Assembly: GCA_041653075.1 (NCBI GenBank)
Contig: JBAZFZ010000004.1
Span: 2,699 to 66,698 of the forward strand
Direction of reading: 5' to 3'
DNA from: Methanoregula sp.
GTDB taxonomy: Archaea; Halobacteriota; Methanomicrobia; Methanomicrobiales; Methanospirillaceae
DNA: 64,000 bases
Part shown: piece by piece, positions 1 through 64,000 of the stretch
How the letters are laid out: each line of letters opens with the position of its first letter
Position numbering within the stretch: position 1 is the first letter of the stretch
Program-made: the position numbers and the translations under genes
The notes under the pieces: model-generated
Told to the model about the DNA's origin: nothing
Databases searched by the model: none
The model's input: only the letters and a program-made list of their open reading frames with translations

Positions 1-440
1 GGGTCCTTTAAGACCTTCCCGGACGCTGCGGGAATACCCATCCCGAAGACGTAGACGTAGTTAACCATCATACAGGTGATGGCCATCATCAGGCCGCCGC
101 CGATACCGCCGGTGATCACTGCAATGACAAGTCCCTGTTCTGCTGCCCAGGCACCGCCAAAGAGTCCGGCAAGTCCTGCGCCCGCTGCAAGCATGGCGAC
201 ACCGGTTGCGATACCCGGTGCCTGACCCATTGCTGCGGGTGCTCCGCCGACCGGGACGAAGTGGACACCAAAGCCAATCATGACACCGCCGATGACGACG
301 CCGATGAGGGCCATGAGGCCGATTCCCGGAGAGATTACGTATGCAATCCCAAGGAGGATGATCAGCATGACGATCCCGACAGCCATTGCTCCTGGATTCA
401 TTGCTGACCCTGCCTGGGGTTTTGCTGCAATTGCGGTCAT
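1..440 (-). CDS. mtrD: Tetrahydromethanopterin S-methyltransferase subunit D (5' part, runs off the window edge)
   Basis: ATG at 440, 3 nt after the mtrE stop. Translates MTAIAAKPQAGS...GVHFVPVGGAPAAMGQAPGIATG, the MtrD motif. Canonical mtrED order. Confidence 0.93.
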   Translation of the reverse strand, partial: MTAIAAKPQAGSAMNPGAMAVGIVMLIILLGIAYVISPGIGLMALIGVVIGGVMIGFGVHFVPVGGAPAAMGQAPGIATGVAMLAAGAGLAGLFGGAWAAEQGLVIAVITGGIGGGLMMAITCMMVNYVYVFGMGIPAASGKVLKD

Positions 441-443
441 AGT

Positions 444-1340
444 TTAGGCCTCCTTTACGGGTGCCGTGTAGGGACCGTAGTTCTTGCGGGCCCAGACCTC
501 GATGTACCGGTCAATGATCGTGAAGACGAGGATGATCAGGATACCGACAATGATTGCTCCCCAGCCGGCGCCGACCTTCTCGAAGAGAATGGTACGCCAG
601 AGTTCAAGGAATACAATCAGACCAAAACAGAGTCCCGATGCCGGTCCGCCGAACTTGGCGGTGAAGTATCCGTTGTCAAGCGAGTTGCGCTCGCCTGCTT
701 CGGCATAGCAGACAATGTTACCCGATGCTGAGATCGGGACACCTGCACCGAACTTCTGGTTCTGGTACTGGCGCTCCTTACCATAGTACGGGTTGCCTGT
801 TGCAGATCCTGCTGCACCCAGTGCGATTCCCCAGATGAAACCGAGCAGCGGCAGCGGGAACGGGTGTCCCAGTGCGACGTTGATCAGGTAACAGATGGTG
901 ACGGTACAGAATACTGCGACAAAAGCGTGTGCCATGGCAACTGTTGTCATGGACTTTAAGATATCCACGTAAACCGGCTGGCCGAACTTAGCAAGACTCG
1001 ATGTCCTGCCAAGGTATGCAGTTGTTGCATATACGGCCTGCACAAAGACTGCAAGAATTGAGCCCAGGACAATCGCGAGAACCGCGTTGATCTGCATGGC
1101 GAGAAACGCCCATGCAAGTCCTGCGCCCAGGCCACACCACAGTGCATATGCCGGCGGTTCACCGGCAACTGCCTTATTGAAGATGCGGTGTAAGTGCCCC
1201 ATCTGCGGAGCGAGCTGAACCTGTGAGTTCGGGTCTCCCTGAGATCCGATGTTGGATTCAGTATCTTCCGCGGAACCGGCTACGGTGGCAAGAGCTCCTG
1301 CCAATGCAGTAATTCCAATGCCAAATACAATAGATTCCAT
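444..1340 (-). CDS. mtrE: Tetrahydromethanopterin S-methyltransferase subunit E
   Basis: AEDxESNIGSQGDPNSQVQLAPQMG and HRIFNKAVAGEP motifs; hydrophobic; GGAGG RBS upstream. Confidence 0.97.
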   Translation of the reverse strand: MESIVFGIGITALAGALATVAGSAEDTESNIGSQGDPNSQVQLAPQMGHLHRIFNKAVAGEPPAYALWCGLGAGLAWAFLAMQINAVLAIVLGSILAVFVQAVYATTAYLGRTSSLAKFGQPVYVDILKSMTTVAMAHAFVAVFCTVTICYLINVALGHPFPLPLLGFIWGIALGAAGSATGNPYYGKERQYQNQKFGAGVPISASGNIVCYAEAGERNSLDNGYFTAKFGGPASGLCFGLIVFLELWRTILFEKVGAGWGAIIVGILIILVFTIIDRYIEVWARKNYGPYTAPVKEA

Positions 1341-1919
1341 TTAGCCTCCTCCCTGCGTGCGAATGCACGAGGTATTCAAAATGCAATGCCACGCACATCG
1401 AGTTAAACTCTTTGTGGTTAGTGTAAAATTAGTGAGATCTTGATTAAAAGGTTTCGAAATCTTATCCGGGAAAATGTGGGGCATTTAAACCCGGAATCAG
1501 GAAAACAGAGCTCATATTGGATTATTCTTCCGTGTAAATTTACTTTAATGAAAGACAGGTTGTGTTGTGCAGCGGAAGCTCATGTCCGGGGGCAGGCGTC
1601 GGAATTGCCGGAAAACCGGTTGTGCTTCAGTGTTTGCAGTAGTATTGTGTGTAGTGCTGTTCTGATCCTGTAATATCAGGTACTATAGTATTGGGTATCT
1701 TCCGGGAGATATCTGAGTGTTTACCAGTGGAGACTTTTCTAAGTCTGGTTTTATTCATGCAATGCTTACGTTATTAGTATACTTGGTAAGGTCAGCTGCC
1801 GACCGGCCGCCATGGTGCAGACCACGACCGGTTTAGGGGTGCATTCGTTCTCCCGGGATGTAGGCATACCGGGCCAGACTGGAGTGGGTCTGGGAGAATT
1901 CACGGACCGGTGATTTGCT

Positions 1920-2417
1920 ATGGCACAGGGTAGTACAAACGAGGCATGGCTCCGGGTAGCAGTCGGTGGGGATATTCCGGCTCTTGCGGTGTTTCACCGG
2001 AAGATGTTTGAGGAGATCTGGCAGGCGTCCGGGATTGCCGCTGCCCCGGGGGCGATGCAGGCCGTTGAGGAGGAATACGGCCGGAAACTTTCCCGGGAAC
2101 TGGCTGATGGTTCCTGCACGGCATGGGTCGTGGAGGAGGACGGCCGGGTGGTGGCAGGGGGAGCGGTGAGCACGGTCTCCTATGTGCCGGTTCCCCACGA
2201 TCCGGCCTGCACGATGGCATTCCTCCACAGCGTGTATACGGAGACAGGATCCCGACATCACGGATATGCCCGGATGATCACGGATGAGGCGGTCCGGTTC
2301 TGTAAGAGCCGGGGGATAAAGCGGTTGTATCTTTTCGCAAGTGAAGCGGGCCGACCGGTGTACGAGAAGAGCGGGTTTGGACCGGTGCCGAATATGATGC
2401 AGAAATATATTTTGTGA
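1920..2417 (+). CDS. GNAT family N-acetyltransferase
   Basis: SVYT...RHHGYAR acetyl-CoA-binding motif and LxAS..GRPVYEKSGF C-terminal motif. Confidence 0.88.
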   Translation: MAQGSTNEAWLRVAVGGDIPALAVFHRKMFEEIWQASGIAAAPGAMQAVEEEYGRKLSRELADGSCTAWVVEEDGRVVAGGAVSTVSYVPVPHDPACTMAFLHSVYTETGSRHHGYARMITDEAVRFCKSRGIKRLYLFASEAGRPVYEKSGFGPVPNMMQKYIL

Positions 2418-2469
2418 TGGGGAGTTGAGCAGGGGGAGCTTTTCCCCGCATGGCTGTATGAAAGAGCTG

Positions 2470-2522
2470 ACCCGGGGCTTCCCCCGGAAACCCCGGGCCG
2501 CTGTTTTTTTGTTGTTTTTGTT
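2470..2522 (+). terminator. GC hairpin followed by T-tracts between convergent genes
   Basis: cccgggg...ccccggg stem followed by tttttttgttgttttt. Confidence 0.5.
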
Positions 2523-3025
2523 CAGACAAGTGCCGGGACGCCGTCTGCCCAGGTTTCGATCCGGGTCCGGATGGCGTCGTCCTCGTAAGACGAGATGGTG
2601 ACCTGCTGGCGGGAGAAGTTGACGAAGTACAACTCCCCGTTGGGGTCATGGCACTTGAGGGTCGCAGAGAAGCTGTCCGCGTCAGCGTTTCTTACCGGCG
2701 TTCCCTTGTGGGCCGTGCTGTTTGCGGTGTTTGCAAGGACTGCGGCGATGCCGGCGTTAAAGCCGTCGATGGTTTCGTAGGTGTCTGCGGACCTGCCGAC
2801 GGTTTTTGTGTTGCTGTCCTGGTACACGATCTTTGCTGTGTAGCTCTCGCGAGTCTTTTCTACGGGCGGGTGAGCTGCGCCCGAGGCCATATACGATACG
2901 CACCCGAATGGGTTTGTGGAGATCACGGACTGGACAATCTCGCTGAATGCGTCGATGTCCGCGATGGGTTCCGCAAGTTTCCGGGTTGCACTTTTTATGT
3001 TGGTGTTTTCTGTAAAATCTGCCAT
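2522..3025 (-). CDS. Hypothetical protein (167 aa, soluble, Ala/Thr-rich)
   Basis: Strong AAGGAGG RBS, protein-like composition, host-like codon use. Function not recognised. Confidence 0.8.
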   Translation of the reverse strand: MADFTENTNIKSATRKLAEPIADIDAFSEIVQSVISTNPFGCVSYMASGAAHPPVEKTRESYTAKIVYQDSNTKTVGRSADTYETIDGFNAGIAAVLANTANSTAHKGTPVRNADADSFSATLKCHDPNGELYFVNFSRQQVTISSYEDDAIRTRIETWADGVPALV

Positions 3026-3508
3026 TGTTGTTTCCTCCTTTGTTTTTTTTGGTTTGTCTCGGGGCGCCCTTTGACATACTATTATTGACTGTGGTGGGAT
3101 AAAGTCCTGAAAAGGAAAATGAATCCGAGGCAGATATGCGTCCTGTTCGCATTTTTAAAGCTGTGGACACGCGCTCGCAGTGAATGAAGCCCTGTGCTGC
3201 GATATTTTATGGATTCGGATTCTGGAGGCTTTCGTATGGCGGGAATGATATCTCCTTTTATTATTGTGCCCCTCCCTAGGTCTGGTATGAACGTGCGGGT
3301 GCCCTTCATGCCGGTTACACCGGTTTGAAAATCCGGAACAGGGCGAAAAAAAGGTCTTCCTTCCACTGCGGGATGTGACCCGGATTTGCCGGAGTATATC
3401 CGGGACAGCCCTGATGAAGCGTCTCACGCGGGACCCAAATAATGGCGCGGCAAAAAACCTGGGAGAGTAAATATGTCCTCCCGGGAATCCATCTTGTGAA
3501 AAAAAGGA

Positions 3509-4027
3509 TTATTGTTTGAGGATTGCTACAAAGTCCCAGTCGTATCTGATACCACCGGGGTAGGCCTGGTAGTACCTCCAGCCTGCTGCTGGTGAGGTGA
3601 CCCAGATCATGACCTTTCCCGGGGCATCCCTGGACAGGGCGCAGGCGGTCTTGAAATGCACGGGGAAGAGTTCCCTGAGGGTTTTTGCGTCCGGCACTTT
3701 TTTCCGGGACCAGACGATGGTGACGATGAGGTTCCCGGAGCTTTTGGTAGCGATGATGGTCTGGGGGAGGCGCAGGCCCGAGGGAAGGGCCCGGCCGGTT
3801 GCGTAGCCGTTTATCTCCAGGATCCGCAGCGCTTCATAGACATACGGGGAGCAGTGTGAGGGCTTTCTCTTTTTGACCTCGGGAATGTTCTCCATTTCGT
3901 GGGCGTCGGTCCCTGGTGATTCACCTGCGATTGCTTCGCAGGGATTAATCCGGCTGCTGTACAGGGCACCGGATGGTACGGGGCCCGGTGCGGTCACCCC
4001 CTCGTTTGTAGTTGCTGTTGTCTGCAT
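3509..4027 (-). CDS. Hypothetical protein with a degenerate Hjc/PD-(D/E)XK-like fold
   Basis: AGGAGTG RBS 6 nt before the ATG at 4027. EALRILEINGY...SGLRLPQTIIATK resembles the Hjc pattern ExxxxLxxxGF...SG..PDIIAxK. Confidence 0.6.
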   Translation of the reverse strand: MQTTATTNEGVTAPGPVPSGALYSSRINPCEAIAGESPGTDAHEMENIPEVKKRKPSHCSPYVYEALRILEINGYATGRALPSGLRLPQTIIATKSSGNLIVTIVWSRKKVPDAKTLRELFPVHFKTACALSRDAPGKVMIWVTSPAAGWRYYQAYPGGIRYDWDFVAILKQ

Positions 4028-4284
4028 AGGCATCACTCCTTTGTGAAGGATAATCTGGCCCTGGTTTCCCAGGTGTTCTTCGGTCCGGTGCATGGCGGGC
4101 GCGAAAAAAAAGCCCGCTTTTTTTGAAAAGGTCGCGGCAGCGGCAAAGCCCCGGGGGAGAGCGGTCACCCGGGCATGTGCCGGGTGAATGATGAACCGTC
4201 GTTACCCCTGTGTACGGGAATGGTTTAACCCAAAGGTCCGCACGGCAGGGCTGCGTTGTTTCCTGTTAGTCCGGGATAATCCGG

Positions 4285-4551
4285 TCAGGAAACAAGCGGC
4301 CGCCGGGTATGGGGCTTGCGACGTAAAGAAGAGTTGGCGGGGTGTGCTGTACCGTGCCGGGCGCCCGCGGATTCTGCCCGGTCTGCGGAGGTCAGGAATT
4401 TCGGTTCTTGTTCGCATCTAATGACCCCGGCAAGTCCGAAGACAAAGACTACGAAGTAGGAGCAGAACCGGGCAAACCGGCAGGCTGCCTGCCGTGCGTA
4501 CCCAAGGCCTCTCATCGCCCTCGCAATCCGTGTGAAGAATTCCTGGATCAT
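4285..4551 (-). CDS. Possible small hypothetical protein
   Basis: ATG downstream of an AT-rich TATA-like region; one short hydrophobic segment; no recognisable family. Confidence 0.3.
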   Translation of the reverse strand: MIQEFFTRIARAMRGLGYARQAACRFARFCSYFVVFVFGLAGVIRCEQEPKFLTSADRAESAGARHGTAHPANSSLRRKPHTRRPLVS

Positions 4552-4765
4552 TGTGCTTATTTTATAGAATGAATTCAGGGTTTAAATACTTCCCGGTAAT
4601 TGCGAAAAAATTTGGAGTTATCTGGCGAAATGGGGCGCGTATCATTGTTGGATTGGTATAACCTGCGGGTTATGGGAATGAACTCCGCAGGGGGGGAGAA
4701 CCTGTAATCGCCAATTTTTTTATTGGATTATATGTAAATAGAAAAGGTTAATTTTCTATGACATT

Positions 4766-5932
4766 TTAGTCCCAATATCTAATCGCATATTTTTTTAGAA
4801 TAAATAGTAAAATCCCTCCGAATAGGAGTAGACATAAAATAGTTCCAATTATCGTTCCTTTTAGGGATAGTATGTTTTGTGCATAATTTGCAATGGTGGC
4901 GAAAATAATTGCAAAAAAGATCATTACTCCATTTAATATGTTGTAAATTGAATTTGATTTCGGAAAAATATCCTGTAATCTATCTGAAAATTTACGATTC
5001 TGTTCAGATTCAATCTCTTGACTCTCGTTGTCCACTATTTGAAAAACCGCATTTTTATTGAGATGAACCCATCCATGATTTGCGGATAAGTAAGTAATGT
5101 AATCACCTTCAGTTGTGAAGATATAAACATTAGATATTCTCTCGCCATTTAATGCGATTATTGTTGAAACATTCGCTGGAAGGTTATTCAAAATCCCAAA
5201 AGTCCAAACATATGTAAGGAGCAAAGTATCGATTATTAATATGATGATGATATTTGAATTAAAAATATATCCAAATATTGCCATTTCTAAAATTAAAATA
5301 AAAATTAACGCAGTCATCGAGTCATATTTTTTTGAATAATGTTCATCATTCATAAATTTATTAAGTGATTCTAAAATTGAAGGTGTGAATGATTTTTTCG
5401 TATTCATTAGTAATATTATGCTTAAAAAAGTACATACCAATATACCAATTAAATATGATATGAGTGTTATCTCGATTATATTGGTTGGAGATAATAAACT
5501 GAACTCTCCCAAAAAAAAGCACTCTATTATTAAAATTGTCACAATTAAACTTAAAATAAATGCATAAAAAAAAGAGATGCCCAATTTTTTATTTTCTTTA
5601 GAATGATTCGATAAAAGTAACAAACCGCTGGTGTTTAAAAAATGAAACAGATAACAATATCCAATAAATAATCCTAGAATTGCTAAAAGGATTGCAATAT
5701 CTCCTGTTTGTATGTAATTTATCAGATTTTGCATTGAATATACCGAAGATGTGAAGAATGTAGAATAGCCATTCTCTAATGGATTCAGATAGGTATAGTA
5801 AAAAACAATTGTATACCCTATGATAAGAACCAATAAAAAAATAAAAAAATTTACAAAATTGAAAATTATCCGAAAGGGGGTATATGGATTAATGGACTGA
5901 ATTTTTGTGATAAATTCTTTCAAAAAATTCAT
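4766..5932 (-). CDS. AT-rich polytopic membrane protein of unknown function, probably horizontally acquired
   Basis: 388-aa ORF rich in I/L/F/N with many hydrophobic segments; DNA is visibly much more AT-rich than the flanks. Confidence 0.75.
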   Translation of the reverse strand: MNFLKEFITKIQSINPYTPFRIIFNFVNFFIFLLVLIIGYTIVFYYTYLNPLENGYSTFFTSSVYSMQNLINYIQTGDIAILLAILGLFIGYCYLFHFLNTSGLLLLSNHSKENKKLGISFFYAFILSLIVTILIIECFFLGEFSLLSPTNIIEITLISYLIGILVCTFLSIILLMNTKKSFTPSILESLNKFMNDEHYSKKYDSMTALIFILILEMAIFGYIFNSNIIIILIIDTLLLTYVWTFGILNNLPANVSTIIALNGERISNVYIFTTEGDYITYLSANHGWVHLNKNAVFQIVDNESQEIESEQNRKFSDRLQDIFPKSNSIYNILNGVMIFFAIIFATIANYAQNILSLKGTIIGTILCLLLFGGILLFILKKYAIRYWD

Positions 5933-6030
5933 TATTATATGATTTTCACTTAAAGGATAAATGTATATTTAAAACATAATTGTTTATCTTGTTTCAAAGG
6001 AATCAAATCTTGTTTTGTAGTTAAAATTCC

Positions 6031-6474
6031 AAAGGGGGTATACCCCCCTCCCCTTAGTCCCGCTCGCCCCGCCCCCTCCAATCCCCCAATTCCCCACACC
6101 TTTTCGTCGTAACCAACCCCCCAACCGGTCCGGTTCCGACCCCCTACCCCGCTTCCGAAAGTCCTGAGTGGGAGGGGGTAACCCCCTGTTTGGCTGGCAC
6201 ATGGGTGGGGGGTAGGCCCCCTGCTGAGGGAATGCAAAGGGGGGAGGTATCCCCCCTGCCCCCTCCCCCCGTTTTGGCCCGGAAGCGTTGTGGTTATCGT
6301 CGGAGAACCGGGTTTTAGGTATGCCGTTTTCCACCCGGTTTCTGGTTTGCGTTGGGCTCTTTGAAATCCTGGAGGGGAGGGGGTAGCCCCCCTGCTTGGC
6401 CGGCACATGGGTGGGGGGTAGATCCCCTCCCGGAAAAAAAGCGATGGGGGGGGAGGGGGGCCTACCCCCCGCCC
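6031..6474. repeat. G/C-run palindromic repeat locus A: half unit at ~6031-6055 plus two ~100-bp units (6170-6268, 6374-6474)
   Basis: Units share GGGAGGGGGT..CCCCC...TGGCYGGCACATGGG...GGTA..CCCC and end in C-runs. The same unit recurs at 59625-59950. Confidence 0.85.
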
Positions 6475-6525
6475 GGTTTGTGGGAAAGGAGAAAAGTTAT
6501 CCCCTGTCGAAACCGATTAAGGACT

Positions 6526-6999
6526 ATGAACGATACGGAAACCGGTGTGTCGGACGATCGGATCGCGCCCCTCGAACAGCGGATAAATGCCCTTGAAAAC
6601 CTGGTCAAGGGCATGATACAGGAGATGCTCGACTGTAAAGCGCTCGTCATGACATACTCCCGTAACGCAAAAGAACCCGCCCGCCGGGTTGTCGTGGAGG
6701 AACAAAAAGAGCAGCAGGTTTCACCCGCCGAACCTGAACCGGCACCCGCCCCCATGGAACAGAAAACCGTGATCCGGCCCAAGTCAGCGCAGCAGCCAAA
6801 AGCCCCTGCCGTCCCGGCCGAGCCTGCCATGGTACGGATTATGCAGAGCGACGGCACATGGAAGATGGAGCCCCGGCGCGGCGAGGCCGGCACCATCGAC
6901 ACATCCCCGAGGCCCGGGGGCAGCCATATCGTCGTCACCCCCAAAAACTCCTCAAAAGTCATCACTGCTTCCGACAATAAAAAGAAAGGCCAGAAATAA
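6526..6999 (+). CDS. Hypothetical protein: N-terminal coiled coil, Pro/Ala linker, C-terminal MVRIMQSDGTWKMEPRRG motif
   Basis: ATG at 6526; heptad pattern RIAPLEQRINALENLVKGMIQEMLD. The upstream part of the computed ORF lies within the repeat. Confidence 0.75.
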   Translation: MNDTETGVSDDRIAPLEQRINALENLVKGMIQEMLDCKALVMTYSRNAKEPARRVVVEEQKEQQVSPAEPEPAPAPMEQKTVIRPKSAQQPKAPAVPAEPAMVRIMQSDGTWKMEPRRGEAGTIDTSPRPGGSHIVVTPKNSSKVITASDNKKKGQK

Positions 7000-7312
7000 A
7001 TCTACCCTCGCAGGGCCGGGCCGGCACTGGCGGTTCCGCTGGGATTATCACCTTTTTTGCAGAGTCCGGGTGTTTCTCCCATTTTTCCTCTCCTCCCACT
7101 CTCGTATACAGGGATCACGATGCCGTCCACCGGCCTTGGACGGTCCGCGATAATCCCCGGTACCGAAGGGACCGGACCCGCATTGCGAGACAAATGGTAC
7201 ATAACCCACGATACCTGCGGCCCCCGGGGGTTCGGTCCGGCAGCTTCTCGTTGAACAGAGCACATTGAAGATCGATGTGATTAAAAAGACCGTTACCTCA
7301 CACATGAACACT

Positions 7313-8659
7313 ATGAAAAGAACGTCCGGTGAACTCATGTGCGTGCTCGTCCTCTGCCTTGCGCTTCTCGGAACCGGCTGTACGCAGCAGTCTGGTGTAA
7401 CAGCCGCACCAGCAGGGAATTCCACCGTCTCCCCGCAGGTGACCACCACCTCCAATGAGACTCTCGTAGCCTTTGTCGACAGCGCAGCCGCCTATGTAAA
7501 AGCAAACGGCAAAGAAAAAGCCCTTGCCGAGTTCAACGATAAGAATGGCTCGTTTTTCCGGGGCGAGCTCTATGTCTATGCCTATGACTTCAATGGCACT
7601 ACCCTTGCCCACCCGGTAAACCCGGAAGCTGTCGGGAAGAAACGCGAAGGTGCAAACGGCGTCTTTGTCACCGAAATGGCAAACGTTGTAAAAAATGGGA
7701 GCGGGTATTATCCACTCATCTATGCCAACCCGGCCCACAACCAGACCCTTGAGACCAAGCTGTGCTACTGTGTAAAGATCGATGATACCTGGTGGCTTGG
7801 TTCCGGGATATACACGGGTCCTGTTGAACCCGCCGTTGCAGCATCGCCTGATGCACCTGCAACCACGCAGGAGATCAAGGATTTTGTCGACAACGCCGCA
7901 GCCTACGCACAGAAAAACGGGAAGGCCGCCGCACTCTCTGCCTTCTCCAACACATCCGGCCCGTTTGTTGTTGGCGATGTCTACATCTATGCACTTGACT
8001 ATTCCGGTCGGGACCTTGCCCTGCCCTACCAGCCGCAACTGGTCGGCACCAGTTTCAATGACCTTCAGGACAATTCCGGCAGGTATTACACCCGGACTGA
8101 GATCGCGCTTGCAAAAGACGGCGGCGGCTACCTCCTGTACCAGTACCCGGACCCGTCCGATAATTTCACGGTGAAATACAAGGTCAGTTACGTGCGACCA
8201 GTCGATGACACATACTGGATCGGGGCCGGCATCTATACAAGCGGGGATTTGCTGGTCGATGAGGACCTCCGAGAGTTTGTTGTGGATGCACGGACCTATG
8301 CGTCAGCCAATGGCAAAGAACAAGCCCTTGCCGGATTCAACGACAAAAACGGCTCATTTATCAGAGACGATCTCTACATCTTTGCCTACGACTACAACGG
8401 CACGACCCTCGCATGGCCGTACCGCCCCGACCTGATGGGTGTCAACCGGCTCAATGCGACTGACAGTGTGGGGAACCACCATATCGCGGCCATGCTTGCG
8501 GGCGCGAAAAACGGGACTGCAATGGTGGAATATTACTCGGTAAACCCGGCCACAAACACCACGGAGCTCAAGATCAGTTACGTGACGGATGTCGATGGCA
8601 CCTGGATGCTTGGCGCAGGACGGTACCTGGAGCCCGGCCCGGTCGTTCTCCGGGGATAA
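7313..8659 (+). CDS. Secreted or lipid-anchored protein with three tandem single Cache (sCache_2-like) domains
   Basis: Signal peptide ending LLGTGC; three repeats of FV..A..Y...NGK..AL..F.....F....Y(I/V)(Y/F)AxD..G..LAxP...YV..(V/I)DxTWxxGxGxY. Confidence 0.88.
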   Translation: MKRTSGELMCVLVLCLALLGTGCTQQSGVTAAPAGNSTVSPQVTTTSNETLVAFVDSAAAYVKANGKEKALAEFNDKNGSFFRGELYVYAYDFNGTTLAHPVNPEAVGKKREGANGVFVTEMANVVKNGSGYYPLIYANPAHNQTLETKLCYCVKIDDTWWLGSGIYTGPVEPAVAASPDAPATTQEIKDFVDNAAAYAQKNGKAAALSAFSNTSGPFVVGDVYIYALDYSGRDLALPYQPQLVGTSFNDLQDNSGRYYTRTEIALAKDGGGYLLYQYPDPSDNFTVKYKVSYVRPVDDTYWIGAGIYTSGDLLVDEDLREFVVDARTYASANGKEQALAGFNDKNGSFIRDDLYIFAYDYNGTTLAWPYRPDLMGVNRLNATDSVGNHHIAAMLAGAKNGTAMVEYYSVNPATNTTELKISYVTDVDGTWMLGAGRYLEPGPVVLRG

Positions 8660-8726
8660 ACGGGACCAAAAGCACATCCCGAAAAAAAGGATCCCGACCG
8701 GATGATGTGACCGGCAGTCCGACCGG

Positions 8727-10214
8727 TCAGCGGGAGTTTTTCTGGAGGAGTGCCGCCTCCTCTGAATAGTCCGGGTGCATGACCTCTTTTATCGCAAAGC
8801 TCAGGATAAGGATCACAAAGCCGAGCATGAGCGAGAGGAGAAATGCGAGATCAAAGCCTGCCGCGAGCACTTCCCTCTGGATATCGGCAGGGGACTTCAG
8901 TGTCACCTCGTAGCTGTTTGCAATCGCAATGACCCCGACAATCAGGATGACGTTATACGCAGCTATCCCGATCGACATCGGGGCCGTCCGCTCAAGGCTT
9001 GTCAGGCTTGAAACCATCCCCGCCTTTGACTTTGAAACTGACATCATGATCATCGTCGTCACCGGGGTCACGATCAACCCGAGGCCGAATCCGATCAGCG
9101 CAAGGGCAAGCGTCACAAAGCCGGTTGATGTCTGGATAAAGAGTTTCGTCATCATGAAGTAGCCGATGATAAGCGGGATGCAGGAAAGGATGCAGAGCCG
9201 GCGGGGCCCGAGCCGGTTAAAAGCCATCCCTGCAATGAGGCCTGCAATCATCATCGCAAACGAGAGCGAGGTCATGATAAGACCTGCACTCGATGTGTCG
9301 TATCCGTGGACATACTCTAAGTAGAACGGCAGCAGGTAGCTGATCCCCGAGAAGCTGAAAAACACGAGGAACAGCAGCAGGTTGGTCAAAAAGAAGTTCC
9401 TGTCCCGGAAGAGTGCAAGGTCAAGGAGCGGGTCGGCAAGGCCGAGTTCACGATAGACAAACCCGCCGAGCGTGACTGCCGCAAGCGCAGCAGTCCCAAG
9501 AATCACCGGCGATGTTAAACCGAGCGTCAGGACCTCGGATACCACAAAGACCAGCGATGCCAGTCCGACAAAGACAAGACCTGCCCCGAGTTTGTCAAAT
9601 GCCTCCCCGCCCGCCACCGTCTGCGATGCCGGGATGACCTTTGCCCCGAGAAGGATTGCAAAGATCCCGACCGGCACATTGATGAAGAAGATCCAGTGCC
9701 AGGAGAGGTACTGGGTTAGAATGCCCCCGATGGTCGGGCCGATTGCCGTACCAAGGGCCGCAAAGAGCATGATGATGCTCATCGCCTTTCCTTTCAGTTC
9801 GGCCGGGATATATGCCGTGATCATGGCAGCCGCAACCGACATGATCATCGCCCCGCCCACCGCCTGGAAAACCCGGGATGCCACAAGCGAGGGAAATCCA
9901 AGCACGATCTCCGGCAAAAACCCGCAGAAGAACGACCCGAGCGTGAATATGGCAAACCCCGAAAGGAAGATCTTCTTGTAGCCGACGGTATCTGAGATCT
10001 TACCGAAAACGAGGATACAGCCTACCATCACGAGGAGATACGAGGTCGCGACCCAGCTCACCGTCGTTGTCGTGAGGCCAAATGATTCGGTGATCGCCGG
10101 GAGGGCGATGTTCACGATTGTCCCGTCGAGACTGGACATGAACGTTGCAAGGGATATGGATAATATGAGGAGCGTGTATCCTTTCCTGCTCCTGCGTGTA
10201 TCCGGTGATTCCAT
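8727..10214 (-). CDS. MFS drug/H+ antiporter, DHA2 (EmrB/QacA) family
   Basis: FMSSLDGTIVNIALP, GKISDTVG and WHWIFFINVPVG motifs; about 14 TM segments. Confidence 0.92.
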   Translation of the reverse strand: MESPDTRRSRKGYTLLILSISLATFMSSLDGTIVNIALPAITESFGLTTTTVSWVATSYLLVMVGCILVFGKISDTVGYKKIFLSGFAIFTLGSFFCGFLPEIVLGFPSLVASRVFQAVGGAMIMSVAAAMITAYIPAELKGKAMSIIMLFAALGTAIGPTIGGILTQYLSWHWIFFINVPVGIFAILLGAKVIPASQTVAGGEAFDKLGAGLVFVGLASLVFVVSEVLTLGLTSPVILGTAALAAVTLGGFVYRELGLADPLLDLALFRDRNFFLTNLLLFLVFFSFSGISYLLPFYLEYVHGYDTSSAGLIMTSLSFAMMIAGLIAGMAFNRLGPRRLCILSCIPLIIGYFMMTKLFIQTSTGFVTLALALIGFGLGLIVTPVTTMIMMSVSKSKAGMVSSLTSLERTAPMSIGIAAYNVILIVGVIAIANSYEVTLKSPADIQREVLAAGFDLAFLLSLMLGFVILILSFAIKEVMHPDYSEEAALLQKNSR

Positions 10215-10594
10215 TAAAGGAGATGGTTTACCGGAGACGATGAGCATTGCGGCGTGAAGTTGCCGGGAATTGTGCCGACATGCCGGTGCGTCTTTTTGCG
10301 TCCCGATACCTAAAATGTCCATTTTAATGCCCCGGATTTCAATTCCGACAAGAAAGCGTATATCCCGGGCCCAAGAGAACAACAGTATGTGGCATATACC
10401 ACAATAACTGGAAAAGGAAGTGAACTCTGACGTCAAAGAAGAATAACAAGGCTGCAGGCAAGGCCGCCGCTGCAAACGACAAGTCTGCTGCTAAGGACGC
10501 AAAGAAGAGTGCATAATCCCCCTCAATTAACCACCTTATTTTTTGAACATCACTTCTGTGTAACAAGCTCTGGCAGGCCTTGTTTTTGCATCGG

Positions 10595-11206
10595 TCACCA
10601 GTCAGTCTTGTGTGAAATCTCCCAGAGATACAGCGATGCGACCGTCCCGTACGGCGAGTACCTCTTCCGGTACCGGTCAAACGCCTCCCTTGTCAGTTCG
10701 TCAATGCCGTAGAGCATTGTCATCCCCCTCCGGATTGCAAGGTCGTTTTCACTCACAACGTCCGGCCTGCACATCGAAAAGATCAGGATCATCTCGGCAG
10801 TCCAGGTGCCGACTCCCTTAAGTGCGGTGAGCCGTGCAATAATCTCGTCATCGGAGCGTCGGGAAAGTCCGACGAGGTCGAGACTCCCGCCGGCCACTGC
10901 TTCCCCAATTCCCCGTATATAGCCTGCCTTCCTGCGTGACATCCCGCACTGCTGGATCTCTTCTTCTGAAGCGCCAGCGATAGTCCCCGGGGTGATTTCG
11001 CCAAACCGGTCCGCCATCCGGGCCCAGACCGTTTCCACCGCTTTTGCCGAGATCTGCTGGCTTGCGACATTGTAGACGAGTGCCGTAAATGTGTCGGGCA
11101 TCACCTCCCGCTCGATCATCCCGATCCGGTCGATGGCGGTCCCGAGTTTTTTGTCGCGTTTCCTGAGGTGGTCAAGCTCGGTTTGGCCGTAGGTATAGGT
11201 GCCCAT
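10595..11206 (-). CDS. alkA: DNA-3-methyladenine glycosylase II (HhH-GPD family)
   Basis: QQIS.KA, LTALKGVGTWTAEM helix-hairpin-helix, DLAIRRG, PYGTVASLYLW. Confidence 0.9.
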   Translation of the reverse strand: MGTYTYGQTELDHLRKRDKKLGTAIDRIGMIEREVMPDTFTALVYNVASQQISAKAVETVWARMADRFGEITPGTIAGASEEEIQQCGMSRRKAGYIRGIGEAVAGGSLDLVGLSRRSDDEIIARLTALKGVGTWTAEMILIFSMCRPDVVSENDLAIRRGMTMLYGIDELTREAFDRYRKRYSPYGTVASLYLWEISHKTDW

Positions 11207-11241
11207 GAGAATTGTTCCTGTTATCCCGCCGCTATCCCGGC

Positions 11242-12408
11242 TTACCGCATCGCCATCTTGCGCATCAGCGCCATGACTCCCGACTTTTGCGGTTTTCGCG
11301 CTGTGGCACCGGGCACCCCAAATGCGTCCATCTCCATCATCGGTGTGTCAAACATTTCCTTGTCGAGCCGGCTCCCGATCTCTTCAAAGATCCGTTTATA
11401 CGCGGTGCAGTGAGGATCGACGCCTTCGATCCTTCCCGGGGTCGGGGCCATCGCGTTGTACGGACATCCCCCCCGGCAGTACCGGATGTGCCTGCAGTCT
11501 TTGCAGGCCGTGTCCACGTAGTCCTTGAAGCCCAGCATCATTGTTCCCGCCGGCGACGCCATGAGCGTTTCAAGGGACGGGTGGTCGGCGACGTTCCCCA
11601 TCACAAACTCCGGCATCCCGATAAACCGGTAGCACGGGTAGATGTTCCCGTCCGGTCCGATGGCAAAGGTGCTTCCCATGCAGTCCACGTACGTGCAGAC
11701 GCTTCCGTGCCGGGTAAAGATGCACCGGCACAGGTCGCTGATGTTCATCACCTCGATGTCGTTGATATGTTCGAGCGACTGGTCGAGGAGATACACGAGC
11801 AGGTTCCCGTATTCGGCAGGTTCAAGTGCCCATTCTTTCGGGTTCTCCGATTTGAGCGACGGGAGTGCCGGGTGGAGCTTGAGCGTGAACCCCTGCTGAA
11901 GAAAGAAGTTAAAAATCTCGTCCCGCTGTTTGACGGACTTGTTCGTGAACGTGCAGATGAACCGGACATCAAGGCCGTGCTCCTTTGCGACCCGGTAGCC
12001 GTTCATCGTTTTCCGGAAGTACCCATCCCCCCGCTGCGAATCGGTGATCACTTCCGGGCCGTCAATGCTTGAACCGATCGGGACCCGGTACTCTGCAAGG
12101 GTATCTGCGATCTCCGGGGTCATGAGCCAGAGGTTGGTTTGCATAGCAAAGTCAGGGTGCATGCGGGGCAGGCCGTCAGCGAGCAGGGGCAGGGCTTCCC
12201 GGTAGAAGCCGGCCCCGGCAAGGAGCGGTTCGCCGCCGTGGAAGGTGAACGTCACCCGGTCCCGGTCGAGGTCTTTTAACCATTCCACGATGTCCCGGAC
12301 GGTCTGTGTCGTCATCACCGGCGAGCCGACTTCGGAACTCCAGCAGTATTTGCATTTCGAAGGACAGCCCAGCGTCGGGATGATCATCACGTGGAACGGG
12401 TTTTTCAT
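11242..12408 (-). CDS. Radical SAM/SPASM enzyme (anaerobic sulfatase maturase-like, putative peptide-modifying, Mhun_1560-like)
   Basis: CPSKCKYC; FHGGEPLL; QTN; SIDGP; SPASM cysteines including CKDCRHIRYCRGGC. Confidence 0.88.
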   Translation of the reverse strand: MKNPFHVMIIPTLGCPSKCKYCWSSEVGSPVMTTQTVRDIVEWLKDLDRDRVTFTFHGGEPLLAGAGFYREALPLLADGLPRMHPDFAMQTNLWLMTPEIADTLAEYRVPIGSSIDGPEVITDSQRGDGYFRKTMNGYRVAKEHGLDVRFICTFTNKSVKQRDEIFNFFLQQGFTLKLHPALPSLKSENPKEWALEPAEYGNLLVYLLDQSLEHINDIEVMNISDLCRCIFTRHGSVCTYVDCMGSTFAIGPDGNIYPCYRFIGMPEFVMGNVADHPSLETLMASPAGTMMLGFKDYVDTACKDCRHIRYCRGGCPYNAMAPTPGRIEGVDPHCTAYKRIFEEIGSRLDKEMFDTPMMEMDAFGVPGATARKPQKSGVMALMRKMAMR

Positions 12409-12526
12409 GATACAAGAATCTGCCCGTTGTTCCTGTATAACCGTTCCCATTTTTTCTGGAATACAAAAAGGTCTCTGCCGGGACCGTCGCGGGCTAAAGA
12501 AAAGACAAAACGAGGTGGTATCCGGT

Positions 12527-12871
12527 TCAGAGTCCGGCGGGGATTGTTTCCTGGTCGGCCATGGCGCCGCTCATTTCCTGCTCCCGGCGTTTCTGGGCCG
12601 GGCATCCGTCACGCAGGACAATCATGTAGCGGTAGCCTCTCGCTTTTTCCGGCAGGTCCTCCGGAATGCGTTCGATCTTGTGAACGACGTAGGGGAACCG
12701 GACAAACGGTCCCTGTTCGAGCCGGCGCAAAAATGCAGAGACGGTCGTTCCCTGGTACCGCGTCAGCTCAAACCGGCTGCGGAGTTCTTTGACCGTGACC
12801 CACCGGGCCGTGGTGCCGGATTCTTCCATGTATTGTTCGACCAGTTCGGGGATCCCGGAATATTTTTTCAT
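12527..12871 (-). CDS. Hypothetical protein, possibly winged-helix
   Basis: GGTGAG RBS; WVTVKELRSRF...TVSAFLRRL resembles a helix-turn-helix. Confidence 0.6.
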   Translation of the reverse strand: MKKYSGIPELVEQYMEESGTTARWVTVKELRSRFELTRYQGTTVSAFLRRLEQGPFVRFPYVVHKIERIPEDLPEKARGYRYMIVLRDGCPAQKRREQEMSGAMADQETIPAGL

Positions 12872-13030
12872 TGGTATCTCACCGGTGAGGTATCCTGGCA
12901 GTTGTTAAAGGGGTGCAAGGGGTTCCTGGTTCCCGATATTGTATCACGGGCGGGGCAATTGAGGTATGGCAGAATTTTTGCCCTGCCCGTGCACGGTCCA
13001 TCGGGGATATGTGCAAAAGGCGTGCCCGGA

Positions 13031-13375
13031 TCAGGAGCACTCGTGCGAATGGTCGCAGCTGCTCTTGCCCGGGGAGATCTTTCCGTTGATGAAGTCCTGG
13101 ATGACCGTATCGACGGGCCCGGTGACCCCGAGGATTACATCGATGTTGTTCTGGCAGAACAGGTTGACTGCTGCCGGGCCCATCCCGCCGGCAAGGACAT
13201 GGGTTACCTTGTGTTCGGCAAGGAGCGCCGGAAGTTTTCCCGGTTCATGGCCGGGGCTCTTGAGGAGCTCGGTCTTTGTGACCGTCTTGTTCTCGATATC
13301 GTACAGGGCATATTCCGGGCAATGCCCGAAATGCTGTGAAACTGAGTTTCCTTCTTTTGCAATCGCGACTTTCAT
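13031..13375 (-). CDS. NifB/NifX (dinitrogenase FeMo-cofactor-binding) family protein
   Basis: MKVAIA...HFGHCPEY, AGGMGP, C-terminal CDH. Confidence 0.9.
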   Translation of the reverse strand: MKVAIAKEGNSVSQHFGHCPEYALYDIENKTVTKTELLKSPGHEPGKLPALLAEHKVTHVLAGGMGPAAVNLFCQNNIDVILGVTGPVDTVIQDFINGKISPGKSSCDHSHECS

Positions 13376-13410
13376 GGTTATCCTCTAAAAAGATGTTTTT
13401 TTAAAAAAAA

Positions 13411-13668
13411 TCACTGGCAGCAGCGGCGTCCGCCGGCATGAACATGCCCGTGACCGCACCCGCAGGGAATTCCCCCGCGTCCTGCTCCGTAGAATGGCTG
13501 TCGGGTTTCCCCGGTTGCTGCGTCCGGCTCTCCGGGAAGGATGGCGCCGGCAGCGTCAGGGGTACGGAGTTCTGCCCCCTGCATCTCCTGGTGCATGTGG
13601 CAACCCCCCCGGCCGCGGCCGGTCAGCATCCCCGTTCCCCGGGGACCAGTTCTGTTATATCCTGGCAT
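13411..13668 (-). CDS. DUF5320-like small Gly/Arg/Cys-rich protein
   Basis: MPGYNRTGPRGTGMLTGRGRGGC N-terminal signature; GGAGG RBS. Confidence 0.8.
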   Translation of the reverse strand: MPGYNRTGPRGTGMLTGRGRGGCHMHQEMQGAELRTPDAAGAILPGEPDAATGETRQPFYGAGRGGIPCGCGHGHVHAGGRRCCQ

Positions 13669-13704
13669 ATGGTTTCCTCCAGGTGCTTGTGTCTGGCACC
13701 TTAA

Positions 13705-13731
13705 TTACACATATGCGCATAAATATTTAAA
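13705..13731 (-). promoter_or_regulatory. TATA box plus conserved operator (copy 1)
   Basis: Minus strand reads TTTAAATATTTATGCGCATATGTGTAA; near-identical to the copies at 16341 and 18144. Confidence 0.75.
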
Positions 13732-13774
13732 ATCTTGTGATCCGGCAACCGTAATGCAGGGCAGGATCATTCCC

Positions 13775-14218
13775 TTATTCCCTGTCCTGTGCCCGGGTTT
13801 CATCCCCGTCATATGTTGCCTGCTCACCATGACAGCCCCGGTGCCGGGTCTTTTTACAGCCATCCCCTTCGTTTTTCGGGCATCGTCCGTCAACCATCCG
13901 GGTGCATCTGGCCATGTGGATGGATTTGCCGTTGACGATGGCATCGGTGATCTTGCGGTGGGCTTCGTGGATATCCCGCCAGATGGTCTTGCGGGAGACC
14001 CCGAGAACCGCGGCTGCCTGCTCCTGTTCGAGCTCCTGGAGATCGATTAAGGTCAGTGCCGCCATCTCTTCTGGAAGGAGGGTGACGGACTCCTCTTCGT
14101 TTTCCGGTTTGCACTGCGGCGCATAGCACCGGCCCGGGGGATCGCCCATGAGCGACCGGTTCAGGCGCGGTCTTCCCCTCTTGCGGCAGTACTGTGTGTT
14201 TTCATTATCAGGTTCCAT
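13775..14218 (-). CDS. DUF134 family putative HTH regulator with Cys-rich tail
   Basis: GRPR; EEMAALTLIDLQELEQEQAAAVLGVSRKTIWRDIHEAHRKITDAIVNGKSI. Confidence 0.9.
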   Translation of the reverse strand: MEPDNENTQYCRKRGRPRLNRSLMGDPPGRCYAPQCKPENEEESVTLLPEEMAALTLIDLQELEQEQAAAVLGVSRKTIWRDIHEAHRKITDAIVNGKSIHMARCTRMVDGRCPKNEGDGCKKTRHRGCHGEQATYDGDETRAQDRE

Positions 14219-15086
14219 GGTGGCTCACCTCCTTCTGGAGTTTTTCTGCAATCGACCGGATGGCCTGAGCGGCCGGTGAATCAGCGTCCCGTGTAACCGG
14301 GATCCCCTCCCGTGCATGGGAAAGGACCGCCGGGTCAAACGGGATCGTGCCGATGACGGTAAGCCCCTGTTGCCTGCACCAGGCTTTGATTGCCTCTGTA
14401 TGACCGCAGTCGAGATCGAACCGGTTGATGGCGACAAAGATTTGGGGTTTGAACCTGCGGCAGACCGCAACGACCCGTTCGAGGTCGTGGATTCCGGAAA
14501 CGCTTGGTTCGGTGACGATGAGGACCGCATCGGTACCGCTCGCCGTAGATATAAGCGGGCAGCCGGTGCCCGGAGGACCGTCGATCAGGAAAAGGTCCCG
14601 TTCGGGGTTTTCCCTGACTGCGCGGGCCTTGACTGCATGGACGAGCAGCCCGGAGTTTCCTTCCCCCGGTTCGAGCCGGGCGCTTGTAAGGTTCCCCCGG
14701 GATGTGCGGGATGAGATGACCTCTCCGGCCCGGTGGTCGTAGAGCGCGACCGCACCGGCGGGGCAGACCTGGACACAGACGCCGCAGCCTTCACACCTGA
14801 ACAAGTCGATCTGGTAATTTCCGTCATCTGCAAGGACCGCTCCGAACCGGCAGTGTGCCCTGCATGTGTCGCACGATGTGCATTTTTCAGGATCGATTGT
14901 GGCTTTCTTCATCCCTGTGAACGGTTCCGACCCGATTGTTTCGGGAGACAGGTAAAGCCCGAGGTTTGCCGCATCGACATCGCAGTCCGCAAGCACAAGG
15001 GGCCCGGGAAGGATCTCTGCAAGGGCGGCGGTGACCATGGTCTTCCCGGTCCCGCCTTTCCCGCTGATGACCGCGATCCGGATCAT
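14208..15086 (-). CDS. MinD-like P-loop ATPase with inserted 2x[4Fe-4S] domain
   Basis: SGKGGTGKT; DCDVDAANL; CxxCxxCxxxC twice; DGPPGTGCP. Confidence 0.92.
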   Translation of the reverse strand: MIRIAVISGKGGTGKTMVTAALAEILPGPLVLADCDVDAANLGLYLSPETIGSEPFTGMKKATIDPEKCTSCDTCRAHCRFGAVLADDGNYQIDLFRCEGCGVCVQVCPAGAVALYDHRAGEVISSRTSRGNLTSARLEPGEGNSGLLVHAVKARAVRENPERDLFLIDGPPGTGCPLISTASGTDAVLIVTEPSVSGIHDLERVVAVCRRFKPQIFVAINRFDLDCGHTEAIKAWCRQQGLTVIGTIPFDPAVLSHAREGIPVTRDADSPAAQAIRSIAEKLQKEVSHHGT

Positions 15087-15940
15087 GGTGCCTGCCTCCC
15101 GGAAAGTCCCCTGCAATTTTGCCAGAGGGCAAGGAAGGATCTCTCCCAGGCCGGCTGCTCCTGTGCGAGCAGGTGGCCCCCGCACTGAATCGCCGCGATC
15201 TCACGGTTGAACGGGATGGTCAGCAGTACGTCAAGGTCCTGTTCTGCGCAGAAATCAAGGACCGGCTGGTTGTTTCCATCGCTCCGGTTGATAATGACTC
15301 CTGCGGGAATCCCCAGTTTCAGGGTAACATCAAAGGCAAGCCGGAGATCGTGGAGTCCCGAAGGTGTTGATTCCGTGACAAGGAGACAGGCATCGCACCC
15401 TTCAAGCGTTTCAACGACCGGGCATGATATTCCGGGCGCACAGTCATAGATGATACTGCCATTTGTACCGGCGGCATCTTTTGCTGCCCGGATGACCGGC
15501 ACAACCTGTGAACCCCCGATATCGAGCCGGCCGGTAATGAGCCTGAGCTGACGTGCCGGTGTCGCAAGACTGACCGATCCGATCCTTTTATTCTCTTCGC
15601 TGATTGCATGGTCCGGGCAGATCAGCATGCACCCTCCGCAGGAATGGCAGAGCTCTGGGAAAAAGAGGATCCGGTCAGCAAGCGCTGTCAGGGCACCATA
15701 CTGGCAGAACTCAGCGCACTTCCTGCAACGAGTACATACCTCTGAGTTTATGACCGGGACCGGAAGCGTCACATCCCGCGATGTGGAAACAGCAGGGAAG
15801 AACAGGTGAAGATTGGGCGCCTCGGCATCGCAGTCGACAAGGGTCACCGGTTCGGTCGCGGCGAGTACGGATGCGAGGTTTGCGGCAACCATGGTCTTTC
15901 CGGTCCCGCCCTTTCCGCTTGCAACGGCAAGTTTCATCAT
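15083..15940 (-). CDS. MinD-like P-loop ATPase with inserted 2x[4Fe-4S] domain (paralogue)
   Basis: SGKGGTGKT; DCDAEAPNL; CTRCRKCAEFC and CHSCGGCMLICP. Confidence 0.92.
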   Translation of the reverse strand: MMKLAVASGKGGTGKTMVAANLASVLAATEPVTLVDCDAEAPNLHLFFPAVSTSRDVTLPVPVINSEVCTRCRKCAEFCQYGALTALADRILFFPELCHSCGGCMLICPDHAISEENKRIGSVSLATPARQLRLITGRLDIGGSQVVPVIRAAKDAAGTNGSIIYDCAPGISCPVVETLEGCDACLLVTESTPSGLHDLRLAFDVTLKLGIPAGVIINRSDGNNQPVLDFCAEQDLDVLLTIPFNREIAAIQCGGHLLAQEQPAWERSFLALWQNCRGLSGRQAP

Positions 15941-15987
15941 TTGTTCCCGGGGATCATTCTGGTCCTCCTATGAATCTGGCGTGTCCA

Positions 15988-16326
15988 TTAGTCCCCGGTC
16001 TTCTCAAGTGAGTTCTTTTTAAACGCATCGAGTGCGTCTCTGACCGTTGCGCACCCCTGGGAAGAGTACTGGGCAATGCCGGCAGCAGAGAGGGCTTCTT
16101 TTGCGTTTCCCCCGACCGGGCCGCTCACGAGCGCCCCGGCCTTATGTTCTGCGACAAGGCCTGCAGCCTTTGGCCCGACACCTCCGGCGCCGTCTGCGAA
16201 CGGGTTTTTGACAGCTTCAATCGCTCCTGTTTCGGTATCCGCCATGATATAATATGGCGCCCTTCCAAACCGCTCCTCGACCGGGGAATCTGGGGCCGGT
16301 CCCTGTGCTGTGATGCAGATCTTCAT
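15988..16326 (-). CDS. NifB/NifX family protein
   Basis: MKICITAQG...RFGRAPYY; true start at ATG 16326 within the longer computed ORF. Confidence 0.88.
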   Translation of the reverse strand: MKICITAQGPAPDSPVEERFGRAPYYIMADTETGAIEAVKNPFADGAGGVGPKAAGLVAEHKAGALVSGPVGGNAKEALSAAGIAQYSSQGCATVRDALDAFKKNSLEKTGD

Positions 16327-16340
16327 GGTATTCACGTTTA

Positions 16341-16368
16341 TTACGCATATGCGCATAAATAATTTAAA
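16341..16368 (-). promoter_or_regulatory. TATA box plus conserved operator (copy 2)
   Basis: Minus strand reads TTTAAATTATTTATGCGCATATGCGTAA, 14 nt before the NifX start. Confidence 0.75.
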
Positions 16369-16470
16369 CCATCGCCTCTTACCACGTACAGCGACGATCC
16401 GGGAGGCTCTCTGGTGATCGGCATCAGGCAGGTCCGCTTTGATGTCTCCCGTCGTTTTTGGAAGTATACC

Positions 16471-17223
16471 ATGAACTCGTATCCTATCATCGACGATCTG
16501 CTGGCAGGACTGCCCGAAGAACCGGTACCGGTCCGGTCGGTCCTTGTGGGTGCGCACTGGACTGCGGTATGCAGTACCGGCTGCGGCCTTGCGACAACCA
16601 TTGCCGGGGACACCCCGCATGATCACAAAACCCTGGTCCGGGGGGTCGGACATCTTCACGAAAAGACCGCACAGGAACTTGCGGCCTATGCCCTCTCGGA
16701 AAATCCTCTCGAAGCAAGTATTGGGGTCGCTGCAATCAACTCCCTGCTTGCGGTCGATGAGCGTGATGCAGTCGAGATAAATGCGGCTGAAGTGCTCATG
16801 AAACGCGGAGCCAAAAAAAACATCGCGCTTGTCGGTCATTTCCCGTTCATCCCCCGGCTTCGCACGGTTGCAGGAAACCTCTGGGTTCTCGAACAGCACC
16901 CGACAGGGGATGATTTTCCGGCAGAGGCTGCAGGGGACCTCATCCCGAAGGCAGATCTCGTTGCCCTCACGGCAAGTGCGCTTATCAACCATACGATGGA
17001 CTCGCTGCTTGGCCTCTGTAAGCCCGATGCCCAGGTCCTCATTCTCGGGCCAAGCACGCCCCTCTCCCCGGTGCTTTTCGATCACGGGGCGACGATCATA
17101 GCCGGATCACGGGTTATCGATGAAACGACCGTTCTTTCTGCGGTCGGGCAGGGCGCAACGTTCCAGCAGGTCCGGGGTGTCCGGCTGCTCTCGTTTACCC
17201 GGCCGGGGACCGGGGCGATCTGA
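16471..17223 (+). CDS. DUF364/DUF4213 family protein (Rossmann-like, putative metal or pterin binding)
   Basis: ASIGVAAINSL, VGHFPF, TASALINHT, LGPSTPLSP. Confidence 0.85.
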   Translation: MNSYPIIDDLLAGLPEEPVPVRSVLVGAHWTAVCSTGCGLATTIAGDTPHDHKTLVRGVGHLHEKTAQELAAYALSENPLEASIGVAAINSLLAVDERDAVEINAAEVLMKRGAKKNIALVGHFPFIPRLRTVAGNLWVLEQHPTGDDFPAEAAGDLIPKADLVALTASALINHTMDSLLGLCKPDAQVLILGPSTPLSPVLFDHGATIIAGSRVIDETTVLSAVGQGATFQQVRGVRLLSFTRPGTGAI

Positions 17224-17289
17224 TGCAGGATGGCGGGAAATATCCATGAATACAGCAAAGGAAACCTTACAGCAGGAGTGATGACAGTT

Positions 17290-17790
17290 ATGGCCACCAA
17301 ACCCGATCAGCAATCATTCACCTTTCAGCCGATAGGAATCATCCATTCCCCGTTTTCCGATATTGCCGGGATGCCTATCCAGCCAAGCGGGGCCAGGGGA
17401 ATAAAGGGCACCATCGAGATTCGCCCGGAGCTTACCGAAGGACTCCGGGATCTCGGGGATTTCTCCCGGATCATCATGATCTATGCCTTCCACCGGTGCA
17501 GTGACTATTCGCTCCTGGTAAAACCGTTCCTTGATCCGACCCCCCATGGTGTTTTTGCCACGAGGGCCCCAAAAAGGCCAAATGCCATCGGGCTTTCCAT
17601 TGTGCGTCTTACCGGGATCAAAGGGAACATCATTGATATCGAGGATGTAGATGTCCTTGACGGAACCCCGGTTCTTGACATCAAGCCGTATGTGCCGGCC
17701 TTTGATTCGTACAGCGATGCAAAAGCCGGCTGGCTCGACAGTACTTCCAAAAATGCGGTTTCGTTCAAATCGGACAACCGGTTCCGATGA
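17290..17790 (+). CDS. tsaA: tRNA m6t6A37 methyltransferase TrmO/TsaA family
   Basis: PIGIIHSPF, GVFATRAPKRPNAIGLS, DGTPVLDIKPY. Confidence 0.9.
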   Translation: MATKPDQQSFTFQPIGIIHSPFSDIAGMPIQPSGARGIKGTIEIRPELTEGLRDLGDFSRIIMIYAFHRCSDYSLLVKPFLDPTPHGVFATRAPKRPNAIGLSIVRLTGIKGNIIDIEDVDVLDGTPVLDIKPYVPAFDSYSDAKAGWLDSTSKNAVSFKSDNRFR

Positions 17791-17806
17791 TGCTGGCGTT
17801 ACGGGG

Positions 17807-18124
17807 TTACCCCGGCATCATCGCTTCCAGTGCGTCTGCTGCCGAACCTGTGCCGGTAAAGACCAGGGTCAGGATACCTGAACCGTTGAGGAGGGCCCTT
17901 GCATTATCCCCGATCTCCCCGGTGATCACGGCTTTTATCCCGTTCATCTTCAGCAGATCTACCGCATTCCTCCCTATACCGCTGTCGCTGATGACAAATC
18001 CGTTCCTGACCCCTTCGCTCCGGCCGGTTTTGGTATCATGGAAGATAAAATAGGGTGCCCGCGCAAAATGATGTTCAAATACACTGTCCAGGGTGGGCCC
18101 TTGTGCGGTTATGCAGATCTTCAT
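17807..18124 (-). CDS. NifB/NifX family protein
   Basis: MKICITAQG...HFARAPYF, ITGEIG; paralogue of 15988-16326. Confidence 0.88.
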   Translation of the reverse strand: MKICITAQGPTLDSVFEHHFARAPYFIFHDTKTGRSEGVRNGFVISDSGIGRNAVDLLKMNGIKAVITGEIGDNARALLNGSGILTLVFTGTGSAADALEAMMPG

Positions 18125-18143
18125 AGTGTTCCTCCGGTAATAT

Positions 18144-18171
18144 TTCTCATATGCGCAAAAATAAATAAACC
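18144..18171 (-). promoter_or_regulatory. TATA box plus conserved operator (copy 3)
   Basis: Minus strand reads GGTTTATTTATTTTTGCGCATATGAGAA, upstream of the third NifX gene. Confidence 0.7.
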
Positions 18172-18214
18172 TGACGGTTGTACAACTTCTGCAGGTTCAT
18201 GAGCGTGAATTTCC

Positions 18215-19186
18215 ATGAAAAATACCTATATTTTTGGCCCGGTCTGTTCGCGACGGCTTGGCAGATCGCTTGGCATCGATCTCCTGCCATTTAAGACATG
18301 TTCGTACAACTGTGTCTACTGTGAATGCGGGTCGACAACCCGGCTTACTTCAGAGAGGGCGGAGTTTTTTCCCGTAAATGATGTGATTGCCGAACTTGAT
18401 AGTGTCCTCTCAAAGAACCCGGCGCTTGATTACGTCACCTTTGCCGGTTCCGGTGAGCCAACCCTCTCGCTGTCGCTTGGAACGATCATTACTTTCATCA
18501 AGACACACTATCCACAGTACCGGGTGGCGGTCCTTACCAACGGCAGCCTGTTGACCGATGCCGGGGTGAGGTCTGACCTTGCCCGGGCAGATCTGGTCAT
18601 CCCGACCCTTTCTTCCACCTGCCAGAAAACCTTTGAGAAGATCCACCGTCCCTCCCCGGGGCTGATGATCGACCGGATCATCTCGGGGCTCGCCAAATTC
18701 AGGAAAGAGTACCCGGGCTGGATCTGGCTTGAGGTATTCCTTGTCCCGTCGTTCAATACTGGGGATGAAGAGCTTTCCGGCCTCAAGGAAGCGATCCGGG
18801 CGATCCATCCCGACCGCATCCAGTTAAACACGCTCGACAGGCCGGCAACCGAGTCATGGGTGGAAGCACCCGGGCCTTCTGACCTTCACCGGATCCAGCA
18901 TTATTTTGAAAGGACTGGCATCCCGGTTGATGTTATCGGACCTGCTGTGCTGATGCCGGAGAGCGGTGAATGGGATAACGCAGTCCGTGAGAAGATCCTC
19001 ACGACCATCCGGATACGGCCCTGTACCGTTGAAGACCTTGCTGCAATGACCGGCGTTCACCACCAGCAGATCTCCAAGTACCTGGCTGGCCTGTATGCGA
19101 CCGGCAGGGTTCGTGCAGAACGCGGGGCGCGGGGAGTTTTCTACTCTGCCGCAACCGACAATGCAAACCAGCATAAGGAACCGTGA
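18215..19186 (+). CDS. Radical SAM protein, COG0731 (wyosine-synthesis-related) family, with C-terminal HTH-like domain
   Basis: FGPVCSRRLGRSLGIDL, CSYNCVYC, GSGEPTL, LTNGSL. Confidence 0.85.
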   Translation: MKNTYIFGPVCSRRLGRSLGIDLLPFKTCSYNCVYCECGSTTRLTSERAEFFPVNDVIAELDSVLSKNPALDYVTFAGSGEPTLSLSLGTIITFIKTHYPQYRVAVLTNGSLLTDAGVRSDLARADLVIPTLSSTCQKTFEKIHRPSPGLMIDRIISGLAKFRKEYPGWIWLEVFLVPSFNTGDEELSGLKEAIRAIHPDRIQLNTLDRPATESWVEAPGPSDLHRIQHYFERTGIPVDVIGPAVLMPESGEWDNAVREKILTTIRIRPCTVEDLAAMTGVHHQQISKYLAGLYATGRVRAERGARGVFYSAATDNANQHKEP

Positions 19187-19285
19187 TTGGTCACGCCCGG
19201 CACATAACGGGTCGGCCATCTCTCACCAGGAAAGCAGGAGGATGTAATCAGCTGCTCTCTCAAGAGACAAAAAAGTTCAATCAGG

Positions 19286-20161
19286 ATGAAAGGATCAGAT
19301 CATCATATGATACCCTCTCTTGCCCTTACGATTCTTGTGGACAACACCACGCTTACCGACCGGTATTTCGTGAGCGAACCCGGTCTCTCGATATTCCTTG
19401 AAACAGAGGGACGCCGTATCCTGTTTGATACCGGCTACTCCGATGTATTTTTCCGGAATGCCGAGGCCATGGGGATCGACCTGCTCAACCTTGATGTCAT
19501 CGTCCTCTCGCACGGGCACCTTGATCATACCTGGGGGCTTGTCCACCTCATCCGGAACCTTTCGGGAGCCGCGCTTCACTCCCGTGCGCACAAACGCCCG
19601 GCACTTGTGGCTCACCCGTATTGTTTCTACCCGAAACCAAAAGCGCCCCTGCCAAACACCGGGTCGCTTGTATCAGAAGCGGAAGCGGCACGCTGGTTTT
19701 CCCTGACTCTCTCCCACGAGCCGCTCTGGATTACGGAAAATCTTGTCTTTTTGGGAGAAATCCCGCGAATCCATGCGTTTGAACAGAATTCACCTGGCAC
19801 CAGACAGATCCTCATGCCGGACGGGCAGGTCTGTCCTGACCGGCTCCTTGACGACTCCTCCCTTGCCTGCCGGACCCCAAAGGGGCTTGTGATCATAACC
19901 GGCTGTTCCCATGCAGGGATCTGCAATATTGTGAGCTATGCACAGGAGGTGTGCGGGGAGCAGCGGGTTCTTGATATCGTCGGTGGTTTCCATCTCCTCC
20001 GGCCGTCTGCCGGACAACTCGAAGGGACCTGTAACTACTTAAAAGCCCTCGCTCCTGCCGCAGTCCATGCCTGCCACTGCACCTCCCTGCCGGCAAAAAT
20101 CGCACTATCATCAGCCTGCCGGTTGGAGGAAACCGGTGTCGGACTGAAGCTGAAATATTAG
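19286..20161 (+). CDS. Metallo-beta-lactamase-fold protein, COG1237 (the family that includes the methanopterin-pathway enzyme MJ0301)
   Basis: ILFDTG, LSHGHLDHTWG, TGCSHAG, GGFHL, CHCT. Confidence 0.88.
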   Translation: MKGSDHHMIPSLALTILVDNTTLTDRYFVSEPGLSIFLETEGRRILFDTGYSDVFFRNAEAMGIDLLNLDVIVLSHGHLDHTWGLVHLIRNLSGAALHSRAHKRPALVAHPYCFYPKPKAPLPNTGSLVSEAEAARWFSLTLSHEPLWITENLVFLGEIPRIHAFEQNSPGTRQILMPDGQVCPDRLLDDSSLACRTPKGLVIITGCSHAGICNIVSYAQEVCGEQRVLDIVGGFHLLRPSAGQLEGTCNYLKALAPAAVHACHCTSLPAKIALSSACRLEETGVGLKLKY

Positions 20162-20204
20162 GGCTGTGGCTCCCGCCAGATTTAGGCCGGAAAACCTCAT
20201 TTTA

Positions 20205-21524
20205 TCAGTCACGGTCTTTGGGTTCATGATACCGGAACAGCAGTTCGGTCACTGCCCGGATTTCTGCACCCTGCTTTTTGGCTTCTGCGAGGTATGCATC
20301 GTAGATGGCATCTGTTGTGATGTGAAGGACCGGCTTACAGAGATCTGCGTGAAGCATCAGATCGAAACACCGGGCTTCAGCCTCGGTGAGCCCGAAGGGT
20401 TTGTATTCTCCGGTGGTCGGGACAAAAACTGGGTTATCAGATCGTGGTATCTTTAAGACCAGTGCCGCAAGCGGAGTGGACGGTATTGGTTCTGCGATGC
20501 TGATGAAGATATCATCGAGCTGCTGTTCTGCGATGAAATCTTTTGTATTCTCATAGTCTTGTTGGGTTTCCGTGGGATACCCGACAATAAAACTTCCGGC
20601 TACCCTGAGGCCGTGTTCGCGGCAGCGTCGGATTGCATCGCAGACCTGGGCGATAGTCACCCCTTTTCCCATCTTCCTTAAAATGGCATCGCTTCCCGAT
20701 TCAATTCCAAAAAAGACCCATCCGATGGTGTAACGGGAAATGGCATCCAGGATCTCGTCCGTGATGCAGTCTACCCGGATATCCGGGCAGGAGACGTTGT
20801 TTTTACCCATGACATCTGCAAGGGCGGCGAGGAGTTCGATAAATGCCGTTGGGTTCAGGGCTCCGTCTTTTGCCTGGAAAAGCGACCCGGTTCCCCCGGA
20901 AAGTGCGATCCGCTGTGCTCCTGCGTTTTTAAACGCCAGGGCCTCGTTTTTGATCGCGGGGATCTCCCGGCTCCTGATGGCGTGGCCGAAGAACCTTGGG
21001 ACCTGGCAGAACGTGCAGGCCCCGGAACATCCCCGATGGGATTCCAGGTAAGCATTTGCCCCCCGGATGCTTTGCGAACCGATGTCCCGGGGAATAAACG
21101 GAACCGGGTGTTCGATAGATTCTGAAGGATCGCGTTTCCGGATGACAATGGTACTCCCGGAGCGGTATGCAACCCCTTCGATATCCTGGATTTTTGCACC
21201 GGCAACGATATGCCTGACCGTAACTTCGCCTTCGCCAAGGATGACGGCATCGGGCCTGAGTTCCCCAAGTACCATCTCCGGGTATGCAGAGACCGGCCCG
21301 CCGATGTAACATTTTCCCCCGGCTTTGTGGAGATCTTCAATAAACTCCCGGATCTGCGGGTTGAGGAGATGCAGTGTTGAGTACAGGCTCAAAAAAACGG
21401 TATCTCCCCGGGCGGCGGTCAGATCCTTTTTGAGATCCACCTTCTTCCCGGCATTTCGTATTGTGCCGGCAATAAGCATAGCACCGTAGGTATAGATTCC
21501 CGGGGAGATGACCGTGTACTGCAT
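20205..21524 (-). CDS. mgmA: Cobalamin-dependent radical SAM methyl-coenzyme M reductase glutamine C-methyltransferase
   Basis: YTYGAM N-terminus, B12-binding-like region, HRGCSGACTFCQVP, FGIESG; lies directly downstream of mcrA. Confidence 0.8.
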   Translation of the reverse strand: MQYTVISPGIYTYGAMLIAGTIRNAGKKVDLKKDLTAARGDTVFLSLYSTLHLLNPQIREFIEDLHKAGGKCYIGGPVSAYPEMVLGELRPDAVILGEGEVTVRHIVAGAKIQDIEGVAYRSGSTIVIRKRDPSESIEHPVPFIPRDIGSQSIRGANAYLESHRGCSGACTFCQVPRFFGHAIRSREIPAIKNEALAFKNAGAQRIALSGGTGSLFQAKDGALNPTAFIELLAALADVMGKNNVSCPDIRVDCITDEILDAISRYTIGWVFFGIESGSDAILRKMGKGVTIAQVCDAIRRCREHGLRVAGSFIVGYPTETQQDYENTKDFIAEQQLDDIFISIAEPIPSTPLAALVLKIPRSDNPVFVPTTGEYKPFGLTEAEARCFDLMLHADLCKPVLHITTDAIYDAYLAEAKKQGAEIRAVTELLFRYHEPKDRD

Positions 21525-21742
21525 GTCGTTATGCTTTCTGTATATGAGACGACATTATTTAGTAAGTTCTGATCCTGCCACGGCTTACGGGTACTGATAT
21601 CTCATCATTCTGCCTCTTTTACCCGGTGGATCGTAATTTTCAGATGCGTTTTAATTTTCGGCTGCAATGCTTTTTTACATGAAACCTGCTTAAAAACGAC
21701 GTTTGAAAAAGAAAAAAAAATTGGTTTTGGGGACGATCGTGC

Positions 21743-23452
21743 TTACCTTGCGGGGATGATCAGCGAGCGCTCGCCAGCTGGCATGAACTCGCGGATTGCA
21801 CCCTTTGCAAATTCGCGGCGTGGTTCGGCGAAATCGAATTTGAGCGAGGGGTCAGCGAAGGTGATCTTGATCAACGGGGACAGCGACCATGCATCGCCGC
21901 GGCCATAGTGGGAACTGCCGACAATTGCAGCGTATTCTCCCTGGTGACCGACGTTCATTGCATAGTTCGGGTAGTTCGGGCCACGGAGCTCACCGACACA
22001 ACCTTCGTCAGGCCGGACGGAGAGCGAGTTTGCGGAACCGCACTGGTCCTGCAGGTCGTAACCGAAGAATCCGAGACGTGACCAGCCTTCCTTGTGCAGG
22101 AGCATGGACATGTACCAGCCGTTGAGACCGGCGTTGGAGTTACCGGTTGCAATTGCCGTGGTAAGACCGGATGCTGCTGCAAGGACACCTGCACGCTGGG
22201 AACCACCGAAGTGGTCTTCCATCATAGTCGGGAACTGTTCGTACTGCTCCATACCGTAGAGGGTGACTTCGGAGGCGAGGTCGTTTACCAGTTCCTGGGT
22301 GGGCTTGACCTTATCTTTGTCTGACGGGTTCTTCCAGTCGACTTTGCACTTGTCCTTGATGTAGTCCATACCGTAATAGGTGAAGTCATCGAGGATGTTA
22401 TCTGTGTATGCTGCGGTTGCATACTGGGTGAATCCAACACCACCGGACATGTAAGATCCGAGCCAGATCTGGTCAAAGAGCATCGTTCCACCACCGACGA
22501 CTTCAAGGGATGCCTTGGCGGGGTCGTTGGGGTACTTGCGGTCTGCCTGGATCATATCGGCAAAGTTTCCGAACTTGATGCCACCTGGCTCGTTCGGGCC
22601 ACGTGCACGGCGGGCCGGGAGAATATCACCCATCTGGATAACGCCGGCGTGCTTTGCTGCAAAGGACAGGTCGGCGACTGCTGCTTCACCGGCGCACATG
22701 CGGTACGCGGCGATGAAGGATATACCGATCTGCATGGCGGACCACCGGGAGGTCGTTCCACCATCGCAGGTCCTGCTGACGGTTGTCGGGATGTGGACTG
22801 CCTGCCACATGGATTTGCCGACTGCTGCCTTGAGGGCTGCTGCCTGCTTTGCCGGGAAGAGCTTGTCGAGGTTTAAGACGAACTGCGGTTCGAGGTCGTC
22901 TGCCATCTCGTCGTCACCGGTAAAGACCTTGACGTAACAGTCATCAACGAGAGCCGGGTGGGTCTCGACCATGTGTTCCTGAACGACTGCGCCGCCGGGC
23001 ATTGCATGGTTGAGGACGTGGAGGTACTCGTTGATGGTCTCAGGGGTAACTTCTTTTCCCAGACGCTTCTGGAGGGTGTTGTGGGCGAGGTCGAGGCCGA
23101 CGATGATCGTGCGGCGGATATCATCCCACATCTGCTGCATTGCAGCGTTGTTGACGAAGTGGAGGTCATCACCTTCAACGAACACGCCGGTGCCGCTGAC
23201 CTCGTAGGTCATCAGCTGGCGCTGACCGAGCGGGATACCGCCAAGGTGGCAGCGCATCGGGTCGTACATTGAGATGCCGCGCTCCATTGCGACTTTCTGG
23301 CCTTCCTTTAAGAATTCCATCTTCCGTGGAGACTGCTTGATACCCTGCCGGCCGAAATGCGTGTGGGTTGCGGATGGGTCTTCTGCAAACTTCTCCTTCA
23401 TTGCCTTCAGGAAGAGTTTCTGGGATCTCTCAATTTTTGCTTTTCCTGCCAT
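21743..23452 (-). CDS. mcrA: Methyl-coenzyme M reductase alpha subunit
   Basis: [63 protein letters not shown]. Confidence 0.99.
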
Positions 23453-23457
23453 AGTAA

Positions 23458-24222
23458 TCACTCCTTCGGCATGAAGCCGTATTTGGTCCTCAGCGAGTGG
23501 ATGCGCTGGATGTACTCGATATACTCTGCATCCTCACGGAAGCCGGTACCGACAAGCGAGTGGTACATGGTAGTGTGTGCCTTGAGCCACTTCTCATCCA
23601 TGGGCTTGCCTACCTTGACTTCAGAGTCGAGAGGCTCACCGATCTGGTTCTTGACATACTTGACAACGCCGGCCTTCTTGTCGAGGACACAGCGCTGGAG
23701 CATATCGAACATCATACCATCTTCGTCAAGACGGAGAGAGTGCCCATGCACGGTTGCACCGCGGATACCAGTGCGTGCCGGGTCAAAGAGTTCTGTTCCG
23801 ACGAGTTCCTTTGCGTATTTTTCAAGGTCACGCTCACGGCACTCAATAATCTGACGGCCGGAAAGGGTACCCGGGTCAATACCGCGGAAGCGGTACATCT
23901 CGAGCCAGCTTCTCTGGTACGGCTGGCAGGGTGCGTTGTACATCGAGTCAGCGAACTGGATGTAACGGACACGATCACCGGCTTTTGCGCCATCTGTCGG
24001 GGTAACCAGCTTGCGGATCGGGCAGGCGGGTTCCTGCTGCTCGGCAAGGGGCGGGTGTGCTGTCGGGTATGCCGCACCGGGGGCGCGGTGTCCCATAATC
24101 AGTACAATGTCCTTATCCGTAACATCGCGGAGCTTCTCCAGCTTGTGGGATGGGTCAAGCTGCTTGCGCCGGTTATCGGCAACAATAGAGGAGCCCGGGC
24201 AATACTGTGGTTTGTATGCCAT
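23458..24222 (-). CDS. mcrG: Methyl-coenzyme M reductase gamma subunit
   Basis: [29 protein letters not shown]. Confidence 0.99.
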
Positions 24223-24229
24223 TGTTAAA

Positions 24230-24865
24230 TCACTCCAGTTTTTCTTTCTTTTTTATGAGTTTCATTACCGCCGAAATGACATCGGCCATCTTTTCGCGTG
24301 TGGGGGTCTGGCCGCGAGTCACGCCACTTACGATTGCCATCACGGTACCTTTGGTCCGGATTTTATCGGCGGGTGGCATGACATATGCGGTCTTCACGCC
24401 CTCTTTTGCAAGATCCTCGTAATCAATCGGGGATTGGGAAACGACAACTGCCTTTATGTCGCACGCAGAGAGGATGAACCTGACCTTGTGGACAACATGG
24501 GAACGGACATTTCCATGATGAAGGATGGCAACTTTGTGTTTCTCGATTTGTACAACTTCTTTTTCCGTAAGCCCGAAGTAAGCACCAAGTGCGGAACCAG
24601 CGATATTTGGGGCATCTGGCGGGACGCCGCTTCCCGCGTTGAGCACCAGCGTGCTGATGCTGTATTCGACACCATGCTGCCGCAGTCCTGAGGTTATATC
24701 GCAGACCGGCTTTGTAACATGGCGGCGGCCCGGAGACATCCCGACAACAATTACATCGGGATACCTGCATTCGGAGATGGTACCGCGCTGGGCGATACCT
24801 CCGCCTTTTCCCATGCCCATTGCCTCGCGGCAGTCCACTACCTGGGTTACCCGTCCGATAGGCAT
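24230..24865 (-). CDS. mcrC: Methyl-coenzyme M reductase operon protein C
   Basis: VVDCREAMGMGKGGGIAQRGT, SPGRRHVTKPVCDIT. Confidence 0.97.
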   Translation of the reverse strand: MPIGRVTQVVDCREAMGMGKGGGIAQRGTISECRYPDVIVVGMSPGRRHVTKPVCDITSGLRQHGVEYSISTLVLNAGSGVPPDAPNIAGSALGAYFGLTEKEVVQIEKHKVAILHHGNVRSHVVHKVRFILSACDIKAVVVSQSPIDYEDLAKEGVKTAYVMPPADKIRTKGTVMAIVSGVTRGQTPTREKMADVISAVMKLIKKKEKLE

Positions 24866-24867
24866 AC

Positions 24868-25338
24868 TTACTTGATTCCCTGGATGATTACCGGTCCTGA
24901 CCGGCTCTTTGGATCAGATAATCCGAGAATATCCTTGTCCGCATTTGGTCCATATTTTGCGTAATCGACCAGGGATGGCGAAGTTTTCATGTATTTGCCT
25001 TCCTGGAGGCGGACAGTAAATTCGGTGATTACCTCTTCACACGCTTTTTTGAGTGCAGGAATTGCGTCGCGGGATTCGAGTTCAAGCAGGATGGTACCTA
25101 CATGAACCTGAAGCTCAAGCTCCTCTGTTCCGACACGGATGTCTCTCCTCATGGAATGCGGATTGGGCGTTCCCCGTGCCGGTCCGTAGGGGACTGTTGC
25201 GGGAAGACGCGGACCGTTTAAGACCATCCGCCGGATACCACCTGCCTTGAGCAGGTTGTTAAGGAGCCGTTCCACGGTCTCCGGGTTGAGCAGCCGCTCG
25301 GTTATAATCCTGCACTGCGGGAACGTGGCTTCTGTCAT
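24868..25338 (-). CDS. mcrD: Methyl-coenzyme M reductase operon protein D
   Basis: RLLNPET, GPRLPATVPYGPARG; lies between mcrB and mcrC. Confidence 0.96.
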   Translation of the reverse strand: MTEATFPQCRIITERLLNPETVERLLNNLLKAGGIRRMVLNGPRLPATVPYGPARGTPNPHSMRRDIRVGTEELELQVHVGTILLELESRDAIPALKKACEEVITEFTVRLQEGKYMKTSPSLVDYAKYGPNADKDILGLSDPKSRSGPVIIQGIK

Positions 25339-25360
25339 TTGGATCAACGTTTAAAGGGCC

Positions 25361-26674
25361 TTATACACCCTTTGCGATGGTCTGCAGCGGCTTCTTGAAT
25401 GCCTCGATCTGTCCAAATGTGTCCTCGTAAACCTTACTGGTTCCTTCAGGGCTGAACATCTGGGTACCTGCATCAAGTGCGCAGGCTGCAACGATACACG
25501 GCATACCGACACCGGCTGCATGCCGGGTCACGACGTGGTTACCGTTAAAGACACCGGGGCCGCCGCCACCATAGATCGAGTGGCTGAAGAACGAGAACCC
25601 GACTGCGACACCCATGGTGCGGCCGAAGTCTGAGCCTGGGAGGCCGGTCTCGTGCTCAAGCAGATCGTTGAAGTACAGCAGGGTCGCGGAAACAGCCTGT
25701 GCGAACCGTCCTGCACCGCAGTTGACCATTGTTGCTGCGAGAGTACCTGCGGAAGCATATGCGTTCCACATCATCGGGTCCTTGGTCTCGTAGAAGATGT
25801 AGCCGCTCTTGCCCTTCTTGCCTGCCTTGATGACTTTGTCTTCAATGGCACGCTCGACAAGGCTCTGGACGACAGTACCGACAGTGCCGGTCTTGCCGTT
25901 CTTCTTAACGAGGTCGTAGACCATGTTGTTTGCGTTAAGACCCTGGTATGCGTAGAGAAGGAGCTGTGCACGCTCGAACGGGCCAACTGCTGCGCCCATT
26001 TCGAATTCACCGGCCTGTTCAAAGGTTGAAGCGAGTGCTGCACCCTGCATTGCATTCCGGTGGGTCATCATGACCGCGTGGTTCGCCTGGATGTTACGAA
26101 GTGCGTAACCGAGACCTTCGTTGTTCTGCGGGATGGACAGAATCGAAACGACGTTTCCACCCTGCATGTCCATTGTCTGAGGGTAGGTACCCCAGACGGC
26201 ACCCTTGACGTATGCACCGTCGAACATTCCAACCTTGTACTGTTCGAGAAGAGCATAGGTAGTTGCTGCTGCAACGCTTGTGGATGTAGCATCGTAGGTT
26301 GCTGCTGCCTTGATACGTGCAGATGGAACCTCGACAAGAAGCATCTTGCCACCGGCGACCTTGGTGATCTTTGTGTCATCGCCATCGGTGACCTGGATCA
26401 TTTCCTTGATCTTGGCTAAGAGTGCATCGCAGTCCTTGACACAGCTGCAGTCGAGGCTGCGGCCGAGGATCTGGTTGGCCTTGCCACCCATCTTACCGGT
26501 CTTGAGTGCAGTTTCGATACCGCTGAGGTTGACTGCTACCGTCCTCTTGGTGAGGTCGATGAGTTCAAGGGCACCCTTGTTTGTCAGTGGACTGATTTTA
26601 TCAATCGTGACGTTGCTCTTTAAGAGCTTCCCCTCATCATCGTAGAGGTCAATTGAATCTTTATATTTCGCCAT
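25361..26674 (-). CDS. mcrB: Methyl-coenzyme M reductase beta subunit
   Basis: IDLYDDEGK, GYALRNI, FSFFSHSIYGGGGPGVFNGNHVVTRH; GGAGG RBS before the ATG at 26674. Confidence 0.99.
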   Translation of the reverse strand: MAKYKDSIDLYDDEGKLLKSNVTIDKISPLTNKGALELIDLTKRTVAVNLSGIETALKTGKMGGKANQILGRSLDCSCVKDCDALLAKIKEMIQVTDGDDTKITKVAGGKMLLVEVPSARIKAAATYDATSTSVAAATTYALLEQYKVGMFDGAYVKGAVWGTYPQTMDMQGGNVVSILSIPQNNEGLGYALRNIQANHAVMMTHRNAMQGAALASTFEQAGEFEMGAAVGPFERAQLLLYAYQGLNANNMVYDLVKKNGKTGTVGTVVQSLVERAIEDKVIKAGKKGKSGYIFYETKDPMMWNAYASAGTLAATMVNCGAGRFAQAVSATLLYFNDLLEHETGLPGSDFGRTMGVAVGFSFFSHSIYGGGGPGVFNGNHVVTRHAAGVGMPCIVAACALDAGTQMFSPEGTSKVYEDTFGQIEAFKKPLQTIAKGV

Positions 26675-26959
26675 ATAATTTCCTCCGAAATTGGATTTGC
26701 CGCTATACAGTACCGTCTTTGAACAATGGTAATGACTAATAGGAACACTGGCTATGAATGAAAGTCGCTTTTGCACGTCCCCTAGATTGGGACATGGAAT
26801 AATTTTCAATTTCGACTTATAAGCGTTCCGATATTGTTCTGGAGAATTGTACTATACTGGCAGGAGAATACTTGGCGAATTCGAAGCAATGTTCAAATAT
26901 CCCATTGAATCCGACACCAGTTGTTCTACTTGATATTACATAATTTTATAGAAGTAGTA

Positions 26960-27026
26960 CTCTGTTGAAAAAACAACCTTAAATTTTTCTATTCCTGGGT
27001 GCGCTCTGTTGAAAAAAAGGTTGTTT
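26960..27026 (-). terminator. Duplicated oligo-T signal downstream of mvhD
   Basis: CTCTGTTGAAAAAA occurs at 26960-26973 and 27004-27017, reading TTTTTTCAACAGAG on the minus strand. Confidence 0.5.
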
Positions 27027-27062
27027 AGGGCAGGATCTTGGCAAAGGATCCTATTTGAGGGT

Positions 27063-27491
27063 TTATTTTTTATTTTCTGAAAGTGGGCTTGGCCCGAGCT
27101 CATTGATGGTGTTTACGACGTCTGTAATGACTGCAGCCCACTTTGCACCTTCTGATGCAGACACAAAGGTCATCCTGAAACGACGGTCGTCGAGGCCGAT
27201 GCTCTTCATGAGCCTCTTTACCATGAACATTCTCTTTGCGGCCTTGAAGTTTCCTTCAAGATAGTGACAGTCCCCGAAGTGACAGCCGGAGACAAGTACC
27301 CCGTCTGCTCCATCGGCAAATGCCTTGAGAACGAAGAGTGAGTCGAACCGTCCTGTGCACATCACACGGATGATCCTGACATCAGGTGGGTACTGGATAC
27401 GACCGCCGCCGGCGAGATCCGCACCTGCATATGAACACCAGTTGCAGACCATCCCAAGGATCTTGGGTTTCCACTCCTTGTTGTCAGTCAT
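27063..27491 (-). CDS. mvhD: [2Fe-2S] Hdr-associated subunit MvhD
   Basis: CNWCSYAGAD, RVMCTGR, GCHFGDCHY. Confidence 0.96.
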   Translation of the reverse strand: MTDNKEWKPKILGMVCNWCSYAGADLAGGGRIQYPPDVRIIRVMCTGRFDSLFVLKAFADGADGVLVSGCHFGDCHYLEGNFKAAKRMFMVKRLMKSIGLDDRRFRMTFVSASEGAKWAAVITDVVNTINELGPSPLSENKK

Positions 27492-29594
27492 TTACTGCTC
27501 ACCTCCGAGCAGGAATGCATCGATCTGTGCAACGATCTGTGGGGTTGCAAAGTGCTGCATCCAGATTGCACCGCCGGGACAGAACCCTCCACAGGTACCG
27601 CAGCCTTTGCATTTTGCTTCGGTGACCTGCATGACCGTGCGGCCGTTCTTTTCCACAAGTGAGAGTGCACTGTACGGACAGAGGTTTACACACATACCAC
27701 AGCCTGCGCACTTTTCTTCAATACACTGGGCGAAGTACGGCTCAAGTTCGACTTCACCCATGTGGATTGGGATACTTGCAGCTGACGCTGCACCTTCTGC
27801 CTGTGCTACCGTGTCAGGGATATCTTTCGGGCCCTGGCAGACACCGGCAAGGAAGACACCGGCTGTGGTGGTTCCGCACGGGTTCAGCTTCGGGTGGGCT
27901 TCAAGGAGCCAGCCGTCCTGGGAGCAGGAAACACCGAAGAGCTTCCTTGTCCGGTTGGTATCTGCCTTGGGTTCGATTGCTGCAGCAAGAACAACAAGGT
28001 CGACTTCCATGTCAACCGGGCGGTCGAGCAGGGTGTCATCTGCGTACACGTGGAGGTTCTTGGTCTTGGGATCCTCAAGGATGTTTGCCACACGGCCGCG
28101 GATAAATTTCGCGCCTTCGTTCTGGATACGGTAGTAGAACTCTTCGTACATCTTACCGAACGACCGGATATCCATGTAGAAGATGTAGGGTACAGCACCC
28201 GGGATTTTCTCGGTGATCTGATGGGCATGTTTCAGTGAATACATGCAACAGAACCGCGAACAATACGGCTTACCTATACCGGTATTGTCTCGTGACCCTG
28301 CACAGAGCACGAAGGCAATACGCATTGGGGTCTGGCCATCGCTTGGGCGGACAAGGTGGCCACCGGTTGGGCCAGATGCGCAGATGAGCCGCTCGAATTC
28401 GAGGCTCGTAATGACGTTCTCGTACCTCTTGTATCCCCACTCCTTTTTATTCTCTATCGGGAAGATGTCGTACCCGGTTGCGAGGATGACCGTTCCAACT
28501 TTAACTTTAATGAACTCATCCTGCATGTCGAGGTCGATAGCCCGCTTCTCGGGACCGCACGCGGTCACGCACAGGCCGCACTTGACACAGGCATTGAAGT
28601 CTATGGTGTAAATAAGGGGAACGACCTGCGGATGGTTGATGTAGATCGCCTTCCTCGGCTTCATGCTAATCTCAAAGGCGTTAGGCTTGATAACCGGGCA
28701 GACCGCATCACAGTCACCGCAACCGTTACAACCTCCACCGATAATGCCCTTTGCGGCTGCTTCCTTCGGTGTCATTACACCTCGTGCTTTCTTGCGGATG
28801 GTGACCTCGAAGTTACCGATGTATCCTTCGACTTCGTGGACCTCGGACCAGGTCATAAGTTCAATGTTGGGGCTCCTGCCGACATCCACCATCTTTGGGG
28901 TTAAGATACACTGCGAGCAGTCGAGTGTCGGGAAAGTTTTATCGAGCTGGGACATACGCCCGCCGATGCTCATGTCGGATTCAATGAGGTAGGTCTTGAT
29001 CCCTGCTGCTGCAAGATCGAGTGCTGCCTGCATGCCGGCGACACCGGCTCCGACGACCATCGCTGTCTTTTCGACAGGCACTGACTTCGGGTAAAGATCC
29101 TGAAGGAGTGCAGCTTTTGCAACTGCGATCCGGACTGCATCCTTTGCTTTCTCGGTTGATCCTTCCCGGTCATGCATATGCACCCATGAGTTCTGGTCAC
29201 GGATGTTTGCCATCTCAAACCGGAACGGATTTAAGCCTGCATCCTTGGTTGCCGTTCTGAAGGTTGGCTCGTGGAGACGGGGCGTGCATGCAGCAACGAC
29301 GATACCTGTCAGGTTGTGCTCTTTTGCCGCTTTTTGAATAAGTGTCTGCCCTGGCATTGAGCACATGTACTTGTAGTTATCGACATAGGCCACATGGGGG
29401 ATGGTCTTGGCGTATTCCTGGACTGCGGGGATATCCATTGAGCCGGCGATGTTGGTACCGCAGTGGCAGATGAAAACACCGATACGGGGTTCCTGCTGGG
29501 TAGTTGCACCGGGAGCTGTTACTGGTGCCTCTTTATGGGAGTCCTGTTTCTTGGTCTCGGTCTTTTTAGTTGTTGTTTTCTTCTTTTCAACCAT
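27492..29594 (-). CDS. hdrA: Heterodisulfide reductase subunit A
   Basis: RIGVFICHCGTNI, AACTPRLHE, GAGVAG FAD motif, DKTFPTLDCSQC, CSRFCCMY, ferredoxin motifs. Confidence 0.98.
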   Translation of the reverse strand: MVEKKKTTTKKTETKKQDSHKEAPVTAPGATTQQEPRIGVFICHCGTNIAGSMDIPAVQEYAKTIPHVAYVDNYKYMCSMPGQTLIQKAAKEHNLTGIVVAACTPRLHEPTFRTATKDAGLNPFRFEMANIRDQNSWVHMHDREGSTEKAKDAVRIAVAKAALLQDLYPKSVPVEKTAMVVGAGVAGMQAALDLAAAGIKTYLIESDMSIGGRMSQLDKTFPTLDCSQCILTPKMVDVGRSPNIELMTWSEVHEVEGYIGNFEVTIRKKARGVMTPKEAAAKGIIGGGCNGCGDCDAVCPVIKPNAFEISMKPRKAIYINHPQVVPLIYTIDFNACVKCGLCVTACGPEKRAIDLDMQDEFIKVKVGTVILATGYDIFPIENKKEWGYKRYENVITSLEFERLICASGPTGGHLVRPSDGQTPMRIAFVLCAGSRDNTGIGKPYCSRFCCMYSLKHAHQITEKIPGAVPYIFYMDIRSFGKMYEEFYYRIQNEGAKFIRGRVANILEDPKTKNLHVYADDTLLDRPVDMEVDLVVLAAAIEPKADTNRTRKLFGVSCSQDGWLLEAHPKLNPCGTTTAGVFLAGVCQGPKDIPDTVAQAEGAASAASIPIHMGEVELEPYFAQCIEEKCAGCGMCVNLCPYSALSLVEKNGRTVMQVTEAKCKGCGTCGGFCPGGAIWMQHFATPQIVAQIDAFLLGGEQ

Positions 29595-29604
29595 GTTTCC
29601 CACC

Positions 29605-30528
29605 TCACAGCACCTTCTGCAGGAATGGTTCGCAGCTGATTGCATGGAGATCCAGTCCAAGTTCCTGCGGGCTCATGCCCTGTGCCAGTCCCAGCAGCTC
29701 ACAGTAGTGCAGAACAGGGATGTCATAGCTGACGCCAAATTTTTCCTTGATTTCTATCTGACCGCGGTCAAACTGGAGCTGACAGAACGGGCAGATATTA
29801 GCGAGCGCATCAACTTTTTCTTCAGTGATATTGATAAGTTTCTCGTTGGTGATATCCAGTGAGTGGACGAGATCATACCCCCGCACACCACCGCCAGCAC
29901 CACAGCATTGCATCTTATTACGGTATTCTACGGGAGTTGCACCAATGGCTGCAATCAACTCCTCAAGCCACACCGGGTGTTCTGTGTCTGACATGACACT
30001 CTTTTCGAATTCACGGTCTTTGCGGGGTTTTGTTAAGTGGCAACCATAGTGTACTGCAATCCGTGCACCCGTCAATGGTGTGACAATACTGTCCTTGATC
30101 TTGCTGACACCAACGTATTTCTCATTGTACATCAGTTCGGCGATGTGATAGACATTACAGGTGCCCTTGTATTCCATGTCAATTTCCTTGAGCACCTCGT
30201 TGACGCCGTCACGAAGATCCTTGTTGTGTTTAAGCTTGTGGTTGACTTCCCATATGGATTTGTAACAGCCGTTGCAGAGCAGTGCAATATCCATCTTCAT
30301 CTGTTCTGCAAGTACGAGATTGCGGGCAGCCATTGCATACCAGACATTGAGATCGATTGCTCCAAATGCCCCGGGAGCCGGGCAACAGCTGGCTCCCTTG
30401 AGGGGAACAAGATCAATCCCAAGTTTTTTACAAGTTTTGATTGCTGCCGCTTCACATCCCGGGTACCGGTTCGGTGCAATACAGCCCAGATAGAATGCGA
30501 ACGTGTGGTTTGCTTTGGATTCAGACAT
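29605..30528 (-). CDS. hdrB: Heterodisulfide reductase subunit B
   Basis: Two CCG domains (SCCPAPG...CNGC and QCCGAGGG...CPFC). Confidence 0.97.
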   Translation of the reverse strand: MSESKANHTFAFYLGCIAPNRYPGCEAAAIKTCKKLGIDLVPLKGASCCPAPGAFGAIDLNVWYAMAARNLVLAEQMKMDIALLCNGCYKSIWEVNHKLKHNKDLRDGVNEVLKEIDMEYKGTCNVYHIAELMYNEKYVGVSKIKDSIVTPLTGARIAVHYGCHLTKPRKDREFEKSVMSDTEHPVWLEELIAAIGATPVEYRNKMQCCGAGGGVRGYDLVHSLDITNEKLINITEEKVDALANICPFCQLQFDRGQIEIKEKFGVSYDIPVLHYCELLGLAQGMSPQELGLDLHAISCEPFLQKVL

Positions 30529-30534
30529 GGTTGC

Positions 30535-31116
30535 TTATCCCTCCCGTTCCTTGATGATCCTGTCAGCATTTTCCTTCATGTGATAGTGATCGAGGAGTTT
30601 TTGGATCCCGGGCATATATTCAGGATACATATGGGTAGTTGGCGGGTCACGTGTCAGGCCGAGTTTTTCACGGGCTGCACGGTTGACATCATTGTTTGGC
30701 ACACCATGACCGGTTTTATAGATTGCCTGAACGGTCTTGAGGAAGTTCACTGGCACGATATCATGCGTGAACGCTATATTTCTCATTGCCATGATAACAT
30801 CGGTCGGTGCAATATCCCTCGGGCATCGGTCTGTACAGCTGTAGCATGTCGTACAAAGCCACAGATCCGGATCGGTGAGTGCTTCGTTTTCAAGTCCAAG
30901 TACTGCTCTCCGCATGAACTTGCGGATACGGTATGAGCTTCTTGGTGCTGATGGACATGATCCAGTGCAGGTACCGCACTGGTAACACATATGAGCCATC
31001 GTACGTGCTGAGGCCTCGATCCTCTTGACAAAGTCAGGTGTCGAATCTTCACCGTAATACCGCTGATCCTGAAGTTTCTTATCCAGTGCTTCCGGGTAAC
31101 CTTTTGTTCTTGCCAT
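30535..31116 (-). CDS. hdrC: Heterodisulfide reductase subunit C
   Basis: CYQCGTCTGSCP and WLCTTCYSCTDRCPR. Confidence 0.97.
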   Translation of the reverse strand: MARTKGYPEALDKKLQDQRYYGEDSTPDFVKRIEASARTMAHMCYQCGTCTGSCPSAPRSSYRIRKFMRRAVLGLENEALTDPDLWLCTTCYSCTDRCPRDIAPTDVIMAMRNIAFTHDIVPVNFLKTVQAIYKTGHGVPNNDVNRAAREKLGLTRDPPTTHMYPEYMPGIQKLLDHYHMKENADRIIKEREG

Positions 31117-31125
31117 TCTGCTCCC

Positions 31126-32298
31126 TCACGCCTTCTCCATCACTTTTAGTCCGACCTGTCCGGCAATGCCTTCCTTGACCTTGGATGTCCTCTTTGTGCA
31201 GAGTTTCTCCTTGATCTTCTTGAACAGGTCTGTTTCCGTGCCTTTCATGCGGATACCGGTCCTCTGGAGAACAATGATGTCCTCACCCGGACATGCATTC
31301 ACACAGGCACCACACAGAATACAGAAATCCTTATTGACTGCAATTTTTGACTCGATATTGTGGCCCATGTCCGCAGCCGGCACTTCACTTGGAAGATAAA
31401 TTGCGTTTGCCGGGCAGATCTCGGCACAGGTTGAACAGCCACCTGGGCATTTCTCAGCGTGGAACTCAATTTCTCCTTCGAAGATCTTTTCGACGGTAAT
31501 CGCCTCGGCGGGACAGCTCTTGGCACACCATCTGCAGGTACAGCAGTTGTCCTTGACAATGCTGACTTTACCTTCAACTTTATCAGAGATGATCTCGCGT
31601 TCAACGGTGATCGCTTCAGTGGGACATGCCTCAACACAAATTTTGCAGGCATTGCACTTTGCTTCGTCCCAGATTACCTCCCCTTCAACTTTGCCGGATT
31701 CCGGAGAGAATTCCTTGTGCTGGACCTTGAGTGCCGGACAAAGAGCTCCGCACAGACCACAGACCGTACACTTTTCCTTGTCGACCGTGAATGTCGTCTT
31801 GGACTTGATAGCGGTGTGGCGTTCTCTGCCTCCTGCAACCGGGCCTTTGTAGGTTCCTTCGAAAGCCGGGACATTGCGATCGATTGCGTCACGGGGGCAC
31901 ACTTCCTCGCAGGTCGTGCACCTGACACATTTCTCATCGTCAATCTCTGCTTTCATATCGTACTGCGGGAATCCTTCTTTTTCAAGGATCGGGAGCCGCT
32001 CTTCTTGGTTGACCTTCAGCGTTAATGCATTGAAGGGGCACATTACAACGCATACACCACAATACGAGCACTTTGTCTCGTCAACTTCAATCGGGGCTGC
32101 GTAGTTAATAGCACCTCTGCGGGCTGCACCAACAAGTCCAAGGACGATTGCCTCCTCGGGACATGCTTCTGCGCAGATTCCGCAACCTGTACAGGCTTCT
32201 GAATTCAGAATCAGGTTGTTAACATCCTGAAGGAGACGCTGCTCCATCACAATGTTAATCCCATCCCTCTTTTTGGAAAACTTTGGAAACAATGCCAT
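31126..32298 (-). CDS. fwdF: Formylmethanofuran dehydrogenase polyferredoxin subunit F
   Basis: Eight CxxCxxCxxxCP-type motifs in 390 aa; adjacent to hdrC as in Methanomicrobiales Fmd-Hdr clusters. Confidence 0.85.
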   Translation of the reverse strand: MALFPKFSKKRDGINIVMEQRLLQDVNNLILNSEACTGCGICAEACPEEAIVLGLVGAARRGAINYAAPIEVDETKCSYCGVCVVMCPFNALTLKVNQEERLPILEKEGFPQYDMKAEIDDEKCVRCTTCEEVCPRDAIDRNVPAFEGTYKGPVAGGRERHTAIKSKTTFTVDKEKCTVCGLCGALCPALKVQHKEFSPESGKVEGEVIWDEAKCNACKICVEACPTEAITVEREIISDKVEGKVSIVKDNCCTCRWCAKSCPAEAITVEKIFEGEIEFHAEKCPGGCSTCAEICPANAIYLPSEVPAADMGHNIESKIAVNKDFCILCGACVNACPGEDIIVLQRTGIRMKGTETDLFKKIKEKLCTKRTSKVKEGIAGQVGLKVMEKA

Positions 32299-32321
32299 GA
32301 AATAACCCTCACGCTATTTCT

Positions 32322-32588
32322 CTATTGCACCTTTGCCTCTGCTCTGGTTTCCCAGAGCCCTGCCAGCCTGATAACATCATGCGGACATGCCTGAACGCAC
32401 ACACCACAACCGGCGCAGAGCTCACCATTGACATCGAGTACTATGGATTTTCCATCCTTGACTTTGTAGATCTTATCTGTAAGTACAGGATCTACGGTGT
32501 GAAGCTCTAATGCGTCCACCGGGCATGCGACGACACAATTGTTACAGCCGGTACAATGTTCCATGTTGATATGCACTGCAAACGTCAT
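32322..32588 (-). CDS. fwdG: Formylmethanofuran dehydrogenase subunit G (2x[4Fe-4S]); start may be the GTG at 32600
   Basis: CTGCNNCVVACP and CAGCGVCVQACP; upstream of fwdF. Confidence 0.8.
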   Translation of the reverse strand: MTFAVHINMEHCTGCNNCVVACPVDALELHTVDPVLTDKIYKVKDGKSIVLDVNGELCAGCGVCVQACPHDVIRLAGLWETRAEAKVQ

Positions 32589-32890
32589 GATTTCATGCAC
32601 CAGCTATGATCGATTGCAAAATCGATTATCAAAAGAGTGGTGAAAGAATCTAGATAAATGTTCTGAAATCTACTGCGTTATACCGGATTGATATAATATT
32701 TTTTTTAATCATGGTCCATATGCAATTTAGATGAGTTAACTAACACCGGTAAACCTGCAACTAATTTGATTCAAAAGTACTTATGCGCTCTTTGATTCCT
32801 CATTTCCGGGTAATCTGAAACCTTACCAAATCAAATGAGAATCTTTATTCCCTAGTAATCAAGGTACTTTTGTATACCGGAGGTTATGTT

Positions 32891-33775
32891 ATGGAACTTA
32901 ACGGTGTTTCGATTGATAATACCTATGCAGAGGCATTCCCTACCTGGGTCTGCCGTGTGATAATAACTGCAGTGACCAAGAACTGGGCACTTAATGCTGC
33001 AACAGAGGCAACCGGGTTTGCAACTTCAGCAATTGGATGCCCCTGCGAAGCAGGCATTGAGAATATTCTTTCCGGAAGTGAAACACCTGATGGACGCCCG
33101 GGCGTTTCAATCCTTATCTGTGCCGGTAAGAAGGCGCTCAAGGAGCAGGTTATGGAACGGCTTGCAGAGTGCGTCCTGACTTCACCGACCACGGCAGTCT
33201 TTAATGGTCTCCCGGCAGCAGAGGAAAAGGTCCCGGTGAAACTTCACTTCTTTGGCGATGGCTATGAGTACCAGAAGGAAGTCGGCGGAAGGAAGTGCTG
33301 GGCAATCCCCATCATGAACGGGGAATATATCGGTGAAGAGGAATTTGGCATTGTCAAGGGAGTTGCCGGCGGGAACTTCTTTATCATGGGTGAGAACCAG
33401 ATGGCAGCCCTTACTGCAGCAGAGGCAGCATCCGATGCAATTGCCGATGTGAAAGGTGTCATCACGAGCTTCCCCGGTGGTATCGTTGCCAGCGGTTCGA
33501 AGGTCGGCAGCCTGAAGTACAAATTCATGAAGGCCTCGACAAACGAGAAGTACTGCCCGACACTCCGGGAAAAAGTTGCTGACAGCAAGGTGCCGGCCGG
33601 TGTCAAAGCTGTGTACGAGATCGTTATCGATGGTATCGATGAAAAGAGCGTTGCTGCTGCAATGGGTGCAGGTATCAAAGCAGCAGTCATGGTTCCGGGT
33701 GTGAAGTTTATCTCTGCCGGAAACTTTGGTGGCAACCTTGGGCCGTTCAAGCTTGAACTTGAAAAGGTCCTTTAA
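32891..33775 (+). CDS. ftr: Formylmethanofuran:tetrahydromethanopterin formyltransferase
   Basis: IDNTYAEAF, TPDGRPG, GVAGGNF, SGSKVGS, AGNFGGNLGP. Confidence 0.98.
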   Translation: MELNGVSIDNTYAEAFPTWVCRVIITAVTKNWALNAATEATGFATSAIGCPCEAGIENILSGSETPDGRPGVSILICAGKKALKEQVMERLAECVLTSPTTAVFNGLPAAEEKVPVKLHFFGDGYEYQKEVGGRKCWAIPIMNGEYIGEEEFGIVKGVAGGNFFIMGENQMAALTAAEAASDAIADVKGVITSFPGGIVASGSKVGSLKYKFMKASTNEKYCPTLREKVADSKVPAGVKAVYEIVIDGIDEKSVAAAMGAGIKAAVMVPGVKFISAGNFGGNLGPFKLELEKVL

Positions 33776-33866
33776 ATCTCTTTTTGTGTTATTTTTCTTC
33801 AGTTTACCCAGTCTATATATAGGGTTAATGCCGATTATTTTGTTAACGAAAATTTCGGCGATAACC

Positions 33867-34823
33867 ATGATCACCCTTACTCCCGAGGAAGTGAAGGCCC
33901 GGTTCGGGCAACTTTTCTCAAAGAAGTTCCTCGTTATGGTAGATGAACAGGCAGGATTTGCAGAGATCATCGAGCAATGCCAGGCACGCGGTACCATTGA
34001 ATGGGATGCGATGAACCGGCGCCGGGCCGGGGGAGCTGTGGCTTCCTGTGATGTGGAGGGAAGCACGATGACTCTCCGGGCACATCTTGGCCACCATCCG
34101 GTCAACTTCGGGCCAGCAGCCGGTTCGATTGGTGGCCAGGCACTGGAGGCCGTTGAAGTGGACGGCGACACTGTTGTGACCACCTGGTCCGGTATCGCCG
34201 GGGCCGGTGTTGGCATTGCAGCATGTCTCCCCCAGGCACCCGGCGTCATCCGGGCTGAGTACCCTTCAGAAGATGACCTGAAAATCGGAGGAGCCCGTAT
34301 GAATCACGTGCGGATTGTCTCGCCGCTCTACGAGAAGGTATGTTTCGGGATCGATGACACCGATACAAAAGCCGAAGGTGCGACCTGGGTCATGGCCCTC
34401 AAGTGCGCCGGTGCCTGCACCGTTAAAGGTGTGGAATTTCTTAATATGCGCCTTGTCCAGCTCAACCCGAAAGTGCCGAACAAGACCACCAACTGTGTCG
34501 GATCGGCCCTCAATTTTGCAGCACGGCCGGAGAGTATTCCCGCACTCAAGGAGTTCGTCCGTTCATTTGTTGAGAAGAACTCGGTCTCAAAGGACACGGG
34601 GATCGCGTTCTACCGTGGCCTCTCGCTTAAGAAGGATTCCCCCCTGCTCAAAGGGATCAAGACCGAGATCCTCTCCCTTGAACCGGTCGAGTTGGAAGCA
34701 AAGCGCCTGGGTATCGAGTACCTTGACGGGAACGGGAGAAAGGGCCGGATTGGGGCGCTTGGTGCCGTACTCTGGGCAAACCGCGGGGTTGAGGCAGCAG
34801 GACTCTATGGCGAACATCTCTGA
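33867..34823 (+). CDS. Methanogenesis marker protein 11-like, paralogue 1 (C-terminal TiaS-like kinase domain)
   Basis: GIDDTD..EGATW, LVQLNPKVPNKTTNC, GRIGALGA; similar to the next gene along its whole length. Confidence 0.8.
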   Translation: MITLTPEEVKARFGQLFSKKFLVMVDEQAGFAEIIEQCQARGTIEWDAMNRRRAGGAVASCDVEGSTMTLRAHLGHHPVNFGPAAGSIGGQALEAVEVDGDTVVTTWSGIAGAGVGIAACLPQAPGVIRAEYPSEDDLKIGGARMNHVRIVSPLYEKVCFGIDDTDTKAEGATWVMALKCAGACTVKGVEFLNMRLVQLNPKVPNKTTNCVGSALNFAARPESIPALKEFVRSFVEKNSVSKDTGIAFYRGLSLKKDSPLLKGIKTEILSLEPVELEAKRLGIEYLDGNGRKGRIGALGAVLWANRGVEAAGLYGEHL

Positions 34824-35703
34824 CCCGTACAGCATCCGCTACCATAGGATCGTGGCGTTAGCGGATGGATCCGGCAGCCGGGTCGAACTTGTGGAATTCT
34901 TCGACTGTGTCGGCGGGGCAATGTGGACACAGTACCACTATGCAGAGAGCCCGCTTGTTGAGAGCGTCCGCTGTGTCGGCGCAACGAGCCGATTCCTCCT
35001 CAAACCGGGGTCAGTCAACCTCGCACTCGAAGGATCCCGTTTTCCGGCAGGGATTTCCGGCATTACTGTTTCGGGCGACGAAATTGCCGTTACCTATATA
35101 GGCATGGGTGGTGGGGGAGTCGGGGCGACGACCTGTCGGGCGGCTGCAAAAGGCGTGCTGCGCGAACACTGCGATCCCTCCGGGGGGGGAAAGGTAGCCT
35201 CGGCAACGCTCTGGCTGCCACGCATGCAGCGGGTGCTTATCGGTGTTGACGATACCGATACGCCCGAAGCCGGGGCAACCTGGACCCTTGTCCACAATAT
35301 TGCACAGGCCGTCGAAGATGAAGATGCAATATATCTATCCCATACGATAGTCCAGCTCTACCCGGTTCCGTACCGGACCAAGAACTGTGTCGGGCTTGTC
35401 GTTGAGTTTGCCACAACCAGCCCGGACACGCTTATCGAACGGTTCCGAAGCCTTCTTGAAAAATACACCCTGTCGGAAAAGACCGGCATGGCGGCGTACA
35501 CCGGGTTTGAACCTTCAGAACACCTGGAAGCGTACGGCTGGAATGTCAAACGGGGCGAGGTCAGCCCGGGCCTTATCGCACAGCTTGACGACAATGATCT
35601 CCGGATCTGCATGAACGGCCGTGGGATTGTCGGTGCTGTAGCGGCAATTCCCTTTTATACGAGATATAATGAGGCGCTGGAATTATGCGATGGCAAGACA
35701 TAA
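34807..35703 (+). CDS. Methanogenesis marker protein 11, paralogue 2 (C-terminal TiaS-like kinase domain)
   Basis: ATG at 34807 overlaps the upstream gene by 17 nt; GMGGGGVGA, IGVDDTDT..GATW, IVQLYPVPYRTKNC, GRGIVGAVAA. Confidence 0.85.
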   Translation: MANISDPYSIRYHRIVALADGSGSRVELVEFFDCVGGAMWTQYHYAESPLVESVRCVGATSRFLLKPGSVNLALEGSRFPAGISGITVSGDEIAVTYIGMGGGGVGATTCRAAAKGVLREHCDPSGGGKVASATLWLPRMQRVLIGVDDTDTPEAGATWTLVHNIAQAVEDEDAIYLSHTIVQLYPVPYRTKNCVGLVVEFATTSPDTLIERFRSLLEKYTLSEKTGMAAYTGFEPSEHLEAYGWNVKRGEVSPGLIAQLDDNDLRICMNGRGIVGAVAAIPFYTRYNEALELCDGKT

Positions 35704-36653
35704 AAGCGCGGCTTCTTGAAGCAGGATCGGCACGGCTCATCGGTGAACCGGCTAACCGTTACATCGCAACATCGACTGCGGGCCCGGGAGCCGGGGGTCT
35801 GGGTTCGATCTTCTTTGCGATGGGAAGCCACCGGGTGAAATTTGCACTTAACCCTGAAAGCAGCATCGAGATTGTCCACCGGGGCGGGGGCGTGGCCGAC
35901 CTCTATTATAATGACCAGCAGGTCTCCGGGAGGCTCCTTGAACCCGGACTTCACTGTCCGGACCAGGCGTTTATTACCGTCACCGAAAATTGCATCTTCC
36001 ACTGCACCTATTGCCCGGTGCCAACCCATCCCGGGAAACGCAAATCCGTGCGGGAGATCATGGACCGTGTCGAATCCGTCCGCCACCGGATCACTGCAAT
36101 TTCCCTGACAAGTGGGGTGATGGGGAGCATTGAAGAAGAGGAGGCTTATGTCTGCGAGGTTATCCGCCACTTAACGTTTTTTGATCTCCCCATTGGTGTT
36201 TCGATCTACCCGACCGATCAGACGCCGGACCGGCTCAAGGAGCTCGGGGTTACCGAAGTAAAGTTCAACATCGAAGCTGCGACCCCCGGACTTTTCGCAA
36301 AAGTCTGCCCGGGGCTCGATTACGACCGTCTCATGAGTGTGCTTGACCGCTCCGTAGAACTCTTCGGGCGGGGCAGGGTGTACTCCAATGTCATCATCGG
36401 CCTTGGGGAGACCGATGAGGAAATGAGGGCCTGCATCTCCCGGCTTACCTCTCACGGGGTGATCCCGGTGCTTCGTCCGCTCAATCCGGTGGCAGGGTTT
36501 GCCGGGAGCAGCCGGCCTTCGGCCGAACGGCTCAAAAAGATCTTTTCCCTGCACAGTATCTCACTCAAAAGTGCCGGCCTTGACACGACAAAGGCCCTGA
36601 CGATGTGTACACCCTGTGCCGGTTGTGATCTTGTCCCGGGGAGGGATGAATGA
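35685..36653 (+). CDS. Radical SAM protein (biotin-synthase-related, MSMEG_0568-like) with C-terminal CxxCxxC
   Basis: STAGPGAG, HCP, CIFHCTYC, FNIE, IIGLGET, C-terminal CTPCAGC. Confidence 0.85.
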   Translation: MRWQDIKARLLEAGSARLIGEPANRYIATSTAGPGAGGLGSIFFAMGSHRVKFALNPESSIEIVHRGGGVADLYYNDQQVSGRLLEPGLHCPDQAFITVTENCIFHCTYCPVPTHPGKRKSVREIMDRVESVRHRITAISLTSGVMGSIEEEEAYVCEVIRHLTFFDLPIGVSIYPTDQTPDRLKELGVTEVKFNIEAATPGLFAKVCPGLDYDRLMSVLDRSVELFGRGRVYSNVIIGLGETDEEMRACISRLTSHGVIPVLRPLNPVAGFAGSSRPSAERLKKIFSLHSISLKSAGLDTTKALTMCTPCAGCDLVPGRDE

Positions 36654-37921
36654 ACGGTGCGGCAGCGCTTGCGGAAGCACTCCACAGCTGTACTGACTAT
36701 CAGTATACCGTACCCGGTTTTCCCATCACGGAAGTCGGCACCCTTACGGGAGCAACCCTTGCGGTCAATGAAAAAACTGCATTAGAGTATGCTCTCGGGG
36801 ATTCCCTTGCCGGGAAACGGGCTGCTGCGATTATCAAGAATGTCGGGGTGAATGCATGTGCCGACCCGCTGGTCAATGCAACTGCGCAGGGGCTTATTGG
36901 CGGAGTCCTTCTTGTTGTCGGCGACGATCCTGAAGCGGTCGGGTCCCAGACTGCACAGGACTCCCGGTATTACGGGGAACTGGCAGAGATCCCGGTTCTC
37001 GAACCCGATGAATCGACCCTTTTTGCCGCAGTTGAATTGGCGCTTGAGGCATCAGAAGAGTCCTCCCGTGTCGCTATGCTCCGGGTGACCCCCCGGCTGC
37101 TGGATGCAGAAATGGAGTGGAGACCGGTAAAAAGGCAGGACCGGAAAGGACATCTTTCCCCGCGTGACCTTACCATGAACGGCCGGGTGACTGCCTCACA
37201 GGAACTGTACCGCACCCTGTTTGCCTGGTCGGAGAGTTCTCTGCTGAATACCTGGAATGCAGAACCCCTCGGCGCCGGACCGGCCCCGGGGAAATCCCGG
37301 GTGGTGACCGTTCATCCCGTCCCGGGTCGCGTTTCGGGTTACCTCCGCATAAACGAATGCGGTCGGTCGTTTGTCCGGGACCACCGGGGGGTTATGCCGC
37401 CGGAAATCGGGGGCGCACCCAAAACGCTGAAAAAAAGGGGTTTCTACCGGACATTCTGCAGGGAATGTCCATATAAACTCCTTCTTGACCTTATGAAATC
37501 CCGTGATATGCGGCCGATCTGCGATGCCGGCTGTTCGCTCTATGCAATGAATCCGCAGTACAGTATGGGTCTTGCAAGCTACGGCATGGGTTCAAGCATC
37601 GCAGTTGCCGCCCGGAGCACGCACGTAGCTCTGCTCGGCGATTATGCCCTGCTCCATTCAGGGATCAACGCCCTGATCGATGTGTATGAGAAGAGATTTC
37701 CGCTCCTGTGCGTCGTGATGAGAAATCACTGCGCAGCGATGACCGGAGGCCAGCCTGCAAGCGATCCCCTCCCCTACATTACCTGGGCAGACCCGGTTGT
37801 CTGCGGTGCGGAAGATGAACATCTTCTCGGCAACGTTATCCGGCAGACGGATACACCGGTGACGGTGGTCGTGGAAGCACAGTGTCCCGAGGGAGTACAT
37901 CATGAAACCGTGGAATGTTGA
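36650..37921 (+). CDS. ThDP-dependent enzyme, truncated IorA (indolepyruvate oxidoreductase alpha)-like
   Basis: PGFPITE, NEKTALE, KNVGVN..ADP, GDDP..SQTAQDSR, FCRECPY, DAGC, GDYALLHSG...N..AMTGGQ; no C-terminal ferredoxin domain. Confidence 0.85.
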   Translation: MNGAAALAEALHSCTDYQYTVPGFPITEVGTLTGATLAVNEKTALEYALGDSLAGKRAAAIIKNVGVNACADPLVNATAQGLIGGVLLVVGDDPEAVGSQTAQDSRYYGELAEIPVLEPDESTLFAAVELALEASEESSRVAMLRVTPRLLDAEMEWRPVKRQDRKGHLSPRDLTMNGRVTASQELYRTLFAWSESSLLNTWNAEPLGAGPAPGKSRVVTVHPVPGRVSGYLRINECGRSFVRDHRGVMPPEIGGAPKTLKKRGFYRTFCRECPYKLLLDLMKSRDMRPICDAGCSLYAMNPQYSMGLASYGMGSSIAVAARSTHVALLGDYALLHSGINALIDVYEKRFPLLCVVMRNHCAAMTGGQPASDPLPYITWADPVVCGAEDEHLLGNVIRQTDTPVTVVVEAQCPEGVHHETVEC

Positions 37922-39029
37922 GATCTGTGACGTAACGTTACGGGACGGAGAACAGACACCGGGAGTGTCGTTTTCCTGCGAGGAGAAAGTGGATATCGCC
38001 CGGACCCTTGATGCCATAGGTATCGAGGTTATCGAGGCCGGGTTTCCCGCAGTATCCGATAATGAGAAAAAGTGCGTGAAGACTATCGCAAACCTCGGCC
38101 TTGACTCCAGAATTTGCGGTTTTGCCCGGGCACGGGAACCGGATATCCTGGCCGCGATCGACTGCGATGTGGACATGGTTTCGATCTTTATCCCGACATC
38201 TGATCTTCACGTTCGCCTCAAGTTCAAAAAATCCCGTGAACAGGTCCTTGAAGATGCCCTTGGCATGATCGATTTTGCCCGGGATCACGGTGTAAAGGTG
38301 CGGTTTGCCGCAGAAGATGCCTCACGGACCGATGTAGCCTTCCTCAAGGACGTTTACAATGGTGCTGCAGAGCACGGGGCGCTTCTTGTCAGCTTTGCTG
38401 ATACGGTCGGCTGCCTTGTCCCCAACGAGATGCGCACGATTATGACCGACCTTGTGTCTTCTGTTAAACTGCCGCTGTGTGCCCACTGCCACAACGATAT
38501 GGGATGTGCGGTCGCAAACACGATCACGGCCGCAGATGCGGGAGCCTTCCAGCTCCACACCACGGTAAACGGCATCGGGGAGCGCTCCGGGAATGCATCC
38601 CTTGATGAAGTGCTTGTCATCCTCCGGCAGAAAGGCGGGATCGACCGGTACGACCTCTCGTACCTGACAACCCTATCCCGCAAGGTAGAAAAATACTCGG
38701 GAATTACGCTTCCGAGGAACAAGCCGGTAACCGGTGAACTTGCGTTCTCGCATGAGAGCGGCATCCACATCGCAGCAATCCTTGAGGATCCCAAGAGCTA
38801 CGAGTACTTCCCCCCGGATCTTGTCGGGGGAGAGCGGCACTTTATTCTGGGGAAGCACACCGGGCGAAAAGCACTCGAACATGTTGTCTCGTCCCTCGGT
38901 TACGATCTCTCCGAAGTCCAGATCTGCCGGGTGCTCGATCTTGTCAAGGTGCACTCCGAACAGAAGTGCAGCATAACCCCCAAGATCCTCCAGAAGCTGA
39001 TCCGTCGGGCACAAAAGGAGTCTGTCTGA
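37902..39029 (+). CDS. aksA: Homocitrate synthase family enzyme for 2-oxoacid elongation (AksA)
   Basis: DVTLRDGEQTPG, HCHND, NGIGERSGN, HESGIH; 375 aa, without the C-terminal regulatory domain of LeuA/CimA. Confidence 0.85.
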   Translation: MKPWNVEICDVTLRDGEQTPGVSFSCEEKVDIARTLDAIGIEVIEAGFPAVSDNEKKCVKTIANLGLDSRICGFARAREPDILAAIDCDVDMVSIFIPTSDLHVRLKFKKSREQVLEDALGMIDFARDHGVKVRFAAEDASRTDVAFLKDVYNGAAEHGALLVSFADTVGCLVPNEMRTIMTDLVSSVKLPLCAHCHNDMGCAVANTITAADAGAFQLHTTVNGIGERSGNASLDEVLVILRQKGGIDRYDLSYLTTLSRKVEKYSGITLPRNKPVTGELAFSHESGIHIAAILEDPKSYEYFPPDLVGGERHFILGKHTGRKALEHVVSSLGYDLSEVQICRVLDLVKVHSEQKCSITPKILQKLIRRAQKESV

Positions 39030-40240
39030 TGAGCACGCTCTCCGAAAGGATTCTTGGCGCACATGCCGGGGAATATGTGGACCGGAACGTTGACCGGGCC
39101 TATGTCCACGATGGGACCGGAGTCATTGCTCTTGAATCCTGGAAACAGATGGGAGGCGACCGGCTCGGGAAAGATACCCGGTATTATGTCCTCTTCGACC
39201 ACATTGTCCCGGCAAACAATGGTACGACCGCAACCCTCCAGCAAGAGCTTCGGGATTATGCAAAGAAATCCGGAATGCAGTTCTCCGATATCGGCGGCGG
39301 CATCTGTCACCAGCTCATGAGCGAGGGCATCGTCCGGCCCGGGGAGGTTGTTGTCGGTGCAGATTCGCACAGCGTCACAGGTGGGGCATTCGGGGCATTT
39401 GCCACGGGAGTCGGAGCAACCGATATGGCCGCAATCTGGCTGACCGGTGAGACCTGGTTCCGTGTCCCTGAGTCCGTGGGGATCCATCTTGCCGGCAGAC
39501 TATCAGGAGCTGCCGAAGCAAAGGATCTTGCCCTTATGTATGTCGGGAAACTGGGGACTGACGGGGCGACTTACCAGGCCCTCGAATTTATCGGAGAGGG
39601 TATCCGGAGCCTCTCCATGGATGAGCGCCTGGTGCTTTCCAACCTTTCTGTGGAAGCCGGGGCAAAGGCCGGGCTTTTCTATGCTGACGATGTGACCGTT
39701 CGTTACCTTAAGGAACAGGGTTGCGAAGCTGCCACGCAGGATATCGAACCCTGTGCCTATGCTCGGGAGCTCGATCTCGATCTCGCGGATGTCGTCCCTC
39801 TTGTGGCGGTCCCCCACCGGGTGGACACGGTAAAACCCGCAGACGCCTTGGCCGGGCTCGCTCTTGACCAGGTCTTTGTCGGGACCTGCACGAACGGCCG
39901 GTATTCCGATCTCGCCCGGTTCGCACGGCTGGTCAAAGGCAAAAAGGTCGCGGTACGGACCATTGTTATCCCTGCTTCGGCAGCCATCCTTGAGAAAGCG
40001 ATCATGACCGGTGTGCTCGCTGATATCGTGAAAGCCGGGTGCACCATAGGTACTCCCGGGTGTGGCCCCTGCATCGGGTACCACATGGGAGTTCTCGGGG
40101 AGGGCGAGGTCTGCCTCTCCACTGCGAACCGCAATTTCAAAAACCGGATGGGTGTCGGCGGCGAGATCTACCTTGGCTCGATTGCCACCGCCGCTGCAAG
40201 CGCCTTAAAAGGTGAGATAACCTCACCGGAGGCTGCCTGA
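39029..40240 (+). CDS. aksD: Homoaconitase large subunit
   Basis: HDGTG, DSHS, GTCTNGR, PGCGPCIG, NRNF; TGATG coupling to aksA. Confidence 0.85.
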   Translation: MSTLSERILGAHAGEYVDRNVDRAYVHDGTGVIALESWKQMGGDRLGKDTRYYVLFDHIVPANNGTTATLQQELRDYAKKSGMQFSDIGGGICHQLMSEGIVRPGEVVVGADSHSVTGGAFGAFATGVGATDMAAIWLTGETWFRVPESVGIHLAGRLSGAAEAKDLALMYVGKLGTDGATYQALEFIGEGIRSLSMDERLVLSNLSVEAGAKAGLFYADDVTVRYLKEQGCEAATQDIEPCAYARELDLDLADVVPLVAVPHRVDTVKPADALAGLALDQVFVGTCTNGRYSDLARFARLVKGKKVAVRTIVIPASAAILEKAIMTGVLADIVKAGCTIGTPGCGPCIGYHMGVLGEGEVCLSTANRNFKNRMGVGGEIYLGSIATAAASALKGEITSPEAA

Positions 40241-40710
40241 TGCAGGGACATGGAAAGGCCGTCTGCCTGCCTGCCGATATAGATACCGATATTGTCATTG
40301 CGGGCCGGTACCTGCGGACCAGGGACCGGAGCATCTGGGGTGAACATGTGTTTGAGGACCTCGATCCGTCCCTTGCCCCCCGGTTGAAAGGTGCCGTGAT
40401 TGTTGCCGGGAAAAACTTCGGGTGCGGTTCATCGCGGGAACAGGCAGCGATTGCGATCCATGAAGCAGGCGTTGTCGCTGTTATCGCCCCCTCGTTTGCG
40501 AGGATCTTCTTTAGGAACGCGATCAACATCGGCCTCCCGCTCATCGAGTCGGATATGACCTGCACGGATGGAGGTGAAATCGGGTTCAGCCTGTCAGAAG
40601 GCTGGGTTCGGTGTGACGGAAAGCAGCACGCGATTCGCCCCCTATCCCCCCGCATGCAGGAGATCCTCAATGCAGGCGGGCTTGTGGAATACTGGAGGTC
40701 CCACCGGTGA
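40240..40710 (+). CDS. aksE: Homoaconitase small subunit
   Basis: IDTDIVI, NFGCGSSRE; YLRT loop characteristic of methanogen homoaconitase small subunit rather than LeuD. Confidence 0.88.
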   Translation: MQGHGKAVCLPADIDTDIVIAGRYLRTRDRSIWGEHVFEDLDPSLAPRLKGAVIVAGKNFGCGSSREQAAIAIHEAGVVAVIAPSFARIFFRNAINIGLPLIESDMTCTDGGEIGFSLSEGWVRCDGKQHAIRPLSPRMQEILNAGGLVEYWRSHR

Positions 40711-41507
40711 TTTTCCCCGAGCACTGCAAGTTCGTGGGGCTTGCGACGACAAAACCCTGTGGCGACCGGGTCTATACCCTGAGCAGGTACCTACTCCGGG
40801 AGGTAAGCGAAGGATACGAGCTCATTGAGGTTACGCTGGATCCGACAGAAAAGACGGTCATGCGGGATATCGCCGCCTCCCGGATCCTTGCGACCCCGGG
40901 CGAGATTTACCGGTATCCGGAGAGAGTCCGGCTCAACGACCGGGCCCGGCTGGTTCGGCTCGCCCTTGAATCCGGGTACCGCTGCACGGTCTTTACCGGC
41001 CTTGAGGAAAACATGACTTTTGTGCTTGACCCCGATCTCTCCGGGTTTTTGACGGTGCATGTCTACGATGTTATCCCGCCCCGGCCAACCCTTTCGGCAA
41101 GTATCCGTGAGATAGAGGAGATCGGGCTCTTTGGTGATCTCTCCGTGGTCTTCGAGCATCATGTCCGGGACATTTCGAAGATTCCCGCAGATATCTATCC
41201 CTGCCGGGCCGCCGGCTATCCACGGACGCTGGATGCAGACTCCTTAAAAAGCGGCGACCTGGTGGCAGGATGCCTCACGGCAACGCAGCTCTGTACTGAG
41301 GTCTACGGGAAGGAGTATACGCTTGAGAATATCTGTCCGCTGGAACAGGTCAAAGAGGAGCCGTTTATCGCCCGGTGCTGCCGTTTAGAACGTGAAGGCG
41401 TGGGGATCTGGCACGGGAAATACGGTGCCATCGTCCACTGGGGTGCAAGCCCGGCAAAGATCTTCCGGTCCGTGCAGGAGCTTGTCGGCCAGTGGAGGGA
41501 AAAATGA
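40707..41507 (+). CDS. Cys-rich hypothetical protein inside the aks operon
   Basis: GTGA and ATGA overlaps on the two sides; motifs DVIPP, YPC, GC, ICP, RCC, VHWG. Confidence 0.85.
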   Translation: MIFPEHCKFVGLATTKPCGDRVYTLSRYLLREVSEGYELIEVTLDPTEKTVMRDIAASRILATPGEIYRYPERVRLNDRARLVRLALESGYRCTVFTGLEENMTFVLDPDLSGFLTVHVYDVIPPRPTLSASIREIEEIGLFGDLSVVFEHHVRDISKIPADIYPCRAAGYPRTLDADSLKSGDLVAGCLTATQLCTEVYGKEYTLENICPLEQVKEEPFIARCCRLEREGVGIWHGKYGAIVHWGASPAKIFRSVQELVGQWREK

Positions 41508-42472
41508 CAAAGATTGCCGTTGTCGAAGGTGACGGGATCGGCCACGAAGTGATCCCGGTCGCACAAAACGCCCTTGCCCTGCTCCACCCGGAATACGAGT
41601 TTTTCCCGGTGGATGTAGGATACGGACGGTGGGAAACGACCGGCTGCCCCTGTTCTGACGATGAGATTGCGGCGCTCAAAACTGCGGACGCTGTTCTGTT
41701 CGGGGCGATAACAACTCTTCCGATGAAGGATTACCAGAGCGTGGTCCTGCGTATACGAAAAGCTCTCGATCTGTATGCGAACCTGCGGCCGGTGAAAGGC
41801 GACAATTTTGACATTATGATTGTCCGGGAGAATACCGAGGGCCTGTATTCGGGAATTGAAGAGAGCACGGAGGACCGGGCGACTACGCTCCGGCTTGTGA
41901 CCCGCACCGGTTCGGAACGGATAGTACGGTCTGCACTCCATCTTGCGAAATCACGTTCGGGTAAACTCACCATCGGCCATAAGGCAAATGTACTCAAGTC
42001 CGATGTCTTTTTCCGGGATATCTGCATTGCAGAGGTAAAAGATACGGGAATCTCGTGCAACGACAAGTTCATCGATGCCCTGGCCCTTGATGTCCTCCAG
42101 CACCCGGCTGCATACGATGTGATCGTGACAACCAACATCTTTGGCGATATCCTCTCGGATGTCGCATCGTACCTTGTCGGGGGCCTGGGGCTTGTCCCGA
42201 GCGCCAATGTCGGCGACCGGTATGCCCTCTTTGAACCGGTTCACGGCAGCGCCCCGGATATTGCCGGGAAAAATATCGCAAATCCCATAGCGGCCCTCCG
42301 AAGTGCATCGATGCTCCTTTCCCATCTTGGGGACCGTAAAGGAGCCGGTCGGATCGAATCTGCCATAGCTGCAGTGCTTGCATCCGGTATCCGGACCCGG
42401 GACCTTGGCGGATCGGTCGGGACCGTGGAATTTGGCGGGGCAGTCATCCGGGCACTTGGCTTGACTTCCTGA
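41504..42472 (+). CDS. aksF: Homoisocitrate dehydrogenase (AksF)
   Basis: GDGIG.EV, GAITT...YQSVVLRIRK (HICDH-type), RENTEGLYSG, HKANVL, NIFGDILSD, EPVHGSAPDIAG. Confidence 0.85.
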   Translation: MTKIAVVEGDGIGHEVIPVAQNALALLHPEYEFFPVDVGYGRWETTGCPCSDDEIAALKTADAVLFGAITTLPMKDYQSVVLRIRKALDLYANLRPVKGDNFDIMIVRENTEGLYSGIEESTEDRATTLRLVTRTGSERIVRSALHLAKSRSGKLTIGHKANVLKSDVFFRDICIAEVKDTGISCNDKFIDALALDVLQHPAAYDVIVTTNIFGDILSDVASYLVGGLGLVPSANVGDRYALFEPVHGSAPDIAGKNIANPIAALRSASMLLSHLGDRKGAGRIESAIAAVLASGIRTRDLGGSVGTVEFGGAVIRALGLTS

Positions 42473-42975
42473 CCGTTAATCTGAATCCACCCCGCGATCT
42501 TTTTTAATATCCTTTTCCACCTGCCCGCTGGCTGTCCTGACACCGTATCACGGTCACGTATGTTCAGACAAAGTGCAGCCGTCATGGAGCTATAAAGCTG
42601 TTCTGGTGTTCATCCCCGCGTGTGTATATCATCGCTTCAACGACCGCGAACCGGATTTTCATCTCTGCATTATTGTATGCCACCATACGGGTTATGGGGT
42701 GAAAACAGGCAGAATTCCCGTACGGAATTGTGGGGTGTGTTTCGGGAAGATAATCAAAAAAAGGCTCGCCGGATTCCGAAGATTGTGATCATTATGAGGA
42801 AGGCACGGGACAGATACAAAGGATGGAATGATGAGGAATAAAATTGATGGAAACTGCTTGACCGGTAAGAAAAGATCCTTGTGTTCGCACCGGTATGATA
42901 GCACCCGGTTGGGAATGTTACTTCATTTGGAAAACAGGGAACGGTGGGATATGATTGCCTGGAATAAAAAAGGGA

Positions 42976-44442
42976 TTATCCGAGGAATTTACGTATGTTT
43001 GCAGCCTGGAGGATACCGGTGGGGATGTCGTGGACCCGGTTTTCTTTAACCGCGGAGATGATCCGCCCGGTGATCTCCGTATGTTCTTCGTGGATTTCGC
43101 CATCGTAGATTTCCAGGGCTGCATTCCGCACGGTTTCGGTGAGGAATGGCGAGTCCGGGTTCATGTACCGGATCGCATCTGCCATGTCCTTGTCGAAGTT
43201 CACGTAGGTAGTTCTCAAAAATTCCAGATCCTCTGCGTCAAGTGCTGAAAGTCCGAGGATCTCGGGAGGGACGCCAACGGAGTAGAGGGCCGAGGAAAAC
43301 GCAATGGCCCTAGGGAGGGAAACCCCTCCGGCACTCCGCGAATATCCAAACAGCCCGATGTGGAGCTTCCTCTTTCTCCGGCCGGGGATGTGGGTTGCCA
43401 TCCGGTTGATGATACCGGTGAGGGGCATGAGGTCCTTTGTGTAGGCCTCCGTGTATTTTTCGATGATCGTTAAGCACCGTTCCTTGTCGGGCACAACCGC
43501 CGGTTGGACCGTGCGGTTTTCGAGTTGGCGCACGGCATTTTCAACCTCATCCAGCGGGTAATCATACTTGAACGCTGACTGGATGGTAAACGTATGCACC
43601 GATGGGTACTCGGCGCTGACACGGTCCACGGTATCGGGCCGGAGGTTTCCCCGGAACGGTGCCGAGCCGACACCGATGATCGGGTAAATGGGTGTCCCGG
43701 TTGTTTCGGCTGGCCCTGCGAGGTTTGCAAGGGCAAGTTTGTTGAGGAGGACCGCAGCGACAAGCCCGTAGTTCATCGCCGGGTCGGACCGGGCAAGAAA
43801 CACCCGCTGGTAGGGGAGGTTCTTGTCAAGCAGGTATCTCCCGACAGTTGTGTGGGCATTGAGCATGCTTTCCTTATCCTCAAAGAGCGGGATCACGTTG
43901 ATGTGCTTTGGGGCAAATGTCCCGATCCAGTCAGCGACCGTTTCGTCACGGCCGCCGAGCCTTTTTGACTGCTTGCCGATCACGAAATCCGCGTAATACT
44001 GGTAGATGTTGTCGATTGCGGCATAGCAATCTGTCATCGGAAGGATGACCTCGAATATCGGGGCGATATCCTCTTTGTAAAACAGTTTTGAGATGTCGAA
44101 GGACCGGGGTATGCTTTCCAGTGTCTCAAGCAGGATCTTTGCTTCGGCTTTTTCGATATGGGGGTTTGGAACCCGGAGCGTGAGGAAGAGGTCCTCTCCC
44201 AGTTTCTTTTCGGTGAAGAACGAAGAGTACCGGGTCAGGAGTTTTTTAACGACAAAATTGTCGACTTCTTTTCCTTCGCAGTCCCACATCTGTTCGCGGC
44301 AGCCAAGGTGGGAATAGACATAATATGCTTCCCTGACTTCGTCTTCGCCGCCCAGTTCGGAAGTCTCGGCAAAAAACGGGACATGGACGTTGTCCGGGTG
44401 CTGGGTGCTCATGCATTTGGGGATCCGGGGCAGTTCTTCCAT
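42976..44442 (-). CDS. ppcA: Archaeal-type phosphoenolpyruvate carboxylase
   Basis: IPKCMSTQHPDN, QMWDCEGK, FLARSDPA, GSAPFRG, LPRAI. Confidence 0.95.
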   Translation of the reverse strand: MEELPRIPKCMSTQHPDNVHVPFFAETSELGGEDEVREAYYVYSHLGCREQMWDCEGKEVDNFVVKKLLTRYSSFFTEKKLGEDLFLTLRVPNPHIEKAEAKILLETLESIPRSFDISKLFYKEDIAPIFEVILPMTDCYAAIDNIYQYYADFVIGKQSKRLGGRDETVADWIGTFAPKHINVIPLFEDKESMLNAHTTVGRYLLDKNLPYQRVFLARSDPAMNYGLVAAVLLNKLALANLAGPAETTGTPIYPIIGVGSAPFRGNLRPDTVDRVSAEYPSVHTFTIQSAFKYDYPLDEVENAVRQLENRTVQPAVVPDKERCLTIIEKYTEAYTKDLMPLTGIINRMATHIPGRRKRKLHIGLFGYSRSAGGVSLPRAIAFSSALYSVGVPPEILGLSALDAEDLEFLRTTYVNFDKDMADAIRYMNPDSPFLTETVRNAALEIYDGEIHEEHTEITGRIISAVKENRVHDIPTGILQAANIRKFLG

Positions 44443-44744
44443 AGGTTTTCAGCCACCGGCCTTCTCGGGTTTCTTCCCGATAAACAGCCTTTCTTTGTTT
44501 ATCGTCAACCCTATTTCTTTTTTTGGTTGACAACAGCCCGTGGTATCTCCCGGCCCTTCTTGAACTGTCCCGGTGATCTCACCGGTTTCTTAAAATGCTG
44601 TGTCTTTGGGAGAGATACCGTTTGTCCTGTATATGTACACCCGGGGCCGACATTGCATGGTGCAGAACTCAGGAATTATACTACGGGGTATTTGTTGTGG
44701 AGGTTGTGTTCAGCGTGCCGTTTTTTTTCAGTACGGGTAATTGG

Positions 44745-45340
44745 TCAGGAAAACTCTGGCAAAAACAGTTTCGCAGCACTGTGATGAGTGCCCAAAATTT
44801 TTTCAAGCTGAAAAAATCCGGTCCAAAAAAGTTTCAGGCAAAAAATTATCCCGCGAAAAATGTCTGGTGCCAAAAAAGATCCCGGCAGAAATGGTTTCGC
44901 GGCAGGAAACCGGGGTGTGCTCCAATCGGGAAATCCAAAAATTATCCGAATTTTCCCGAGGGAGATATCCGAATCGTTTCCGAATTGACCCGGTTGTTCC
45001 GGTTTTGAATCAATCTTTTTTGGCCGTCCGGATCTTTCGGCCCAAAAATTATACGACAAAAAAAGTTTCACCCGTTACAATTCGGGCCAGATAATTTTTC
45101 GAGCCGGATCGCGATGCCTCCAAAAAATTTTCAGCGCGAAAAAAAAGTGCCGGAAAAATTTTCACGGCCGGTCTGGAAGATAAGACTGGCTGCAATCCTA
45201 ACCTCGCCGATCCAGGACTTCCGTCGTGAATGGGGGGTACCTTGTGTCAGTTTTCGTAGTTTTGCAGGGAATCGGTCGGGGCGTTCCGGCCAAAAATGGT
45301 TTCGCGCCCGAAAATTTTCGGCTCCAAATATTTTTGGACA
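44745..45340. repeat. Degenerate ~15-16-bp periodic A-tract repeats in a long intergenic region
   Basis: A-tracts start near 44794, 44811, 44825, 44840, 44856, 44872 and 44887; shorter runs near 45044-45058, 45122-45154 and 45292-45326. Confidence 0.55.
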
Positions 45341-45831
45341 GGATGTTGGCCTTCCAAAACAGCTTTTGCTGGAAATCCCCCGGGCCTCTGGCAGGAAGAC
45401 AATCTCGGACAAGGCCTCGTTGTGGATTTCGTTATCCGAAAACCCCGGTAACCTCTGGATCCACCTCCTCGCGGCCTCCTCAGCTCTCTGCCTGATCTCG
45501 TTTATTTCCCTGGCAAATGTGTCCTATCGTCGGCGTCTGGCGAAAACCCGATGTCCGAATTGTATATCAATATACGGTTTATAGTAAAATTCAGGTTGAT
45601 TCAGCCGTTATTTTTCCTGCCGTAAAATATCCTGAAAGCCTTGAGAGAATGTGCGGTTAAAAAAAAAGGAAGGCTGCCTGATGGGGTATGTAACAGAATC
45701 GATGGTATTATTGAGTGGATTACAGCCCAAACGGTTAAAGAATACGCGAAATTCGTGGTGGTAAAAATCGGCTAAACGGAAGTGAAAACAGGTACGCGAA
45801 GGGAATCATGGGGAATGTCGGGCTGCCTTGA

Positions 45832-46314
45832 TTATCTCACGACCCGGTAGCCGGCCCGGGAAAATACCTCCGCCACGTGGGATTCCCATGCGTTATCATC
45901 GGGAATGCTGACACCCGCGATCTCGTCCTGCCAGCGTTTGCGGAGACCTGCATCGAGCGTGGAAAAGAACCGTGAGCCCGGCTGCACCCTGCCGATATGG
46001 TGGCCGGCATCGTCCATGACAAGAACCCGAAAACAGGAGTACTGCCGGCATAAGCCGGGTCGGGAATCGTGGACCGAACAGACTGCTTCCCCTTCTTTTT
46101 TAAACCTGAGAAAAGGACATCCCATCGGGCGCAGGTCCCTGATATCCTGGTCCCGGAAAATGGCAGATTTGTCAGGATCGATAGCAACGCTCTGTTCCTC
46201 ACCGGTTGTCAGGTAGTGTATCTGGTATTTTCCCGGTCCGGTTTTCCGTGTTATTCCCATGACACCCCCCATGTAACTGCAGCATTCACCACACTGCTGA
46301 CATTCAAATACCAC
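45832..46314 (-). CDS. YkgJ family cysteine cluster protein
   Basis: FECQQCGECC, CPFL, CSVHDSRPGLCRQYSC. Confidence 0.88.
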   Translation of the reverse strand: MVFECQQCGECCSYMGGVMGITRKTGPGKYQIHYLTTGEEQSVAIDPDKSAIFRDQDIRDLRPMGCPFLRFKKEGEAVCSVHDSRPGLCRQYSCFRVLVMDDAGHHIGRVQPGSRFFSTLDAGLRKRWQDEIAGVSIPDDNAWESHVAEVFSRAGYRVVR

Positions 46315-46692
46315 CGTATTGTCGCCTTCGTACGATACTATATTGAGGGAGCCAATTAAAGTAATAAAATGTTATTCTCCAAATAAAAATGGTGCCGGGT
46401 GTAATCCGGCACCATATGCGTAATGAACCTGAATTTATGCCACCCCGGTTCGTGTTCCGGATACCTGCCAAAATTCCTGGATAAAACTCCTTCACACACG
46501 ATAAGGGTCAATCATACGGTGACCCTATTATTTGTAAAAAAAACGTTTGGTCGTGCCGGTATGTGCGTAGGGGATGACATTTCGTTATCCATTGGCAGGG
46601 AAGTTATCCCCTCGTACGGTCAGGGCAGATTTGACAGGAAAGGTTATTTCCTGTGCTTGCGATTCCCGTATATCTGAAGTCATGGTGGGAAA

Positions 46693-47160
46693 ATGATAGC
46701 GGACGATCCGGAACCCGAAAAGAAAATCCCCCTGTTTGAACCGACCCTTGGAACTGTAACCGAAGTATTCCCGGTGATAAAAACGGATGCCGAATGGCAG
46801 CAGCAGCTTTCGCCCGTGCAGTATTCCATAGCCCGAAAAAAAGGAACTGAATACGCATTTACCGGGAAATATCATGACTGCCACCAGCCAGGGATATACC
46901 GGTGCATATGCTGTGGGACTGCCCTGTTTGATTCCACAACAAAATTTGATTCTGGAACCGGCTGGCCTTCTTTTTATGCCCCGGTATCCCCGCTGAATAT
47001 CCGCATGGCAAACGACACCTCGCAGGGAATGCGGCGGACTGAAGTTCTCTGTGCCCGGTGCGGTGCCCACCTCGGTCATGTGTTTGATGACGGCCCGCTT
47101 CCTGTGGGAAAGCGGTACTGTATGAATTCCGCGGCTCTTGGTCTTTCACAGGGACACTGA
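46693..47160 (+). CDS. msrB: Peptide-methionine (R)-S-oxide reductase
   Basis: [35 protein letters not shown]. Confidence 0.96.
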
Positions 47161-47291
47161 AGGAAACCCGGAGAAAAAGAGATTATAGTTACCTGTCCAT
47201 TACCTCACAGCCAGAAAACGGGGAAGCGGAAAAAAGCACCCTGTCAACCGCGGGAATTAAATGGTTTCCTCGTTAAACGGTGAATGACACG

Positions 47292-47897
47292 ATGGAAAAA
47301 AAAGAGAACCTGTCGGAGATCGAGGCTATCATCGGCTATCACTTTTTTGAACCCCAGCACCTGATCCGTGCCCTGACCCACCCGGCCTATGCAAACGAGA
47401 TTATTCAGAAAAACCGGGTCTGTCTGACGCAGGAAGCATACAGCACGCTTGGTGATGCCGTCCTCAAGACCAGTATCATCCTCTTTTTAATGGAAAAAGG
47501 GATCCAGACAAAAGGCGGGATTACGCTTGTAAAGGAACAGCTCGAAGACAATGCCAGTCTTGCACGGATCGGCCGGCGGATGAAGATAAAGCGGTTCATA
47601 CGGCTCGGAAAAGGAGCAAAGGACCTCTGGACATCAGGGGAAGATACGATCCTTGCCGATACCATGGAAGCCCTTATCGGGGCAATATTTTTGGACAGCG
47701 ATGCAGGTTTTGGAGTTATCCGCCAGTGCATCGGTTCATGGTTCGCACCCGAACTTACAAAAATAAAAAAGGATGATGTCGCAGGAGACGGCATCCGGCC
47801 AAAACCGGCGGGAGCACCAAAAAAGCGCCAGGTCAGTCTCCGTCCCGGCCCTTCCAGACATGCAGGACCCAGAGGAACGAGATCGCGGTTGCAATAA
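47292..47897 (+). CDS. Ribonuclease III catalytic-domain protein lacking a dsRBD
   Basis: ALTHPAY, LGDAVL, LADTMEALIGAIFLD. Confidence 0.85.
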   Translation: MEKKENLSEIEAIIGYHFFEPQHLIRALTHPAYANEIIQKNRVCLTQEAYSTLGDAVLKTSIILFLMEKGIQTKGGITLVKEQLEDNASLARIGRRMKIKRFIRLGKGAKDLWTSGEDTILADTMEALIGAIFLDSDAGFGVIRQCIGSWFAPELTKIKKDDVAGDGIRPKPAGAPKKRQVSLRPGPSRHAGPRGTRSRLQ

Positions 47898-48933
47898 CGG
47901 TCGATCCTGCGAGAAGCGGCAGGTACCACCATTGTCCTGCCATCGTACCTTCCATGATGCCGCTTCCGGCAATGGTTGCGATGGTGTTTGGGACAAGAAA
48001 CGCGGTGCCAAGCACGGTAAGGTAGGCGGTCACGAGGGCAAACCGGTTGTTGAGGCTCTGGAGCTGGTTGTTGTAGATGCTCTGCATTACTTCGAGGCCT
48101 GAAGAAAGAACATTGGACATCTGTTCTGAAAGCTCGATGTGACGCTCGATATTGTCCGAAAGTATCCCGATTCGCCCCAGCAGCTTTTCATCGTTGGTGA
48201 TAAGATCCGCGTCCCCGTACTGGAGCGAGTTTATGACATCTTTTGTCGCCCAGAGGACATTTAAGTAGTCGATGAGGATATGCTTCATCCGGTAGATCCT
48301 GTGGGCGATCTGCTTTTTTGCGACATTTTCCTCGATTAAGGATTTGCTGATCGCATCCCCGTGTGCTTCAATCTCCCGCAGGTACTCGAAGTTGCGGTCG
48401 TTATTTTCATCGATGATCCGCTCAAGCATCAGGGTGATCTTGTCGGTTGTCCCCACCGGGCTTATCCGCTTGAAAAATGGCAGGGCATACCGGGAGAACC
48501 GGAGGAGACGGTTGATGTCCCGTGAATGAACCGTGAGAATGAAATTTTCCCGGATCAGCACAAAGAGGGGGTGGACCGTCATCTTGTCCGCTATCATCGT
48601 CACGGAGGGGAGCATGATCCCGAGTTCTGTATCGTAATCCTCGTAAGCAGAGTAAAACCCGGTCGAGAGTTTGGGGATCGGGAGTTTTGAAAACCCGGCG
48701 AGCTGCGCAATCTGCTCGATCTCTTCTGCATCGTCTTTTGTGCTGTAATCGATCCAGGCAATGCTTGCCTCGCGGATAAGAGCGAAGTAATCTTCAAATG
48801 GCTGGTCAGTGTACCGGTCGATCCTGCCATCTTTTGAAAGGGTGATGCAGAAATTCAGCGGGACCGGACCGGATCCCTGTGAAGGTGGTGCCTGCTGATC
48901 CGGAAAAGACTGTGGCGCGGTTAAAACACTCAT
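47833..48933 (-). CDS. CorA family divalent cation transporter (non-canonical signature)
   Basis: Large soluble domain, long stalk helix, two C-terminal TM helices; LVPNTIATIAGSG where GMN is usual. Confidence 0.82.
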   Translation of the reverse strand: MSVLTAPQSFPDQQAPPSQGSGPVPLNFCITLSKDGRIDRYTDQPFEDYFALIREASIAWIDYSTKDDAEEIEQIAQLAGFSKLPIPKLSTGFYSAYEDYDTELGIMLPSVTMIADKMTVHPLFVLIRENFILTVHSRDINRLLRFSRYALPFFKRISPVGTTDKITLMLERIIDENNDRNFEYLREIEAHGDAISKSLIEENVAKKQIAHRIYRMKHILIDYLNVLWATKDVINSLQYGDADLITNDEKLLGRIGILSDNIERHIELSEQMSNVLSSGLEVMQSIYNNQLQSLNNRFALVTAYLTVLGTAFLVPNTIATIAGSGIMEGTMAGQWWYLPLLAGSTVIATAISFLWVLHVWKGRDGD

Positions 48934-49298
48934 GGTGGCACATCCCCGGAGTTGTGCGGATGAACCTGTAGTACCTGATATTGCAGGTCGGCTGGTATAA
49001 ACATAGCCGGGCAAACACGGGAAAGCCCTTGGGGTATCCGGCCATGGGGCTCCTGCATGGAAGAAGCCCCGTCGGGTACGTTTACCCACGGGCTCCTGTA
49101 TAATATTCCCCCGGATGTCCGGAGCATCGGCCCGGCAGAGCCCGATACCCTGCACCTTTCGAACGGTGCACCGCCGGATCCCGGGACTATTATCCCCCCT
49201 GCCCGTCTTTGGGGAGGCGGAGTTGGTCATAACGTTTCAGTGGTCAGTATCCAACGGACTGCCCACGCTGCATCCGATGCGGCCTGTTTTTGCTTGTA

Positions 49299-50474
49299 CT
49301 ATGCCGCTCCGGGTTTTGGTGAGTCCCGGGCAGAGATGACAAAGAATACCGTGATGACAAGAGCAAGGACGCATCCTGCAAAAAAACCTGCCGCATACCC
49401 GATCGCGGTTATGACAATCCCGGTGATCACCGGTCCACCGGACTGGCCGATATCCATGATCGAAGAGAGTGCCCCCATGGATGCTCCAAGCTGTTCTTTT
49501 TTTGCGATATCTGCGACATAGGCGCTCGTTGCGACGGTGGAAAGGGAGATGCCCGCCCCAAAGACTGCGCTCACGAAAAGGAACCCGGCAAAGGATCCTG
49601 CCAGGGGAAATGCAGCCACGGTACAACCGGTAACGACGAGACCGGCAACGATCTGAATCCGTTTATCGACCCGATCTGCAATCATCCCGAAGAACGGTTT
49701 TGTACCGGCGATGATTATTACCTGTGCGGCAAAGATGATTCCTGTCTGGTATGCCCCGATTCCAAGACTCAGAAGATAAATGGGGAGGAACGTCTCCACG
49801 GCACCGAAGGTAAAGTACGTCGCCATGTCGGCGAATGCGGTCCCCCGGAGCCGGGGGTTTGCAAAGAAAACGGCAAAACTTTCGCGGAAGACCGGGAACC
49901 GGAGTACCTGAATGCTGTTCCGCCCCTCCTCCCGGTACATGAGTGTCATGACAAGGACCGGGAAGGCAGCAAGGACTGCGGCGAGGTAGACTGCATGGTA
50001 AGCAAACAGGCCCGGGGCAAAAGCACAGTACGTGATGATGGCACCACCGGCAAGCGGGGCAAGAGTCCGGCCGATAAGCGTGGCAGACGAGTACTGGCCA
50101 AGCATCTCGCCTTTTGTCTCCGGGAATCGTTCTGCAATGACCGCAGAAACGACCGGGCCAAGGATTGCGGTTGCCGTCCCGTGGAAAAACCGGACCGGGA
50201 TCAGCCATACCGGCTCCGTGATGACAAGGTACAGGAGAGGAGCAGACAGAAACACGATCCCTGCTGCGACAAGGAGCCGTTTTCTCCCGATATGGTCCGA
50301 GATCACGCCGACAGGAAACGAGAAGAGGATACCGGCAAGCGGGGAAAATGCGGCAATGATGCCGATGAGGGCATCGTCTGCTCCCATCGCATGTGAGAAG
50401 AGCGGGAGGACCGGGTTTTTTGCGATGGTTGTTGAAAAGATTGCAAAAAATCCCAGCAGGGACAGAAAATACAT
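49299..50474 (-). CDS. MFS transporter
   Basis: Motif A in both halves (GVISDHIGRK, GMIADRVDKR); about 12 TM segments. Confidence 0.92.
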   Translation of the reverse strand: MYFLSLLGFFAIFSTTIAKNPVLPLFSHAMGADDALIGIIAAFSPLAGILFSFPVGVISDHIGRKRLLVAAGIVFLSAPLLYLVITEPVWLIPVRFFHGTATAILGPVVSAVIAERFPETKGEMLGQYSSATLIGRTLAPLAGGAIITYCAFAPGLFAYHAVYLAAVLAAFPVLVMTLMYREEGRNSIQVLRFPVFRESFAVFFANPRLRGTAFADMATYFTFGAVETFLPIYLLSLGIGAYQTGIIFAAQVIIIAGTKPFFGMIADRVDKRIQIVAGLVVTGCTVAAFPLAGSFAGFLFVSAVFGAGISLSTVATSAYVADIAKKEQLGASMGALSSIMDIGQSGGPVITGIVITAIGYAAGFFAGCVLALVITVFFVISARDSPKPGAA

Positions 50475-50633
50475 GGTGCGGCGATCCGGGATCGGCAGGG
50501 CAGGGTTTTTCTTCGTTCGTTTTCACGTCCTGATTTTTTAAATACCTTAAATTGGCCAACTCAACTAAGGCAGGTCTGCCCGCCCTCTATAAAAAACATA
50601 ACTCTCATATCGATAAACGTCCAACGGTCCCTT

Positions 50634-51338
50634 ATGAAGTCTGTGATTGCAGCATTCCTTATTATTGCGTTGCTTATGCTCCTGCCGGTCTCCGTTCTTG
50701 CGGCAGATGATACGTCGGCAAATTCCGGTGCCGGTTCTGCGACTACCGCAGAAGAACCCTCCCTCATGGTGACCGTATCCGCCACAGAGCCTGTAATTGG
50801 CGACCCGGTGACGGTCAGCGGTTTTGCGAATGGCGGAAACCTGACGGCAGGTGTCCAGATCTGGGTTTTTGCTGGCAGTTATGTTAATGTCACGACCGTC
50901 CCGGTCGATGCGAACGGCGCATATTCAAAGACCTACCAGACCCAGAATCTCCCGGCAGCAACCTATTATGTCCTTGCCGAGAGCCCGGGTAATGACGGTG
51001 TGTTTGATCTTGAAATGATCAATGTGAGCGGATATTCGTCCGAAGTCATCAACCCCAAGACTGGTGCGGAGGTCATGACGTTTACGGGAACCGGCAGCGT
51101 CCACGATATGGAAGCAATGGAAACGCTGTCTGCGGCGCTTAACCAGGCCGGCTATGATGATCCCTATGCCAAGATTTCGTTTGAACTGGTTGGATCTCGT
51201 GGGGAAACCTCATCGGTTGAGACAGCAACATCCGTTCCCCTTCAGACTACCACTGCAAAGTCTCCGGTTTCGGCCGTAATTCCGTGTGCCGCACTGGTGT
51301 TTGCCGGGGCAGCGCTTGTCCTGTACCGCCAACACTAA
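50634..51338 (+). CDS. Secreted cell-surface protein with Thr-rich linker and C-terminal membrane anchor
   Basis: Signal peptide; beta-rich core; TTTAKSP followed by a TM helix and basic tail. Confidence 0.8.
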   Translation: MKSVIAAFLIIALLMLLPVSVLAADDTSANSGAGSATTAEEPSLMVTVSATEPVIGDPVTVSGFANGGNLTAGVQIWVFAGSYVNVTTVPVDANGAYSKTYQTQNLPAATYYVLAESPGNDGVFDLEMINVSGYSSEVINPKTGAEVMTFTGTGSVHDMEAMETLSAALNQAGYDDPYAKISFELVGSRGETSSVETATSVPLQTTTAKSPVSAVIPCAALVFAGAALVLYRQH

Positions 51339-51471
51339 CCTTTTTTTTCTTTTTTATGATGGCAGATGCGTGTTTTGTCAGTATACCCTCCGGATGCCGT
51401 CACTCCCGAAAGAAATCCGAAGGGCAATCCTCACCCGGGTGTTCAAACTAAAAAAAAGCCGGAATTGCCGG

Positions 51472-53394
51472 TTACGGCCGGGGTTGCTGCTGGGAGGCGC
51501 AATGGAATGCCCCGAATCCTTCGATCATCGCACATGCGTTGATCCCCACGACAAGACGATCGGTAAAAATGTCCCGGAGGATTGCGAGCGCCTTTGCATC
51601 GTTTTTATCTTCGAACGTCGGCACGATCACGATCCCGTTCCCGATATAGAAGTTCGTGTAGCTCGCCGGGTAGCGCTCGTCACCGGAGATGACCGGTGCC
51701 GGCATCGGGAGTTTTACCAGAGTAAACGGTTTTCCTTCCTGGTCGGTCGCACCCTGTAATATACGGTAGTTCTCTTCGAGCGCGGCGTAATTCTCATCGT
51801 TCGGGTTCTCTTCGTACGCACAAACGATGGTCGATGACGATACAAACCGGGCAATGTCATCCACATGCCCGTCCGTATCGTCTCCGACAAGGCCCTTGTT
51901 GAGCCAGACAATCTTTACTGCTCCCAGGTAGACTTTGAGGTACTGCTCGATCTCGTCCTCGGTAAGCTTCGGGTTACGGTTCGGATTCAGCAGGCATGAC
52001 CGGGTGGTAAGGACCATCCCTTTCCCATTGGTATCAATCGATCCGCCCTCAAGGACGATCCCTGGCCGGAATACGGGAAGATCGAGCCACCGGTTCATGT
52101 CTTTTGGGACATTCCCGTCGGCAAGCTGGTTTTCGTACTTGTTCCCCCAGGCATTGAACTCCCACCGGACCAGCGCCGCTTTCCCCAGCGCACGGTTCAC
52201 GATGAATGTCGGACCGTAATCCCGGACCCAGACATCCGAATAGGTGATGGTCCGGATCGTAACACACGAGAGATCGACCCCTGCACTTCTCAACCTGCCT
52301 TTGACCATCCGGTGCACCATGGGGCTTGGTACGAACAGTTCAACGTTCTCGGTCGGGGATATTGCGGCAATAAACTTTACATAGGCATCCTCGACTTCGG
52401 CAAGCCGGGGAAATGTCAGCCTGTTATGCGGCCAGGAGAGCCAGATTGCCTCGTGGGGTTCCCATTCTGCGGGCATGTGGTAGCCCTGGTTGTTGGGCGT
52501 TGCCCCCGGTTTTGGCAGGGAGGCAGTCGCGTCGAATTCCGGTGCACGGCAACAGACCCTCCCGTACGTGTCGGGCCGCCGGTTTCGGAAAAATCCCCAG
52601 GACTCCCGGATTGACGTGTTCATGCCAAAATCCAGCGGTGCCATGATAGTCTCTTCGGCATCCCCGGCATGGGCGCAGCAGTGGCCGAAGGCATCGCAGA
52701 TAAACGAACCCCCAAAGAACCGGATCTCACCTTCGATTCCCACCCGGTTGACTGCGGCTACGTGGACGCTGTTTGCAATGGCATGGCTCCGCTGGATAAG
52801 CTCCCAGGCTTCCTGCCAGTCTCCTTCACCCGGCGGATCCGTGCAGGAATTCCCGATTGCAGTCGGGTATATGATAAGGTCCGCCCCTTCAAGGGCGACG
52901 CACCGTGCGGCCTCGGGAAACCACTGGTCGTAGCAGATAAGGACGGCAAGCCGGCCGTACCGTGTCGTGTGGACTGCGTACTGCTCACCGGGATAAAAAT
53001 ATTCTTTCTCGAAAAATTTCGGATCCTGCGGAATATGGATCTTGTGGTACGGGGCATGGAGACTCCCGTCTGCATCAATGACGACCGCTGAGTTATAGAA
53101 CCGTCCGGCCGGTGAACGCTCGAAGACCGGGACGATGATTACAACAGAGTACTGCCGTGCGATCCTTGTGAATGCCTCGGTCGATTCCCCGGGAATACTC
53201 TCGGCAAACCGTGCTGCATCGGTTCCGATCTGCTGGGGGAAGTAGCGGATCCGGAAGAGTTCGGGCAGGCAGATGATCTGTGCCCCGTTCTTGGCAGCCG
53301 ATTCTACACGCCCAAGCGCTTTTTTGAGGTTTTCAGCGAGATCCTGTCCGATTTCCATCTGGACAAGAGCAACCGTAACAGTGTCTCTCTCCAT
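51472..53394 (-). CDS. Fusion of N-carbamoylputrescine amidase (nitrilase fold) and agmatine deiminase
   Basis: N-terminal E-K-C triad (LPELF, HKIHIP, ICYDQWFPE); C-terminal MPAEWEPH, WVRDYGP, LEGGS, DTDGHVD, HCASQQQP. Confidence 0.93.
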   Translation of the reverse strand: MERDTVTVALVQMEIGQDLAENLKKALGRVESAAKNGAQIICLPELFRIRYFPQQIGTDAARFAESIPGESTEAFTRIARQYSVVIIVPVFERSPAGRFYNSAVVIDADGSLHAPYHKIHIPQDPKFFEKEYFYPGEQYAVHTTRYGRLAVLICYDQWFPEAARCVALEGADLIIYPTAIGNSCTDPPGEGDWQEAWELIQRSHAIANSVHVAAVNRVGIEGEIRFFGGSFICDAFGHCCAHAGDAEETIMAPLDFGMNTSIRESWGFFRNRRPDTYGRVCCRAPEFDATASLPKPGATPNNQGYHMPAEWEPHEAIWLSWPHNRLTFPRLAEVEDAYVKFIAAISPTENVELFVPSPMVHRMVKGRLRSAGVDLSCVTIRTITYSDVWVRDYGPTFIVNRALGKAALVRWEFNAWGNKYENQLADGNVPKDMNRWLDLPVFRPGIVLEGGSIDTNGKGMVLTTRSCLLNPNRNPKLTEDEIEQYLKVYLGAVKIVWLNKGLVGDDTDGHVDDIARFVSSSTIVCAYEENPNDENYAALEENYRILQGATDQEGKPFTLVKLPMPAPVISGDERYPASYTNFYIGNGIVIVPTFEDKNDAKALAILRDIFTDRLVVGINACAMIEGFGAFHCASQQQPRP

Positions 53395-53558
53395 GTGCTG
53401 CTCTTTTGTGTATATTTCGTATCTTAGTACTCTTGCTATTCACCGTGATGAAGCCGACGGATCCGGTCCGGAATTTACGGGGTTAGGGTCCCTCTGGACT
53501 GACCCCCACCGGATCGTTCCCGGATTACCCCGAACCGGTGAGAAGCGTTTTTTTTAGG

Positions 53559-54914
53559 TTACGAAAGGCTTGCTGTCTTTTCAAGTTCGGCGATACGGGC
53601 CAACAGTTCCTGCTCCCGGTGGGCTATTTCCGTAACATCCGTGAAGGTGAAATACGTGCTTATTGTTTCCCCGTGCCGGATGGAGTTGATATGCCCGAAA
53701 ATGCACCGCTTTTCGCCGTTTTTGCACAGGATCCATCCCTGGAACATGGCCGGGGGTTCCGTGCAGGTCTGGGATTTTGTAAAAAGTTCGTGCATCATCT
53801 GCGTGGTCTCGGGTGTCGTGAGATCCAAGGCCCTCATCGATTTGAGTTCTTCCAGCGTATATCCTGTGATTTCCGAGAGGCGACGGTTGGCAAAGACGAC
53901 GTTATCGTTTTCAACGATAATAAGTCCGTCCTGGATATTTTCCGCCATCATCCTGAACCGCTGCTCGCTTTCGTAGAGCGCCGCTTCTTTTGATTCAAGT
54001 TCGGTGACATCGGTGAGGATGATAAAATGGTACAGGATCTTCCCATGCTGGACGCCGGTAATCCTGGCATAAACGTGCCGGTAGATGCCGTCTTTTCTCC
54101 GGATGATCGCCTGGAATTCAGTAAGTCCCTCCAACGGTGCCGTAGTAGTAAGGTGTTTCATACACTCCACGCCATCGTGATCCTCAGGGGCGATAAGAGT
54201 AAGCGGATTCATGGCCCAGAGCTCTTCAAACGTGTATCCGGTAATTTCCGCAAAACGGATATTCACGAACGTATTTTTTCCGTTTTCAAGAATGAGGAGC
54301 CCGTCCTGGATATTTTCCGCCATCATCCTGAACCGCTCTTCCCGTTCTTTAAGATCCCGTTCACGAAGAATATCCTGGGTAATATCCGAGAGAATGATCG
54401 TAAATCCCTTGGCACCATCGTCAAAAACCGTAGGGATGGTTTTCTGCTTGAAGATCCGTTCGCCGGTGTCTTTTATCTGGAACGAGAGTATATGTTCTGT
54501 TTCTTCCGTGGGTTTTATCGAAAAGGAATGTGTCAGCTCATGCAGGTCCACCCAGGTGGATTGGAGATAGGCCAGGTTTTTCCCAACGGCGTCTTTTCTC
54601 TGGAGATGGAGAAGTCCCAGAAAATTATCATTGATATCGATGATACGCGCTTCCCAGTCAAGGACCATGATGAGATCCTTGGAATAACCAAGCATTGCAG
54701 AAAGCGGCACTCTCTGGCTTAAGGTGTACACTTTCGCCATACCGTAGGTACGCATATCTACGTGCCCTGAAATCAGGAGAATATCCAGATAACGCCCGGT
54801 AGTATTCTTGTTTTTCCTGAGTGCCTTTGCGATATCAGTGACACTCATTCCTTCCGGGTTCTTCGTGAGAAGGTCTTTTATCAGGGATAACTCCTGCTGG
54901 TAGTCCTGCATCAT
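53559..54914 (-). CDS. HTH-PAS-PAS-PAS one-component regulator
   Basis: GMSVTDIAKALRKNKNTTGRYLDIL helix-turn-helix; two RFRMMAENIQDGL...ITGYT.EEL PAS repeats plus a first PAS-like domain. Confidence 0.88.
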   Translation of the reverse strand: MMQDYQQELSLIKDLLTKNPEGMSVTDIAKALRKNKNTTGRYLDILLISGHVDMRTYGMAKVYTLSQRVPLSAMLGYSKDLIMVLDWEARIIDINDNFLGLLHLQRKDAVGKNLAYLQSTWVDLHELTHSFSIKPTEETEHILSFQIKDTGERIFKQKTIPTVFDDGAKGFTIILSDITQDILRERDLKEREERFRMMAENIQDGLLILENGKNTFVNIRFAEITGYTFEELWAMNPLTLIAPEDHDGVECMKHLTTTAPLEGLTEFQAIIRRKDGIYRHVYARITGVQHGKILYHFIILTDVTELESKEAALYESEQRFRMMAENIQDGLIIVENDNVVFANRRLSEITGYTLEELKSMRALDLTTPETTQMMHELFTKSQTCTEPPAMFQGWILCKNGEKRCIFGHINSIRHGETISTYFTFTDVTEIAHREQELLARIAELEKTASLS

Positions 54915-55081
54915 GGGAAAATCAGACAGATTCTATAGAGATTCTATATACCTTAAGGCTCAATCAACATTTATAATTATTGTTAACCATCGGTATGTAT
55001 AAGAAATAAAAGAAAAATCTATCTATTATAACAGCAAATGATATCTGCTCTCTAGTGGAATGAAACTAAAGAGGTAACTGT

Positions 55082-55774
55082 ATGGATATTATACCTGTTG
55101 ATTTGATGAACCGATGGTATGAAACCATCCTTACGTATGTGCCAAGCATCCTTGGCGCACTGGTTGTATTGATTATCGGCTGGATTGTCGGCCGCCTTCT
55201 CGGCAAAGCTGTCCGGATTATCCTTGACAAGGTCAGCGAACAGCATATTGTCGAGAAGGTTGCAGATCAGGGGTCATTCTCCGGGTCGGTTAAAAATGCC
55301 GGGTTCACGGTAGGATACATAGGAGACATTGCAGTCAGGATCTTCGTGTACCTTATTGCGATCCTTGCCGCAGTTGACATCCTCAACATGGAATACATGA
55401 GCAAGTTCATGACGGTGATCGTGGAATACATCCCGCATGTCGTTGCCTTTGTCATCATCCTTATTGTCGGTTTCCTGCTTGCGGACTACTTCATTGATTT
55501 CCTGAACAGCTATTATGCAAAGCAGGATATCCAGCTGATCACCCCGGTTCTTGTGCTGCTCCGGATCTTTTTGTATTTCGTGATCGCGGTTCTTGCCCTG
55601 TCGCAGCTGATGCTTGACCTCACGATCATCTACACGTTTGTTACTCCGATTGCCTGGGGTGTCGGAATCGGCCTTGGTGCAGCAATTGCAATCCTTGTTG
55701 GCTTTGGTCTCCGGAACCGGAGCGAAGCAATCATGGATAAGGTCATTGAGTCGATCTGCAAGAAGCAGCAGTAA
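55082..55774 (+). CDS. Conserved TM-helix repeat membrane protein (MscS-associated/CmpX-like), copy 1
   Basis: YVPSILGALVVLIIGWIVGR and YIPHVVAFVIILIVG repeats. Confidence 0.85.
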   Translation: MDIIPVDLMNRWYETILTYVPSILGALVVLIIGWIVGRLLGKAVRIILDKVSEQHIVEKVADQGSFSGSVKNAGFTVGYIGDIAVRIFVYLIAILAAVDILNMEYMSKFMTVIVEYIPHVVAFVIILIVGFLLADYFIDFLNSYYAKQDIQLITPVLVLLRIFLYFVIAVLALSQLMLDLTIIYTFVTPIAWGVGIGLGAAIAILVGFGLRNRSEAIMDKVIESICKKQQ

Positions 55775-56005
55775 ATCTTTTTTTTGCAGAGCCCGGTTTC
55801 GGTAAACGCACCCGGTAACCGGTACGTTTGGGATCTCTCCCTTTTGAAGAAGGGTAAAAATGTATGCAATGCCTTCCCGAAAGATGGCGGGAATCCTGTA
55901 CAGCACGAAGAAGCCGTGTACACGAAAAAATCCCCAAGAATCAGGGTTTAATTTATAGACCTCCTGCAATTCTATATATAATACCCATACGAATCAGGTA
56001 GGTAT

Positions 56006-56698
56006 ATGGAGTCTGTATCTGTCGTTCTGGTTAACAGATGGTATGAAACTATCATGACCTATGTTCCCAGTATCCTGGGCGCCCTGGTAGTTCTTATCAT
56101 CGGCTGGATTGTCGGCCGCCTGCTTGGTAAGGCTGTCCGGATTATCCTTGACAAGATTAGTGAACAGCATGTCGTTGAGAAAGTTGCCGTTGAGGGATCG
56201 TTATCAGGCTCGGTCAAACAGGCGGGTATCACGGTCGGATATATCGGAGATCTCGCAGTCCGGATCTTCGTGTACCTGATTGCAATCCTTGCTGCTGTGG
56301 ATATCCTCAACATGGAATACATGAGCAACCTCATGACCGTGATTGTGGAGTACATCCCTCACGTTGTCGCCTTTGTCATCCTCCTTGTCGTCGGTTTCCT
56401 GCTGGCGGACTACTTTATCGATTTCCTGAACAGCTATTATGCAAAACAGGAGATCCAGTTCATCACGCCGGTCCTTGTACTGCTCCGGATCTTTTTGTAT
56501 TTCGTGATCGCGGTTCTTGCCCTGTCGCAGCTGATGCTTGACCTCACGATCATCTACACGTTTGTCACCCCGATTGCCTGGGGAGTCGGGATCGGCCTTG
56601 GCGCAGCAATTGCGATCTTTGTTGGCTTTGGTCTCCGGAACCGGAGCGAAGCAATCATGGACAAGGTCATCGATTCGTTCAACAAGAAGCAGCAGTAA
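56006..56698 (+). CDS. Conserved TM-helix repeat membrane protein, copy 2 (tandem paralogue)
   Basis: Same length (230 aa) and highly similar to 55082-55774. Confidence 0.85.
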   Translation: MESVSVVLVNRWYETIMTYVPSILGALVVLIIGWIVGRLLGKAVRIILDKISEQHVVEKVAVEGSLSGSVKQAGITVGYIGDLAVRIFVYLIAILAAVDILNMEYMSNLMTVIVEYIPHVVAFVILLVVGFLLADYFIDFLNSYYAKQEIQFITPVLVLLRIFLYFVIAVLALSQLMLDLTIIYTFVTPIAWGVGIGLGAAIAIFVGFGLRNRSEAIMDKVIDSFNKKQQ

Positions 56699-57061
56699 AT
56701 AAATATCCTTTTTTTGATTTGTTTTAAGGATTCTCCGGCCTGTATATGGTAATTGCCGGTCGGCAACCGGATTAAAAAAAGAGTAATGCGTTATTCAAAG
56801 ATTCTCCGGCAGGTCACGATTCCGGGAACGATCATGGCCGATGAAAAGATGAGGGGGTAATGCCGCCCGGTCCCGGATCATGTCAGTCGTGTTTGCATCT
56901 CTCCGGGAAGTGTGAAAATTTGTTTGTTGAATGGTTAATTAAGTGAACTATTCAATATGTGAACCAGATTGTGGTCCGACAGTCTTTTTTTAAAATACGA
57001 ACTTTCCCACGCAGGGACTGAACCCTGGAAAAAAAGCCCGGTTTGGGAAACCATCTGGTCT

Positions 57062-57694
57062 TTACAGAATATCTTTTGTCACGAACAAGGAGACAATCAG
57101 GGCTATTCCAAAGACCGCGATGACAAGACCGGCAATCCGGTTGATAAGGTGCAGGCGTTCCCTTGTAAGGTAAGCCCGCACGGACCCGACAGACCCGCAC
57201 AAAAGCACCCACCAGATAATTTCGCCGATAAAGACTCCCGCAACAAACGCCGCCGGGACTATCCACGAATCTCCTTTAATGACAACCCCAAAGCCGGGGA
57301 TGATGATGGTAAAGAAGAGGATGGTCAAGGGGTTTGCAAGTGTTAAGGCAAGCATGGTGGAATACCCGGCAAGGTAGGAGGCAGGTTCAGGCTGGTCCTC
57401 GATTGACGGCGGGGCGGAAATAAAGATCCGGATACCGACCGCCATCAGCGCAAGGCCGCCAAAGAGCCGGAAAAACCACTGGCGGGCAAGCAGGAAGTCC
57501 GAGATCAGGGCAAGGCCGAATGCTGCTACCGCAGCATAGAACGCATCTGCGGTGGCAATCCCCAGGCCGGAGACAATTCCATGGAGACGGCCCTGCGAGA
57601 AGGTCCGGTGGAGGCACATGAGCGCAATCGGCCCGACCGGGGCTGCAAGGGCAATCCCGATGATAATCCCGTGAACAAAAAGACCGGTTTCCAC
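57062..57694 (-). CDS. LysE/RhtB family exporter
   Basis: AAPVGPI, GLGIATADAFY, LTLANPLTI. Confidence 0.9.
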   Translation of the reverse strand: METGLFVHGIIIGIALAAPVGPIALMCLHRTFSQGRLHGIVSGLGIATADAFYAAVAAFGLALISDFLLARQWFFRLFGGLALMAVGIRIFISAPPSIEDQPEPASYLAGYSTMLALTLANPLTILFFTIIIPGFGVVIKGDSWIVPAAFVAGVFIGEIIWWVLLCGSVGSVRAYLTRERLHLINRIAGLVIAVFGIALIVSLFVTKDIL

Positions 57695-57778
57695 GCCTGC
57701 TGCACCTGTATGGTATGTCGTGTTATGGTTTTTTTCCCTGGCGCTTTCGATCCGGGGAAGCGCCCGGCACCGAAGGGT

Positions 57779-57994
57779 CTAATCCATGAGGAGGAAACGC
57801 CATGCAAGCCCGACAATACAGACTGCCGAGCAGGCAAGGACAAGCGCGATGTTTGCAGCTTTTGCTTTTCGCGTCATGTCCGACCATAACGGGCGTTGCA
57901 GGTGAGCGGCATAGCCGATCACAAGACCGATCGCGGTGCCTGCCATAAGCCCGATGACGACGACCATTCCTACGGACAGAAAATCGGTAATCAT
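57779..57994 (-). CDS. Small two-TM membrane protein
   Basis: Two hydrophobic helices separated by QRPLWSDMTRK. Confidence 0.65.
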   Translation of the reverse strand: MITDFLSVGMVVVIGLMAGTAIGLVIGYAAHLQRPLWSDMTRKAKAANIALVLACSAVCIVGLAWRFLLMD

Positions 57995-58198
57995 GCTTGA
58001 ATCTGTATCGTTGGTTTGCTGTGCAGGGATATAAATCACCGCAGGCAGTCCCCCGGTTATTGTTTTTGGCAGTGAGAAAATCCGGATTTTTGTAAAAAAA
58101 CCGGATTTTCGGGCCGGTGTGAGGATTTATGGTGATTCAGGCTCAATGTACCCCACATGTGTTCCCGGGCATGTGTCCCGGGAAAAGGAGTGCTTGTT

Positions 58199-59266
58199 AT
58201 GATCTCTCTGCGGTTTTACCGCATCTATGATATCGGTCGGGAGATCGATATCGACTGGCTGGAAAAAGCTCTGGCCCAGAATTATTTTACGGTCCGTACC
58301 AGTTTTGTCCGGGTCCAACCCAAATCAATCATGCTTGAGTCCCCTCCGCTTCTCATCCGGATGCTGCCGATAGTGGTGGAACGGGATGGACGGTCGTTTG
58401 AATTTTCCGCAGTTGCCCGTGTCTATGATATCGGGGTTATCAGCCTCTGTTTCATCCACGAGAACCCGACTGCCGATTATCGCGAGCTTGAAGAGATCGC
58501 TCTCCGGTTTGCCGGCCAGGAAGGGCTTTCTGATTTCTTCCTCCAGTATCTCAATACGCTCGTGGAGATCATTAAGCCGCATATCAAGAATTTTGCCGTT
58601 GATCCTGAATTTTATGAGGATTATACGATCTATGTAGCCGACCGCCGCGACGATTCGATTAACCCGGTGCCGCTCCTTGTCGGTGACAGGTCCGCAGTCT
58701 CCCCGCAGATCCACGAGGATATCGTCAAAAATTCTCTGAGCTATACCAATGATGACCTCGCGGTGATCTCCTGGGATTCGGCGCTGTTATGCAGTCCCGA
58801 GAGCCCGACCGATCTTATCGATCTCATCGAGTTTGCCAACGTGCAGGTGCTTGAGCTGCGGTACTACGACCGTGAGCTCACCCGGGAGATGGCCCGGATG
58901 TATGACGATATCGAACATGCTGATCAGCTGTCGTGGTTTTCCCGGAGCCGCCGGTACCACGAGATCATGAACCACCAGATGAAGATCTCGGCGGAGATCT
59001 CGGAGACGATCGAGAAGGTCGATAACCTGATCAAGGTGACCGAGGATATCTACTACGCCCGGGTGTATGCGACCGCGTTGAAGATCTTAAGAAGCGGGCA
59101 GTGGAGTGAGAGCGTGAGCCGGAAGATCGACGTAATCCGGGAGAACTACTCGATGCTGTCCGATGAGGTCCGGATCCAGCACTCGAACTTCCTTGAATGG
59201 GTGGTTATCCTCCTCATCGCGTTTGAAATCCTTGTCATGATCTGGGAGCGGGCTATTGGCGGATAA
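58199..59266 (+). CDS. DUF155/RMD1-like protein with C-terminal TM helix
   Basis: AAGGAG RBS; LELRYYD, DIYYARVY, LEWVVILLIAFEI. Confidence 0.78.
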   Translation: MISLRFYRIYDIGREIDIDWLEKALAQNYFTVRTSFVRVQPKSIMLESPPLLIRMLPIVVERDGRSFEFSAVARVYDIGVISLCFIHENPTADYRELEEIALRFAGQEGLSDFFLQYLNTLVEIIKPHIKNFAVDPEFYEDYTIYVADRRDDSINPVPLLVGDRSAVSPQIHEDIVKNSLSYTNDDLAVISWDSALLCSPESPTDLIDLIEFANVQVLELRYYDRELTREMARMYDDIEHADQLSWFSRSRRYHEIMNHQMKISAEISETIEKVDNLIKVTEDIYYARVYATALKILRSGQWSESVSRKIDVIRENYSMLSDEVRIQHSNFLEWVVILLIAFEILVMIWERAIGG

Positions 59267-59505
59267 CTGGCCTGATTTCCCATGAAAATCAAATTGATCT
59301 TATTAACCTGGCATTGAAAACGGAGTCTTCAGTTTTTGATTTTCATGATTCCGGTGTGAACCGGATCGGTTCATGTCCGTTTCTACATTAATTCCCGTGG
59401 ATGGCCGGGGAAAACGCCCCTGCTGGTTTCATGGGCCCTCTTTTTGGATGATTTTTTGTGATGGAGGATCCTCTCGGCAGCGTAATCCCGCCCCCTCCAG
59501 ACACA

Positions 59506-59950
59506 AAAGGGGTGGGTGGGGGATATCCCCCCTGTCCCCTCTCACCCGGCCTGCACAGAAAAAACAGGTGTTTCTCCGGGAACTTCTGTTGTAACCCCCG
59601 GGGAACTCTCTTTTGGGTTACAGTGGGGAGGGGGTCACCCCCCTTTTGAGCTGGCACATGGGGGGGAGGTATCCCCCCTCCGGGAAAAACATGGACGGGG
59701 GGGTAGGGGGGGTACCCCCTCCCCCCCTTATGCCGGACCGTGGCCTCGTTTCCTCACGGTCACGAGGTAAGTTTCGCATAAAACTCCGACGGGAAATGCC
59801 GTTGGTTGTACATTCCTTTGAGAAAACGGGGTCCCTCGTTTGGGCAGTAGAGGAGAGGGGGTCACCCCCCTTTTGGCCCGGCACATGGGGGGAGGTATCC
59901 CCCCTCCGGGAAAAAAGTGGATGGGGGGGTAGGGGGAGTACCCCCTCCCC
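59506..59950. repeat. G/C-run palindromic repeat locus B: half unit at ~59506-59545 plus two ~100-bp units (59625-59724, 59852-59950)
   Basis: The unit at 59625 has perfect 11-bp terminal inverted repeats GGGGAGGGGGT/ACCCCCTCCCC and the core GGCACATGGG; homologous to locus A. Confidence 0.85.
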
Positions 59951-60028
59951 CCTCAGACCCCGACCCAATCCTGCTTGCCTTGAGTCCCTGCCGTCACCTT
60001 CATGTCCCGGGGCGGTAAGGGTACACCC

Positions 60029-60514
60029 ATGGAAATCCCCCGGCCCCGGACCCTCATTATGTTCTTTGTTTTTATCGCAATTCCCCTGCTTGCAGGAATA
60101 GCTGGTGCAGGTGTCACTGCCGCAAACATTCACGGCTGGTATGACGGGCTTGCCAGGCTCCCGGTCACGCCGCCCGGGTGGGTTTTTGCCCCTGCCTGGA
60201 CCCTCCTCTATATCCTCATGGGAATCTCGCTTTTCTTCTTTGTCCGCGAGGGATCTGACAGGCATCTCTGCGTGCAGGGAGTATGCCTGTTCGTGCTCCA
60301 GCTTATCCTCAATGTCCTCTGGTCGTTTCTCTTCTTTGGCCTCCACAATCCGGTGGTGGCGCTTGCAGAACTCCTCGTCCTGATTGCGGTCATCGCAGCG
60401 ACCGCATGGACATTCCACAGGAGTTCCCCCACTGCTGCATGGCTGCTTGCCCCGTACCTTGCCTGGTGCTGCTTTGCTGCCTGTCTTAACGCAGGAATTG
60501 TGGTGCTGAACTAA
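60029..60514 (+). CDS. tspO: TspO/MBR family protein
   Basis: WY..L...TPPGWVFAPAWTLLY, LNVLWSFLFFG, PYLAW..FA..LN. Confidence 0.93.
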   Translation: MEIPRPRTLIMFFVFIAIPLLAGIAGAGVTAANIHGWYDGLARLPVTPPGWVFAPAWTLLYILMGISLFFFVREGSDRHLCVQGVCLFVLQLILNVLWSFLFFGLHNPVVALAELLVLIAVIAATAWTFHRSSPTAAWLLAPYLAWCCFAACLNAGIVVLN

Positions 60515-60606
60515 CAAGGAAAACCAAAGGAAAAAAGCCGCAGGCTGGTTGTTACCCTGCGGTACCTGTACCCGCCAGTTTCAGGAAGAAAAAAGAATAT
60601 GTGGGA

Positions 60607-60771
60607 CTATTTGGTTTGTTGGGGCTGTACCGCTTTTTTGCTGCGGAGCCGGCCGTTTGCATCGATGCAGTACATGGACAAGAGCGTATCATCGCTGATT
60701 CCCCGCTCCCGGATCCCGATCCGGGGCAGCTGGTCGCGGATCATTCGGATTTTTTGTTCGTTTGTCTGCAT
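60607..60771 (-). CDS. Small basic hypothetical protein (54 aa)
   Basis: ATG shortly downstream of a TTTAAA box; MQTNEQKIRMIRDQLPRIGIRERGISDDTLL; T-tracts downstream. Confidence 0.55.
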   Translation of the reverse strand: MQTNEQKIRMIRDQLPRIGIRERGISDDTLLSMYCIDANGRLRSKKAVQPQQTK

Positions 60772-60872
60772 AATAAGAGTATATTTGTTTTTAAACCCCT
60801 TCAAAACAATGGAACGCGGAGACACTACTCCGGGAAGGGATGCGACACCGGTGGGAAAAAAGCAGAATAAAG

Positions 60873-61229
60873 TCAGAGATAACGGTTCTTCCTGAGCCAG
60901 TCGACCTGCGGTGGAAGGTACCGGTACACGATATCGCACTTGTCGTCCTGGAAGGCCCACGGGATGATAATAAGCGTGTCGCCTTCACGGATCCAGACAC
61001 GTTTTTTGATCTTGCCCTTGATCCGGCCCATCCGGGTGACCCCGTCGAAACACCGGACCCGGATATGGTTTGCCCCCATCATCAGATCGGCAGATCCGAA
61101 CATCTCGTTGTTCCACTTTTTCGGGAGCCGGACACGGATTACGGGTGTACCGTCCGCGTTGACCTCCCCGGGCGATCCAAATACCTCGTCTCCTGACGAT
61201 TTCCCTTTTTTATGGTTATTCTCGGTGAT
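60873..61229 (-). CDS. eif1a: Archaeal translation initiation factor aIF1A (start placed at a putative ATC)
   Basis: IRVRLP...RCFDGVTRMGRIKGKIKKRVWIREGD...PW. The conserved RVRLP motif lies upstream of the first ATG (61103). Confidence 0.92.
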   Translation of the reverse strand: MTENNHKKGKSSGDEVFGSPGEVNADGTPVIRVRLPKKWNNEMFGSADLMMGANHIRVRCFDGVTRMGRIKGKIKKRVWIREGDTLIIIPWAFQDDKCDIVYRYLPPQVDWLRKNRYL

Positions 61230-61377
61230 CGAAACAACTCCGTTTATTTAAATGATGTCGGGGAAGATTAACATATCCATGCAGATCGGTTTTGCGATCG
61301 AATCCCCGGCGCTGGGCACACGGAAAATCCCCCGAAAAAAATACATTATTTTGCCTGGCCGTTGAATAGAATGGCGT

Positions 61378-62142
61378 ATGTCTGAACTGTCCGCTCCATC
61401 TGCGCCCAGGGTACATAAGGATCTCCTTTGGGGGGGGATATCCGGTCTTTTCGGTGCGTTTGCCGGAATTGCGGTTGCCCTCGCGCTTGCACTTCTGATC
61501 TTCCCGTCCCCGGAATACCTTGCCATGAGTTACTATCTCCAGCTTGTCACGGCATTTGCCGGTGCCGGTGCCATCTGTCTTTTGTATTTCCGGTACGGGC
61601 GTAATACCGGCATGCTGTACGGGGCCGGGGCGTTTGCCCTCTGGGGGCTTTCCAATGTTGCCTGGTACTTCACGGGTCTTGACGGTGGCAAGGCATGGGT
61701 TTTCCCGAGTCTCATAGATATGGGCATTGTTGCGTCGATAATTATCCTCACCTCTGCATACGGGCGGCTTTATCCCCGGATGCCGTTTTCCGGGCAGGTC
61801 ATTCTTGGCATCCTTGTGTTCTCGCTTGTCGTCCCGCTTGCCATTATCTTTTCCACCGGTGCTTCGGGGCCGGCGCTTATGACTCTCTTGTATTTCTTTG
61901 CCTGCGGTACGCTTGTGATAACTGCGCTCAACCACGGGGTTATCCGGCGCCCGGCAGCCCTTGTCGGGACGCTTCTTTTTGCCATTGCATTCATGGCATA
62001 CCCTGTCCGTGAGATGTTCTTTTCTGCAAATCAGTACCTTACGATTCTCGGGCTTTTTGTTGCTGCCGGGTTTTCGCTTATTGTCATCGGCTTCCTGCCG
62101 GGTAATCCTGCAGTTAGTGAACCTGCGGAAAAGACGGCATAA
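61378..62142 (+). CDS. Polytopic membrane protein of unknown function
   Basis: About eight hydrophobic helices; FPSLID motif. Confidence 0.75.
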   Translation: MSELSAPSAPRVHKDLLWGGISGLFGAFAGIAVALALALLIFPSPEYLAMSYYLQLVTAFAGAGAICLLYFRYGRNTGMLYGAGAFALWGLSNVAWYFTGLDGGKAWVFPSLIDMGIVASIIILTSAYGRLYPRMPFSGQVILGILVFSLVVPLAIIFSTGASGPALMTLLYFFACGTLVITALNHGVIRRPAALVGTLLFAIAFMAYPVREMFFSANQYLTILGLFVAAGFSLIVIGFLPGNPAVSEPAEKTA

Positions 62143-62258
62143 TTCCCCCCCTCTTATTTTCAGGCTGTGGTTTGGGAAACTGCGTGGGGATATCGTATGG
62201 ATATCCTATAACCGGGATGGGGGAGGGAGTCCTGATTTTACCGGCAGTGTGCAACAGG

Positions 62259-63350
62259 TCAGAATCCGGCCAGGGTCTGTTGGCCGGCATCTTTTCTGCG
62301 GAACCCGGAAAGGCGCAGGCCAAGCCGCCGGATCTTTTTCCCGCACCAGAGTTCGCCAAGGAGGGTTTCTGCTGACGACCGGATCGCCGCCTCGTCGTTG
62401 TGGTAATGGAGCAGGGATTTTGCTTTCGATGCTGTCACAAATCCGTCATCCCGGATCCTGACACTCACCGTCCTGAAATACAACCCTTCATCGGCAAGTG
62501 ACAGGGCTACCTCACGGACGAGAGATTCAAGGGTGGCAGCAATCTCTTCGGGGTTGTCGGTGTCCTGCGGAAACGTCGTCTCTTTTGAGATGGATTTTAC
62601 ACCGTCGCGTTCGATCACCTCGCTCTCGTCATGGCCAAGTGCAGTTTCGCGGAGGAGACCGGCGGACCGGCCAAATGCCCCGATAATGCGCTGGATGTCG
62701 CAGGTGGCAAGGTCTCCGATGGTTGCAATCCCGAGTGCATCGAGGTGTGCCCCGGTCTTTCCCCCGATCCCGGGGATCTTCCGGACCGGCAGAGGGGCAA
62801 GAAATGCCGGGACATCCTTCGGTTCGAGTAAGGTCAGGCCGTCGGGTTTCTGGTAATCGGAGGCGATCTTTGCGACGATCTTTGACGGGGCGATGCCAAA
62901 CGAGCAGGTGATCCCGACCCGGTTGTGGATCTCCTGCTTTAACCGTGCGGCAAGGTCGCGTGCCGCAGAAAAACTCCCTGCCTGGCTGATATCGAGAAAC
63001 GCCTCGTCGATGCTGACCTGCTGGACCCGGTACCCGGTCGCCCGTAAGATCCCCATGATCTCCCCGGAGACCTCTGCATACCGGGCCATATCCGGCCTGA
63101 GATAGACCGCATCCGGGCAGAGCCGGTATGCCTGCGAGATGGGCATTGCGGACCGTACGCCAAACGCCCGGGCCTCGTACGAGCAGGTGGATACCACCCC
63201 ACGGCCGGTCCCTCCCCGGGGGTCGGCACCGACAATCACCGGTTTTCCCCGGGTTTCCGGTTTGTCATGCATCTCGACAGCCGCATAGAAACAGTCCATG
63301 TCGGCGTGCAGGATGATCCGTGGAGTCTGTGTTCCCGGTTGTTCGCTCAC
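62259..63350 (-). CDS. dinB: Y-family DNA polymerase IV
   Basis: HADMDCFYAAVE, SYEARAFGVRSAMP, SIDEAFLD, KPDG; C-terminal PIP-box-like QQTLAGF. Confidence 0.96.
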   Translation of the reverse strand: MSEQPGTQTPRIILHADMDCFYAAVEMHDKPETRGKPVIVGADPRGGTGRGVVSTCSYEARAFGVRSAMPISQAYRLCPDAVYLRPDMARYAEVSGEIMGILRATGYRVQQVSIDEAFLDISQAGSFSAARDLAARLKQEIHNRVGITCSFGIAPSKIVAKIASDYQKPDGLTLLEPKDVPAFLAPLPVRKIPGIGGKTGAHLDALGIATIGDLATCDIQRIIGAFGRSAGLLRETALGHDESEVIERDGVKSISKETTFPQDTDNPEEIAATLESLVREVALSLADEGLYFRTVSVRIRDDGFVTASKAKSLLHYHNDEAAIRSSAETLLGELWCGKKIRRLGLRLSGFRRKDAGQQTLAGF

Positions 63351-63397
63351 CGTATCCTCCTGTTCGTGTATATTTTTGCCGTCCCTCCCGGCTCCTG

Positions 63398-64000
63398 TCA
63401 GGATATGGCGGTTCCGGGAGCTTCAGGGGCCTTACCGGTCTCCTGCGGGCCGGCAAAATCGCTTAAGGTACACTGACGCTGCCGAAGGTTGTCCCTGAGC
63501 AGCGTTGTCCCGGTGATGAACCGCTGCACGGGCAGGGTGAAGCGTTCCGAGATGTGGCCGAGCGCCCCTTTGAGGTCCTCGAACTCCGTGGGTATCTCCC
63601 GCATCGCGCTCCTCACGTTCTCCCTCACGTTAAAGACCCCCATCGGGATATAGCCGGGCAGTGCCTCGCGGAGGATTATCGCCCCGGCCTGCCGCTGCTC
63701 CCGGGCAAGCTCTTCGAGCACCGCCATCTTGCAGGAGTAGTAGCAGCCGCCGAGCGGGGAGTACCCGGTCTTTCGTTTGAACCCTTCGTAATCGGAGAAG
63801 ACATACTCTTCGTTCCCGAGCACGTGCAGAAATGCCTCGGTCCACTCGTACTGCCACGCGGTTGGTAACAGGATCACCGCGTACCGGTTGTGCAGGCTCC
63901 CGTACTCATACAGGCGCACGGTATCGATAACCGGGCACTTTTTTACTCTGTCAAGCAGGTGGTTGCCGATCATCGTATCGCAGGCGGTTATCGACCACCG
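63398..64000 (-). CDS. nreA: Nre family DNA repair protein (3' part, starts beyond the window edge)
   Basis: [30 protein letters not shown]-box-like QCTLSDF. Confidence 0.85.

Follow-up and report, generated by a model that had tools for sequence, protein, structure and literature searches.

A conserved Methanoregula operon joins aks-type genes to candidate genes for the late steps of coenzyme B synthesis

In Methanocaldococcus jannaschii, AksA, AksD-AksE (HacAB) and AksF convert 2-oxoglutarate into 2-oxosuberate. The enzymes encoded by hdr and mcr are the two users of coenzyme B (CoB). As the sequence-only reading had supposed, no gene assignments for the late CoB steps were found in the literature searched, where a paper from 2025 still describes the pathway as unknown, and none of the genes described below is assigned to such a step there. 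XcbA of Xanthobacter autotrophicus Py2, a [2Fe-2S] sulfoethanethioaldehyde reductase, completes the bacterial synthesis of coenzyme M (CoM), a thiol that it forms by reduction of a thioaldehyde (PMC9457059). COG1900 aldehyde sulfurtransferases (MMP16/ComF and L-ASST) have been proposed to convert aldehydes into the thiols of CoM and homocysteine and perhaps that of CoB (PMC12068725), and a 2025 genetic study implicated COG1900 proteins (MMP16, L-ASST) in formation of the CoB thiol in Methanosarcina.

The window analysed here, a 64,000-nucleotide stretch of a Methanoregula contig, contains nine plus-strand genes (g1 to g9, 33867-42472; Table 1), each overlapping its successor (by 17, 19, 4, 20, 1, 1, 4 and 4 nt, in order). 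Start and stop codons confirm the overlaps described in the sequence-only reading, the profile matches of g1 to g9 agree with the gene order it gave, and the operon does lie directly after ftr and near hdr and mcr. Each of g4 to g9 has a GGAGG-like ribosome-binding motif ahead of its start. A T-rich stretch just past the ftr stop codon is followed by a TATA-like TATATATA, a candidate operon promoter, and a T6 run beyond g9 is a candidate archaeal terminator.

Table 1. Positions of the operon genes, neighbouring genes and putative signals in the window.
Feature	Length (aa)	Position	Strand	Assignment
mcrBDCGA		21743-26809	-	neighbours of operon
polyferredoxin, hdrC, hdrB, hdrA		27492-32298	-	neighbours of operon
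ftr		32870-33775	+	directly upstream of operon
TATATATA		33814-33821	+	TATA-box-like, ~45 nt 5' of g1; read from sequence
g1	318	33867-34823	+	marker-11 paralogue (g1-type clade); TiaS kinase-like C-terminal domain
g2	298	34807-35703	+	methanogenesis marker protein 11; TIGR03280 334 bits (cut-off 255.8)
g3	322	35685-36653	+	Radical_SAM PF04055, E 1.2e-15
g4	423	36650-37921	+	IOR_alpha N-terminal part and TPP_enzyme_C (PF02775)
g5	375	37902-39029	+	AksA-type homocitrate/2-oxoacid-elongating synthase
g6	403	39029-40240	+	AksD-type homoaconitase/IPMI-family (aconitase) large subunit
g7	156	40240-40710	+	AksE-type (aconitase) small subunit; YLRT loop
g8	266	40707-41507	+	DUF7714 PF24830, 282 bits
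g9	322	41504-42472	+	AksF-type homoisocitrate-family dehydrogenase; Iso_dh PF00180, E 8.6e-88
T6 run		42500-42505	+	28 nt 3' of aksF stop; read from sequence

The synteny expected in Methanomicrobiales was borne out. All eight genes from g2 to g9 occur in the same order in 64 of the 65 loci that span them, so the arrangement is not due to chance, and hdr and mcr accompany the operon in 80 related loci. These data support a single conserved, translationally coupled unit made up of four aks-type and five uncharacterised genes. Since leuC-leuD-leuB and a true IorA are present as separate copies elsewhere in the genome, the operon copies are dedicated paralogues. The first gene, g1, is an accessory gene, present in 44 and missing in 28 of 72 related Methanomicrobiales loci.

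The domain families and subunit structure of g5, g6, g7 and g9 are those of the M. jannaschii Aks proteins. g5 matches PF00682 (HMGL-like, E 1.6e-82) and PF22617 (HCS_D2), with NCBIfam matches at subfamily level only, and the profile search found no match to the LeuA regulatory domain. Both g6 (NF001614, 489 bits; TIGR01343 hacA_fam, 464 bits) and g7 (TIGR02087, 160 bits) exceed family cut-offs. Scores against Methanococcus-based equivalogs fall below the cut-offs: g6 scores 409 bits for HacA_Meth (cut-off 550), g7 scores 160 bits for HacB2_Meth (cut-off 230), and the strongest equivalog-level matches of g9 are AksF2_Meth (322 bits, cut-off 540) and AksF_Meth (304 bits, also below its cut-off). 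The YLRT loop of g7 is common to the DUF7714-adjacent aksE genes of four other lineages, while the leuD paralogue of this genome has FLTL in its place. Compared with M. jannaschii, the four genes are here joined with five others in one operon, and a DUF7714 gene is inserted between aksE and aksF.

The chemistries that had been named for the five remaining genes are indeed present: one ThDP enzyme, one radical SAM/Fe-S enzyme and, in g1 and g2, a TiaS-type ATP phosphotransfer domain each. Both g1 and g2 have the TCKD kinase core of TiaS (tRNA(Ile2) 2-agmatinylcytidine synthetase; PDB 3AMT, 3AMU, 4RVZ, 5XOB), together with GxDDTD, an RGxIGA motif and a Thr that aligns with the one autophosphorylated in TiaS. 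g1 matches PF22641 (TiaS_TCKD, E 1.4e-12) and, below the 255.8 cut-off, TIGR03280 (181.5 bits); it falls in a separate clade of the marker-11 family tree and retains GxDDTD and the Thr matching TiaS Thr18. g2 combines an N-terminal domain of unknown fold with a TiaS TCKD/FLD-like ATP phosphotransfer domain in which GxDDTD...GATW is invariant. When the AlphaFold model of g2 (pLDDT 94.9) was compared with the PDB by Foldseek, the top nine matches were all TiaS (E 7e-8, ~166 columns, rmsd 3.5 Å). Unlike TiaS, which is encoded on another contig of this genome, g1 and g2 have no OB or zinc-ribbon RNA-binding domains, score 33.7 bits against the TiaS equivalog (cut-off 600) and carry an unrelated N-terminal domain of ~140 aa. 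Their substrate, unlike that of TiaS, is presumably a small molecule, and TiaS-like chemistry, with an amine displacing ATP-derived phosphate on oxygen, would suit amide formation. g2 is a candidate ATP-dependent activating enzyme for 7-mercaptoheptanoate-threonine ligation and/or phosphorylation. The marker-11 family is small and methanogen-centred (94 clusters at E < 1e-30 among 1.8 billion representatives), with one member labelled Undinarchaeales. Marker 11 exceeded its cut-off in one f17 genome and in four Archaeoglobaceae genomes that lack mcrA; marker 11 proper went undetected in mcr-bearing ANME-1-like (13 of 14 without it), Methanoliparia-like (0 of 5 with it) and Syntrophoarchaeum-like families.

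g3 contains CX3CX2C (C103/C107/C110) and an extra C-terminal CxxCxxC (C307/C310/C313). It has the radical SAM core of the MSMEG_0568-family or 'variant' radical SAM proteins, but these have a longer motif spacing, and its best NCBIfam matches (variant_rSAM, LipS2 and MSMEG_0568) are all below their cut-offs (TIGR04043, 66 against 303.7; NF045502, 74 against 125; LipS2, 67 against 270). TIGR04043-type genes beside marker 11 in other archaea have VCPG and a C-terminal GCxxCxxC in common with g3. All eight radical SAM genes adjoining marker 11 retain the first Cys of the C-terminal motif, and seven of them (L105 being the exception) retain the whole motif. Lipoyl synthase and biotin synthase are the nearest solved sequences, although similarity to LipA, BioB and LipS2 is weak and g3, unlike lipoyl and biotin synthases, has no lipoyl or biotin gene context. 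The route from aldehyde to thiol in White's labelling work reportedly needs no radical SAM enzyme.

g4 is a candidate 2-oxosuberate decarboxylase. It has the OFOR/IorA-type PYR and PP ThDP-binding domains and the GDY...N ThDP motif of IorA (indolepyruvate:ferredoxin oxidoreductase alpha), with a TIGR03336 score of 134 bits (cut-off 650.9). Unlike IorA, it has neither a 2x[4Fe-4S] ferredoxin domain nor an IorB gene partner, and in Methanomicrobiales it lacks the ~90-aa middle domain. The proposed role parallels that of ComDE, the sulfopyruvate decarboxylase of CoM synthesis, as both would decarboxylate to give an aldehyde for thiolation; our searches found no homology between g4 and ComDE. C270, C273, C295 and C412 of g4 are invariant (CxxC...GC...C) and resemble the proximal [4Fe-4S] site in 2-oxoacid:ferredoxin oxidoreductases, so oxidative rather than simple decarboxylation is possible. 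Homologues in other orders lie beside marker 11 or 5' of aks-DUF7714. The IorA-like gene is restricted to a few orders, with an ALS-type ThDP enzyme elsewhere. This unrelated enzyme occupies the decarboxylase slot in two lineages (Methanosuratincola and the Undinarchaeales-labelled contigs), which argues that a ThDP-dependent 2-oxoacid step is part of the pathway.

Our comparisons add that DUF7714 (g8) is, by sequence, a full-length homologue of bacterial XcbA. g8 matches NF052538 (XcbA_fam) over nearly its full length with E 1.1e-13, at 51 bits against a family cut-off of 150, and tblastn matched only the gene within xcb-type CoM clusters, on four plasmids. Over 91% of its length, g8 is ~25% identical to the gene in the XcbA position of the xcb clusters from Nocardioides, Mycolicibacterium and Methylocystis, and g8 and its XcbA homologues have in common all five invariant Cys (C166, C189, C210, C224 and C225), PPxP and VxWG. 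Both lie within a thiol-cofactor biosynthesis cluster, the bacterial XcbA beside comA/xcbB and the archaeal g8 between aksE and aksF, overlapping each by 4 nt. g8 is a candidate Fe-S thioaldehyde reductase yielding 7-mercaptoheptanoate, with a C7 carboxylate thioaldehyde as predicted substrate in contrast to the C2 sulfonate of XcbA. DUF7714 adjoins aksE/aksF in every aks-DUF7714 locus examined, across four orders, and is confined to mcr-bearing families in a 151-genome sample (three incomplete genomes have no detected mcrA); neither M. jannaschii nor the mcr-bearing families f12, f15, f16 and f20 gave a DUF7714 match. COG1900 proteins, which have no sequence relation to g8 and are encoded outside this operon, may supply sulfur or provide an alternative route in lineages without DUF7714.

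The operon families recur beside one another and beside aks genes in Methanosarcinales, Methanocellales, Methanothrix, Methanofastidiosum, Methanosuratincola and Undinarchaeales-labelled contigs. DUF7714 adjoins aksE/aksF in the examined Methanosarcinaceae, Methanothrix and Methanocellaceae loci, and marker 11 adjoins the IorA-like gene in families f7, f24 and f14. Methanocellaceae combine aksA/D/E/F-DUF7714 and marker 11-ThDP in a single cluster; further arrangements are aksA-marker 11-radical SAM, marker 11-radical SAM-DUF7714, marker 11-aksA (Methanofastidiosum) and aksD-aksE-ALS-type ThDP-marker 11 (Methanosuratincola). On the Undinarchaeales-labelled contigs, marker 11 lies beside Mmp4, an ALS-type ThDP gene, a g3-type radical SAM gene, aksA and aksF. 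Mmp4/MtxX, which in this genome is encoded on another contig, outside the operon, follows the marker-11 family from one genome to the next in patchy families. It adjoins g1-type or marker 11 genes in Methanocellaceae and one ANME-1-like genome (g1-type in both), in f17 and on the Undinarchaeales-labelled contigs. MtxX has a phosphotransacylase/PlsX fold and a predicted ligand that is hydrophobic and acidic (PMC12978539), and this phosphotransacylase-like protein looks like a further pathway member.

On balance, we think it likely that the operon encodes the aks elongation enzymes together with most of those that convert 2-oxosuberate into CoB. AksA, AksD/E and AksF would build 2-oxosuberate, which g4 would decarboxylate to 7-oxoheptanoate. 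This aldehyde would gain sulfur, and g8 would reduce the resulting thioaldehyde to 7-mercaptoheptanoate. In a TiaS-like reaction, g2 would use ATP to activate the carboxylate by phosphorylation, and threonine would attack and displace the phosphate; g1 and/or g2 would carry out threonine O-phosphorylation. g3 may act alongside marker 11, in sulfur supply or another activation, and in other lineages some steps would be taken by different enzymes. Linkage, chemistries and distant recurrence favour the CoB operon proposed from sequence, but not its description as complete or its universality. Profiling across archaea showed linkage to aks in distant lineages but also marker 11 in mcrA-less genomes and no DUF7714 in M. 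jannaschii. The COG1900 proteins implicated in the Methanosarcina CoB thiol and the labelled aldehyde-to-thiol route also count against the CoB reading. The operon is probably incomplete and not universal: g1 is often missing, Mmp4/MtxX is encoded elsewhere, and several mcr-bearing lineages yielded no match to DUF7714 or to the IorA-like gene.

A different division of steps within the CoB pathway appears unlikely. Here, g4 would act oxidatively via an Fe-S cluster to give an acyl or thioacyl intermediate, g3 would deliver sulfur, DUF7714 would reduce the thio-intermediate, and marker 11 with Mmp4/MtxX, not g1, would form the amide via an acyl phosphate. This is consistent with the invariant Cys of g4, with the LipA and BioB relatives and extra CxxCxxC of g3, and with the fold, predicted ligand, distribution and gene neighbours of Mmp4/MtxX. 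However, the ALS-type enzyme found in the same slot belongs to a normally non-redox family, published labelling data reportedly support free 7-oxoheptanoate as an intermediate, and Mmp4 lies outside this operon.

It is quite improbable that the module is not CoB-specific and makes another 2-oxoacid-derived product, such as pimelate/biotin precursors or another omega-thio-acyl cofactor. 7-Oxoheptanoate is pimelate semialdehyde, g3 resembles biotin and lipoyl synthases, and the mcrA-less Archaeoglobaceae genomes have the marker 11-radical SAM pair, as the Undinarchaeales-labelled contigs have aksA, aksF, radical SAM, ThDP and Mmp4 genes clustered with marker 11. Against this stand the confinement of DUF7714 to mcr-bearing families in the 151-genome sample, its XcbA homology, which suggests thiol formation for a CoM-like cofactor, the accompanying hdr and mcr genes and the methanogen-centred marker-11 family.

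We regard it as very unlikely that only aksADEF serve CoB and that the five other genes are marker genes with another role in a shared methanogenesis gene island, for example in maturing methyl-coenzyme M reductase or modifying it after translation. In favour of this, f16 genomes have marker 11 ~3 kb upstream of mcr, mcrBDCG, A2 ATPase and Mmp8 adjoin a g1-type gene, and McrA modification by radical SAM enzymes is known. Against it, the aks and ThDP linkage recurs without any mcr gene nearby, the DUF7714 gene sits inside the aksE-aksF pair, its XcbA homology indicates a small-molecule reductase (PMC9457059), and some genomes that lack mcrA have marker 11.

Under the favoured CoB reading, the five uncharacterised genes offer testable candidates for those final steps of synthesis that lack a gene assignment in coenzyme B, a cofactor required for all biological methane formation.

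The sequence-only reading described nine same-strand genes, each overlapping the next. With start codons chosen as those giving full-length family matches, overlaps of 17, 19, 4, 20, 1, 1, 4 and 4 nt were confirmed for the nine ORFs (g1-g9, plus strand, window 33867-42472), and Pfam and NCBIfam matches reproduced the gene order that had been proposed. GGAGG-like motifs lie 5-10 nt ahead of the start codons of genes 4 to 9. The neighbourhood is also as described: ftr (plus strand) is 5' of the operon, and genes for a polyferredoxin, hdrC, hdrB, hdrA and mcrBDCGA are on the opposite strand. An archaeal PEP carboxylase gene lies 3' of the operon on the minus strand. The source assembly (G000) comprises 2.18 Mb in 88 contigs and is 75.6% complete. 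A second full-length mcrA (942 bits; G000:C1:120733-122409), presumably part of an isoenzyme operon, is found on another contig. Elsewhere in the window, GC falls sharply to 0.37 at 4001-6000, compared to ~0.55 on both flanks, and a single 640-aa ORF (51472-53394, minus strand) joins an N-carbamoylputrescine amidase-like N-terminal half to an agmatine deiminase-like C-terminal half. Apparently it is a fusion enzyme that takes agmatine to putrescine in two steps.

Genes of the operon and associated features. Positions without a prefix are those of the window; L and C prefixes denote extracted loci and contigs, f and G prefixes families and genomes of the phylum sample (f8, Archaeoglobaceae-type; f15, ANME-1-like).
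Feature	Position	Strand	Assignment or remark
TATA-like element	33814-33821		after T-rich stretch 3' of ftr; sequence feature only
g1		+	TiaS_TCKD; TIGR03280 181.5 bits, below cut-off
g2		+	marker 11; TIGR03280 334.2 bits, above cut-off
g3		+	radical SAM
g4		+	IorA-like ThDP protein
g5		+	AksA-type synthase
g6, g7		+	AksD-type and AksE-type hydrolyase subunits
g8		+	DUF7714
g9		+	AksF-type dehydrogenase
T6 run	42500-42505		3' of aksF; sequence feature only
Mmp4/MtxX	G000:C13:24226-24801 (L123)		outside the window; follows AIR-synthase-like (Mmp2-type) gene
Other Mmp4/MtxX	L008:3547-4269		
Other Mmp4/MtxX	L012:10839-11699		
Other Mmp4/MtxX	L121:6099-6968		
Genomes with Mmp4 and marker-11 family			f8 G047, G057, G065, G073, G097, G136; f15 G126; f16 G011, G033, G044; f17 G059

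The closest loci carrying methanogenesis marker protein 11 (marker 11, TIGR03280) are in Methanoregula MAGs, with identity up to 78%. Synteny within Methanomicrobiales, which had been proposed as a check, holds: g2-g9 are all present and in the same order in 64 of the 65 loci spanning g2 to g9, which come from Methanoregula, Methanolinea, Methanoculleus and Methanospirillum. Most of them have hdrACB, polyferredoxin and ftr upstream. Of 72 loci, 44 include the first gene, g1; nearly all of the other 28 truly lack it and have a short ftr-g2 gap. Therefore, the conserved unit consists of eight genes, with g1 as an accessory paralogue.

Among the aks genes, g6 scores above its subfamily cut-off (TIGR01343 hacA_fam, 464 bits; cut-off 385.7) as does g7 (TIGR02087, 160 bits; cut-off 109); g5 and g9 match strongly at the subfamily level, a little short of their cut-offs. 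Cut-offs of the methanogen equivalogs were missed (HacA_Meth, 409/550; HacB_Meth, 160/230; AksF_Meth, 322/540); these Methanococcus-based models seem to derive from class I methanogens, which are distant. A separate leuC-leuD-leuB cluster lies on contig C21, and the small-subunit loop reads YLRT in g7 compared to FLTL in this leuD. YLRT is a presumed homoaconitase signature. The loop is also YLRT in the aksE copies that adjoin DUF7714 in four other lineages, YLRS in the Methanosuratincola copy, and varied in mcr-less, f16 or f17 genomes. Judged by sequence, the operon carries dedicated aks paralogues of its own, separate from the genes of the leucine pathway.

Assignment of g4 as a ThDP enzyme follows from a match to PF02775 (E 8e-8), an N-terminal match to IOR_alpha and the invariant residues G330-D331...N359; PYR and PP domains are of the OFOR type. 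The protein differs from IorA in scoring 134 bits in two stretches against a TIGR03336 cut-off of 650.9, and in having no Fer4 match, no ferredoxin domain and no IorB-like neighbour. The genome's real IorA (840 bits) is distinct from g4 and is encoded on another contig. Cysteines C270, C273, C295 and C412 of g4 are invariant across orders, in a pattern like that of the proximal [4Fe-4S] site in 2-oxoacid:ferredoxin oxidoreductases. Simple and oxidative decarboxylation are both candidate reactions. The best g4 homologue outside the order directly adjoins marker 11 in three families (f7, f24 and f14) and lies ~6 kb upstream of DUF7714 in a fourth (f10).

The cysteine-rich g8 matches the XcbA family NF052538 over profile positions 39-291 of 293 (51.1 bits, E 1.1e-13), short of the 150-bit cut-off, so that by this profile it is a distant XcbA homologue and not a member of NF052538. 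When g8 was compared by tblastn with 72,556 plasmids, only four matched, at 25-26% identity over 91% of the query: those of Nocardioides JS614 and Mycolicibacterium chubuense NBB4, and two from Methylocystis iwaonis. In the two records inspected, the match is a "hypothetical protein" between a phosphosulfolactate synthase gene and adenylosuccinate-lyase-family, PLP-dependent and argininosuccinate-lyase genes, which is the bacterial xcb cluster for coenzyme M (CoM). All of the 34 archaeal sequences and both bacterial xcb-cluster proteins that were aligned keep five cysteines (C166, C189, C210, C224 and C225), and the bacterial pair also shares the PPxP and VxWG motifs with g8. The cysteine set could bind an Fe-S cluster or form a redox site. 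A [2Fe-2S] cluster and the reduction of sulfoethanethioaldehyde to CoM are known only for XcbA of Xanthobacter (PMC9457059). The equivalent step for coenzyme B (CoB) would be reduction of 7-thioxoheptanoate to 7-mercaptoheptanoate by g8.

Searched by fold, the confident g8 model (pLDDT 88.6) found no meaningful relative in the PDB (best Foldseek E 0.024) or the Atlas (TM < 0.4). For residues 114-266, the best VIA wide result (Z 7.6) was to alpha/beta domains of a generic kind. HypD was considered as a fold relative and rejected, with a Z of 5.8 at background level. Sequence searches of g2, g4 and g8 against solved structures returned no match. A protein search with the DUF7714 profile gave only Methanoregula-type "hypothetical proteins" among the best 120 matches listed.

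The match of g2 to marker 11 is full length (model positions 2-291; cut-off 255.8 bits). With only 181.5 bits and a place in a separate tree clade, g1 is a paralogue and not a TIGR03280 member. This small family counts 94 clusters at E < 1e-30 in a set of 1.8 billion representatives, and its tree has three groups: marker 11 proper, the g1-type clade and a third, longer paralogue. The third paralogue, a TiaS-kinase-related protein, is widespread in the phylum sample as ORFs of 370-415 aa with 100-140 bits to TIGR03280 (for example G064:C1:1380394-1381215 and G004:C24:5593-6438). It also occurs in families that have no mcrA or Mmp4 (f9), and was not found in this incomplete genome. In GCA_038831125.1, a g1-type paralogue is beside mcrBDCG, an A2-type double ABC ATPase, Mmp8 (DUF2099) and a flavodoxin-like gene (L118).

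In the AlphaFold model of g2 (pLDDT 94.9), TiaS is the only PDB match to the C-terminal ~160 residues (nine Foldseek matches, best E 7e-8); the N-terminal ~140 residues gave no clear match in the fold search. Both g1 and g2 carry the TCKD kinase core (PF22641, E about 1e-12) and, aligned with the genome's own TiaS, keep GxDDTD, a conserved Thr and RGxIGA. That Thr aligns with the one we presume to be autophosphorylated in TiaS. However, g1 and g2 have no RNA-binding OB or zinc-ribbon domains and stop after the FLD-like part, g2 aligns over only about 166 columns of the 417-aa TiaS, and the TiaS equivalog NF040849 gives 33.7 bits for g1 (cut-off 600) and no match for g2. According to Terasaka et al. 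2011, TiaS reportedly phosphorylates a carbonyl oxygen, after which an amine displaces the phosphate. The same logic on a carboxylate would yield an amide, and a threonine kinase activity would supply the other step needed by CoB. As a candidate ATP-dependent activating enzyme marker 11 is well founded, although its exact step is uncertain.

The radical SAM gene g3 matches PF04055 with 58.5 bits (cut-off 29.5). Cysteines C103, C107 and C110 of its CX3CX2C motif are invariant, and it carries a C-terminal CxxCxxC motif. Lipoyl synthase and biotin synthase are its nearest solved relatives. All equivalog cut-offs were missed (LipS2, 66.9/270; TIGR04043, 66/303.7; lipA, 25.9/310; bioB, 30.6/225), and g3 is a divergent member of the MSMEG_0568/"variant rSAM" group. 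Genes of this group directly adjoin marker 11 in Archaeoglobaceae, f16, f17 and one Methanocellaceae genus, and seven of eight aligned marker-11-adjacent radical SAM genes share the C-terminal motif (exception, L105). Three loci (L005 in G047, L006 in G065 and L007 in G073) have marker 11 with an adjacent TIGR04043-type radical SAM gene. On a Methylocystis iwaonis plasmid (NZ_CP143315.1, 188767-203531; L117), the xcb CoM cluster adjoins a complete Nit1C-type cluster that includes a radical SAM gene of the MSMEG_0568 family, the family accompanying marker 11 in archaea; the association may be fortuitous.

The families are linked in other lineages as well. DUF7714 adjoins aksE/aksF in the Methanosarcinaceae-, Methanothrix- and Methanocellaceae-type loci examined, and in Methanocellaceae the marker 11-ThDP pair and aksA/D/E/F-DUF7714 share a single 8-9 kb cluster. 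Outside the phylum, the contexts are those of marker-11 representatives, four of which (P0018, P0005, P0062 and P0028) were short or uninformative. The arrangements seen there are aksA-marker 11-radical SAM, marker 11-aksA in Methanofastidiosum, and a tight marker 11-radical SAM-DUF7714 operon beside mtmB. Candidatus Methanosuratincola groups aksD-aksE, an ALS-type ThDP enzyme, marker 11 and an FAD oxidoreductase. Contigs labelled Undinarchaeales carry Mmp4-like, ALS-type ThDP, g3-type radical SAM, aksA and aksF genes divergent from marker 11. A pathway that requires a ThDP-dependent 2-oxoacid step would be expected to show this pattern, with two unrelated types of ThDP enzyme in the same slot. 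The Undinarchaeales label (DPANN) of these contigs (L121/L122; GCA_024711945.1 and GCA_030750015.1) is that of the marker-11 protein, and a B12-radical SAM gene is nearby. An unnamed 289-aa gene of this cluster was tried as DUF7714; hhalign was negative, and the gene is Mmp4/MtxX-like.

Mmp4/MtxX (TIGR03270) looks like a missing further member of the set. In the patchy families its distribution over genomes is identical to that of the marker-11 family. By its coordinates, it directly adjoins a g1-type gene in thirteen Methanocellaceae genomes and one ANME-1-like genome (G126) and adjoins marker 11 in G059; it is also within the Undinarchaeales-labelled cluster. A 2026 crystal structure of MtxX shows a phosphotransacylase/PlsX fold in a protein of unknown function, with a predicted ligand that is hydrophobic and acidic, and the paper does not mention marker 11 (PMC12978539). 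An attractive idea is that a marker-11 kinase and an Mmp4 acyltransferase might form the amide by an acyl-phosphate route.

The locus search with the marker-11 alignment gave only Methanomicrobiales, and class I methanogens are represented by the control M. jannaschii alone, in which marker 11 and Mmp4 are present and DUF7714 was not found. In the 151-genome phylum sample, ten families, all mcr-bearing, have DUF7714 in each of their genomes; searches of the other sixteen families did not find it. Marker 11 above the cut-off was not found in mcrA-bearing ANME-1-like (13 of 14), Methanoliparia-like (found in 0 of 5) and Syntrophoarchaeum-like families. Nor is marker 11 restricted to methanogens, contrary to its original definition as a marker: it exceeds the cut-off in four mcrA-less f8 (Archaeoglobaceae-type) genomes and one f17 genome, and one cluster member is labelled Undinarchaeales. 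JGI calls the family an "imperfect marker". Each of the four mcrA-less Archaeoglobaceae-type genomes has a radical SAM neighbour and Mmp4. The complete pathway suggested by the sequence-only reading is not supported, since marker 11 and DUF7714 are patchy and Mmp4/MtxX is encoded outside the operon. The operon is probably not the whole CoB pathway, with parts replaced in other lineages.

Methyl-coenzyme M reductase takes its electrons from CoB, which also makes up half of the heterodisulfide behind energy conservation in all methanogens and all anaerobic oxidisers of methane or alkanes. The late chemistry of CoB synthesis (decarboxylation, thiol formation, threonine ligation and phosphorylation) has been known from labelling for decades. 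The earlier statement that these steps lack gene assignments agrees with the literature searched, which gives only aks work and general statements and makes no mention of marker 11 or DUF7714. According to a 2025 paper, the route to CoB is not yet known, and MMP16 or L-ASST may be required for it (PMC12068725).

On balance, our data favor a CoB operon in which AksADEF are combined with candidate enzymes of the late steps, for all of which we infer the substrates. The best-founded assignments are g8 as a thiol-forming reductase and g4 as the ThDP step, again with inferred substrates. We consider a wider proposal unlikely. It holds that late CoB synthesis would be carried out by an unrecognised set: a ThDP decarboxylase (interchangeably IorA-like or ALS-like), an XcbA-like Fe-S thioaldehyde reductase, the TiaS-derived kinase/ligase marker 11 with a dedicated radical SAM enzyme, and the phosphotransacylase-like Mmp4/MtxX. 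The core of aks, ThDP, radical SAM, marker 11 and Mmp4 would also exist outside MCR-bearing archaea (mcr-less Archaeoglobaceae and Undinarchaeales-labelled genomes). If true, CoB-like thiol cofactors would be used beyond methane/alkane metabolism, or would be relics of it.

Together, the operon and the cross-lineage links provide a short candidate list, each entry with a specific predicted reaction. If true, the assignments would complete our picture of how methanogens make their cofactors, offer new targets for methane-mitigation inhibitors, and give functions to several "methanogenesis marker" proteins and DUF7714. They would also mean that cofactor synthesis borrowed a TiaS-type kinase from tRNA modification, or tRNA modification borrowed it from cofactor synthesis, and that bacteria and archaea have a thiol-forming reductase in common for two methane-related thiol cofactors.

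Follow-up and report, generated by a model that had tools for sequence, protein, structure and literature searches.

Introduction

Which proteins complete the synthesis of coenzyme B (CoB), and are the two tandem genes at the head of an archaeal aks operon among them? Methyl-coenzyme M reductase (MCR) takes its electrons from CoB, which all methanogens and the anaerobic oxidizers of methane and alkanes therefore need. Isotope work traced the pathway around 1990, and to our knowledge no enzyme has since been matched to the reactions that make the amide bond and the phosphate. In the literature searched, assignments reach no further than the Aks steps (PMC3087415); COG1900 enzymes have been put forward as redundant yet essential, with a likely part in CoB biosynthesis (PMC12068725). 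Our literature search found no paper that assigns the amide or phosphate step and none on methanogenesis marker protein 11, the family treated here; the supplements of two Methanosarcina transcriptome papers contain no marker-11 entry.

The gene pair lies in a 64,000-nt stretch of the genome of a Methanoregula sp. (contig JBAZFZ010000004.1, positions 2,699 to 66,698; hereafter the window). A sequence-only reading of the window had proposed that both proteins carry the kinase module of TiaS, the tRNA-Ile2 agmatidine synthetase, and that they share out the last two reactions of CoB synthesis. TiaS reportedly phosphorylates a carbonyl oxygen before the attack of an amine, and is said to autophosphorylate its own Thr18. 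Both an RNA kinase and a protein kinase activity have been ascribed to it.

Results

Two paralogues of methanogenesis marker protein 11

Gene B (P0001; 33867-34823; 318 aa) and gene A (P0002; 34807-35703; 298 aa) are both on the plus strand and overlap by 17 nt, and their boundaries agree with those given by the sequence-only reading. A possible archaeal TATA box, TATATATA (33814-33821, plus strand; putative, read directly from the sequence), lies about 46 nt 5' of the ATG of gene B, within the AT-rich 91 nt that separate ftr from gene B.

Each protein consists of an N-terminal family-specific domain followed by a TCKD-type kinase module. In B, the N-terminal domain comprises aa 1-155 (33867-34331; boundary from alignment) and contains the Gly-rich loop GIAGAGVG (aa 109-116; 34191-34214), and the kinase module (aa 156-318; 34332-34820) carries the motifs GIDDTD (aa 161-166), GATW (171-174), LVQLNP (196-201), KTTNC (206-210), and GRIGAL (293-298). 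The corresponding parts of A are an N-terminal domain of aa 1-140 (34807-35226) with the loop GMGGGGVG (aa 99-106; 35101-35124) and a kinase module of aa 141-298 (35227-35700) with GVDDTD (aa 146-151), GATW (156-159), IVQLYP (181-186), RTKNC (190-194), and GIVGAV (273-278); all of these features are on the plus strand. The TiaS-type motifs at the end of both proteins and the Gly-rich loops in both N-terminal domains had been named beforehand, and all were found. It had also been claimed that the N-terminal domains share matching Cys residues: four Cys do align between A and B, but only the Cys of the KTxNC motif is conserved in both subfamilies.

A and B share 37% identity over 161 aa (E 9e-22) and about 27% overall. 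The start of B, MITLTP, is kept in 25 orthologues, and the residues that are invariant specifically in B include W46, N50, R51, R53, Q91, W107, and Q123 of the N-terminal domain. Against the model for marker protein 11 (TIGR03280, 'imperfect marker 11', formerly DUF1743; cut-off 255.8 bits), A scored 334.2 bits over model positions 2-291 of 292, and the proteins nearest to it are annotated as marker protein 11 of Methanoregula. B scored 181.5 bits, below the cut-off, yet its alignment covers positions 4-289. In a quick tree B fell into a separate clade (SH-aLRT 95), which also holds the only copy of Methanomassiliicoccales. Judged by sequence, A is the canonical methanogenesis marker protein 11 and B is a deep paralogue that forms a distinct subfamily of the same superfamily; the two-domain architecture is common to marker protein 11, A, and B. 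The marker-11 family is small and archaea-centered, with 161 cluster representatives in 1.84 billion.

A further paralogue of Methanomicrobiales, here called type C, shares the body of N-terminal domain and TCKD (TIGR03280 104.6 bits; Atlas TM 0.79-0.85 on the N-terminal domain) and differs from A and B in an additional N-terminal winged-helix domain and in adjoining a homoserine dehydrogenase gene. Because of this helix-turn-helix fusion and this neighbor, a regulatory role is probable for type C, which was not found in the present 75%-complete MAG.

Both proteins contain a TiaS-type kinase domain

The Pfam family TiaS_TCKD (PF22641) matched B at 48.3 bits and A at 48.1 bits, against a gathering cut-off of 27. 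The Pfam match spans profile positions 2-62 only, and the alignments of the NCBIfam TiaS model and of the PDB profile search span TiaS residues 1-150. When a profile of 44 family sequences was compared with the PDB, the TiaS chains 3au7, 3amt, and 4rvz were reached at E 2e-13 to 5e-13 over TiaS residues 1-150, and the best sequence-profile match was the TCKD-only protein 3u02 (E 6e-23). A single-sequence phmmer search of the PDB with A gave no match, and TiaS was reached by the family profile only.

The fold agrees. In the AlphaFold2 model of A (pLDDT 93.2), the nine best Foldseek matches were all chains of TiaS or 3u02. VIA-align superposed the model on the TiaS chain 3amt_A with Z 18.4 and an rmsd of 2.4 A over 153 aligned residues and on 3u02_A with Z 14.8, whereas the next unrelated chain reached Z 6.9. 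The structure of B was modelled within the A/B complex only (pLDDT 84-88). In the alignment, DDTD corresponds to TiaS D8-D11 and the invariant Thr of GATW (T158 in A) to TiaS Thr18. Among the 44 family sequences, B types included, T150 and T158 never vary, D148, D149, and D151 are conserved to at least 90%, and the four TCKD motifs together with the Thr18 equivalent show little or no variation. In 26 B-type sequences, the DDTD residues and the Thr18 equivalent are likewise invariant. We conclude that the TCKD homology and fold of the marker-11 pair are established, with a likeness to TiaS far beyond chance. The bit scores, the profile E-values, and the fold match thus bear out the proposed kinase module in both proteins, and the superposition on the TiaS kinase domain that had been suggested as a check succeeded for A.

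The comparison with TiaS itself (PDB 3amt, 3amu, 3au7, 4rvz, 5xob) shows both kinship and distance. A complete TCKD and the motifs GxDDTD, G-x-T, LxP..P.KT.xN, and GxxGA are common to both, whereas A and B are without the OB fold and Zn ribbon and have an N-terminal domain of 140-155 aa that TiaS lacks. The sequence-only reading had noted this lack of the tRNA-binding domains, and indeed no such Pfam domains were found in A or B and the model of A ends with the TCKD. The neighbors of A and B are metabolic enzymes and not tRNA-related genes. Pyrococcus furiosus PfR225 (3u02) is likewise a TCKD without tRNA-binding domains, but it has no marker-11 N-terminal domain. On the TiaS equivalog NF040849 (cut-off 600), B scored 33.7 bits and A gave no match. 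Identity of A or B with TiaS was rejected on two grounds, the absent tRNA-binding domains and a score far under the cut-off. The host has a separate TiaS: contig 44 carries an open frame of about 470 aa whose TCKD match (72 bits) is the strongest in the genome.

The N-terminal domain and the predicted dimer

The N-terminal domain of A was modelled with pLDDT 91.6. A comparison with 48,161 representative PDB chains gave a best Z of 5.5, which is at the noise level, and the ESM Atlas showed the fold again solely in clusters for which TiaS_TCKD is a common Pfam family. The predicted domain is thus assigned to no known fold, which does not in itself prove that the fold is new.

A and B were predicted to form a complex with an ipSAE of 0.75, against 0.01 for the best control; 58 of 80 solved complexes attain that mark, as do 2 of 110 mismatched pairs. 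The runs share at least 61% of their contacts, and the partner pLDDT is at least 84. In the modelled interface, residues 100-105 of A face residues 172-175 of B and residues 151-160 of A face residues 110-115 of B (order as listed). The heterodimer that had been raised as a possibility therefore passes the controls as a model, but the model would fit a heterodimer or two homodimers alike.

The pair heads an operon with genes for CoB precursors

B and A are the first two of nine genes, which overlap by 17, 19, 4, 20, 1, 4, and 16 nt, all on the plus strand. They are followed by a radical SAM enzyme of the variant-rSAM / MSMEG_0568 / LipS2-like type (35685-36653; overlapping A by 19 nt), a truncated IorA-like ThDP enzyme of 423 aa (36650-37921; TPP_enzyme_C and a partial IOR_alpha match), an AksA-type homocitrate synthase homologue (37902-39029; HMGL-like and HCS_D2 domains, LEU1_arch / homocitrate synthase models), the homoaconitase large subunit of the HacA/AksD type (38966-40240) and small subunit of the HacB/AksE type (40240-40710), a DUF7714 protein (40707-41507; PF24830 282 bits, with a weak match to the XcbA-family model NF052538 at 51 bits, below its cut-off), and an AksF-type homoisocitrate dehydrogenase homologue (41492-42472). 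The operon adjoins hdrA2BC and is about 7 kb from mcrBDCGA.

Some loci of relatives were found by a degenerate DNA pattern. The same operon was present in the loci of all six Methanomicrobiales families sampled and in named MAGs of Methanoregula, Methanoculleus, Methanogenium, Methanocorpusculum, and Methanospirillum; this conservation inside one order is a single evolutionary observation and not several. Outside the order, parts of the linkage recur. Marker 11 adjoins the ThDP enzyme in Methanosarcinaceae and Methanotrichaceae, lies about 2 kb downstream of hacA-hacB-aksF in Methanobacterium and Methanobrevibacter, and adjoins an AksA-like gene in a 'Thermococci' MAG. It adjoins the radical SAM gene in Methanomicrobiales, in families f14, f16, f30, and f8 of our sample, in Archaeoglobaceae MAGs, and in an Acidimicrobium MAG; in Methanosarcinales the two are unlinked. 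A search of f8 with the operon's ThDP enzyme as query found no orthologue. In the Methanomassiliicoccales loci read, the B-type copy adjoins an MBL-fold hydrolase gene and not aks genes; a place for it in the mcr-marker cluster was considered and rejected on the same neighbor. Conservation of the operon throughout Methanomicrobiales, with parts of the linkage in four further lineages, supports a late role in CoB synthesis.

Distribution of marker 11 and of its two types

Among 250 genomes of the phylum, the presence of marker 11 tracks that of McrA in most families; in family f7, both were present in 37 of 37 genomes. The exceptions run both ways. Two complete f8 genomes in which McrA was not found encode marker 11 (365 and 344 bits) paired with the radical SAM enzyme, with a thioredoxin reductase gene divergently beside the pair; DsrA, sought in these genomes as possible sulfate reducers, was not found. 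An Acidimicrobium ferrooxidans MAG has marker 11 (322 bits) coupled to the radical SAM gene, and a Nitrososphaerota MAG has marker 11 (321 bits) without it; McrA was found in neither. Conversely, 14 of the 23 genomes of family f15 have a divergent McrA and one of the 23 has marker 11. At a loose threshold, four f15 genomes yielded TiaS only and no marker 11, and two of these four still have the radical SAM orthologue, around which a search for a non-orthologous ligase returned an Amidohydro_2 protein, transporters, and unrelated genes. TIGR03280 is thus found neither in all MCR-bearing archaea nor only in them, as f8, Acidimicrobium, Nitrososphaerota, and f15 show. With members in MCR-less archaea and in the Acidimicrobium MAG and with f15 mostly lacking the gene, the tie of marker 11 to CoB is not exclusive.

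The two types are also distributed unequally. A B-type profile did not find B in five Methanomicrobiales genomes, of which one has a record titled as a chromosome and another is 98% complete. Five Methanomassiliicoccales genomes have a B-type copy and no other. The other families sampled outside Methanomicrobiales, such as the Methanosarcinales type, mostly have a single marker-11 copy, and type A is the copy at every Methanosarcinales and Methanobacteriales locus read. Because B is missing from some Methanomicrobiales and is the sole copy in Methanomassiliicoccales, and because most other families sampled have a single copy, one subunit type suffices, which points to equivalent chemistry of A and B and not to two steps.

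Discussion

What does the pair do? We propose that A and B are paralogues of one family of TCKD enzymes that probably dimerize, use ATP, and perform the same chemistry, most likely on a late CoB intermediate; we give this reading a probability of roughly 0.45. A and B, as the first genes of the operon, would be translated together. In the modelled dimer, the Gly-rich loop of one chain would cap the DDTD/Thr loop of its partner; this would mean a heterodimer in this genome and a homodimer wherever a single type exists. By analogy with TiaS, the enzyme would use ATP to phosphorylate a small molecule at a carbonyl, carboxyl, or hydroxyl oxygen, and from the gene context we infer that this molecule is most likely a late CoB intermediate. 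Our best guess is that the C7 acid would be activated as an acyl phosphate and converted to the amide with threonine; phosphorylation of the Thr oxygen might follow in the same active site, so that A and B would carry out the same reactions and not one step each. The fullest form of this scheme makes marker 11 the missing CoB synthetase, with an active site completed in trans by the Gly-rich loop of the partner chain, 7-mercaptoheptanoate acyl phosphate reacting with threonine, the Thr hydroxyl phosphorylated afterwards, and A and B interchangeable. It would amount to a small-molecule reuse of the activities that TiaS has on C34 and on its own Thr18, and taken as a whole we regard it as rather unlikely. 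Of the CoB role as originally suggested, the parts that stand are the TCKD without tRNA-binding domains and the operon with genes for CoB precursors; the two-step division is not supported, and the tie to CoB is not exclusive.

That division, in which one paralogue would join 7-mercaptoheptanoate to threonine and its partner would phosphorylate the threonine, with both required for CoB, could draw on the two active-looking, translationally coupled copies, on the dual RNA and protein kinase activity described for TiaS, and on the heterodimer model that passes its controls. It fits poorly with the five Methanomicrobiales genomes in which B was not found, with the one copy, of type A at every locus read, in most other families sampled, and with the Methanomassiliicoccales with B only, since these single-copy organisms all need complete CoB. 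We consider it very unlikely. A less improbable alternative, though still unlikely, places marker 11 and the radical SAM enzyme in a general module for sulfur chemistry, in which the TCKD activates a carbonyl for thiolation or readies a substrate for sulfur insertion by the radical SAM enzyme; the product would be the thiol of 7-mercaptoheptanoate in methanogens and another thiol or thio-cofactor elsewhere. The linkage of these two genes is the most widely conserved one, extending to MCR-less archaea and a bacterial MAG, and the thioredoxin reductase gene beside the pair in two f8 genomes would suit such a module. The radical SAM enzyme does match the LipS2, LipA, and BioB models, but its matches to sulfur-inserting families are weak and far under the cut-offs; moreover, the gene is unlinked in Methanosarcinales and present without marker 11 in f15, and the proposed CoB role of the COG1900 enzymes (PMC12068725) speaks against it.

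The substrate might also lie outside CoB synthesis. A macromolecule, whether as the target of a protein kinase, as MCR or another methanogenesis protein to be modified, or as an RNA other than tRNA-Ile2, is suggested by the action of TiaS on RNA and on its own Thr18, whose equivalent is invariant here, by the nearby mcrBDCGA and hdrA2BC, and by the existence of the helix-turn-helix-fused paralogue. A and B have no nucleic-acid-binding domain, however, their conserved neighbors are small-molecule enzymes, the gene is outside the mcr-marker cluster in the Methanomassiliicoccales loci read, and members occur in MCR-less organisms, all of which makes such a substrate highly doubtful. Somewhat less doubtful, but still quite improbable, is another product of 2-oxoacid elongation or an unrelated metabolite, with the CoB link only apparent. 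The occurrence of the family outside CoB users and its near-absence from f15 would fit; the recurrence in several orders of a linkage to aks genes or to the ThDP enzyme of the aks operon argues against it. So does the fact that, as far as we know, no product of 2-oxosuberate other than CoB has been established in methanogens.

Under our preferred reading, in which A and B act alike on a late CoB intermediate, as under any other, the MCR-less carriers, the bacterial carrier, and the MCR-bearing lineage without the gene are exceptions to be explained whatever the function. The marker-11 family in the aks operon provides a concrete set of proteins as candidates for the last steps of CoB synthesis. 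If the CoB assignment is true, the family would be a methanogen-specific target for methane-mitigation inhibitors, and the kinase fold of TiaS, which until now has been linked to tRNA modification alone, would also be used on metabolites.

TiaS-type kinase module of B and A

The two overlapping marker-11-type genes, gene B (33867-34823, + strand, 318 aa) and gene A (34807-35703, + strand, 298 aa), share 17 nt and come from an assembly of 88 contigs that is 75.6% complete. The nearest relatives of A bear Methanoregula names, which places the window in a Methanoregula MAG. The start codon of B is settled because its N-terminal MITLTP is kept in 25 orthologues. Every motif that the sequence-only reading had claimed for the pair was found in place, confirming its observation. 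The Cys residues described as matching do align between B and A, but only that of KTxNC is conserved. A scored 334 bits against TIGR03280 (cut-off 255.8), which identifies it by sequence as the canonical methanogenesis marker protein 11; B aligned with the full model, yet reached only 181.5 bits.

Both proteins matched the TiaS kinase module (TiaS_TCKD, Pfam) with 48 bits (gathering cut-off 27). A family profile built from 44 sequences matched the TiaS chains 3au7, 3amt, and 4rvz at E ~1e-13 and 3u02, a TCKD-only protein, at E 6e-23. The match spanned TiaS residues 1-150, that is, the entire kinase domain; DDTD corresponds to TiaS D8-D11, and the Thr of GATW, which is invariant, corresponds to Thr18. 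AlphaFold2 gave a model of A with pLDDT 93.2 and pTM 0.91, whose top nine matches in a Foldseek search were all TiaS or 3u02 chains. The model superposed on 3amt_A with Z 18.4 (rmsd 2.4 Å, 153 residues aligned), and the next unrelated chain had Z 6.9, so the claimed likeness to the TiaS kinase holds in the predicted structure of A as well. As that reading had also pointed out, the OB and Zn-ribbon domains of TiaS are missing from both B and A, whereas the TCKD module is common to all three. The strongest TCKD match in the genome came from another open frame (~470 aa), on contig 44, which is read as the true TiaS. B and A are TiaS-type enzymes that lack the tRNA-binding parts and would use ATP.

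The N-terminal domain of A (residues 1-140), which holds the Gly-rich loop, was predicted to fold confidently in isolation (pLDDT 91.6), and its top match among 48,161 PDB representatives had only Z 5.5. In the ESM Atlas, this fold recurred only in clusters with TiaS_TCKD as a common Pfam family, including forms fused to a helix-turn-helix (HTH) domain.

Predicted dimer of A and B

The complex model of A and B gave an ipSAE of 0.75, a mark attained by 58 of 80 solved complexes and also by 2 of 110 mismatched pairs; the highest value among three controls was 0.01. Contact agreement between runs was at least 61%, and partner pLDDT was at least 84. In the modeled interface, the Gly-rich loop of A (100-105) faces residues 172-175 and 206-211 of B, and that of B (110-115) faces residues 151-160 and 190-195 of A. 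The facing segments in each partner are the DDTD/GATW loop and the KTxNC segment, and the model suggests that the active sites may be completed in trans by the partner's Gly-rich loop. B and A are probably dimeric. The heterodimer raised as a possibility is compatible with this model but is not singled out by it over homodimers, since proteins closely related to a true partner may pass the test as well.

Linkage to coenzyme B precursor genes

Downstream of B and A lie seven genes, encoding a radical SAM enzyme (rSAM), a truncated IorA-like ThDP enzyme, AksA, HacA, and HacB types, DUF7714, and an AksF type, and start/stop overlaps join almost all of this nine-gene arrangement. The genes for MCR glutamine C-methyltransferase, mcrBDCGA, hdrA2, hdrB, hdrC, and polyferredoxin (20205-32298, - strand) directly precede ftr and the marker-11 operon, which places the consumer of coenzyme B (CoB), heterodisulfide reductase, and the aks operon within ~22 kb. 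The nine-gene arrangement recurred with small variations in all six Methanomicrobiales families sampled, and also in named MAGs from five genera. The DUF7714 gene (40707-41507, + strand), between hacB and aksF, weakly matched the XcbA family (51 bits, cut-off 150), named after a bacterial coenzyme M cluster; it is kept in the operon across Methanomicrobiales and is placed divergently in family f6.

Outside Methanomicrobiales, the linkages are partial. Marker 11 adjoins the ThDP enzyme gene in Methanosarcinaceae and Methanotrichaceae and, in a 'Thermococci' MAG, an AksA-like gene. In Methanobacterium and Methanobrevibacter, hacA-hacB-aksF lies ~2 kb upstream of marker 11, and in Methanobacterium oryzae aksF is separated from marker 11 by ribH and a class-V aminotransferase gene (cysteine-desulfurase-like fold family; locus L081, 3294-4511, + strand). 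The rSAM gene adjoins marker 11 in families f14, f16, f30, and f8 and in Archaeoglobaceae MAGs, whereas the Methanosarcinales orthologue is not linked to it. Mainly because of this pattern, B and A may act beside the aks genes in CoB synthesis; they are genetically tied to the CoB precursor genes. For CoB synthesis, PMC3087415 gives assignments for the Aks steps only, and COG1900 enzymes were suggested to be redundant but essential, likely in CoB biosynthesis (PMC12068725). In the literature searched, we found no paper assigning the CoB amide or phosphate steps or giving marker 11 a function.

Family structure and paralogues

The family is small, with 161 cluster representatives (E <=1e-3) among 1.84 billion. 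A quick tree gave five groups: clade A (27 representatives) with a sister group, clade B, clade C (the HTH-fused form), a small further group, and TCKD-only forms. Type C scored about 100-130 bits across Methanomicrobiales, and was not found in the window's own 75%-complete MAG. In one Methanomicrobiales genome (G022), a 379-aa type C protein with an N-terminal winged-helix domain (L039, 5938-7077, - strand) is encoded next to homoserine dehydrogenase. The same genome has a 233-aa TCKD-only protein (L040, 4761-5462, - strand), whose gene has an unknown gene of 271 aa and one of the amino-acid-kinase family as neighbors; the marker-11 operon is ~13 kb away. A record titled Syntrophorhabdaceae bacterium chromosome carries a B-type gene (L102, 2909-3889, + strand; 45% identity to B), with transposase genes of the IS1595 and DDE types on its flanks; an open frame that weakly matches PTA_PTB overlaps part of it. 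The B-type gene may reflect horizontal transfer or mis-assembly.

Unlikely division of labor and possible functions beyond coenzyme B

The sequence-only reading had suggested that the pair could carry out the ligase and kinase reactions of CoB synthesis. With a B-type profile, only A-type, C-type, and TiaS matches were found in five Methanomicrobiales genomes, among them a Methanoregula record titled as chromosome and one 98% complete genome; in several Methanoregula loci, ftr is directly followed by A. In the phylum sample, families of the Methanosarcinales type and others outside Methanomicrobiales mostly had one copy. At all the loci read from Methanosarcinales and Methanobacteriales, this copy was of the A type, and the single copy in five Methanomassiliicoccales or Thermoplasmata genomes was of the B type (40-44% identity to B). 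Thus, A-only, B-only, and A-plus-B lineages all exist, and all require complete CoB. Because both subfamilies also retain all catalytic motifs, a division into ligase and kinase is unlikely, and the simplest reading of the sequences is that A and B would carry out the same chemistry.

A broader function of marker 11 and rSAM beyond CoB is a serious rival to a role in CoB synthesis, which the operon linkage favors. Among 250 genomes of the phylum, marker 11 and the MCR subunit McrA were not always found together. In f8, 16 of 47 genomes had marker-11 matches, but only 5 had McrA. Above-cut-off marker 11 (365 and 344 bits) was present in two complete f8 genomes in which neither McrA nor DsrA was found; in both, it overlaps an MSMEG_0568-type rSAM gene and adjoins thioredoxin reductase. 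The same overlap was seen in an Acidimicrobium ferrooxidans MAG (L064, 719-2754, - strand; marker 11, 322 bits; rSAM, 275 bits), where the neighboring genes had no family match, and a Nitrososphaerota MAG had marker 11 alone (321 bits). In genome G085, where McrA was not found, a cysteate-synthase-like gene (L031, 11620-12804, + strand; 273 bits, cut-off 325) lies 1.7 kb from the marker-11/rSAM pair. Conversely, 14 of 23 f15 genomes had divergent McrA, but only 1 of the 23 had marker 11. A search of four f15 genomes at E 0.01 matched only TiaS and no marker 11, and two of the four retain the rSAM orthologue. Therefore, at least one MCR lineage does without marker 11 or has something unrecognizable in its place. 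In f15 genome G137, a short duplicated rSAM fragment with an internal TAA (L169, 4008-4349, + strand) was seen close upstream of the complete gene.

The interpretation of B and A as enzymes of CoB synthesis is, in sum, partly supported. Because MCR-less archaea and a bacterial MAG carry marker 11, the chemistry of the family is not confined to CoB users.

Follow-up and report, generated by a model that had tools for sequence, protein, structure and literature searches.

A minimal IorA-branch ThDP protein encoded in the aks operon of Methanomicrobiales: a candidate for the missing 2-oxosuberate decarboxylase of coenzyme B synthesis

The stretch of Methanoregula DNA analysed here (64,000 nucleotides, hereafter the window) carries, among the genes of an aks operon, a gene (the TPP gene) for a 423-aa IorA-like ThDP protein, P0001, without a ferredoxin domain. 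Within the 2-oxoacid:ferredoxin oxidoreductase (OFOR) superfamily, P0001 is a minimal representative of the IorA branch. Its sequence and genomic setting make it the best available candidate for the missing 2-oxosuberate decarboxylase. It probably acts in the coenzyme B pathway; the narrower proposal, that it converts 2-oxosuberate to 7-oxoheptanoate for this coenzyme, is one to which we give an even chance.

Methyl-coenzyme M reductase, through which nearly all biological methane is released or consumed, takes its electrons from coenzyme B. To our knowledge, no gene has been assigned to any step beyond 2-oxosuberate since the labelling work of the late 1980s drew the pathway. The later steps have been attributed to '2 unknown proteins' (Kaster 2011) and the coenzyme B pathway has been described as 'still unknown' (Chadwick 2025). 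A search of the literature, with subscription journals outside its scope, found no gene assignment for the decarboxylation of 2-oxosuberate. Together with the two marker-11 paralogues, the radical SAM protein and the XcbA-like protein of its operon, the TPP gene provides a testable gene set for the post-2-oxosuberate steps in Methanomicrobiales, Methanosarcina-type methanogens and ANME-2d.

The TPP gene and its operon

The operon and the junctions on either side of the TPP gene are as follows.

33726..42472, + strand: operon mm11a-mm11b-radical SAM-TPP-aksA-aksD-aksE-DUF7714/XcbA-like-aksF (Pfam and NCBIfam)
35685-36653, + strand: radical SAM gene
36650..36653, + strand: ATGA, 4 nt in which the radical SAM stop codon overlaps the TPP start codon (sequence read; same junction in relatives)
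36650..37921, + strand: TPP gene, encoding P0001 (open reading frame and translation)
37902..37921, + strand: 20-nt overlap of the TPP 3' end and the aksA start (sequence read; kept in 40 genomes)
37902-39029, + strand: aksA
38966-40240, + strand: aksD
40240-40710, + strand: aksE
40707-41507, + strand: DUF7714/XcbA-like gene
41492-42472, + strand: aksF

As expected for AksA, the clustered aksA is the short third paralogue of LeuA type. A search for RNA evidence matched no RNA dataset, and its only strong match was a groundwater metagenome DNA run, probably from the source sample.

The radical SAM-TPP-aksA arrangement, with overlapping frames, is present in all 40 Methanomicrobiales genomes inspected, which span about 20 genera and 6 families. 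A preliminary description, which rightly reported the 20-nt overlap with aksA, had called the protein an orphan; this label has to be abandoned, since its relatives make up a large, conserved family. It had also proposed weighing co-occurrence with aks against co-occurrence with iorB: aksA is adjacent in 40 of 40 Methanomicrobiales genomes and iorB in none of 30 loci. A tblastn search with four gamma/IorB queries from the genome found no IorB/gamma-like gene within 8-10 kb of the TPP gene or at 29 homologous loci. Of 20 Methanomicrobiales genomes checked for the whole cluster, 13 have all nine operon genes, eight of the nine standing in the same order; the remaining 7 gave no match for mm11a, and one of the 20 has DUF7714 and mm11a on the opposite strand. 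Within the order, the TPP gene is found in nearly all of 71 genomes.

Other orders of the phylum encode longer forms of the protein (476-531 aa). Among ten long-form loci from other families, which include Ca. Methanoperedens, marker 11 is adjacent in 6, aks genes in 4 and one or the other in 9; a locus search with one long form as the query returned Methanoperedens loci only. The radical SAM and DUF7714 orthologues of these other orders are encoded far from the TPP gene. Counted by family, the clade formed by the short and long proteins occurs in f1-f7, f10, f14, f24, f30, f34 and f36, all with McrA, and was not found in the McrA-bearing families f12, f15, f16, f20, f29 and part of f8; class I methanogens, Methanomassiliicoccales and Thermoproteota methanogens lay outside this survey. 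The McrA families in which the clade was not found must also obtain coenzyme B, so its distribution is not universal and the step must fall to a different enzyme in those lineages.

Two observations concern the radical SAM protein itself. A radical SAM gene also lies beside marker 11 in TPP-negative genomes; its product shares 22% identity with that of the operon, and orthology is not claimed. A structure prediction for a complex of the radical SAM protein with P0001 scored 0.00 against a mark of 0.32, a 'no answer' that speaks neither for nor against binding.

Architecture of P0001 and its place beside IorA

In P0001 an IorA-type Pyr domain is followed by a reduced middle domain and then by a PP domain. 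The only match in a Pfam scan is TPP_enzyme_C (residues 305-369, E 8e-08). The best family match is NCBIfam IOR_alpha (TIGR03336), with 134.1 bits against a cut-off of 650.9 in two stretches, model positions 17-165 (Pyr domain) and 357-469 (PP domain); the IorA encoded elsewhere in the same genome scores 840 bits. The ferredoxin part of IOR_alpha (about 540-595) is unmatched in P0001, and Pfam gives no Fer4 match. An AlphaFold2 model of the protein has a pLDDT of 93.4 and a pTM of 0.93. Its domains and motifs map to the window as follows.

36650..37099, + strand: Pyr domain, residues 1-150 (IOR_alpha 17-165; invariant columns in alignment A1; residues also conserved in canonical IorA)
36710-36730, + strand: VPGFPIT motif, Pyr domain
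36770-36772, + strand: Glu41 (NEK), invariant cofactor-activating residue, Pyr domain
37100..37423, + strand: reduced middle domain, residues about 151-258, remnant of OFOR domain II (model residues 1-249 align with OFOR alpha domains I and II)
37172-37186, + strand: TMNGR motif with family-specific basic R179, middle domain
37424..37918, + strand: PP domain, residues 259-423, including MTGGQ (Pfam TPP_enzyme_C; aligns with OFOR beta 5b48_B)
37457..37468, + strand: CREC, C270-x-x-C273, putative proximal [4Fe-4S] ligands 1 and 2 (98% in the clade; equivalent to IorA C349/C352)
37523..37534, + strand: D292-A-G-C295, with C295 as putative cluster ligand 3 (D292 and G294 invariant, C295 98%; equivalent to IorA C377)
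37637-37726, + strand: ThDP/Mg motif G330-D331...N359 (G330, D331 and N359 invariant)
37883-37888, + strand: C412-P413, with C412 as putative cluster ligand 4 (98% in the clade; equivalent to IorA C519)
37883..37918, + strand: C-terminal tail CPxGxxHExxxC, ending in Cys423 (C423 and P413 near-invariant in Methanomicrobiales, alignment A4)

The catalytic core of an OFOR is present: the Glu and the substrate Arg of the Pyr domain, the GD..N of the PP domain and the four Cys. The Pyr domain also carries GDD (91-93) and DSR (104-106). E41, R106 and GD..N are invariant or near-invariant and align with IorA, and the retained R106/T27 pair matches the carboxylate-binding Arg and the YPITP Thr of OFORs. 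Conservation across the clade is 90-100% at the four cluster Cys and at all catalytic residues conserved in IorA. The middle region is more variable: residues about 150-258 of P0001 correspond to a longer region in IorA (model 165-357), the long forms have 60-100 additional residues here, and some Methanomicrobiales forms (375-393 aa) have fewer. The main structural statements of the preliminary description thus stand, namely a 423-aa frame with IorA N-terminal motifs and the ThDP GD...N motif, CxxC, DAGC and a terminal CP as possible cluster ligands, a shrunken central domain, a missing ferredoxin domain and no iorB nearby.

In a FastTree phylogeny, the short proteins of Methanomicrobiales and the long proteins of other orders, which also lack the ferredoxin domain and are their closest relatives there, form one clade (SH-like support 94, 58 rows), separate from the clade of canonical IorA (support 100, 72 rows). 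Canonical IorA proteins have 582-620 aa with Fer4 at 533-582. The copy in this genome lies on another contig, C48, where it is adjoined by an IorB fragment, the sole iorB of the genome; other gamma subunits are present elsewhere. A further clade of 21 rows, composed of ferredoxin-less proteins of about 500 aa, is bacterial and lies beside sugar-nucleotide/glycosyltransferase genes; it was set aside as functionally unrelated.

The likeness of P0001 to IorA extends to the Pyr-middle-PP order in one chain, the NEK Glu, GDD, DSR, CxxC, DxGC, GD..H..N, MTGGQ and the last Cys. P0001 differs from IorA in lacking a C-terminal 2x[4Fe-4S] domain and a partner gene for IorB, and in its reduced middle domain. 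The clade moreover has aromatic residues in place of Thr/Ser at 24 and 332 and of His at 275, and basic residues at 179 and 263. These differences argue against a spare IorA paralogue that acts on aryl pyruvates with an IorB encoded elsewhere; although IOR_alpha is its best family match and the genome does have an IorB, the low score (134 bits against 651), the separate clade, the missing ferredoxin domain, the adjacency to aksA but never to iorB and the presence of canonical iorAB make this extremely improbable.

The four Cys form a putative binding site for one proximal [4Fe-4S] cluster, which may be structural or redox-active. That the ligands and the IorA residues are kept across a deep clade suggests that the cluster is important, and would fit true oxidoreductase chemistry. 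All four Cys are gone from a sister subclade that keeps the ThDP residues and is still found in an aksA-D-E-F gene cluster, so the scaffold can work without the iron-sulfur cluster.

A proposed role in coenzyme B synthesis and its alternatives

The DUF7714 protein bears directly on the function of the operon. The window protein and 9 orthologues give full-length matches to NCBIfam XcbA (E 1e-12 to 1e-22, below the cut-off), by which DUF7714 is identified as a distant relative of XcbA. DUF7714 is found in the TPP-clade families plus f28 and in no other family, and gave no match in the Methanocaldococcus jannaschii control. In bacterial coenzyme M synthesis, XcbA acts as the thioaldehyde reductase that converts sulfoethanethioaldehyde to coenzyme M (PMC9457059). 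DUF7714 is therefore a candidate for the thioaldehyde reductase of the operon, and its presence implies an aldehyde-level intermediate there; the TPP enzyme is the sole operon product with decarboxylation chemistry.

In the pathway we propose, AksA, AksDE and AksF, presumably co-transcribed with P0001, would supply 2-oxosuberate. ThDP would add at C2 of this substrate and CO2 would depart; the resulting hydroxyalkyl-ThDP, in the absence of CoA and of a built-in electron relay, would be protonated, and 7-oxoheptanoate would be released as the aldehyde. The clade-specific basic residues R179 and R263 could hold the distal carboxylate; position 179, unconserved in IorA, is R/K in 96% of the clade. 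No decarboxylase-specific proton-donor residue was identified in P0001, as judged without model coordinates. 7-Oxoheptanoate would then be thiolated and reduced to 7-mercaptoheptanoate, with the XcbA-like DUF7714 protein as candidate reductase, and the marker-11 proteins would couple 7-mercaptoheptanoate to threonine and phosphorylate the product.

The preliminary description had already suggested a 2-oxosuberate decarboxylase. The tie to aks and coenzyme B upholds this as the best reading, and it is strengthened by the putative thioaldehyde reductase in the same operon. The supporting argument, that loss of the electron exit route makes the reaction non-oxidative, does not hold up: OFORs of Sulfolobus tokodaii, which have no ferredoxin domain and a proximal cluster only, nevertheless reduce external ferredoxin efficiently (PMC5020499), and the cluster ligands are conserved here.

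A true oxidoreductase would oxidise 2-oxosuberate, or a shorter Aks intermediate, and pass electrons from the proximal cluster to external ferredoxin, yielding pimelate or, with domain III in trans, pimeloyl-CoA for biotin or another use. The conserved cluster Cys and IorA catalytic residues favour such a function, as do the Sulfolobus enzymes running on a proximal cluster alone (PMC5020499) and the canonical IorB and other gamma subunits available elsewhere in the genome. However, what P0001 lacks to form acyl-CoA is domain III (IorB), for which no gene lies within 8-10 kb at 30 loci, and domain II, which contacts the rest of an OFOR assembly, is degenerate and of variable length. Pimelate is off the coenzyme B route, the XcbA-like gene points instead to an aldehyde or thioaldehyde intermediate, and the Cys-less variant persists in an aks cluster. 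The biotin connection, which the preliminary description had offered as its alternative, is disfavoured too, with BioB detected in just 2 of the 71 genomes of the order and the TPP gene in nearly all of them. We regard net oxidation as rather unlikely.

It is also conceivable, if distinctly unlikely, that the retained cluster is no relic and that a new kind of minimal OFOR links its ThDP chemistry on 2-oxosuberate with the sulfur and redox reactions of the operon. Single electrons from it might then pass straight to the XcbA-like reductase or the radical SAM protein. The operon would in that case be a self-contained module leading from 2-oxoacid to thiol, and the coenzyme B thiol route of class II methanogens would differ from that of class I. 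A function of P0001 as the reductant source, its cluster handing single electrons from a 2-oxoacid to one of these partners, would agree with translational coupling to the radical SAM gene in 40 genomes, with conservation of the ligands despite the absence of an internal relay, and with the need of XcbA-type reductases for electrons at about -370 mV (PMC9457059). Other orders encode the two partners far from the TPP gene, though, and oxidation by a pathway of its own precursor would be wasteful; we find such a function highly doubtful.

Equally hard to credit is sulfopyruvate as the main or a second substrate, with P0001 serving as coenzyme M decarboxylase, or as a decarboxylase shared by both thiol cofactors, and the XcbA-like protein reducing the resulting thioaldehyde or thioaldehydes. 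A search of the 71 genomes of the order detected no ComE in 24, including 98-99% complete ones (genera g2, g3, g4, g12, g14, g20 and g21), all TPP-positive, and bacterial XcbA serves coenzyme M synthesis (PMC9457059). In most genomes, however, ComDE and the TPP gene occur together. The TPP gene is embedded in the aks operon and not near cysteate synthase or comDE; in one genome, G088, comE adjoins marker 16, far from the aks operon. P0001, moreover, matches neither the ComD nor the ComE model, being absent from the matches of its genome to either at E <= 0.001.

If the decarboxylase assignment is correct, it would add a new catalytic outcome to the OFOR scaffold and help to explain lineage differences in parts of the methanogen cofactor pathway; it could also provide methanogen-specific targets for methane mitigation.

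Comparison with other ThDP enzymes

Aldehyde release by an OFOR has a precedent. Ma et al. reportedly found in 1997 that the pyruvate:ferredoxin oxidoreductase of Pyrococcus furiosus acts as a pyruvate decarboxylase, forming aldehyde without net oxidation. This side reaction is CoA-dependent and takes place in a complete four-subunit enzyme. Residues 1-249 of the P0001 model superpose on OFOR alpha 6n2n_A with Z 23.7 and an rmsd of 2.7 Å, and the CoA-binding domain III is absent from the P0001 chain, the model aligning only with domains I, II and VI. A parallel in architecture is provided by the two-subunit StOFOR1/2 of Sulfolobus tokodaii (PDB 5b46-5b48), which likewise have no internal ferredoxin domain; the cluster site predicted from the P0001 sequence is also proximal only. 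The model aligns with the StOFOR alpha subunit at Z 23.1 and, over residues 259-417, with the beta subunit 5b48_B at Z 13.6. Unlike P0001, StOFOR keeps domain III (alpha residues 1-228) and uses CoA and ferredoxin in central metabolism (PMC5020499).

The whole P0001 chain also superposes on decarboxylase-type ThDP enzymes, namely pyruvate decarboxylase, acetohydroxyacid synthase and oxalyl-CoA decarboxylase/2-hydroxyacyl-CoA lyase (Z 25-27, rmsd 3.3-3.8 Å over 315-331 residues, identity 12-16%). Whole-chain Foldseek matches had an rmsd of 14-17 Å and were used for naming the fold only. A PDB sequence search with P0001 alone gave no match, and a family-profile search of the PDB gave weak matches, all to decarboxylase-type enzymes (E 3e-06 to 1e-04). 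These enzymes have no iron-sulfur site and their middle domain is often nucleotide-binding; the four-Cys site sets P0001 apart from them. Judged from the predicted model, the resemblance is one of fold and domain order only.

In its proposed role, P0001 would be analogous to ComDE (TIGR03845/TIGR03846), a ThDP enzyme that converts a 2-oxoacid non-oxidatively to an aldehyde later carried into a methanogen cofactor thiol. ComDE belongs to another ThDP family and has no Cys cluster motif, and it coexists with the TPP gene in most genomes of the order. Graham and White are said to have suggested in 2002 that sulfopyruvate decarboxylase is a model for the coenzyme B step.

The TPP gene, its operon and its relatives

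The 423-residue IorA-like ThDP protein (the TPP protein) is encoded in the operon mm11a-mm11b-rSAM-TPP-aksA-aksD-aksE-DUF7714-aksF, where mm11 is methanogenesis marker 11 and rSAM a radical SAM gene. The features concerned in the window are:

21749-23422, minus strand: mcrA, about 13 kb upstream of the operon
36650-37921, plus strand: TPP gene, an open frame of 423 codons
40707-41507, plus strand: DUF7714 gene, between aksE and aksF; NCBIfam XcbA match

The preliminary description of 36650-37921 is confirmed except for the word "orphan". The motifs VPGFPIT, Glu41, CREC, DAGC, GD(x27)N and the terminal CP are all at the coordinates checked, the stop codon lies 20 nt inside aksA, and the two-cluster ferredoxin domain is missing, the last 55 positions of the NCBIfam IorA model having no match in the protein. 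The gene is no orphan: close 423-residue homologues are abundant, with no annotation beyond "TPP-dependent enzyme" or "IorA", and the family is linked with coenzyme B genes. At its 5' end the frame shares 4 nt with the radical SAM gene, whose stop codon overlaps the TPP start. The sole domain detected by Pfam is TPP_enzyme_C, the ThDP-binding PP domain (residues 305-369), and the IorA model is matched in two pieces, positions 17-165 (Pyr) and 357-469 (PP), scoring 134 bits where the cut-off is 651. The host genome (assembly about 75% complete) carries a canonical IorA on another contig, an 840-bit match in a 582-620-residue frame with Fer4 at 533-582, whose gene adjoins an IorB fragment.

Orthologue counts for families of the same order, Methanomicrobiales, in the GTDB phylum sample are 28/28 (f1), 14/14 (f2), 7/9 (f3), 3/3 (f4), 6/6 (f5) and 7/7 (f6). 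As to the proposed check of co-occurrence with aks or iorB, in all 40 genomes inspected the radical SAM gene precedes the TPP gene and aksA follows it, the frames overlapping, and no domain III gene (the CoA-binding domain, carried by IorB) is nearby in 30 loci. All nine operon genes were found in 13 of 20 genomes read over 20 kb; mm11a was undetected in the other seven, which have the remaining eight genes, and in one of the 20 DUF7714 and mm11a are on the other strand. The clustered aksA encodes the short third LeuA-type paralogue of its genome, as expected for AksA.

The best matches outside the order (long forms, 476-531 residues) end just after the last cysteine and lack Fer4. They are directly downstream of marker 11 in 6/10 loci and adjoin aksA/D/E/F, with or without DUF7714, in 4/10, Ca. 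Methanoperedens being among the organisms with such a neighbourhood. In a FastTree tree, short and long forms make up one clade (support 94), to which neither canonical IorA (support 100) nor a bacterial clade found among sugar-nucleotide genes belongs. The bacterial clade (loci L108 and L109) comprises ferredoxin-less IorA-like proteins of about 500-530 residues, with spore germination genes nearby; the adjoining NTP_transferase and glycosyltransferase genes point to modification of sugar or phosphonate type.

Phyletic pattern of the TPP clade and DUF7714

With a long-form profile, family members score at least 485 bits and canonical IorA about 350-370 bits, which tells the two apart. The core clade occurs in families f1-f7, f10, f14, f24, f30, f34 and f36, all with McrA; no member was found in the McrA-bearing families f12, f15, f16, f20, f29 and part of f8. 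DUF7714 was found in those 13 families and in f28, and in no other. It was also not found in five McrA-positive genomes lacking the TPP clade, of which four have ComDE and two true marker 11. Among 14 control genomes, DUF7714 was matched in Methanosarcina acetivorans and not in Methanocaldococcus jannaschii. Because genomes within a family are kin, the counts should be read as a pattern, not as a statistical test. The near-identical distributions indicate that the TPP clade and DUF7714 behave as one module. As far as searched (for TPP, outside class I methanogens), this module is confined to Methanomicrobiales, Methanosarcina-type lineages and ANME-2d.

In two McrA-positive, TPP-negative genomes (G011 of f16, locus L124; G097 of f8, locus L125), the gene immediately after marker 11 encodes a different radical SAM protein (22% identity to that of the window); in G097 a TfuA-like gene adjoins it. 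In many relatives, among them genomes G254, G229, G177, G072, G399, G249, G244, G329, G354, G394, G056, G112, G234 and G264, mcrA and the TPP gene share a contig and are 13-20 kb apart.

Fold and conserved residues

A confident AlphaFold2 model, for which 30 family members were used (pLDDT 93.4, pTM 0.93), superposes through residues 1-249 on OFOR alpha domains I and II (6n2n_A, Z 23.7, rmsd 2.7 A; 5b47_A, Z 23.1; Methanosarcina PFOR 9bt4_A, Z 21.8) and through residues 259-417 on the OFOR beta subunit 5b48_B (Z 13.6). The protein thus consists of OFOR domains I, reduced II and VI, without domains III and V (ferredoxin). Shrinkage of domain II goes as far as proteins of 375-393 residues in some genera.

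When 50 clade members were aligned with 29 canonical IorAs, including that of the host genome, all conserved residues of canonical IorA proved to be kept in the clade: Glu41, Lys63, Asn68, Asp72, Asp92-Asp93, Arg106, GD..H..N, MTGGQ and four cysteines. The latter (Cys270, 273, 295 and 412) align with IorA Cys349, 352, 377 and 519, the proximal [4Fe-4S] cluster pattern, and are 98% conserved, so that the putative cluster must matter, structurally or for redox. Clade-specific residues are aromatic at 24, 275, 311 and 332, basic at 179 (96%) and 263 (88%), and acidic at 372 and 419. No decarboxylase-type proton donor was identified. In Methanomicrobiales the C-terminal tail CPxGxxHExxxC (37883-37918, plus strand) is conserved, with the acidic residue 419 and a near-invariant last residue, Cys423; long forms have other short tails. 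This tail might provide an additional metal site or serve for docking.

In a sister variant all four cluster cysteines are gone and the ThDP residues are kept:

8803-10233 of locus L071, minus strand: Cys-less variant, genome G030 (family f19); also in L110 and G230 (f31)

Its gene closes an aksA-aksD-aksE-aksF-like cluster, which indicates that the scaffold can work in the absence of the [4Fe-4S] site. McrA is not among the matches listed for these archaeal families and DUF7714 was not found there; the locus looks like a 2-oxoacid elongation and decarboxylation module.

Predicted role and comparison with known enzymes

The TPP protein is probably dedicated to coenzyme B synthesis, acting there on the Aks product. 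The window's DUF7714 and nine orthologues match the NCBIfam XcbA family along its entire length (E 1e-12 to 1e-22, below cut-off), and XcbA of Xanthobacter is a [2Fe-2S] protein whose reduction of sulfoethanethioaldehyde to coenzyme M is the final step of bacterial coenzyme M synthesis (PMC9457059). With a homologue of a thioaldehyde reductase encoded inside the aks operon, a C7 intermediate at the aldehyde level is implied, and among the operon products only the ThDP enzyme could form a C7 aldehyde from 2-oxosuberate. In the proposed pathway, the ThDP enzyme would convert 2-oxosuberate to this intermediate, and the C7 thioaldehyde would then be reduced by DUF7714, a candidate 7-thioxoheptanoate reductase on account of its XcbA-like match. 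The full prediction, a non-oxidative decarboxylase yielding 7-oxoheptanoate, has about an even chance of being correct. Both estimates are set by the conserved cluster ligands, the lack of an identified proton donor and the fact that losing the ferredoxin domain is no loss of electron exit. The earlier proposal of a 2-oxosuberate decarboxylase thus keeps the support of operon context and XcbA-like neighbour, and loses its argument from the missing domain: Sulfolobus tokodaii OFORs without it, having only a proximal cluster near the surface, still reduce external ferredoxin (Km 2-3 uM; PMC5020499).

The same enzymes, together with the conserved ligands, favour a true oxidoreductase, with pimelate or pimeloyl-CoA as product; the lack of a nearby domain III gene in 30 loci and the decayed domain II argue against an acyl-CoA product, and we consider this reading unlikely. 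Pimeloyl-CoA for biotin, suggested earlier, is disfavoured: biotin synthase (BioB) was found in just 2/71 genomes of the order and the TPP gene in nearly all, so biotin supply cannot explain it. The two BioB genomes (G189 and G294, genus g19) are also the only two without a TPP orthologue by single-protein search; they contain short N stretches, which leaves the absence uncertain.

A sulfopyruvate or dual decarboxylase seems still less likely. It is prompted by ComE not being found in 24/71 Methanomicrobiales genomes, including 98-99% complete ones (genera g2, g3, g4, g12, g14, g20 and g21), where either coenzyme M uptake or another decarboxylase may serve. In genome G088, comE and a true marker 16 gene are 2 kb apart. 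An electron source for the operon partners is as improbable as the sulfopyruvate reading, and a spare IOR highly improbable.

The enzymes acting after 2-oxosuberate are listed as unknown (Kaster 2011; Chadwick 2025), and our literature search found no assignment. The TPP protein is a variant of a known enzyme type with a predicted new role. It shares the missing ferredoxin domain with the S. tokodaii OFORs, and its model superposes over the whole chain on decarboxylase-type ThDP enzymes (Z 25-27, rmsd 3.3-3.8 A), with which it has the Pyr-middle-PP order in common.

Follow-up and report, generated by a model that had tools for sequence, protein, structure and literature searches.

The gene for the core archaeal initiation factor aIF1A, on the minus strand of the window (the whole 64,000-nucleotide stretch of Methanoregula DNA that was analysed), is proposed to begin at AUC 61229, and the weakness of this start codon appears to have been selected. 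Taken together, these two propositions are considered highly probable, in an assessment that excludes the further step of feedback regulation. The predicted weak, non-AUG start is broader than one gene or one order: it is phylum-wide, and its TTG form is partly archaea-wide. The original prediction, that aIF1A starts at a non-canonical ATC behind a GGAG Shine-Dalgarno (SD) sequence, is backed by the alignment of orthologues and by the position of the coding boundary. Features of the locus are listed in Table 1.

Table 1. Features at the 5′ end of the aIF1A gene and along its proposed coding sequence, in window coordinates.
Feature	Position	Strand	Remarks
aIF1A coding sequence as proposed	60873..61229	-	118 codons from ATC 61229, plus TGA stop at 60875-60873
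First canonical in-frame ATG (Met43)	61101..61103	-	Judged not to be the start; opens a 76-aa ORF
N-terminal tail and first OB-fold strand (TENNHKK...VIRVRLPKKWNNE)	61104..61226	-	Lost if the first ATG is the start
A6 run	61206..61211	-	Reads A_AAA_AAG in the TTG frame; judged to be correctly assembled and no site of frameshifting
Proposed start codon ATC (AUC), near-cognate to AUG	61227..61229	-	Aligned with ATC/ATA/ATT in all window-type orthologues
Spacer TCG	61232-61230	-	3 nt between SD and ATC
SD sequence GGAGTTGTT	61233..61241	-	RNA form GGAGUUGUU
Out-of-frame TTG within the SD	61235..61237	-	Part of the conserved GGAGTTG; rejected as start
TATA-like element TTTAAATA	61245..61252	-	Perfect; 23 nt upstream of ATC
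In-frame TAA	61248..61250	-	Bounds the open frame, 6 codons before ATC

Reading frame, product and coding boundary

The reading frame described at the outset, open for 48 codons from a TAA at 61250 to the first ATG at 61103, held in all its coordinates when re-verified on the minus strand: the 48 sense codons between TAA 61250-61248 and ATG 61103-61101 include no ATG, GTG or TTG. The same is true of the GGAG (61241-61238), followed after an 8-nt gap by the in-frame ATC (61229-61227). Translation from ATC yields ITENNHKKGKSSGDE...VIRVRLPKKWNNE, followed by MFGSAD.... The 118-residue product matched Pfam family PF01176 (E 1.8e-20, 72.8 bits, cut-off 30.2), NCBIfam model NF003085 (E 4.3e-53, 177.8 bits, cut-off 92; residues 21-118 aligned with positions 10-107 of the 108 in the model) and TIGR00523 (121.9 bits, cut-off 102.9). 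All three family cut-offs are thus passed over the S1-like OB fold, and the predicted product is aIF1A.

The window protein shares family and fold with the aIF1A proteins of solved structure (M. jannaschii 1JT8; P. abyssi 30S complexes 5JB3, 6SW9 and 7ZAG), but its N-terminal tail is longer, with ~29 residues ahead of the RVRLP strand. Residues 9-98 of the M. jannaschii protein (1JT8) align with window residues 30-118 (E 2.3e-31), and the alignment of P. abyssi aIF1A begins at window residue 21. Full-length colinearity with the solved proteins, the N-terminal RVRLP strand included, requires a translation start upstream of Met43. A start at Met43 would delete the segment RVRLPKKWNNE, which all of these references span, and Met43 was rejected because the protein would lose residues that match both the family model and the known structures.

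The SD sequence of the window was compared with the 3′ end of 16S rRNA in a complete congeneric genome, where the gene, located with RF01959, ends in ...GGAUCACCUCCU; because of this ending, the element pairs at 7 of its 9 positions. An element complementary to the anti-SD sequence, at canonical spacing before a near-cognate codon, is therefore found at the window ATC. Among 20 aligned loci GGAGTTG is near-invariant, and across loci the SD agrees with GGAGGTGAT at 6-9 of 9 positions and is separated from the near-cognate codon almost always by 3 nt. Further upstream, related loci carry an A/T-rich box at a distance matching that of the TATA-like element in the window (~23 nt upstream of the start). 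If TTTAAATA acts as the promoter, the transcript would begin near or after the ATC and the SD would fall outside the mRNA, which weighs against an SD-led start; alternatively, a leader of ~25 nt could result from a second A/T-rich element, ATGTTAAT, located around -55. No conserved RNA structure was found around the aIF1A start in related loci, a result that lends no support to a protein-binding operator, which may nonetheless exist. The ribosome-binding region of the window is less structured than shuffled sequence (z +1.06).

The boundary between noncoding and coding sequence coincides with the near-cognate codon. When nucleotide variability was analysed in four orthologue groups, it did not differ among frame positions ahead of the SD and was low within the SD and spacer; three-base periodicity, absent from the upstream sequence, set in directly behind the near-cognate codon. 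In the window-type group, variability at codon positions 1, 2 and 3 was 0.010, 0.003 and 0.098, respectively. Orthologues are colinear with the window aIF1A from the first codon onward, and codons 2-8 (TENNHKK or TDNNQRK) are conserved in the aIF1A frame. Within the ATH start codon itself, the first two bases do not vary, and the third position is occupied by T, C or A and, across 65 loci, never by G. At 18 ATT loci a TGA immediately precedes the ATT, so the start cannot lie upstream there; many loci have an in-frame stop 0-10 codons upstream of the weak codon, with no canonical start in between.

The same comparisons bear on the possibility that the ATC start is an artefact. An indel in the A-run restoring a TTG start, raised with the original prediction as the alternative to it, did not survive them: orthologues devoid of the A-run hold the same frame, and an independent contig has the same A6. 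In its general form, this explanation supposes either that an A is missing and the true start is TTG 61237, reading MFRSPRITIKKGK..., or that ATC is a miscalled ATG. Seven A residues in place of six at 61211-61206 would indeed join the TTG frame to that of aIF1A. However, orthologues in >25 other assemblies retain both the ATC, ATA or ATT codon and the frame where no A-run exists (e.g., CAT AGA AAG GGG), and the peptide FRSPRITI is not conserved. The TTG also abuts GGAG without any spacer and belongs to the conserved SD sequence GGAGTTG, on which grounds it was rejected as a start. The contig from the probable source run reproduces 61011-61400 exactly, and an independent contig from a landfill metagenome (X2) is identical to 61073-61223, A6 included, although it ends short of the ATC; neither shows a difference or a gap. 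Sequencing or assembly error is accordingly given a negligible probability.

Programmed -1 frameshifting, with translation starting at TTG 61237 and slipping on A_AAA_AAG into the aIF1A frame, is likewise regarded as extremely improbable. The TTG frame does read ATA AAA AAG, a classic slippery heptamer, but this heptamer is missing from orthologues (which read CAT AGA AAG, for example, or, in a different register, ACC AAA AAG AAG), structure prediction gave nothing downstream, and the TTG lacks SD spacing. Codons 2-8, moreover, are kept in the aIF1A frame with variation at third positions, a pattern that speaks against the slippage.

The source genome, a 75.5%-complete Methanoregula MAG in 88 contigs, contains four aIF1A-like copies, three of which have no canonical start. 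The window copy, recovered as a 100% self-match at C4:63574-63927, has ATC. Two others, L003 and L004, start with CTG behind AGGAGAGGTT (AGGAGAGGTTGTA for L003 and AGGAGAGGTTTTT for L004), and in L004 an in-frame TGA replaces the conserved Trp. The fourth, L002, has an ordinary ATG and an SD core degraded to GTAG. Such redundancy, together with the interrupted L004, could be taken to mean that the window copy is a decaying pseudogene, or encodes a 76-aa protein from ATG 61103, with its paralogues supplying the aIF1A function. This is very unlikely, as the window copy is intact across 118 codons, the N-terminal 42 codons of its orthologues are under clear purifying selection, and the ATH or CTG type is the sole copy or one of two in many complete relatives; a Met43 start would also strip residues that align with the solved aIF1A structures.

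Distribution of weak aIF1A starts in Archaea

Alignment of aIF1A 5′ ends across Methanomicrobiales, the check suggested with the original prediction, showed that near-cognate starts are conserved and that canonical starts are not the rule, the reverse of the refuting outcome named with that prediction. Loci came from 40 relatives, from another 60 genomes of high quality in the same class and from named genomes that were scanned; at each locus, the in-frame codon following the sequence most similar to GGAGGTGAT was taken as the start. At the 145 distinct loci of this order, CTG was the most frequent start (55), followed by ATT (31), ATC (18), ATA (16) and TTG (about 12, mainly in Methanocorpusculum), with a few loci ambiguous. 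CTG or ATH starts account for about 120 of the 145 loci, 65 of them ATT, ATC or ATA. The five ATG starts all belong to the L002-type paralogue, in which GTAG or GAAG stands for GGAG. The AUU, AUC and AUA starts are found in a paralogue group of Methanoregula and Methanospirillum; CUG, and sometimes UUG, is the form in other Methanomicrobiales.

In other families of the phylum, sampled at 80 distinct loci, 45 starts were CTG, about 18 TTG and a few GTG. ATG was called at 12 loci, 10 of which encode a divergent MSDD...LRMP type, lack an SD and are haloarchaeal according to named hits. Methanosarcinaceae (Methanosarcina, Methanococcoides, Methanolobus and Methanohalobium), represented by 76 loci, have CTG at 51 and TTG at 17, with a conserved (L)ANY... 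N-terminus; at 52 of these 76 loci, a canonical codon is absent ahead of the OB fold. CTG was likewise found at 18 of 19 loci from Methanothrix, Methanocella and Methanoperedens. Archaeoglobi have CTG at 41 loci, TTG at 14 and ATG at five, and four of these five ATG loci (from Archaeoglobaceae) lie behind a perfect GGAGGTGAT.

A cross-phylum sample was assembled by scanning for the pattern W(I/V)R(E/V)GD, independently of similarity to the query, with starts called by eye. At 50 loci outside the phylum, TTG was found 25 times (Bathyarchaeia, Methanobacteria, Methanomassiliicoccales and an Iainarchaeum), ATG 17 times (DPANN lineages, Thermococcus, Hadesarchaea, Nitrosopumilales and some others), GTG six times, and ATA and ACG once each. 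In the single Thermococcus locus sampled, aIF1A has ATG behind GGGGGTGAT. The CTG/ATH form of the predicted start is thus characteristic of Halobacteriota, and the counts, which are unadjusted for the codon usage of each lineage, are suggestive of a wider archaeal tendency toward a weak aIF1A start. A weak codon is not obligatory, because ATG occurs behind a perfect SD in the four Archaeoglobaceae loci and behind a degraded SD in the L002-type paralogues.

In all, well over 300 distinct aIF1A loci have an SD-like 9-mer, a 3-nt spacer and a near-cognate codon where the alignment places the start, and the arrangement is for this reason more than chance. On a tree of the OB-fold core with 219 labelled tips, at least 29 changes of start codon were counted, just five of them between ATG and weak codons. 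The conserved property is the weakness of the codon and not any single codon; distant taxa have retained a suboptimal start and avoid AUG, the optimal one.

Several controls address the specificity of this pattern. No PF01253 match that would represent the gene for aIF1 (SUI1) was found in the 75.5%-complete MAG itself; in five complete relatives, the aIF1 gene has a plain ATG without an SD. A genome-wide scan for SD-led near-cognate codons opening long frames devoid of canonical starts recovered the aIF1A copies and found no excess of such codons over other codons, in a noisy comparison (antisense frames look coding at 53% GC) that could overlook a small number of genes of this kind. The one other convincing case, an ORF with a DsrE domain on contig C24 whose ATA follows AGGTGAT, served as a control gene; at the aligned codon, 10 of the 11 relative loci examined have ATG. 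This is the pattern expected of sporadic substitution and the opposite of that observed for the predicted aIF1A start. Pfam matches of the C24 ATA candidate, and of an ATT candidate on contig C7, were confined to downstream domains.

The distribution of weak starts also has consequences for annotation. Gene finders restricted to ATG, GTG and TTG would be expected to mis-call aIF1A, a universal marker gene, throughout Halobacteriota. Two NCBI proteins agree with the proposed frames, namely P0007 (MTDNNQRKG...), identical from residue 2 onward to the ORFs that begin at ATC (L040) and ATA (L041), and P0020, identical to the ORF that begins at ATT (L139). Other public records of aIF1A are extended to a spurious upstream ATG or have a truncated OB fold.

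Possible function of the weak start and its relation to known systems

In non-AUG initiation, the initiator Met-tRNA can read near-cognate codons, and a strong SD offsets a poor codon-anticodon match. At the window gene, the initiator Met-tRNA would read AUC 61229, giving a protein that begins Met-Thr-Glu-Asn-Asn, and the strong SD would make up for the poor pairing at AUC. Within the 30S initiation complex, aIF1A binds beside aIF1. In the S. solfataricus system, aIF1 destabilises complexes formed on non-AUG codons and blocks AUU in vitro (PMC6237735, PMC4705826). Because aIF1 rejects non-AUG codons and aIF1A adjoins it on the 30S subunit, the output of aIF1A may be sensitive to stringency: synthesis from a weak start would track the prevailing stringency of start-codon selection, and a stringency-dependent output would in turn allow negative feedback or cross-regulation. 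A regulatory role is plausible because the weakness, as opposed to one codon, is conserved, ATG is avoided and aIF1 itself has ATG. Autoregulation of aIF1A through its weak start is nevertheless put forward tentatively, as a possibility that falls somewhat short of an even chance. Any effect of aIF1A on archaeal stringency may go in either direction, raising or lowering it.

About as likely as feedback is a static throttle, in which the AUC start is real and selected and serves to fix a low output of aIF1A, or the ratios among paralogues, with no feedback involved; this, too, is possible rather than probable. Different weak codons are interchangeable on the tree, the L002-type ATG with its degraded SD (GTAG or GAAG for GGAG) looks like compensation at the level of overall initiation strength, the aIF1 gene has ATG, and where a genome has several paralogues, each could require a fixed output of its own. 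Selection on output alone, however, predicts frequent exchange of weak codons for ATG combined with a weak SD, whereas ATG takes part in only five of the 29 or more changes; in 65 loci, G never occupies the third position of ATH; and the arrangement is kept across the phylum in a gene that belongs to the start-selection machinery.

Feedback through a weak start has precedents in the other two domains. In bacteria, infC, which encodes IF3, has an AUU start that is autoregulated: IF3 is a discriminator of start codons, and its repression of AUU initiation has been shown experimentally. The likeness to aIF1A is considerable, in that an initiation-factor gene has a conserved near-cognate start (AUU in infC; AUU, AUC, AUA or CUG here) behind an SD, the encoded factor is part of the apparatus for start-codon discrimination, and weakness rather than one codon is conserved across taxa. 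The two systems differ in that aIF1A is a homologue of bacterial IF1, not of IF3.

In eukaryotes, eIF1A, the orthologue of aIF1A, takes part in start recognition, a role established in yeast; in Archaea, the factor for which such a role is documented is aIF1 (PMC6237735, PMC4705826) rather than aIF1A. Autoregulation has been described for eIF1, through the poor context of its start codon, and for eIF5, through a uORF (Ivanov et al. 2010, PMC2964218; Loughran et al. 2012, PMC3326321). As would be the case for aIF1A, the levels of stringency-setting factors there feed back on their own mRNAs by way of suboptimal initiation sites. The sites themselves are different: the eukaryotic loops use AUG in a poor Kozak context or uORFs encountered during scanning, whereas aIF1A has an SD-positioned non-AUG codon. 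The analogy with infC and eIF1 is also not one-to-one, because the gene for the archaeal discriminator, aIF1, itself starts with a plain ATG in the relatives examined, and because a few lineages tolerate ATG behind a perfect SD on aIF1A.

Near-cognate starts have been reported in Archaea before, including CTG-initiated sORFs in Ribo-seq data for M. mazei (PMC11456600) and near-cognate initiation sites in H. volcanii (PMC7261190). As in aIF1A, ATT, ATC, ATA or CTG lies behind correctly spaced SD motifs at such sites, but these sporadic starts are scattered over genes, whereas the aIF1A start is conserved across orders and among paralogues. Full-text searches, whose scope did not extend to subscription-only literature, found no paper on a non-AUG start or autoregulation of aIF1A, and no feedback loop for either eIF1A or aIF1A is described in the searchable literature. 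Suboptimal starts on initiation-factor genes are known; what is new is their occurrence in Archaea, on aIF1A, and in the form of CUG or AUH codons positioned by an SD.

Stringency feedback through suboptimal starts is textbook knowledge for infC, eIF1 and eIF5, and no archaeal description of it was found. A core archaeal initiation factor with a conserved weak start in hundreds of genomes has the signature that lay behind the infC, eIF1 and eIF5 discoveries. The idea is testable, given that Methanosarcina, which is cultured and genetically tractable, has the CTG form and Methanospirillum the ATT form, and that Ribo-seq data exist for M. mazei and M. acetivorans. The weak start of aIF1A, which is CUG or AUH among Halobacteriota and for the most part UUG among Methanobacteria and Bathyarchaeia, might be anciently conserved and the archaeal counterpart of the infC-AUU and eIF1/eIF5 loops, an interpretation held with some reserve, at slightly less than even probability. 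If it is true, homeostasis of start-site fidelity by suboptimal initiation would be a principle common to all three domains of life.

Upstream region and public annotation of aIF1A

The aIF1A gene of the window starts at a near-cognate ATC codon (61229-61227) behind a Shine-Dalgarno (SD) sequence, and 23 nt 5′ of this ATC lies a TATA-like element, TTTAAATA, of perfect archaeal type; related aIF1A loci carry an A/T-rich box at the same distance. The N-terminus of Methanoregula aIF1A is inconsistent among public protein records (P0002, P0010, P0012, and P0044 versus P0007 and P0020), which are of three kinds: those starting at ATT, ATC, or ATA (ATH), those extended through the SD to an upstream ATG, and those truncated inside the tail.

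Features of the window, of the source Methanoregula MAG (G000) and of a Methanomicrobiales paralogue group
Feature	Location	Strand
TATA-like TTTAAATA	window 61245-61252	minus
ATG-start aIF1A paralogue group	L002 (G000:C1:44896-45204), L120, L131, L142, L143	
CTG-type aIF1A paralogue	L004 (G000:C1:27113-27463)	plus
420-aa ORF, DsrE/DsrF domain	G000:C24:23864-25123 (L328 265-1524)	minus
Membrane glycosyltransferase-like ORF	G000:C7:48880-49878 (L329 281-1279)	minus

aIF1A paralogues and aIF1

Among the aIF1A paralogue groups of Methanomicrobiales, an ATG start is found only in the group that includes L002, where the SD core is degraded, with GTAGTTGGT or GAAGTTGGT in place of GGAGTTG-T. Here codon strength and SD strength are inversely related. 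In a second CTG-type copy of the source MAG, L004, an in-frame TGA (L004 1768-1770) stands at exactly the position of the Trp that is conserved in the PW(N/S)FQD motif. Apart from this codon the copy is intact; the TGA could reflect recent decay into a pseudogene, a difference between strains, or an assembly error.

The aIF1 (SUI1) genes of five complete relatives (L236-L240) start with ATG (MIGGICPTCG...), and their upstream region is A/T-rich, with no SD-like motif. These sequence features suggest that the mode of initiation of aIF1 differs from that of aIF1A.

Other near-cognate start candidates in the source MAG

The DsrE/DsrF ORF starts at ATA behind AGGTGAT, 76 codons before the next canonical codon downstream, and its N-terminus is kept in relatives; a comparison with 11 loci of relatives shows ATG at the aligned codon in 10. 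The ATA looks like a near-cognate start of sporadic occurrence, or like a wrong base in the sequence of the MAG. The glycosyltransferase-like ORF, which has weak matches to GT87 and PMT_2 and a predicted transmembrane stretch 5′ of its first ATG, may start at ATT behind GAGGTGA.

aIF1A starts in other lineages

Many Methanosarcina and Methanococcoides loci (among L248-L327, Methanosarcinaceae) have an in-frame ATG seven codons past a conserved CTG (LANYRSN-M...), at which their aIF1A annotations probably begin; this ATG is absent from Methanolobus and several Methanosarcina paralogues in the same set. In two Bathyarchaeia/Thermoproteota MAG loci (L422 and L500), the codon whose counterpart in relatives reads M, L, or V ahead of GK(K/R)KV is ACG in one and ATA in the other; both codons may be near-cognate starts of aIF1A beyond Halobacteriota. 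In an Archaeoglobaceae subclade (MAG loci L373, L374, L390, L394, and L501), ATG lies directly 3′ of a perfect GGAGGTGAT-TGA. These loci are exceptions to the rule of a weak (non-ATG) codon at the aligned aIF1A start position, and the subclade could be used as a set of natural controls.
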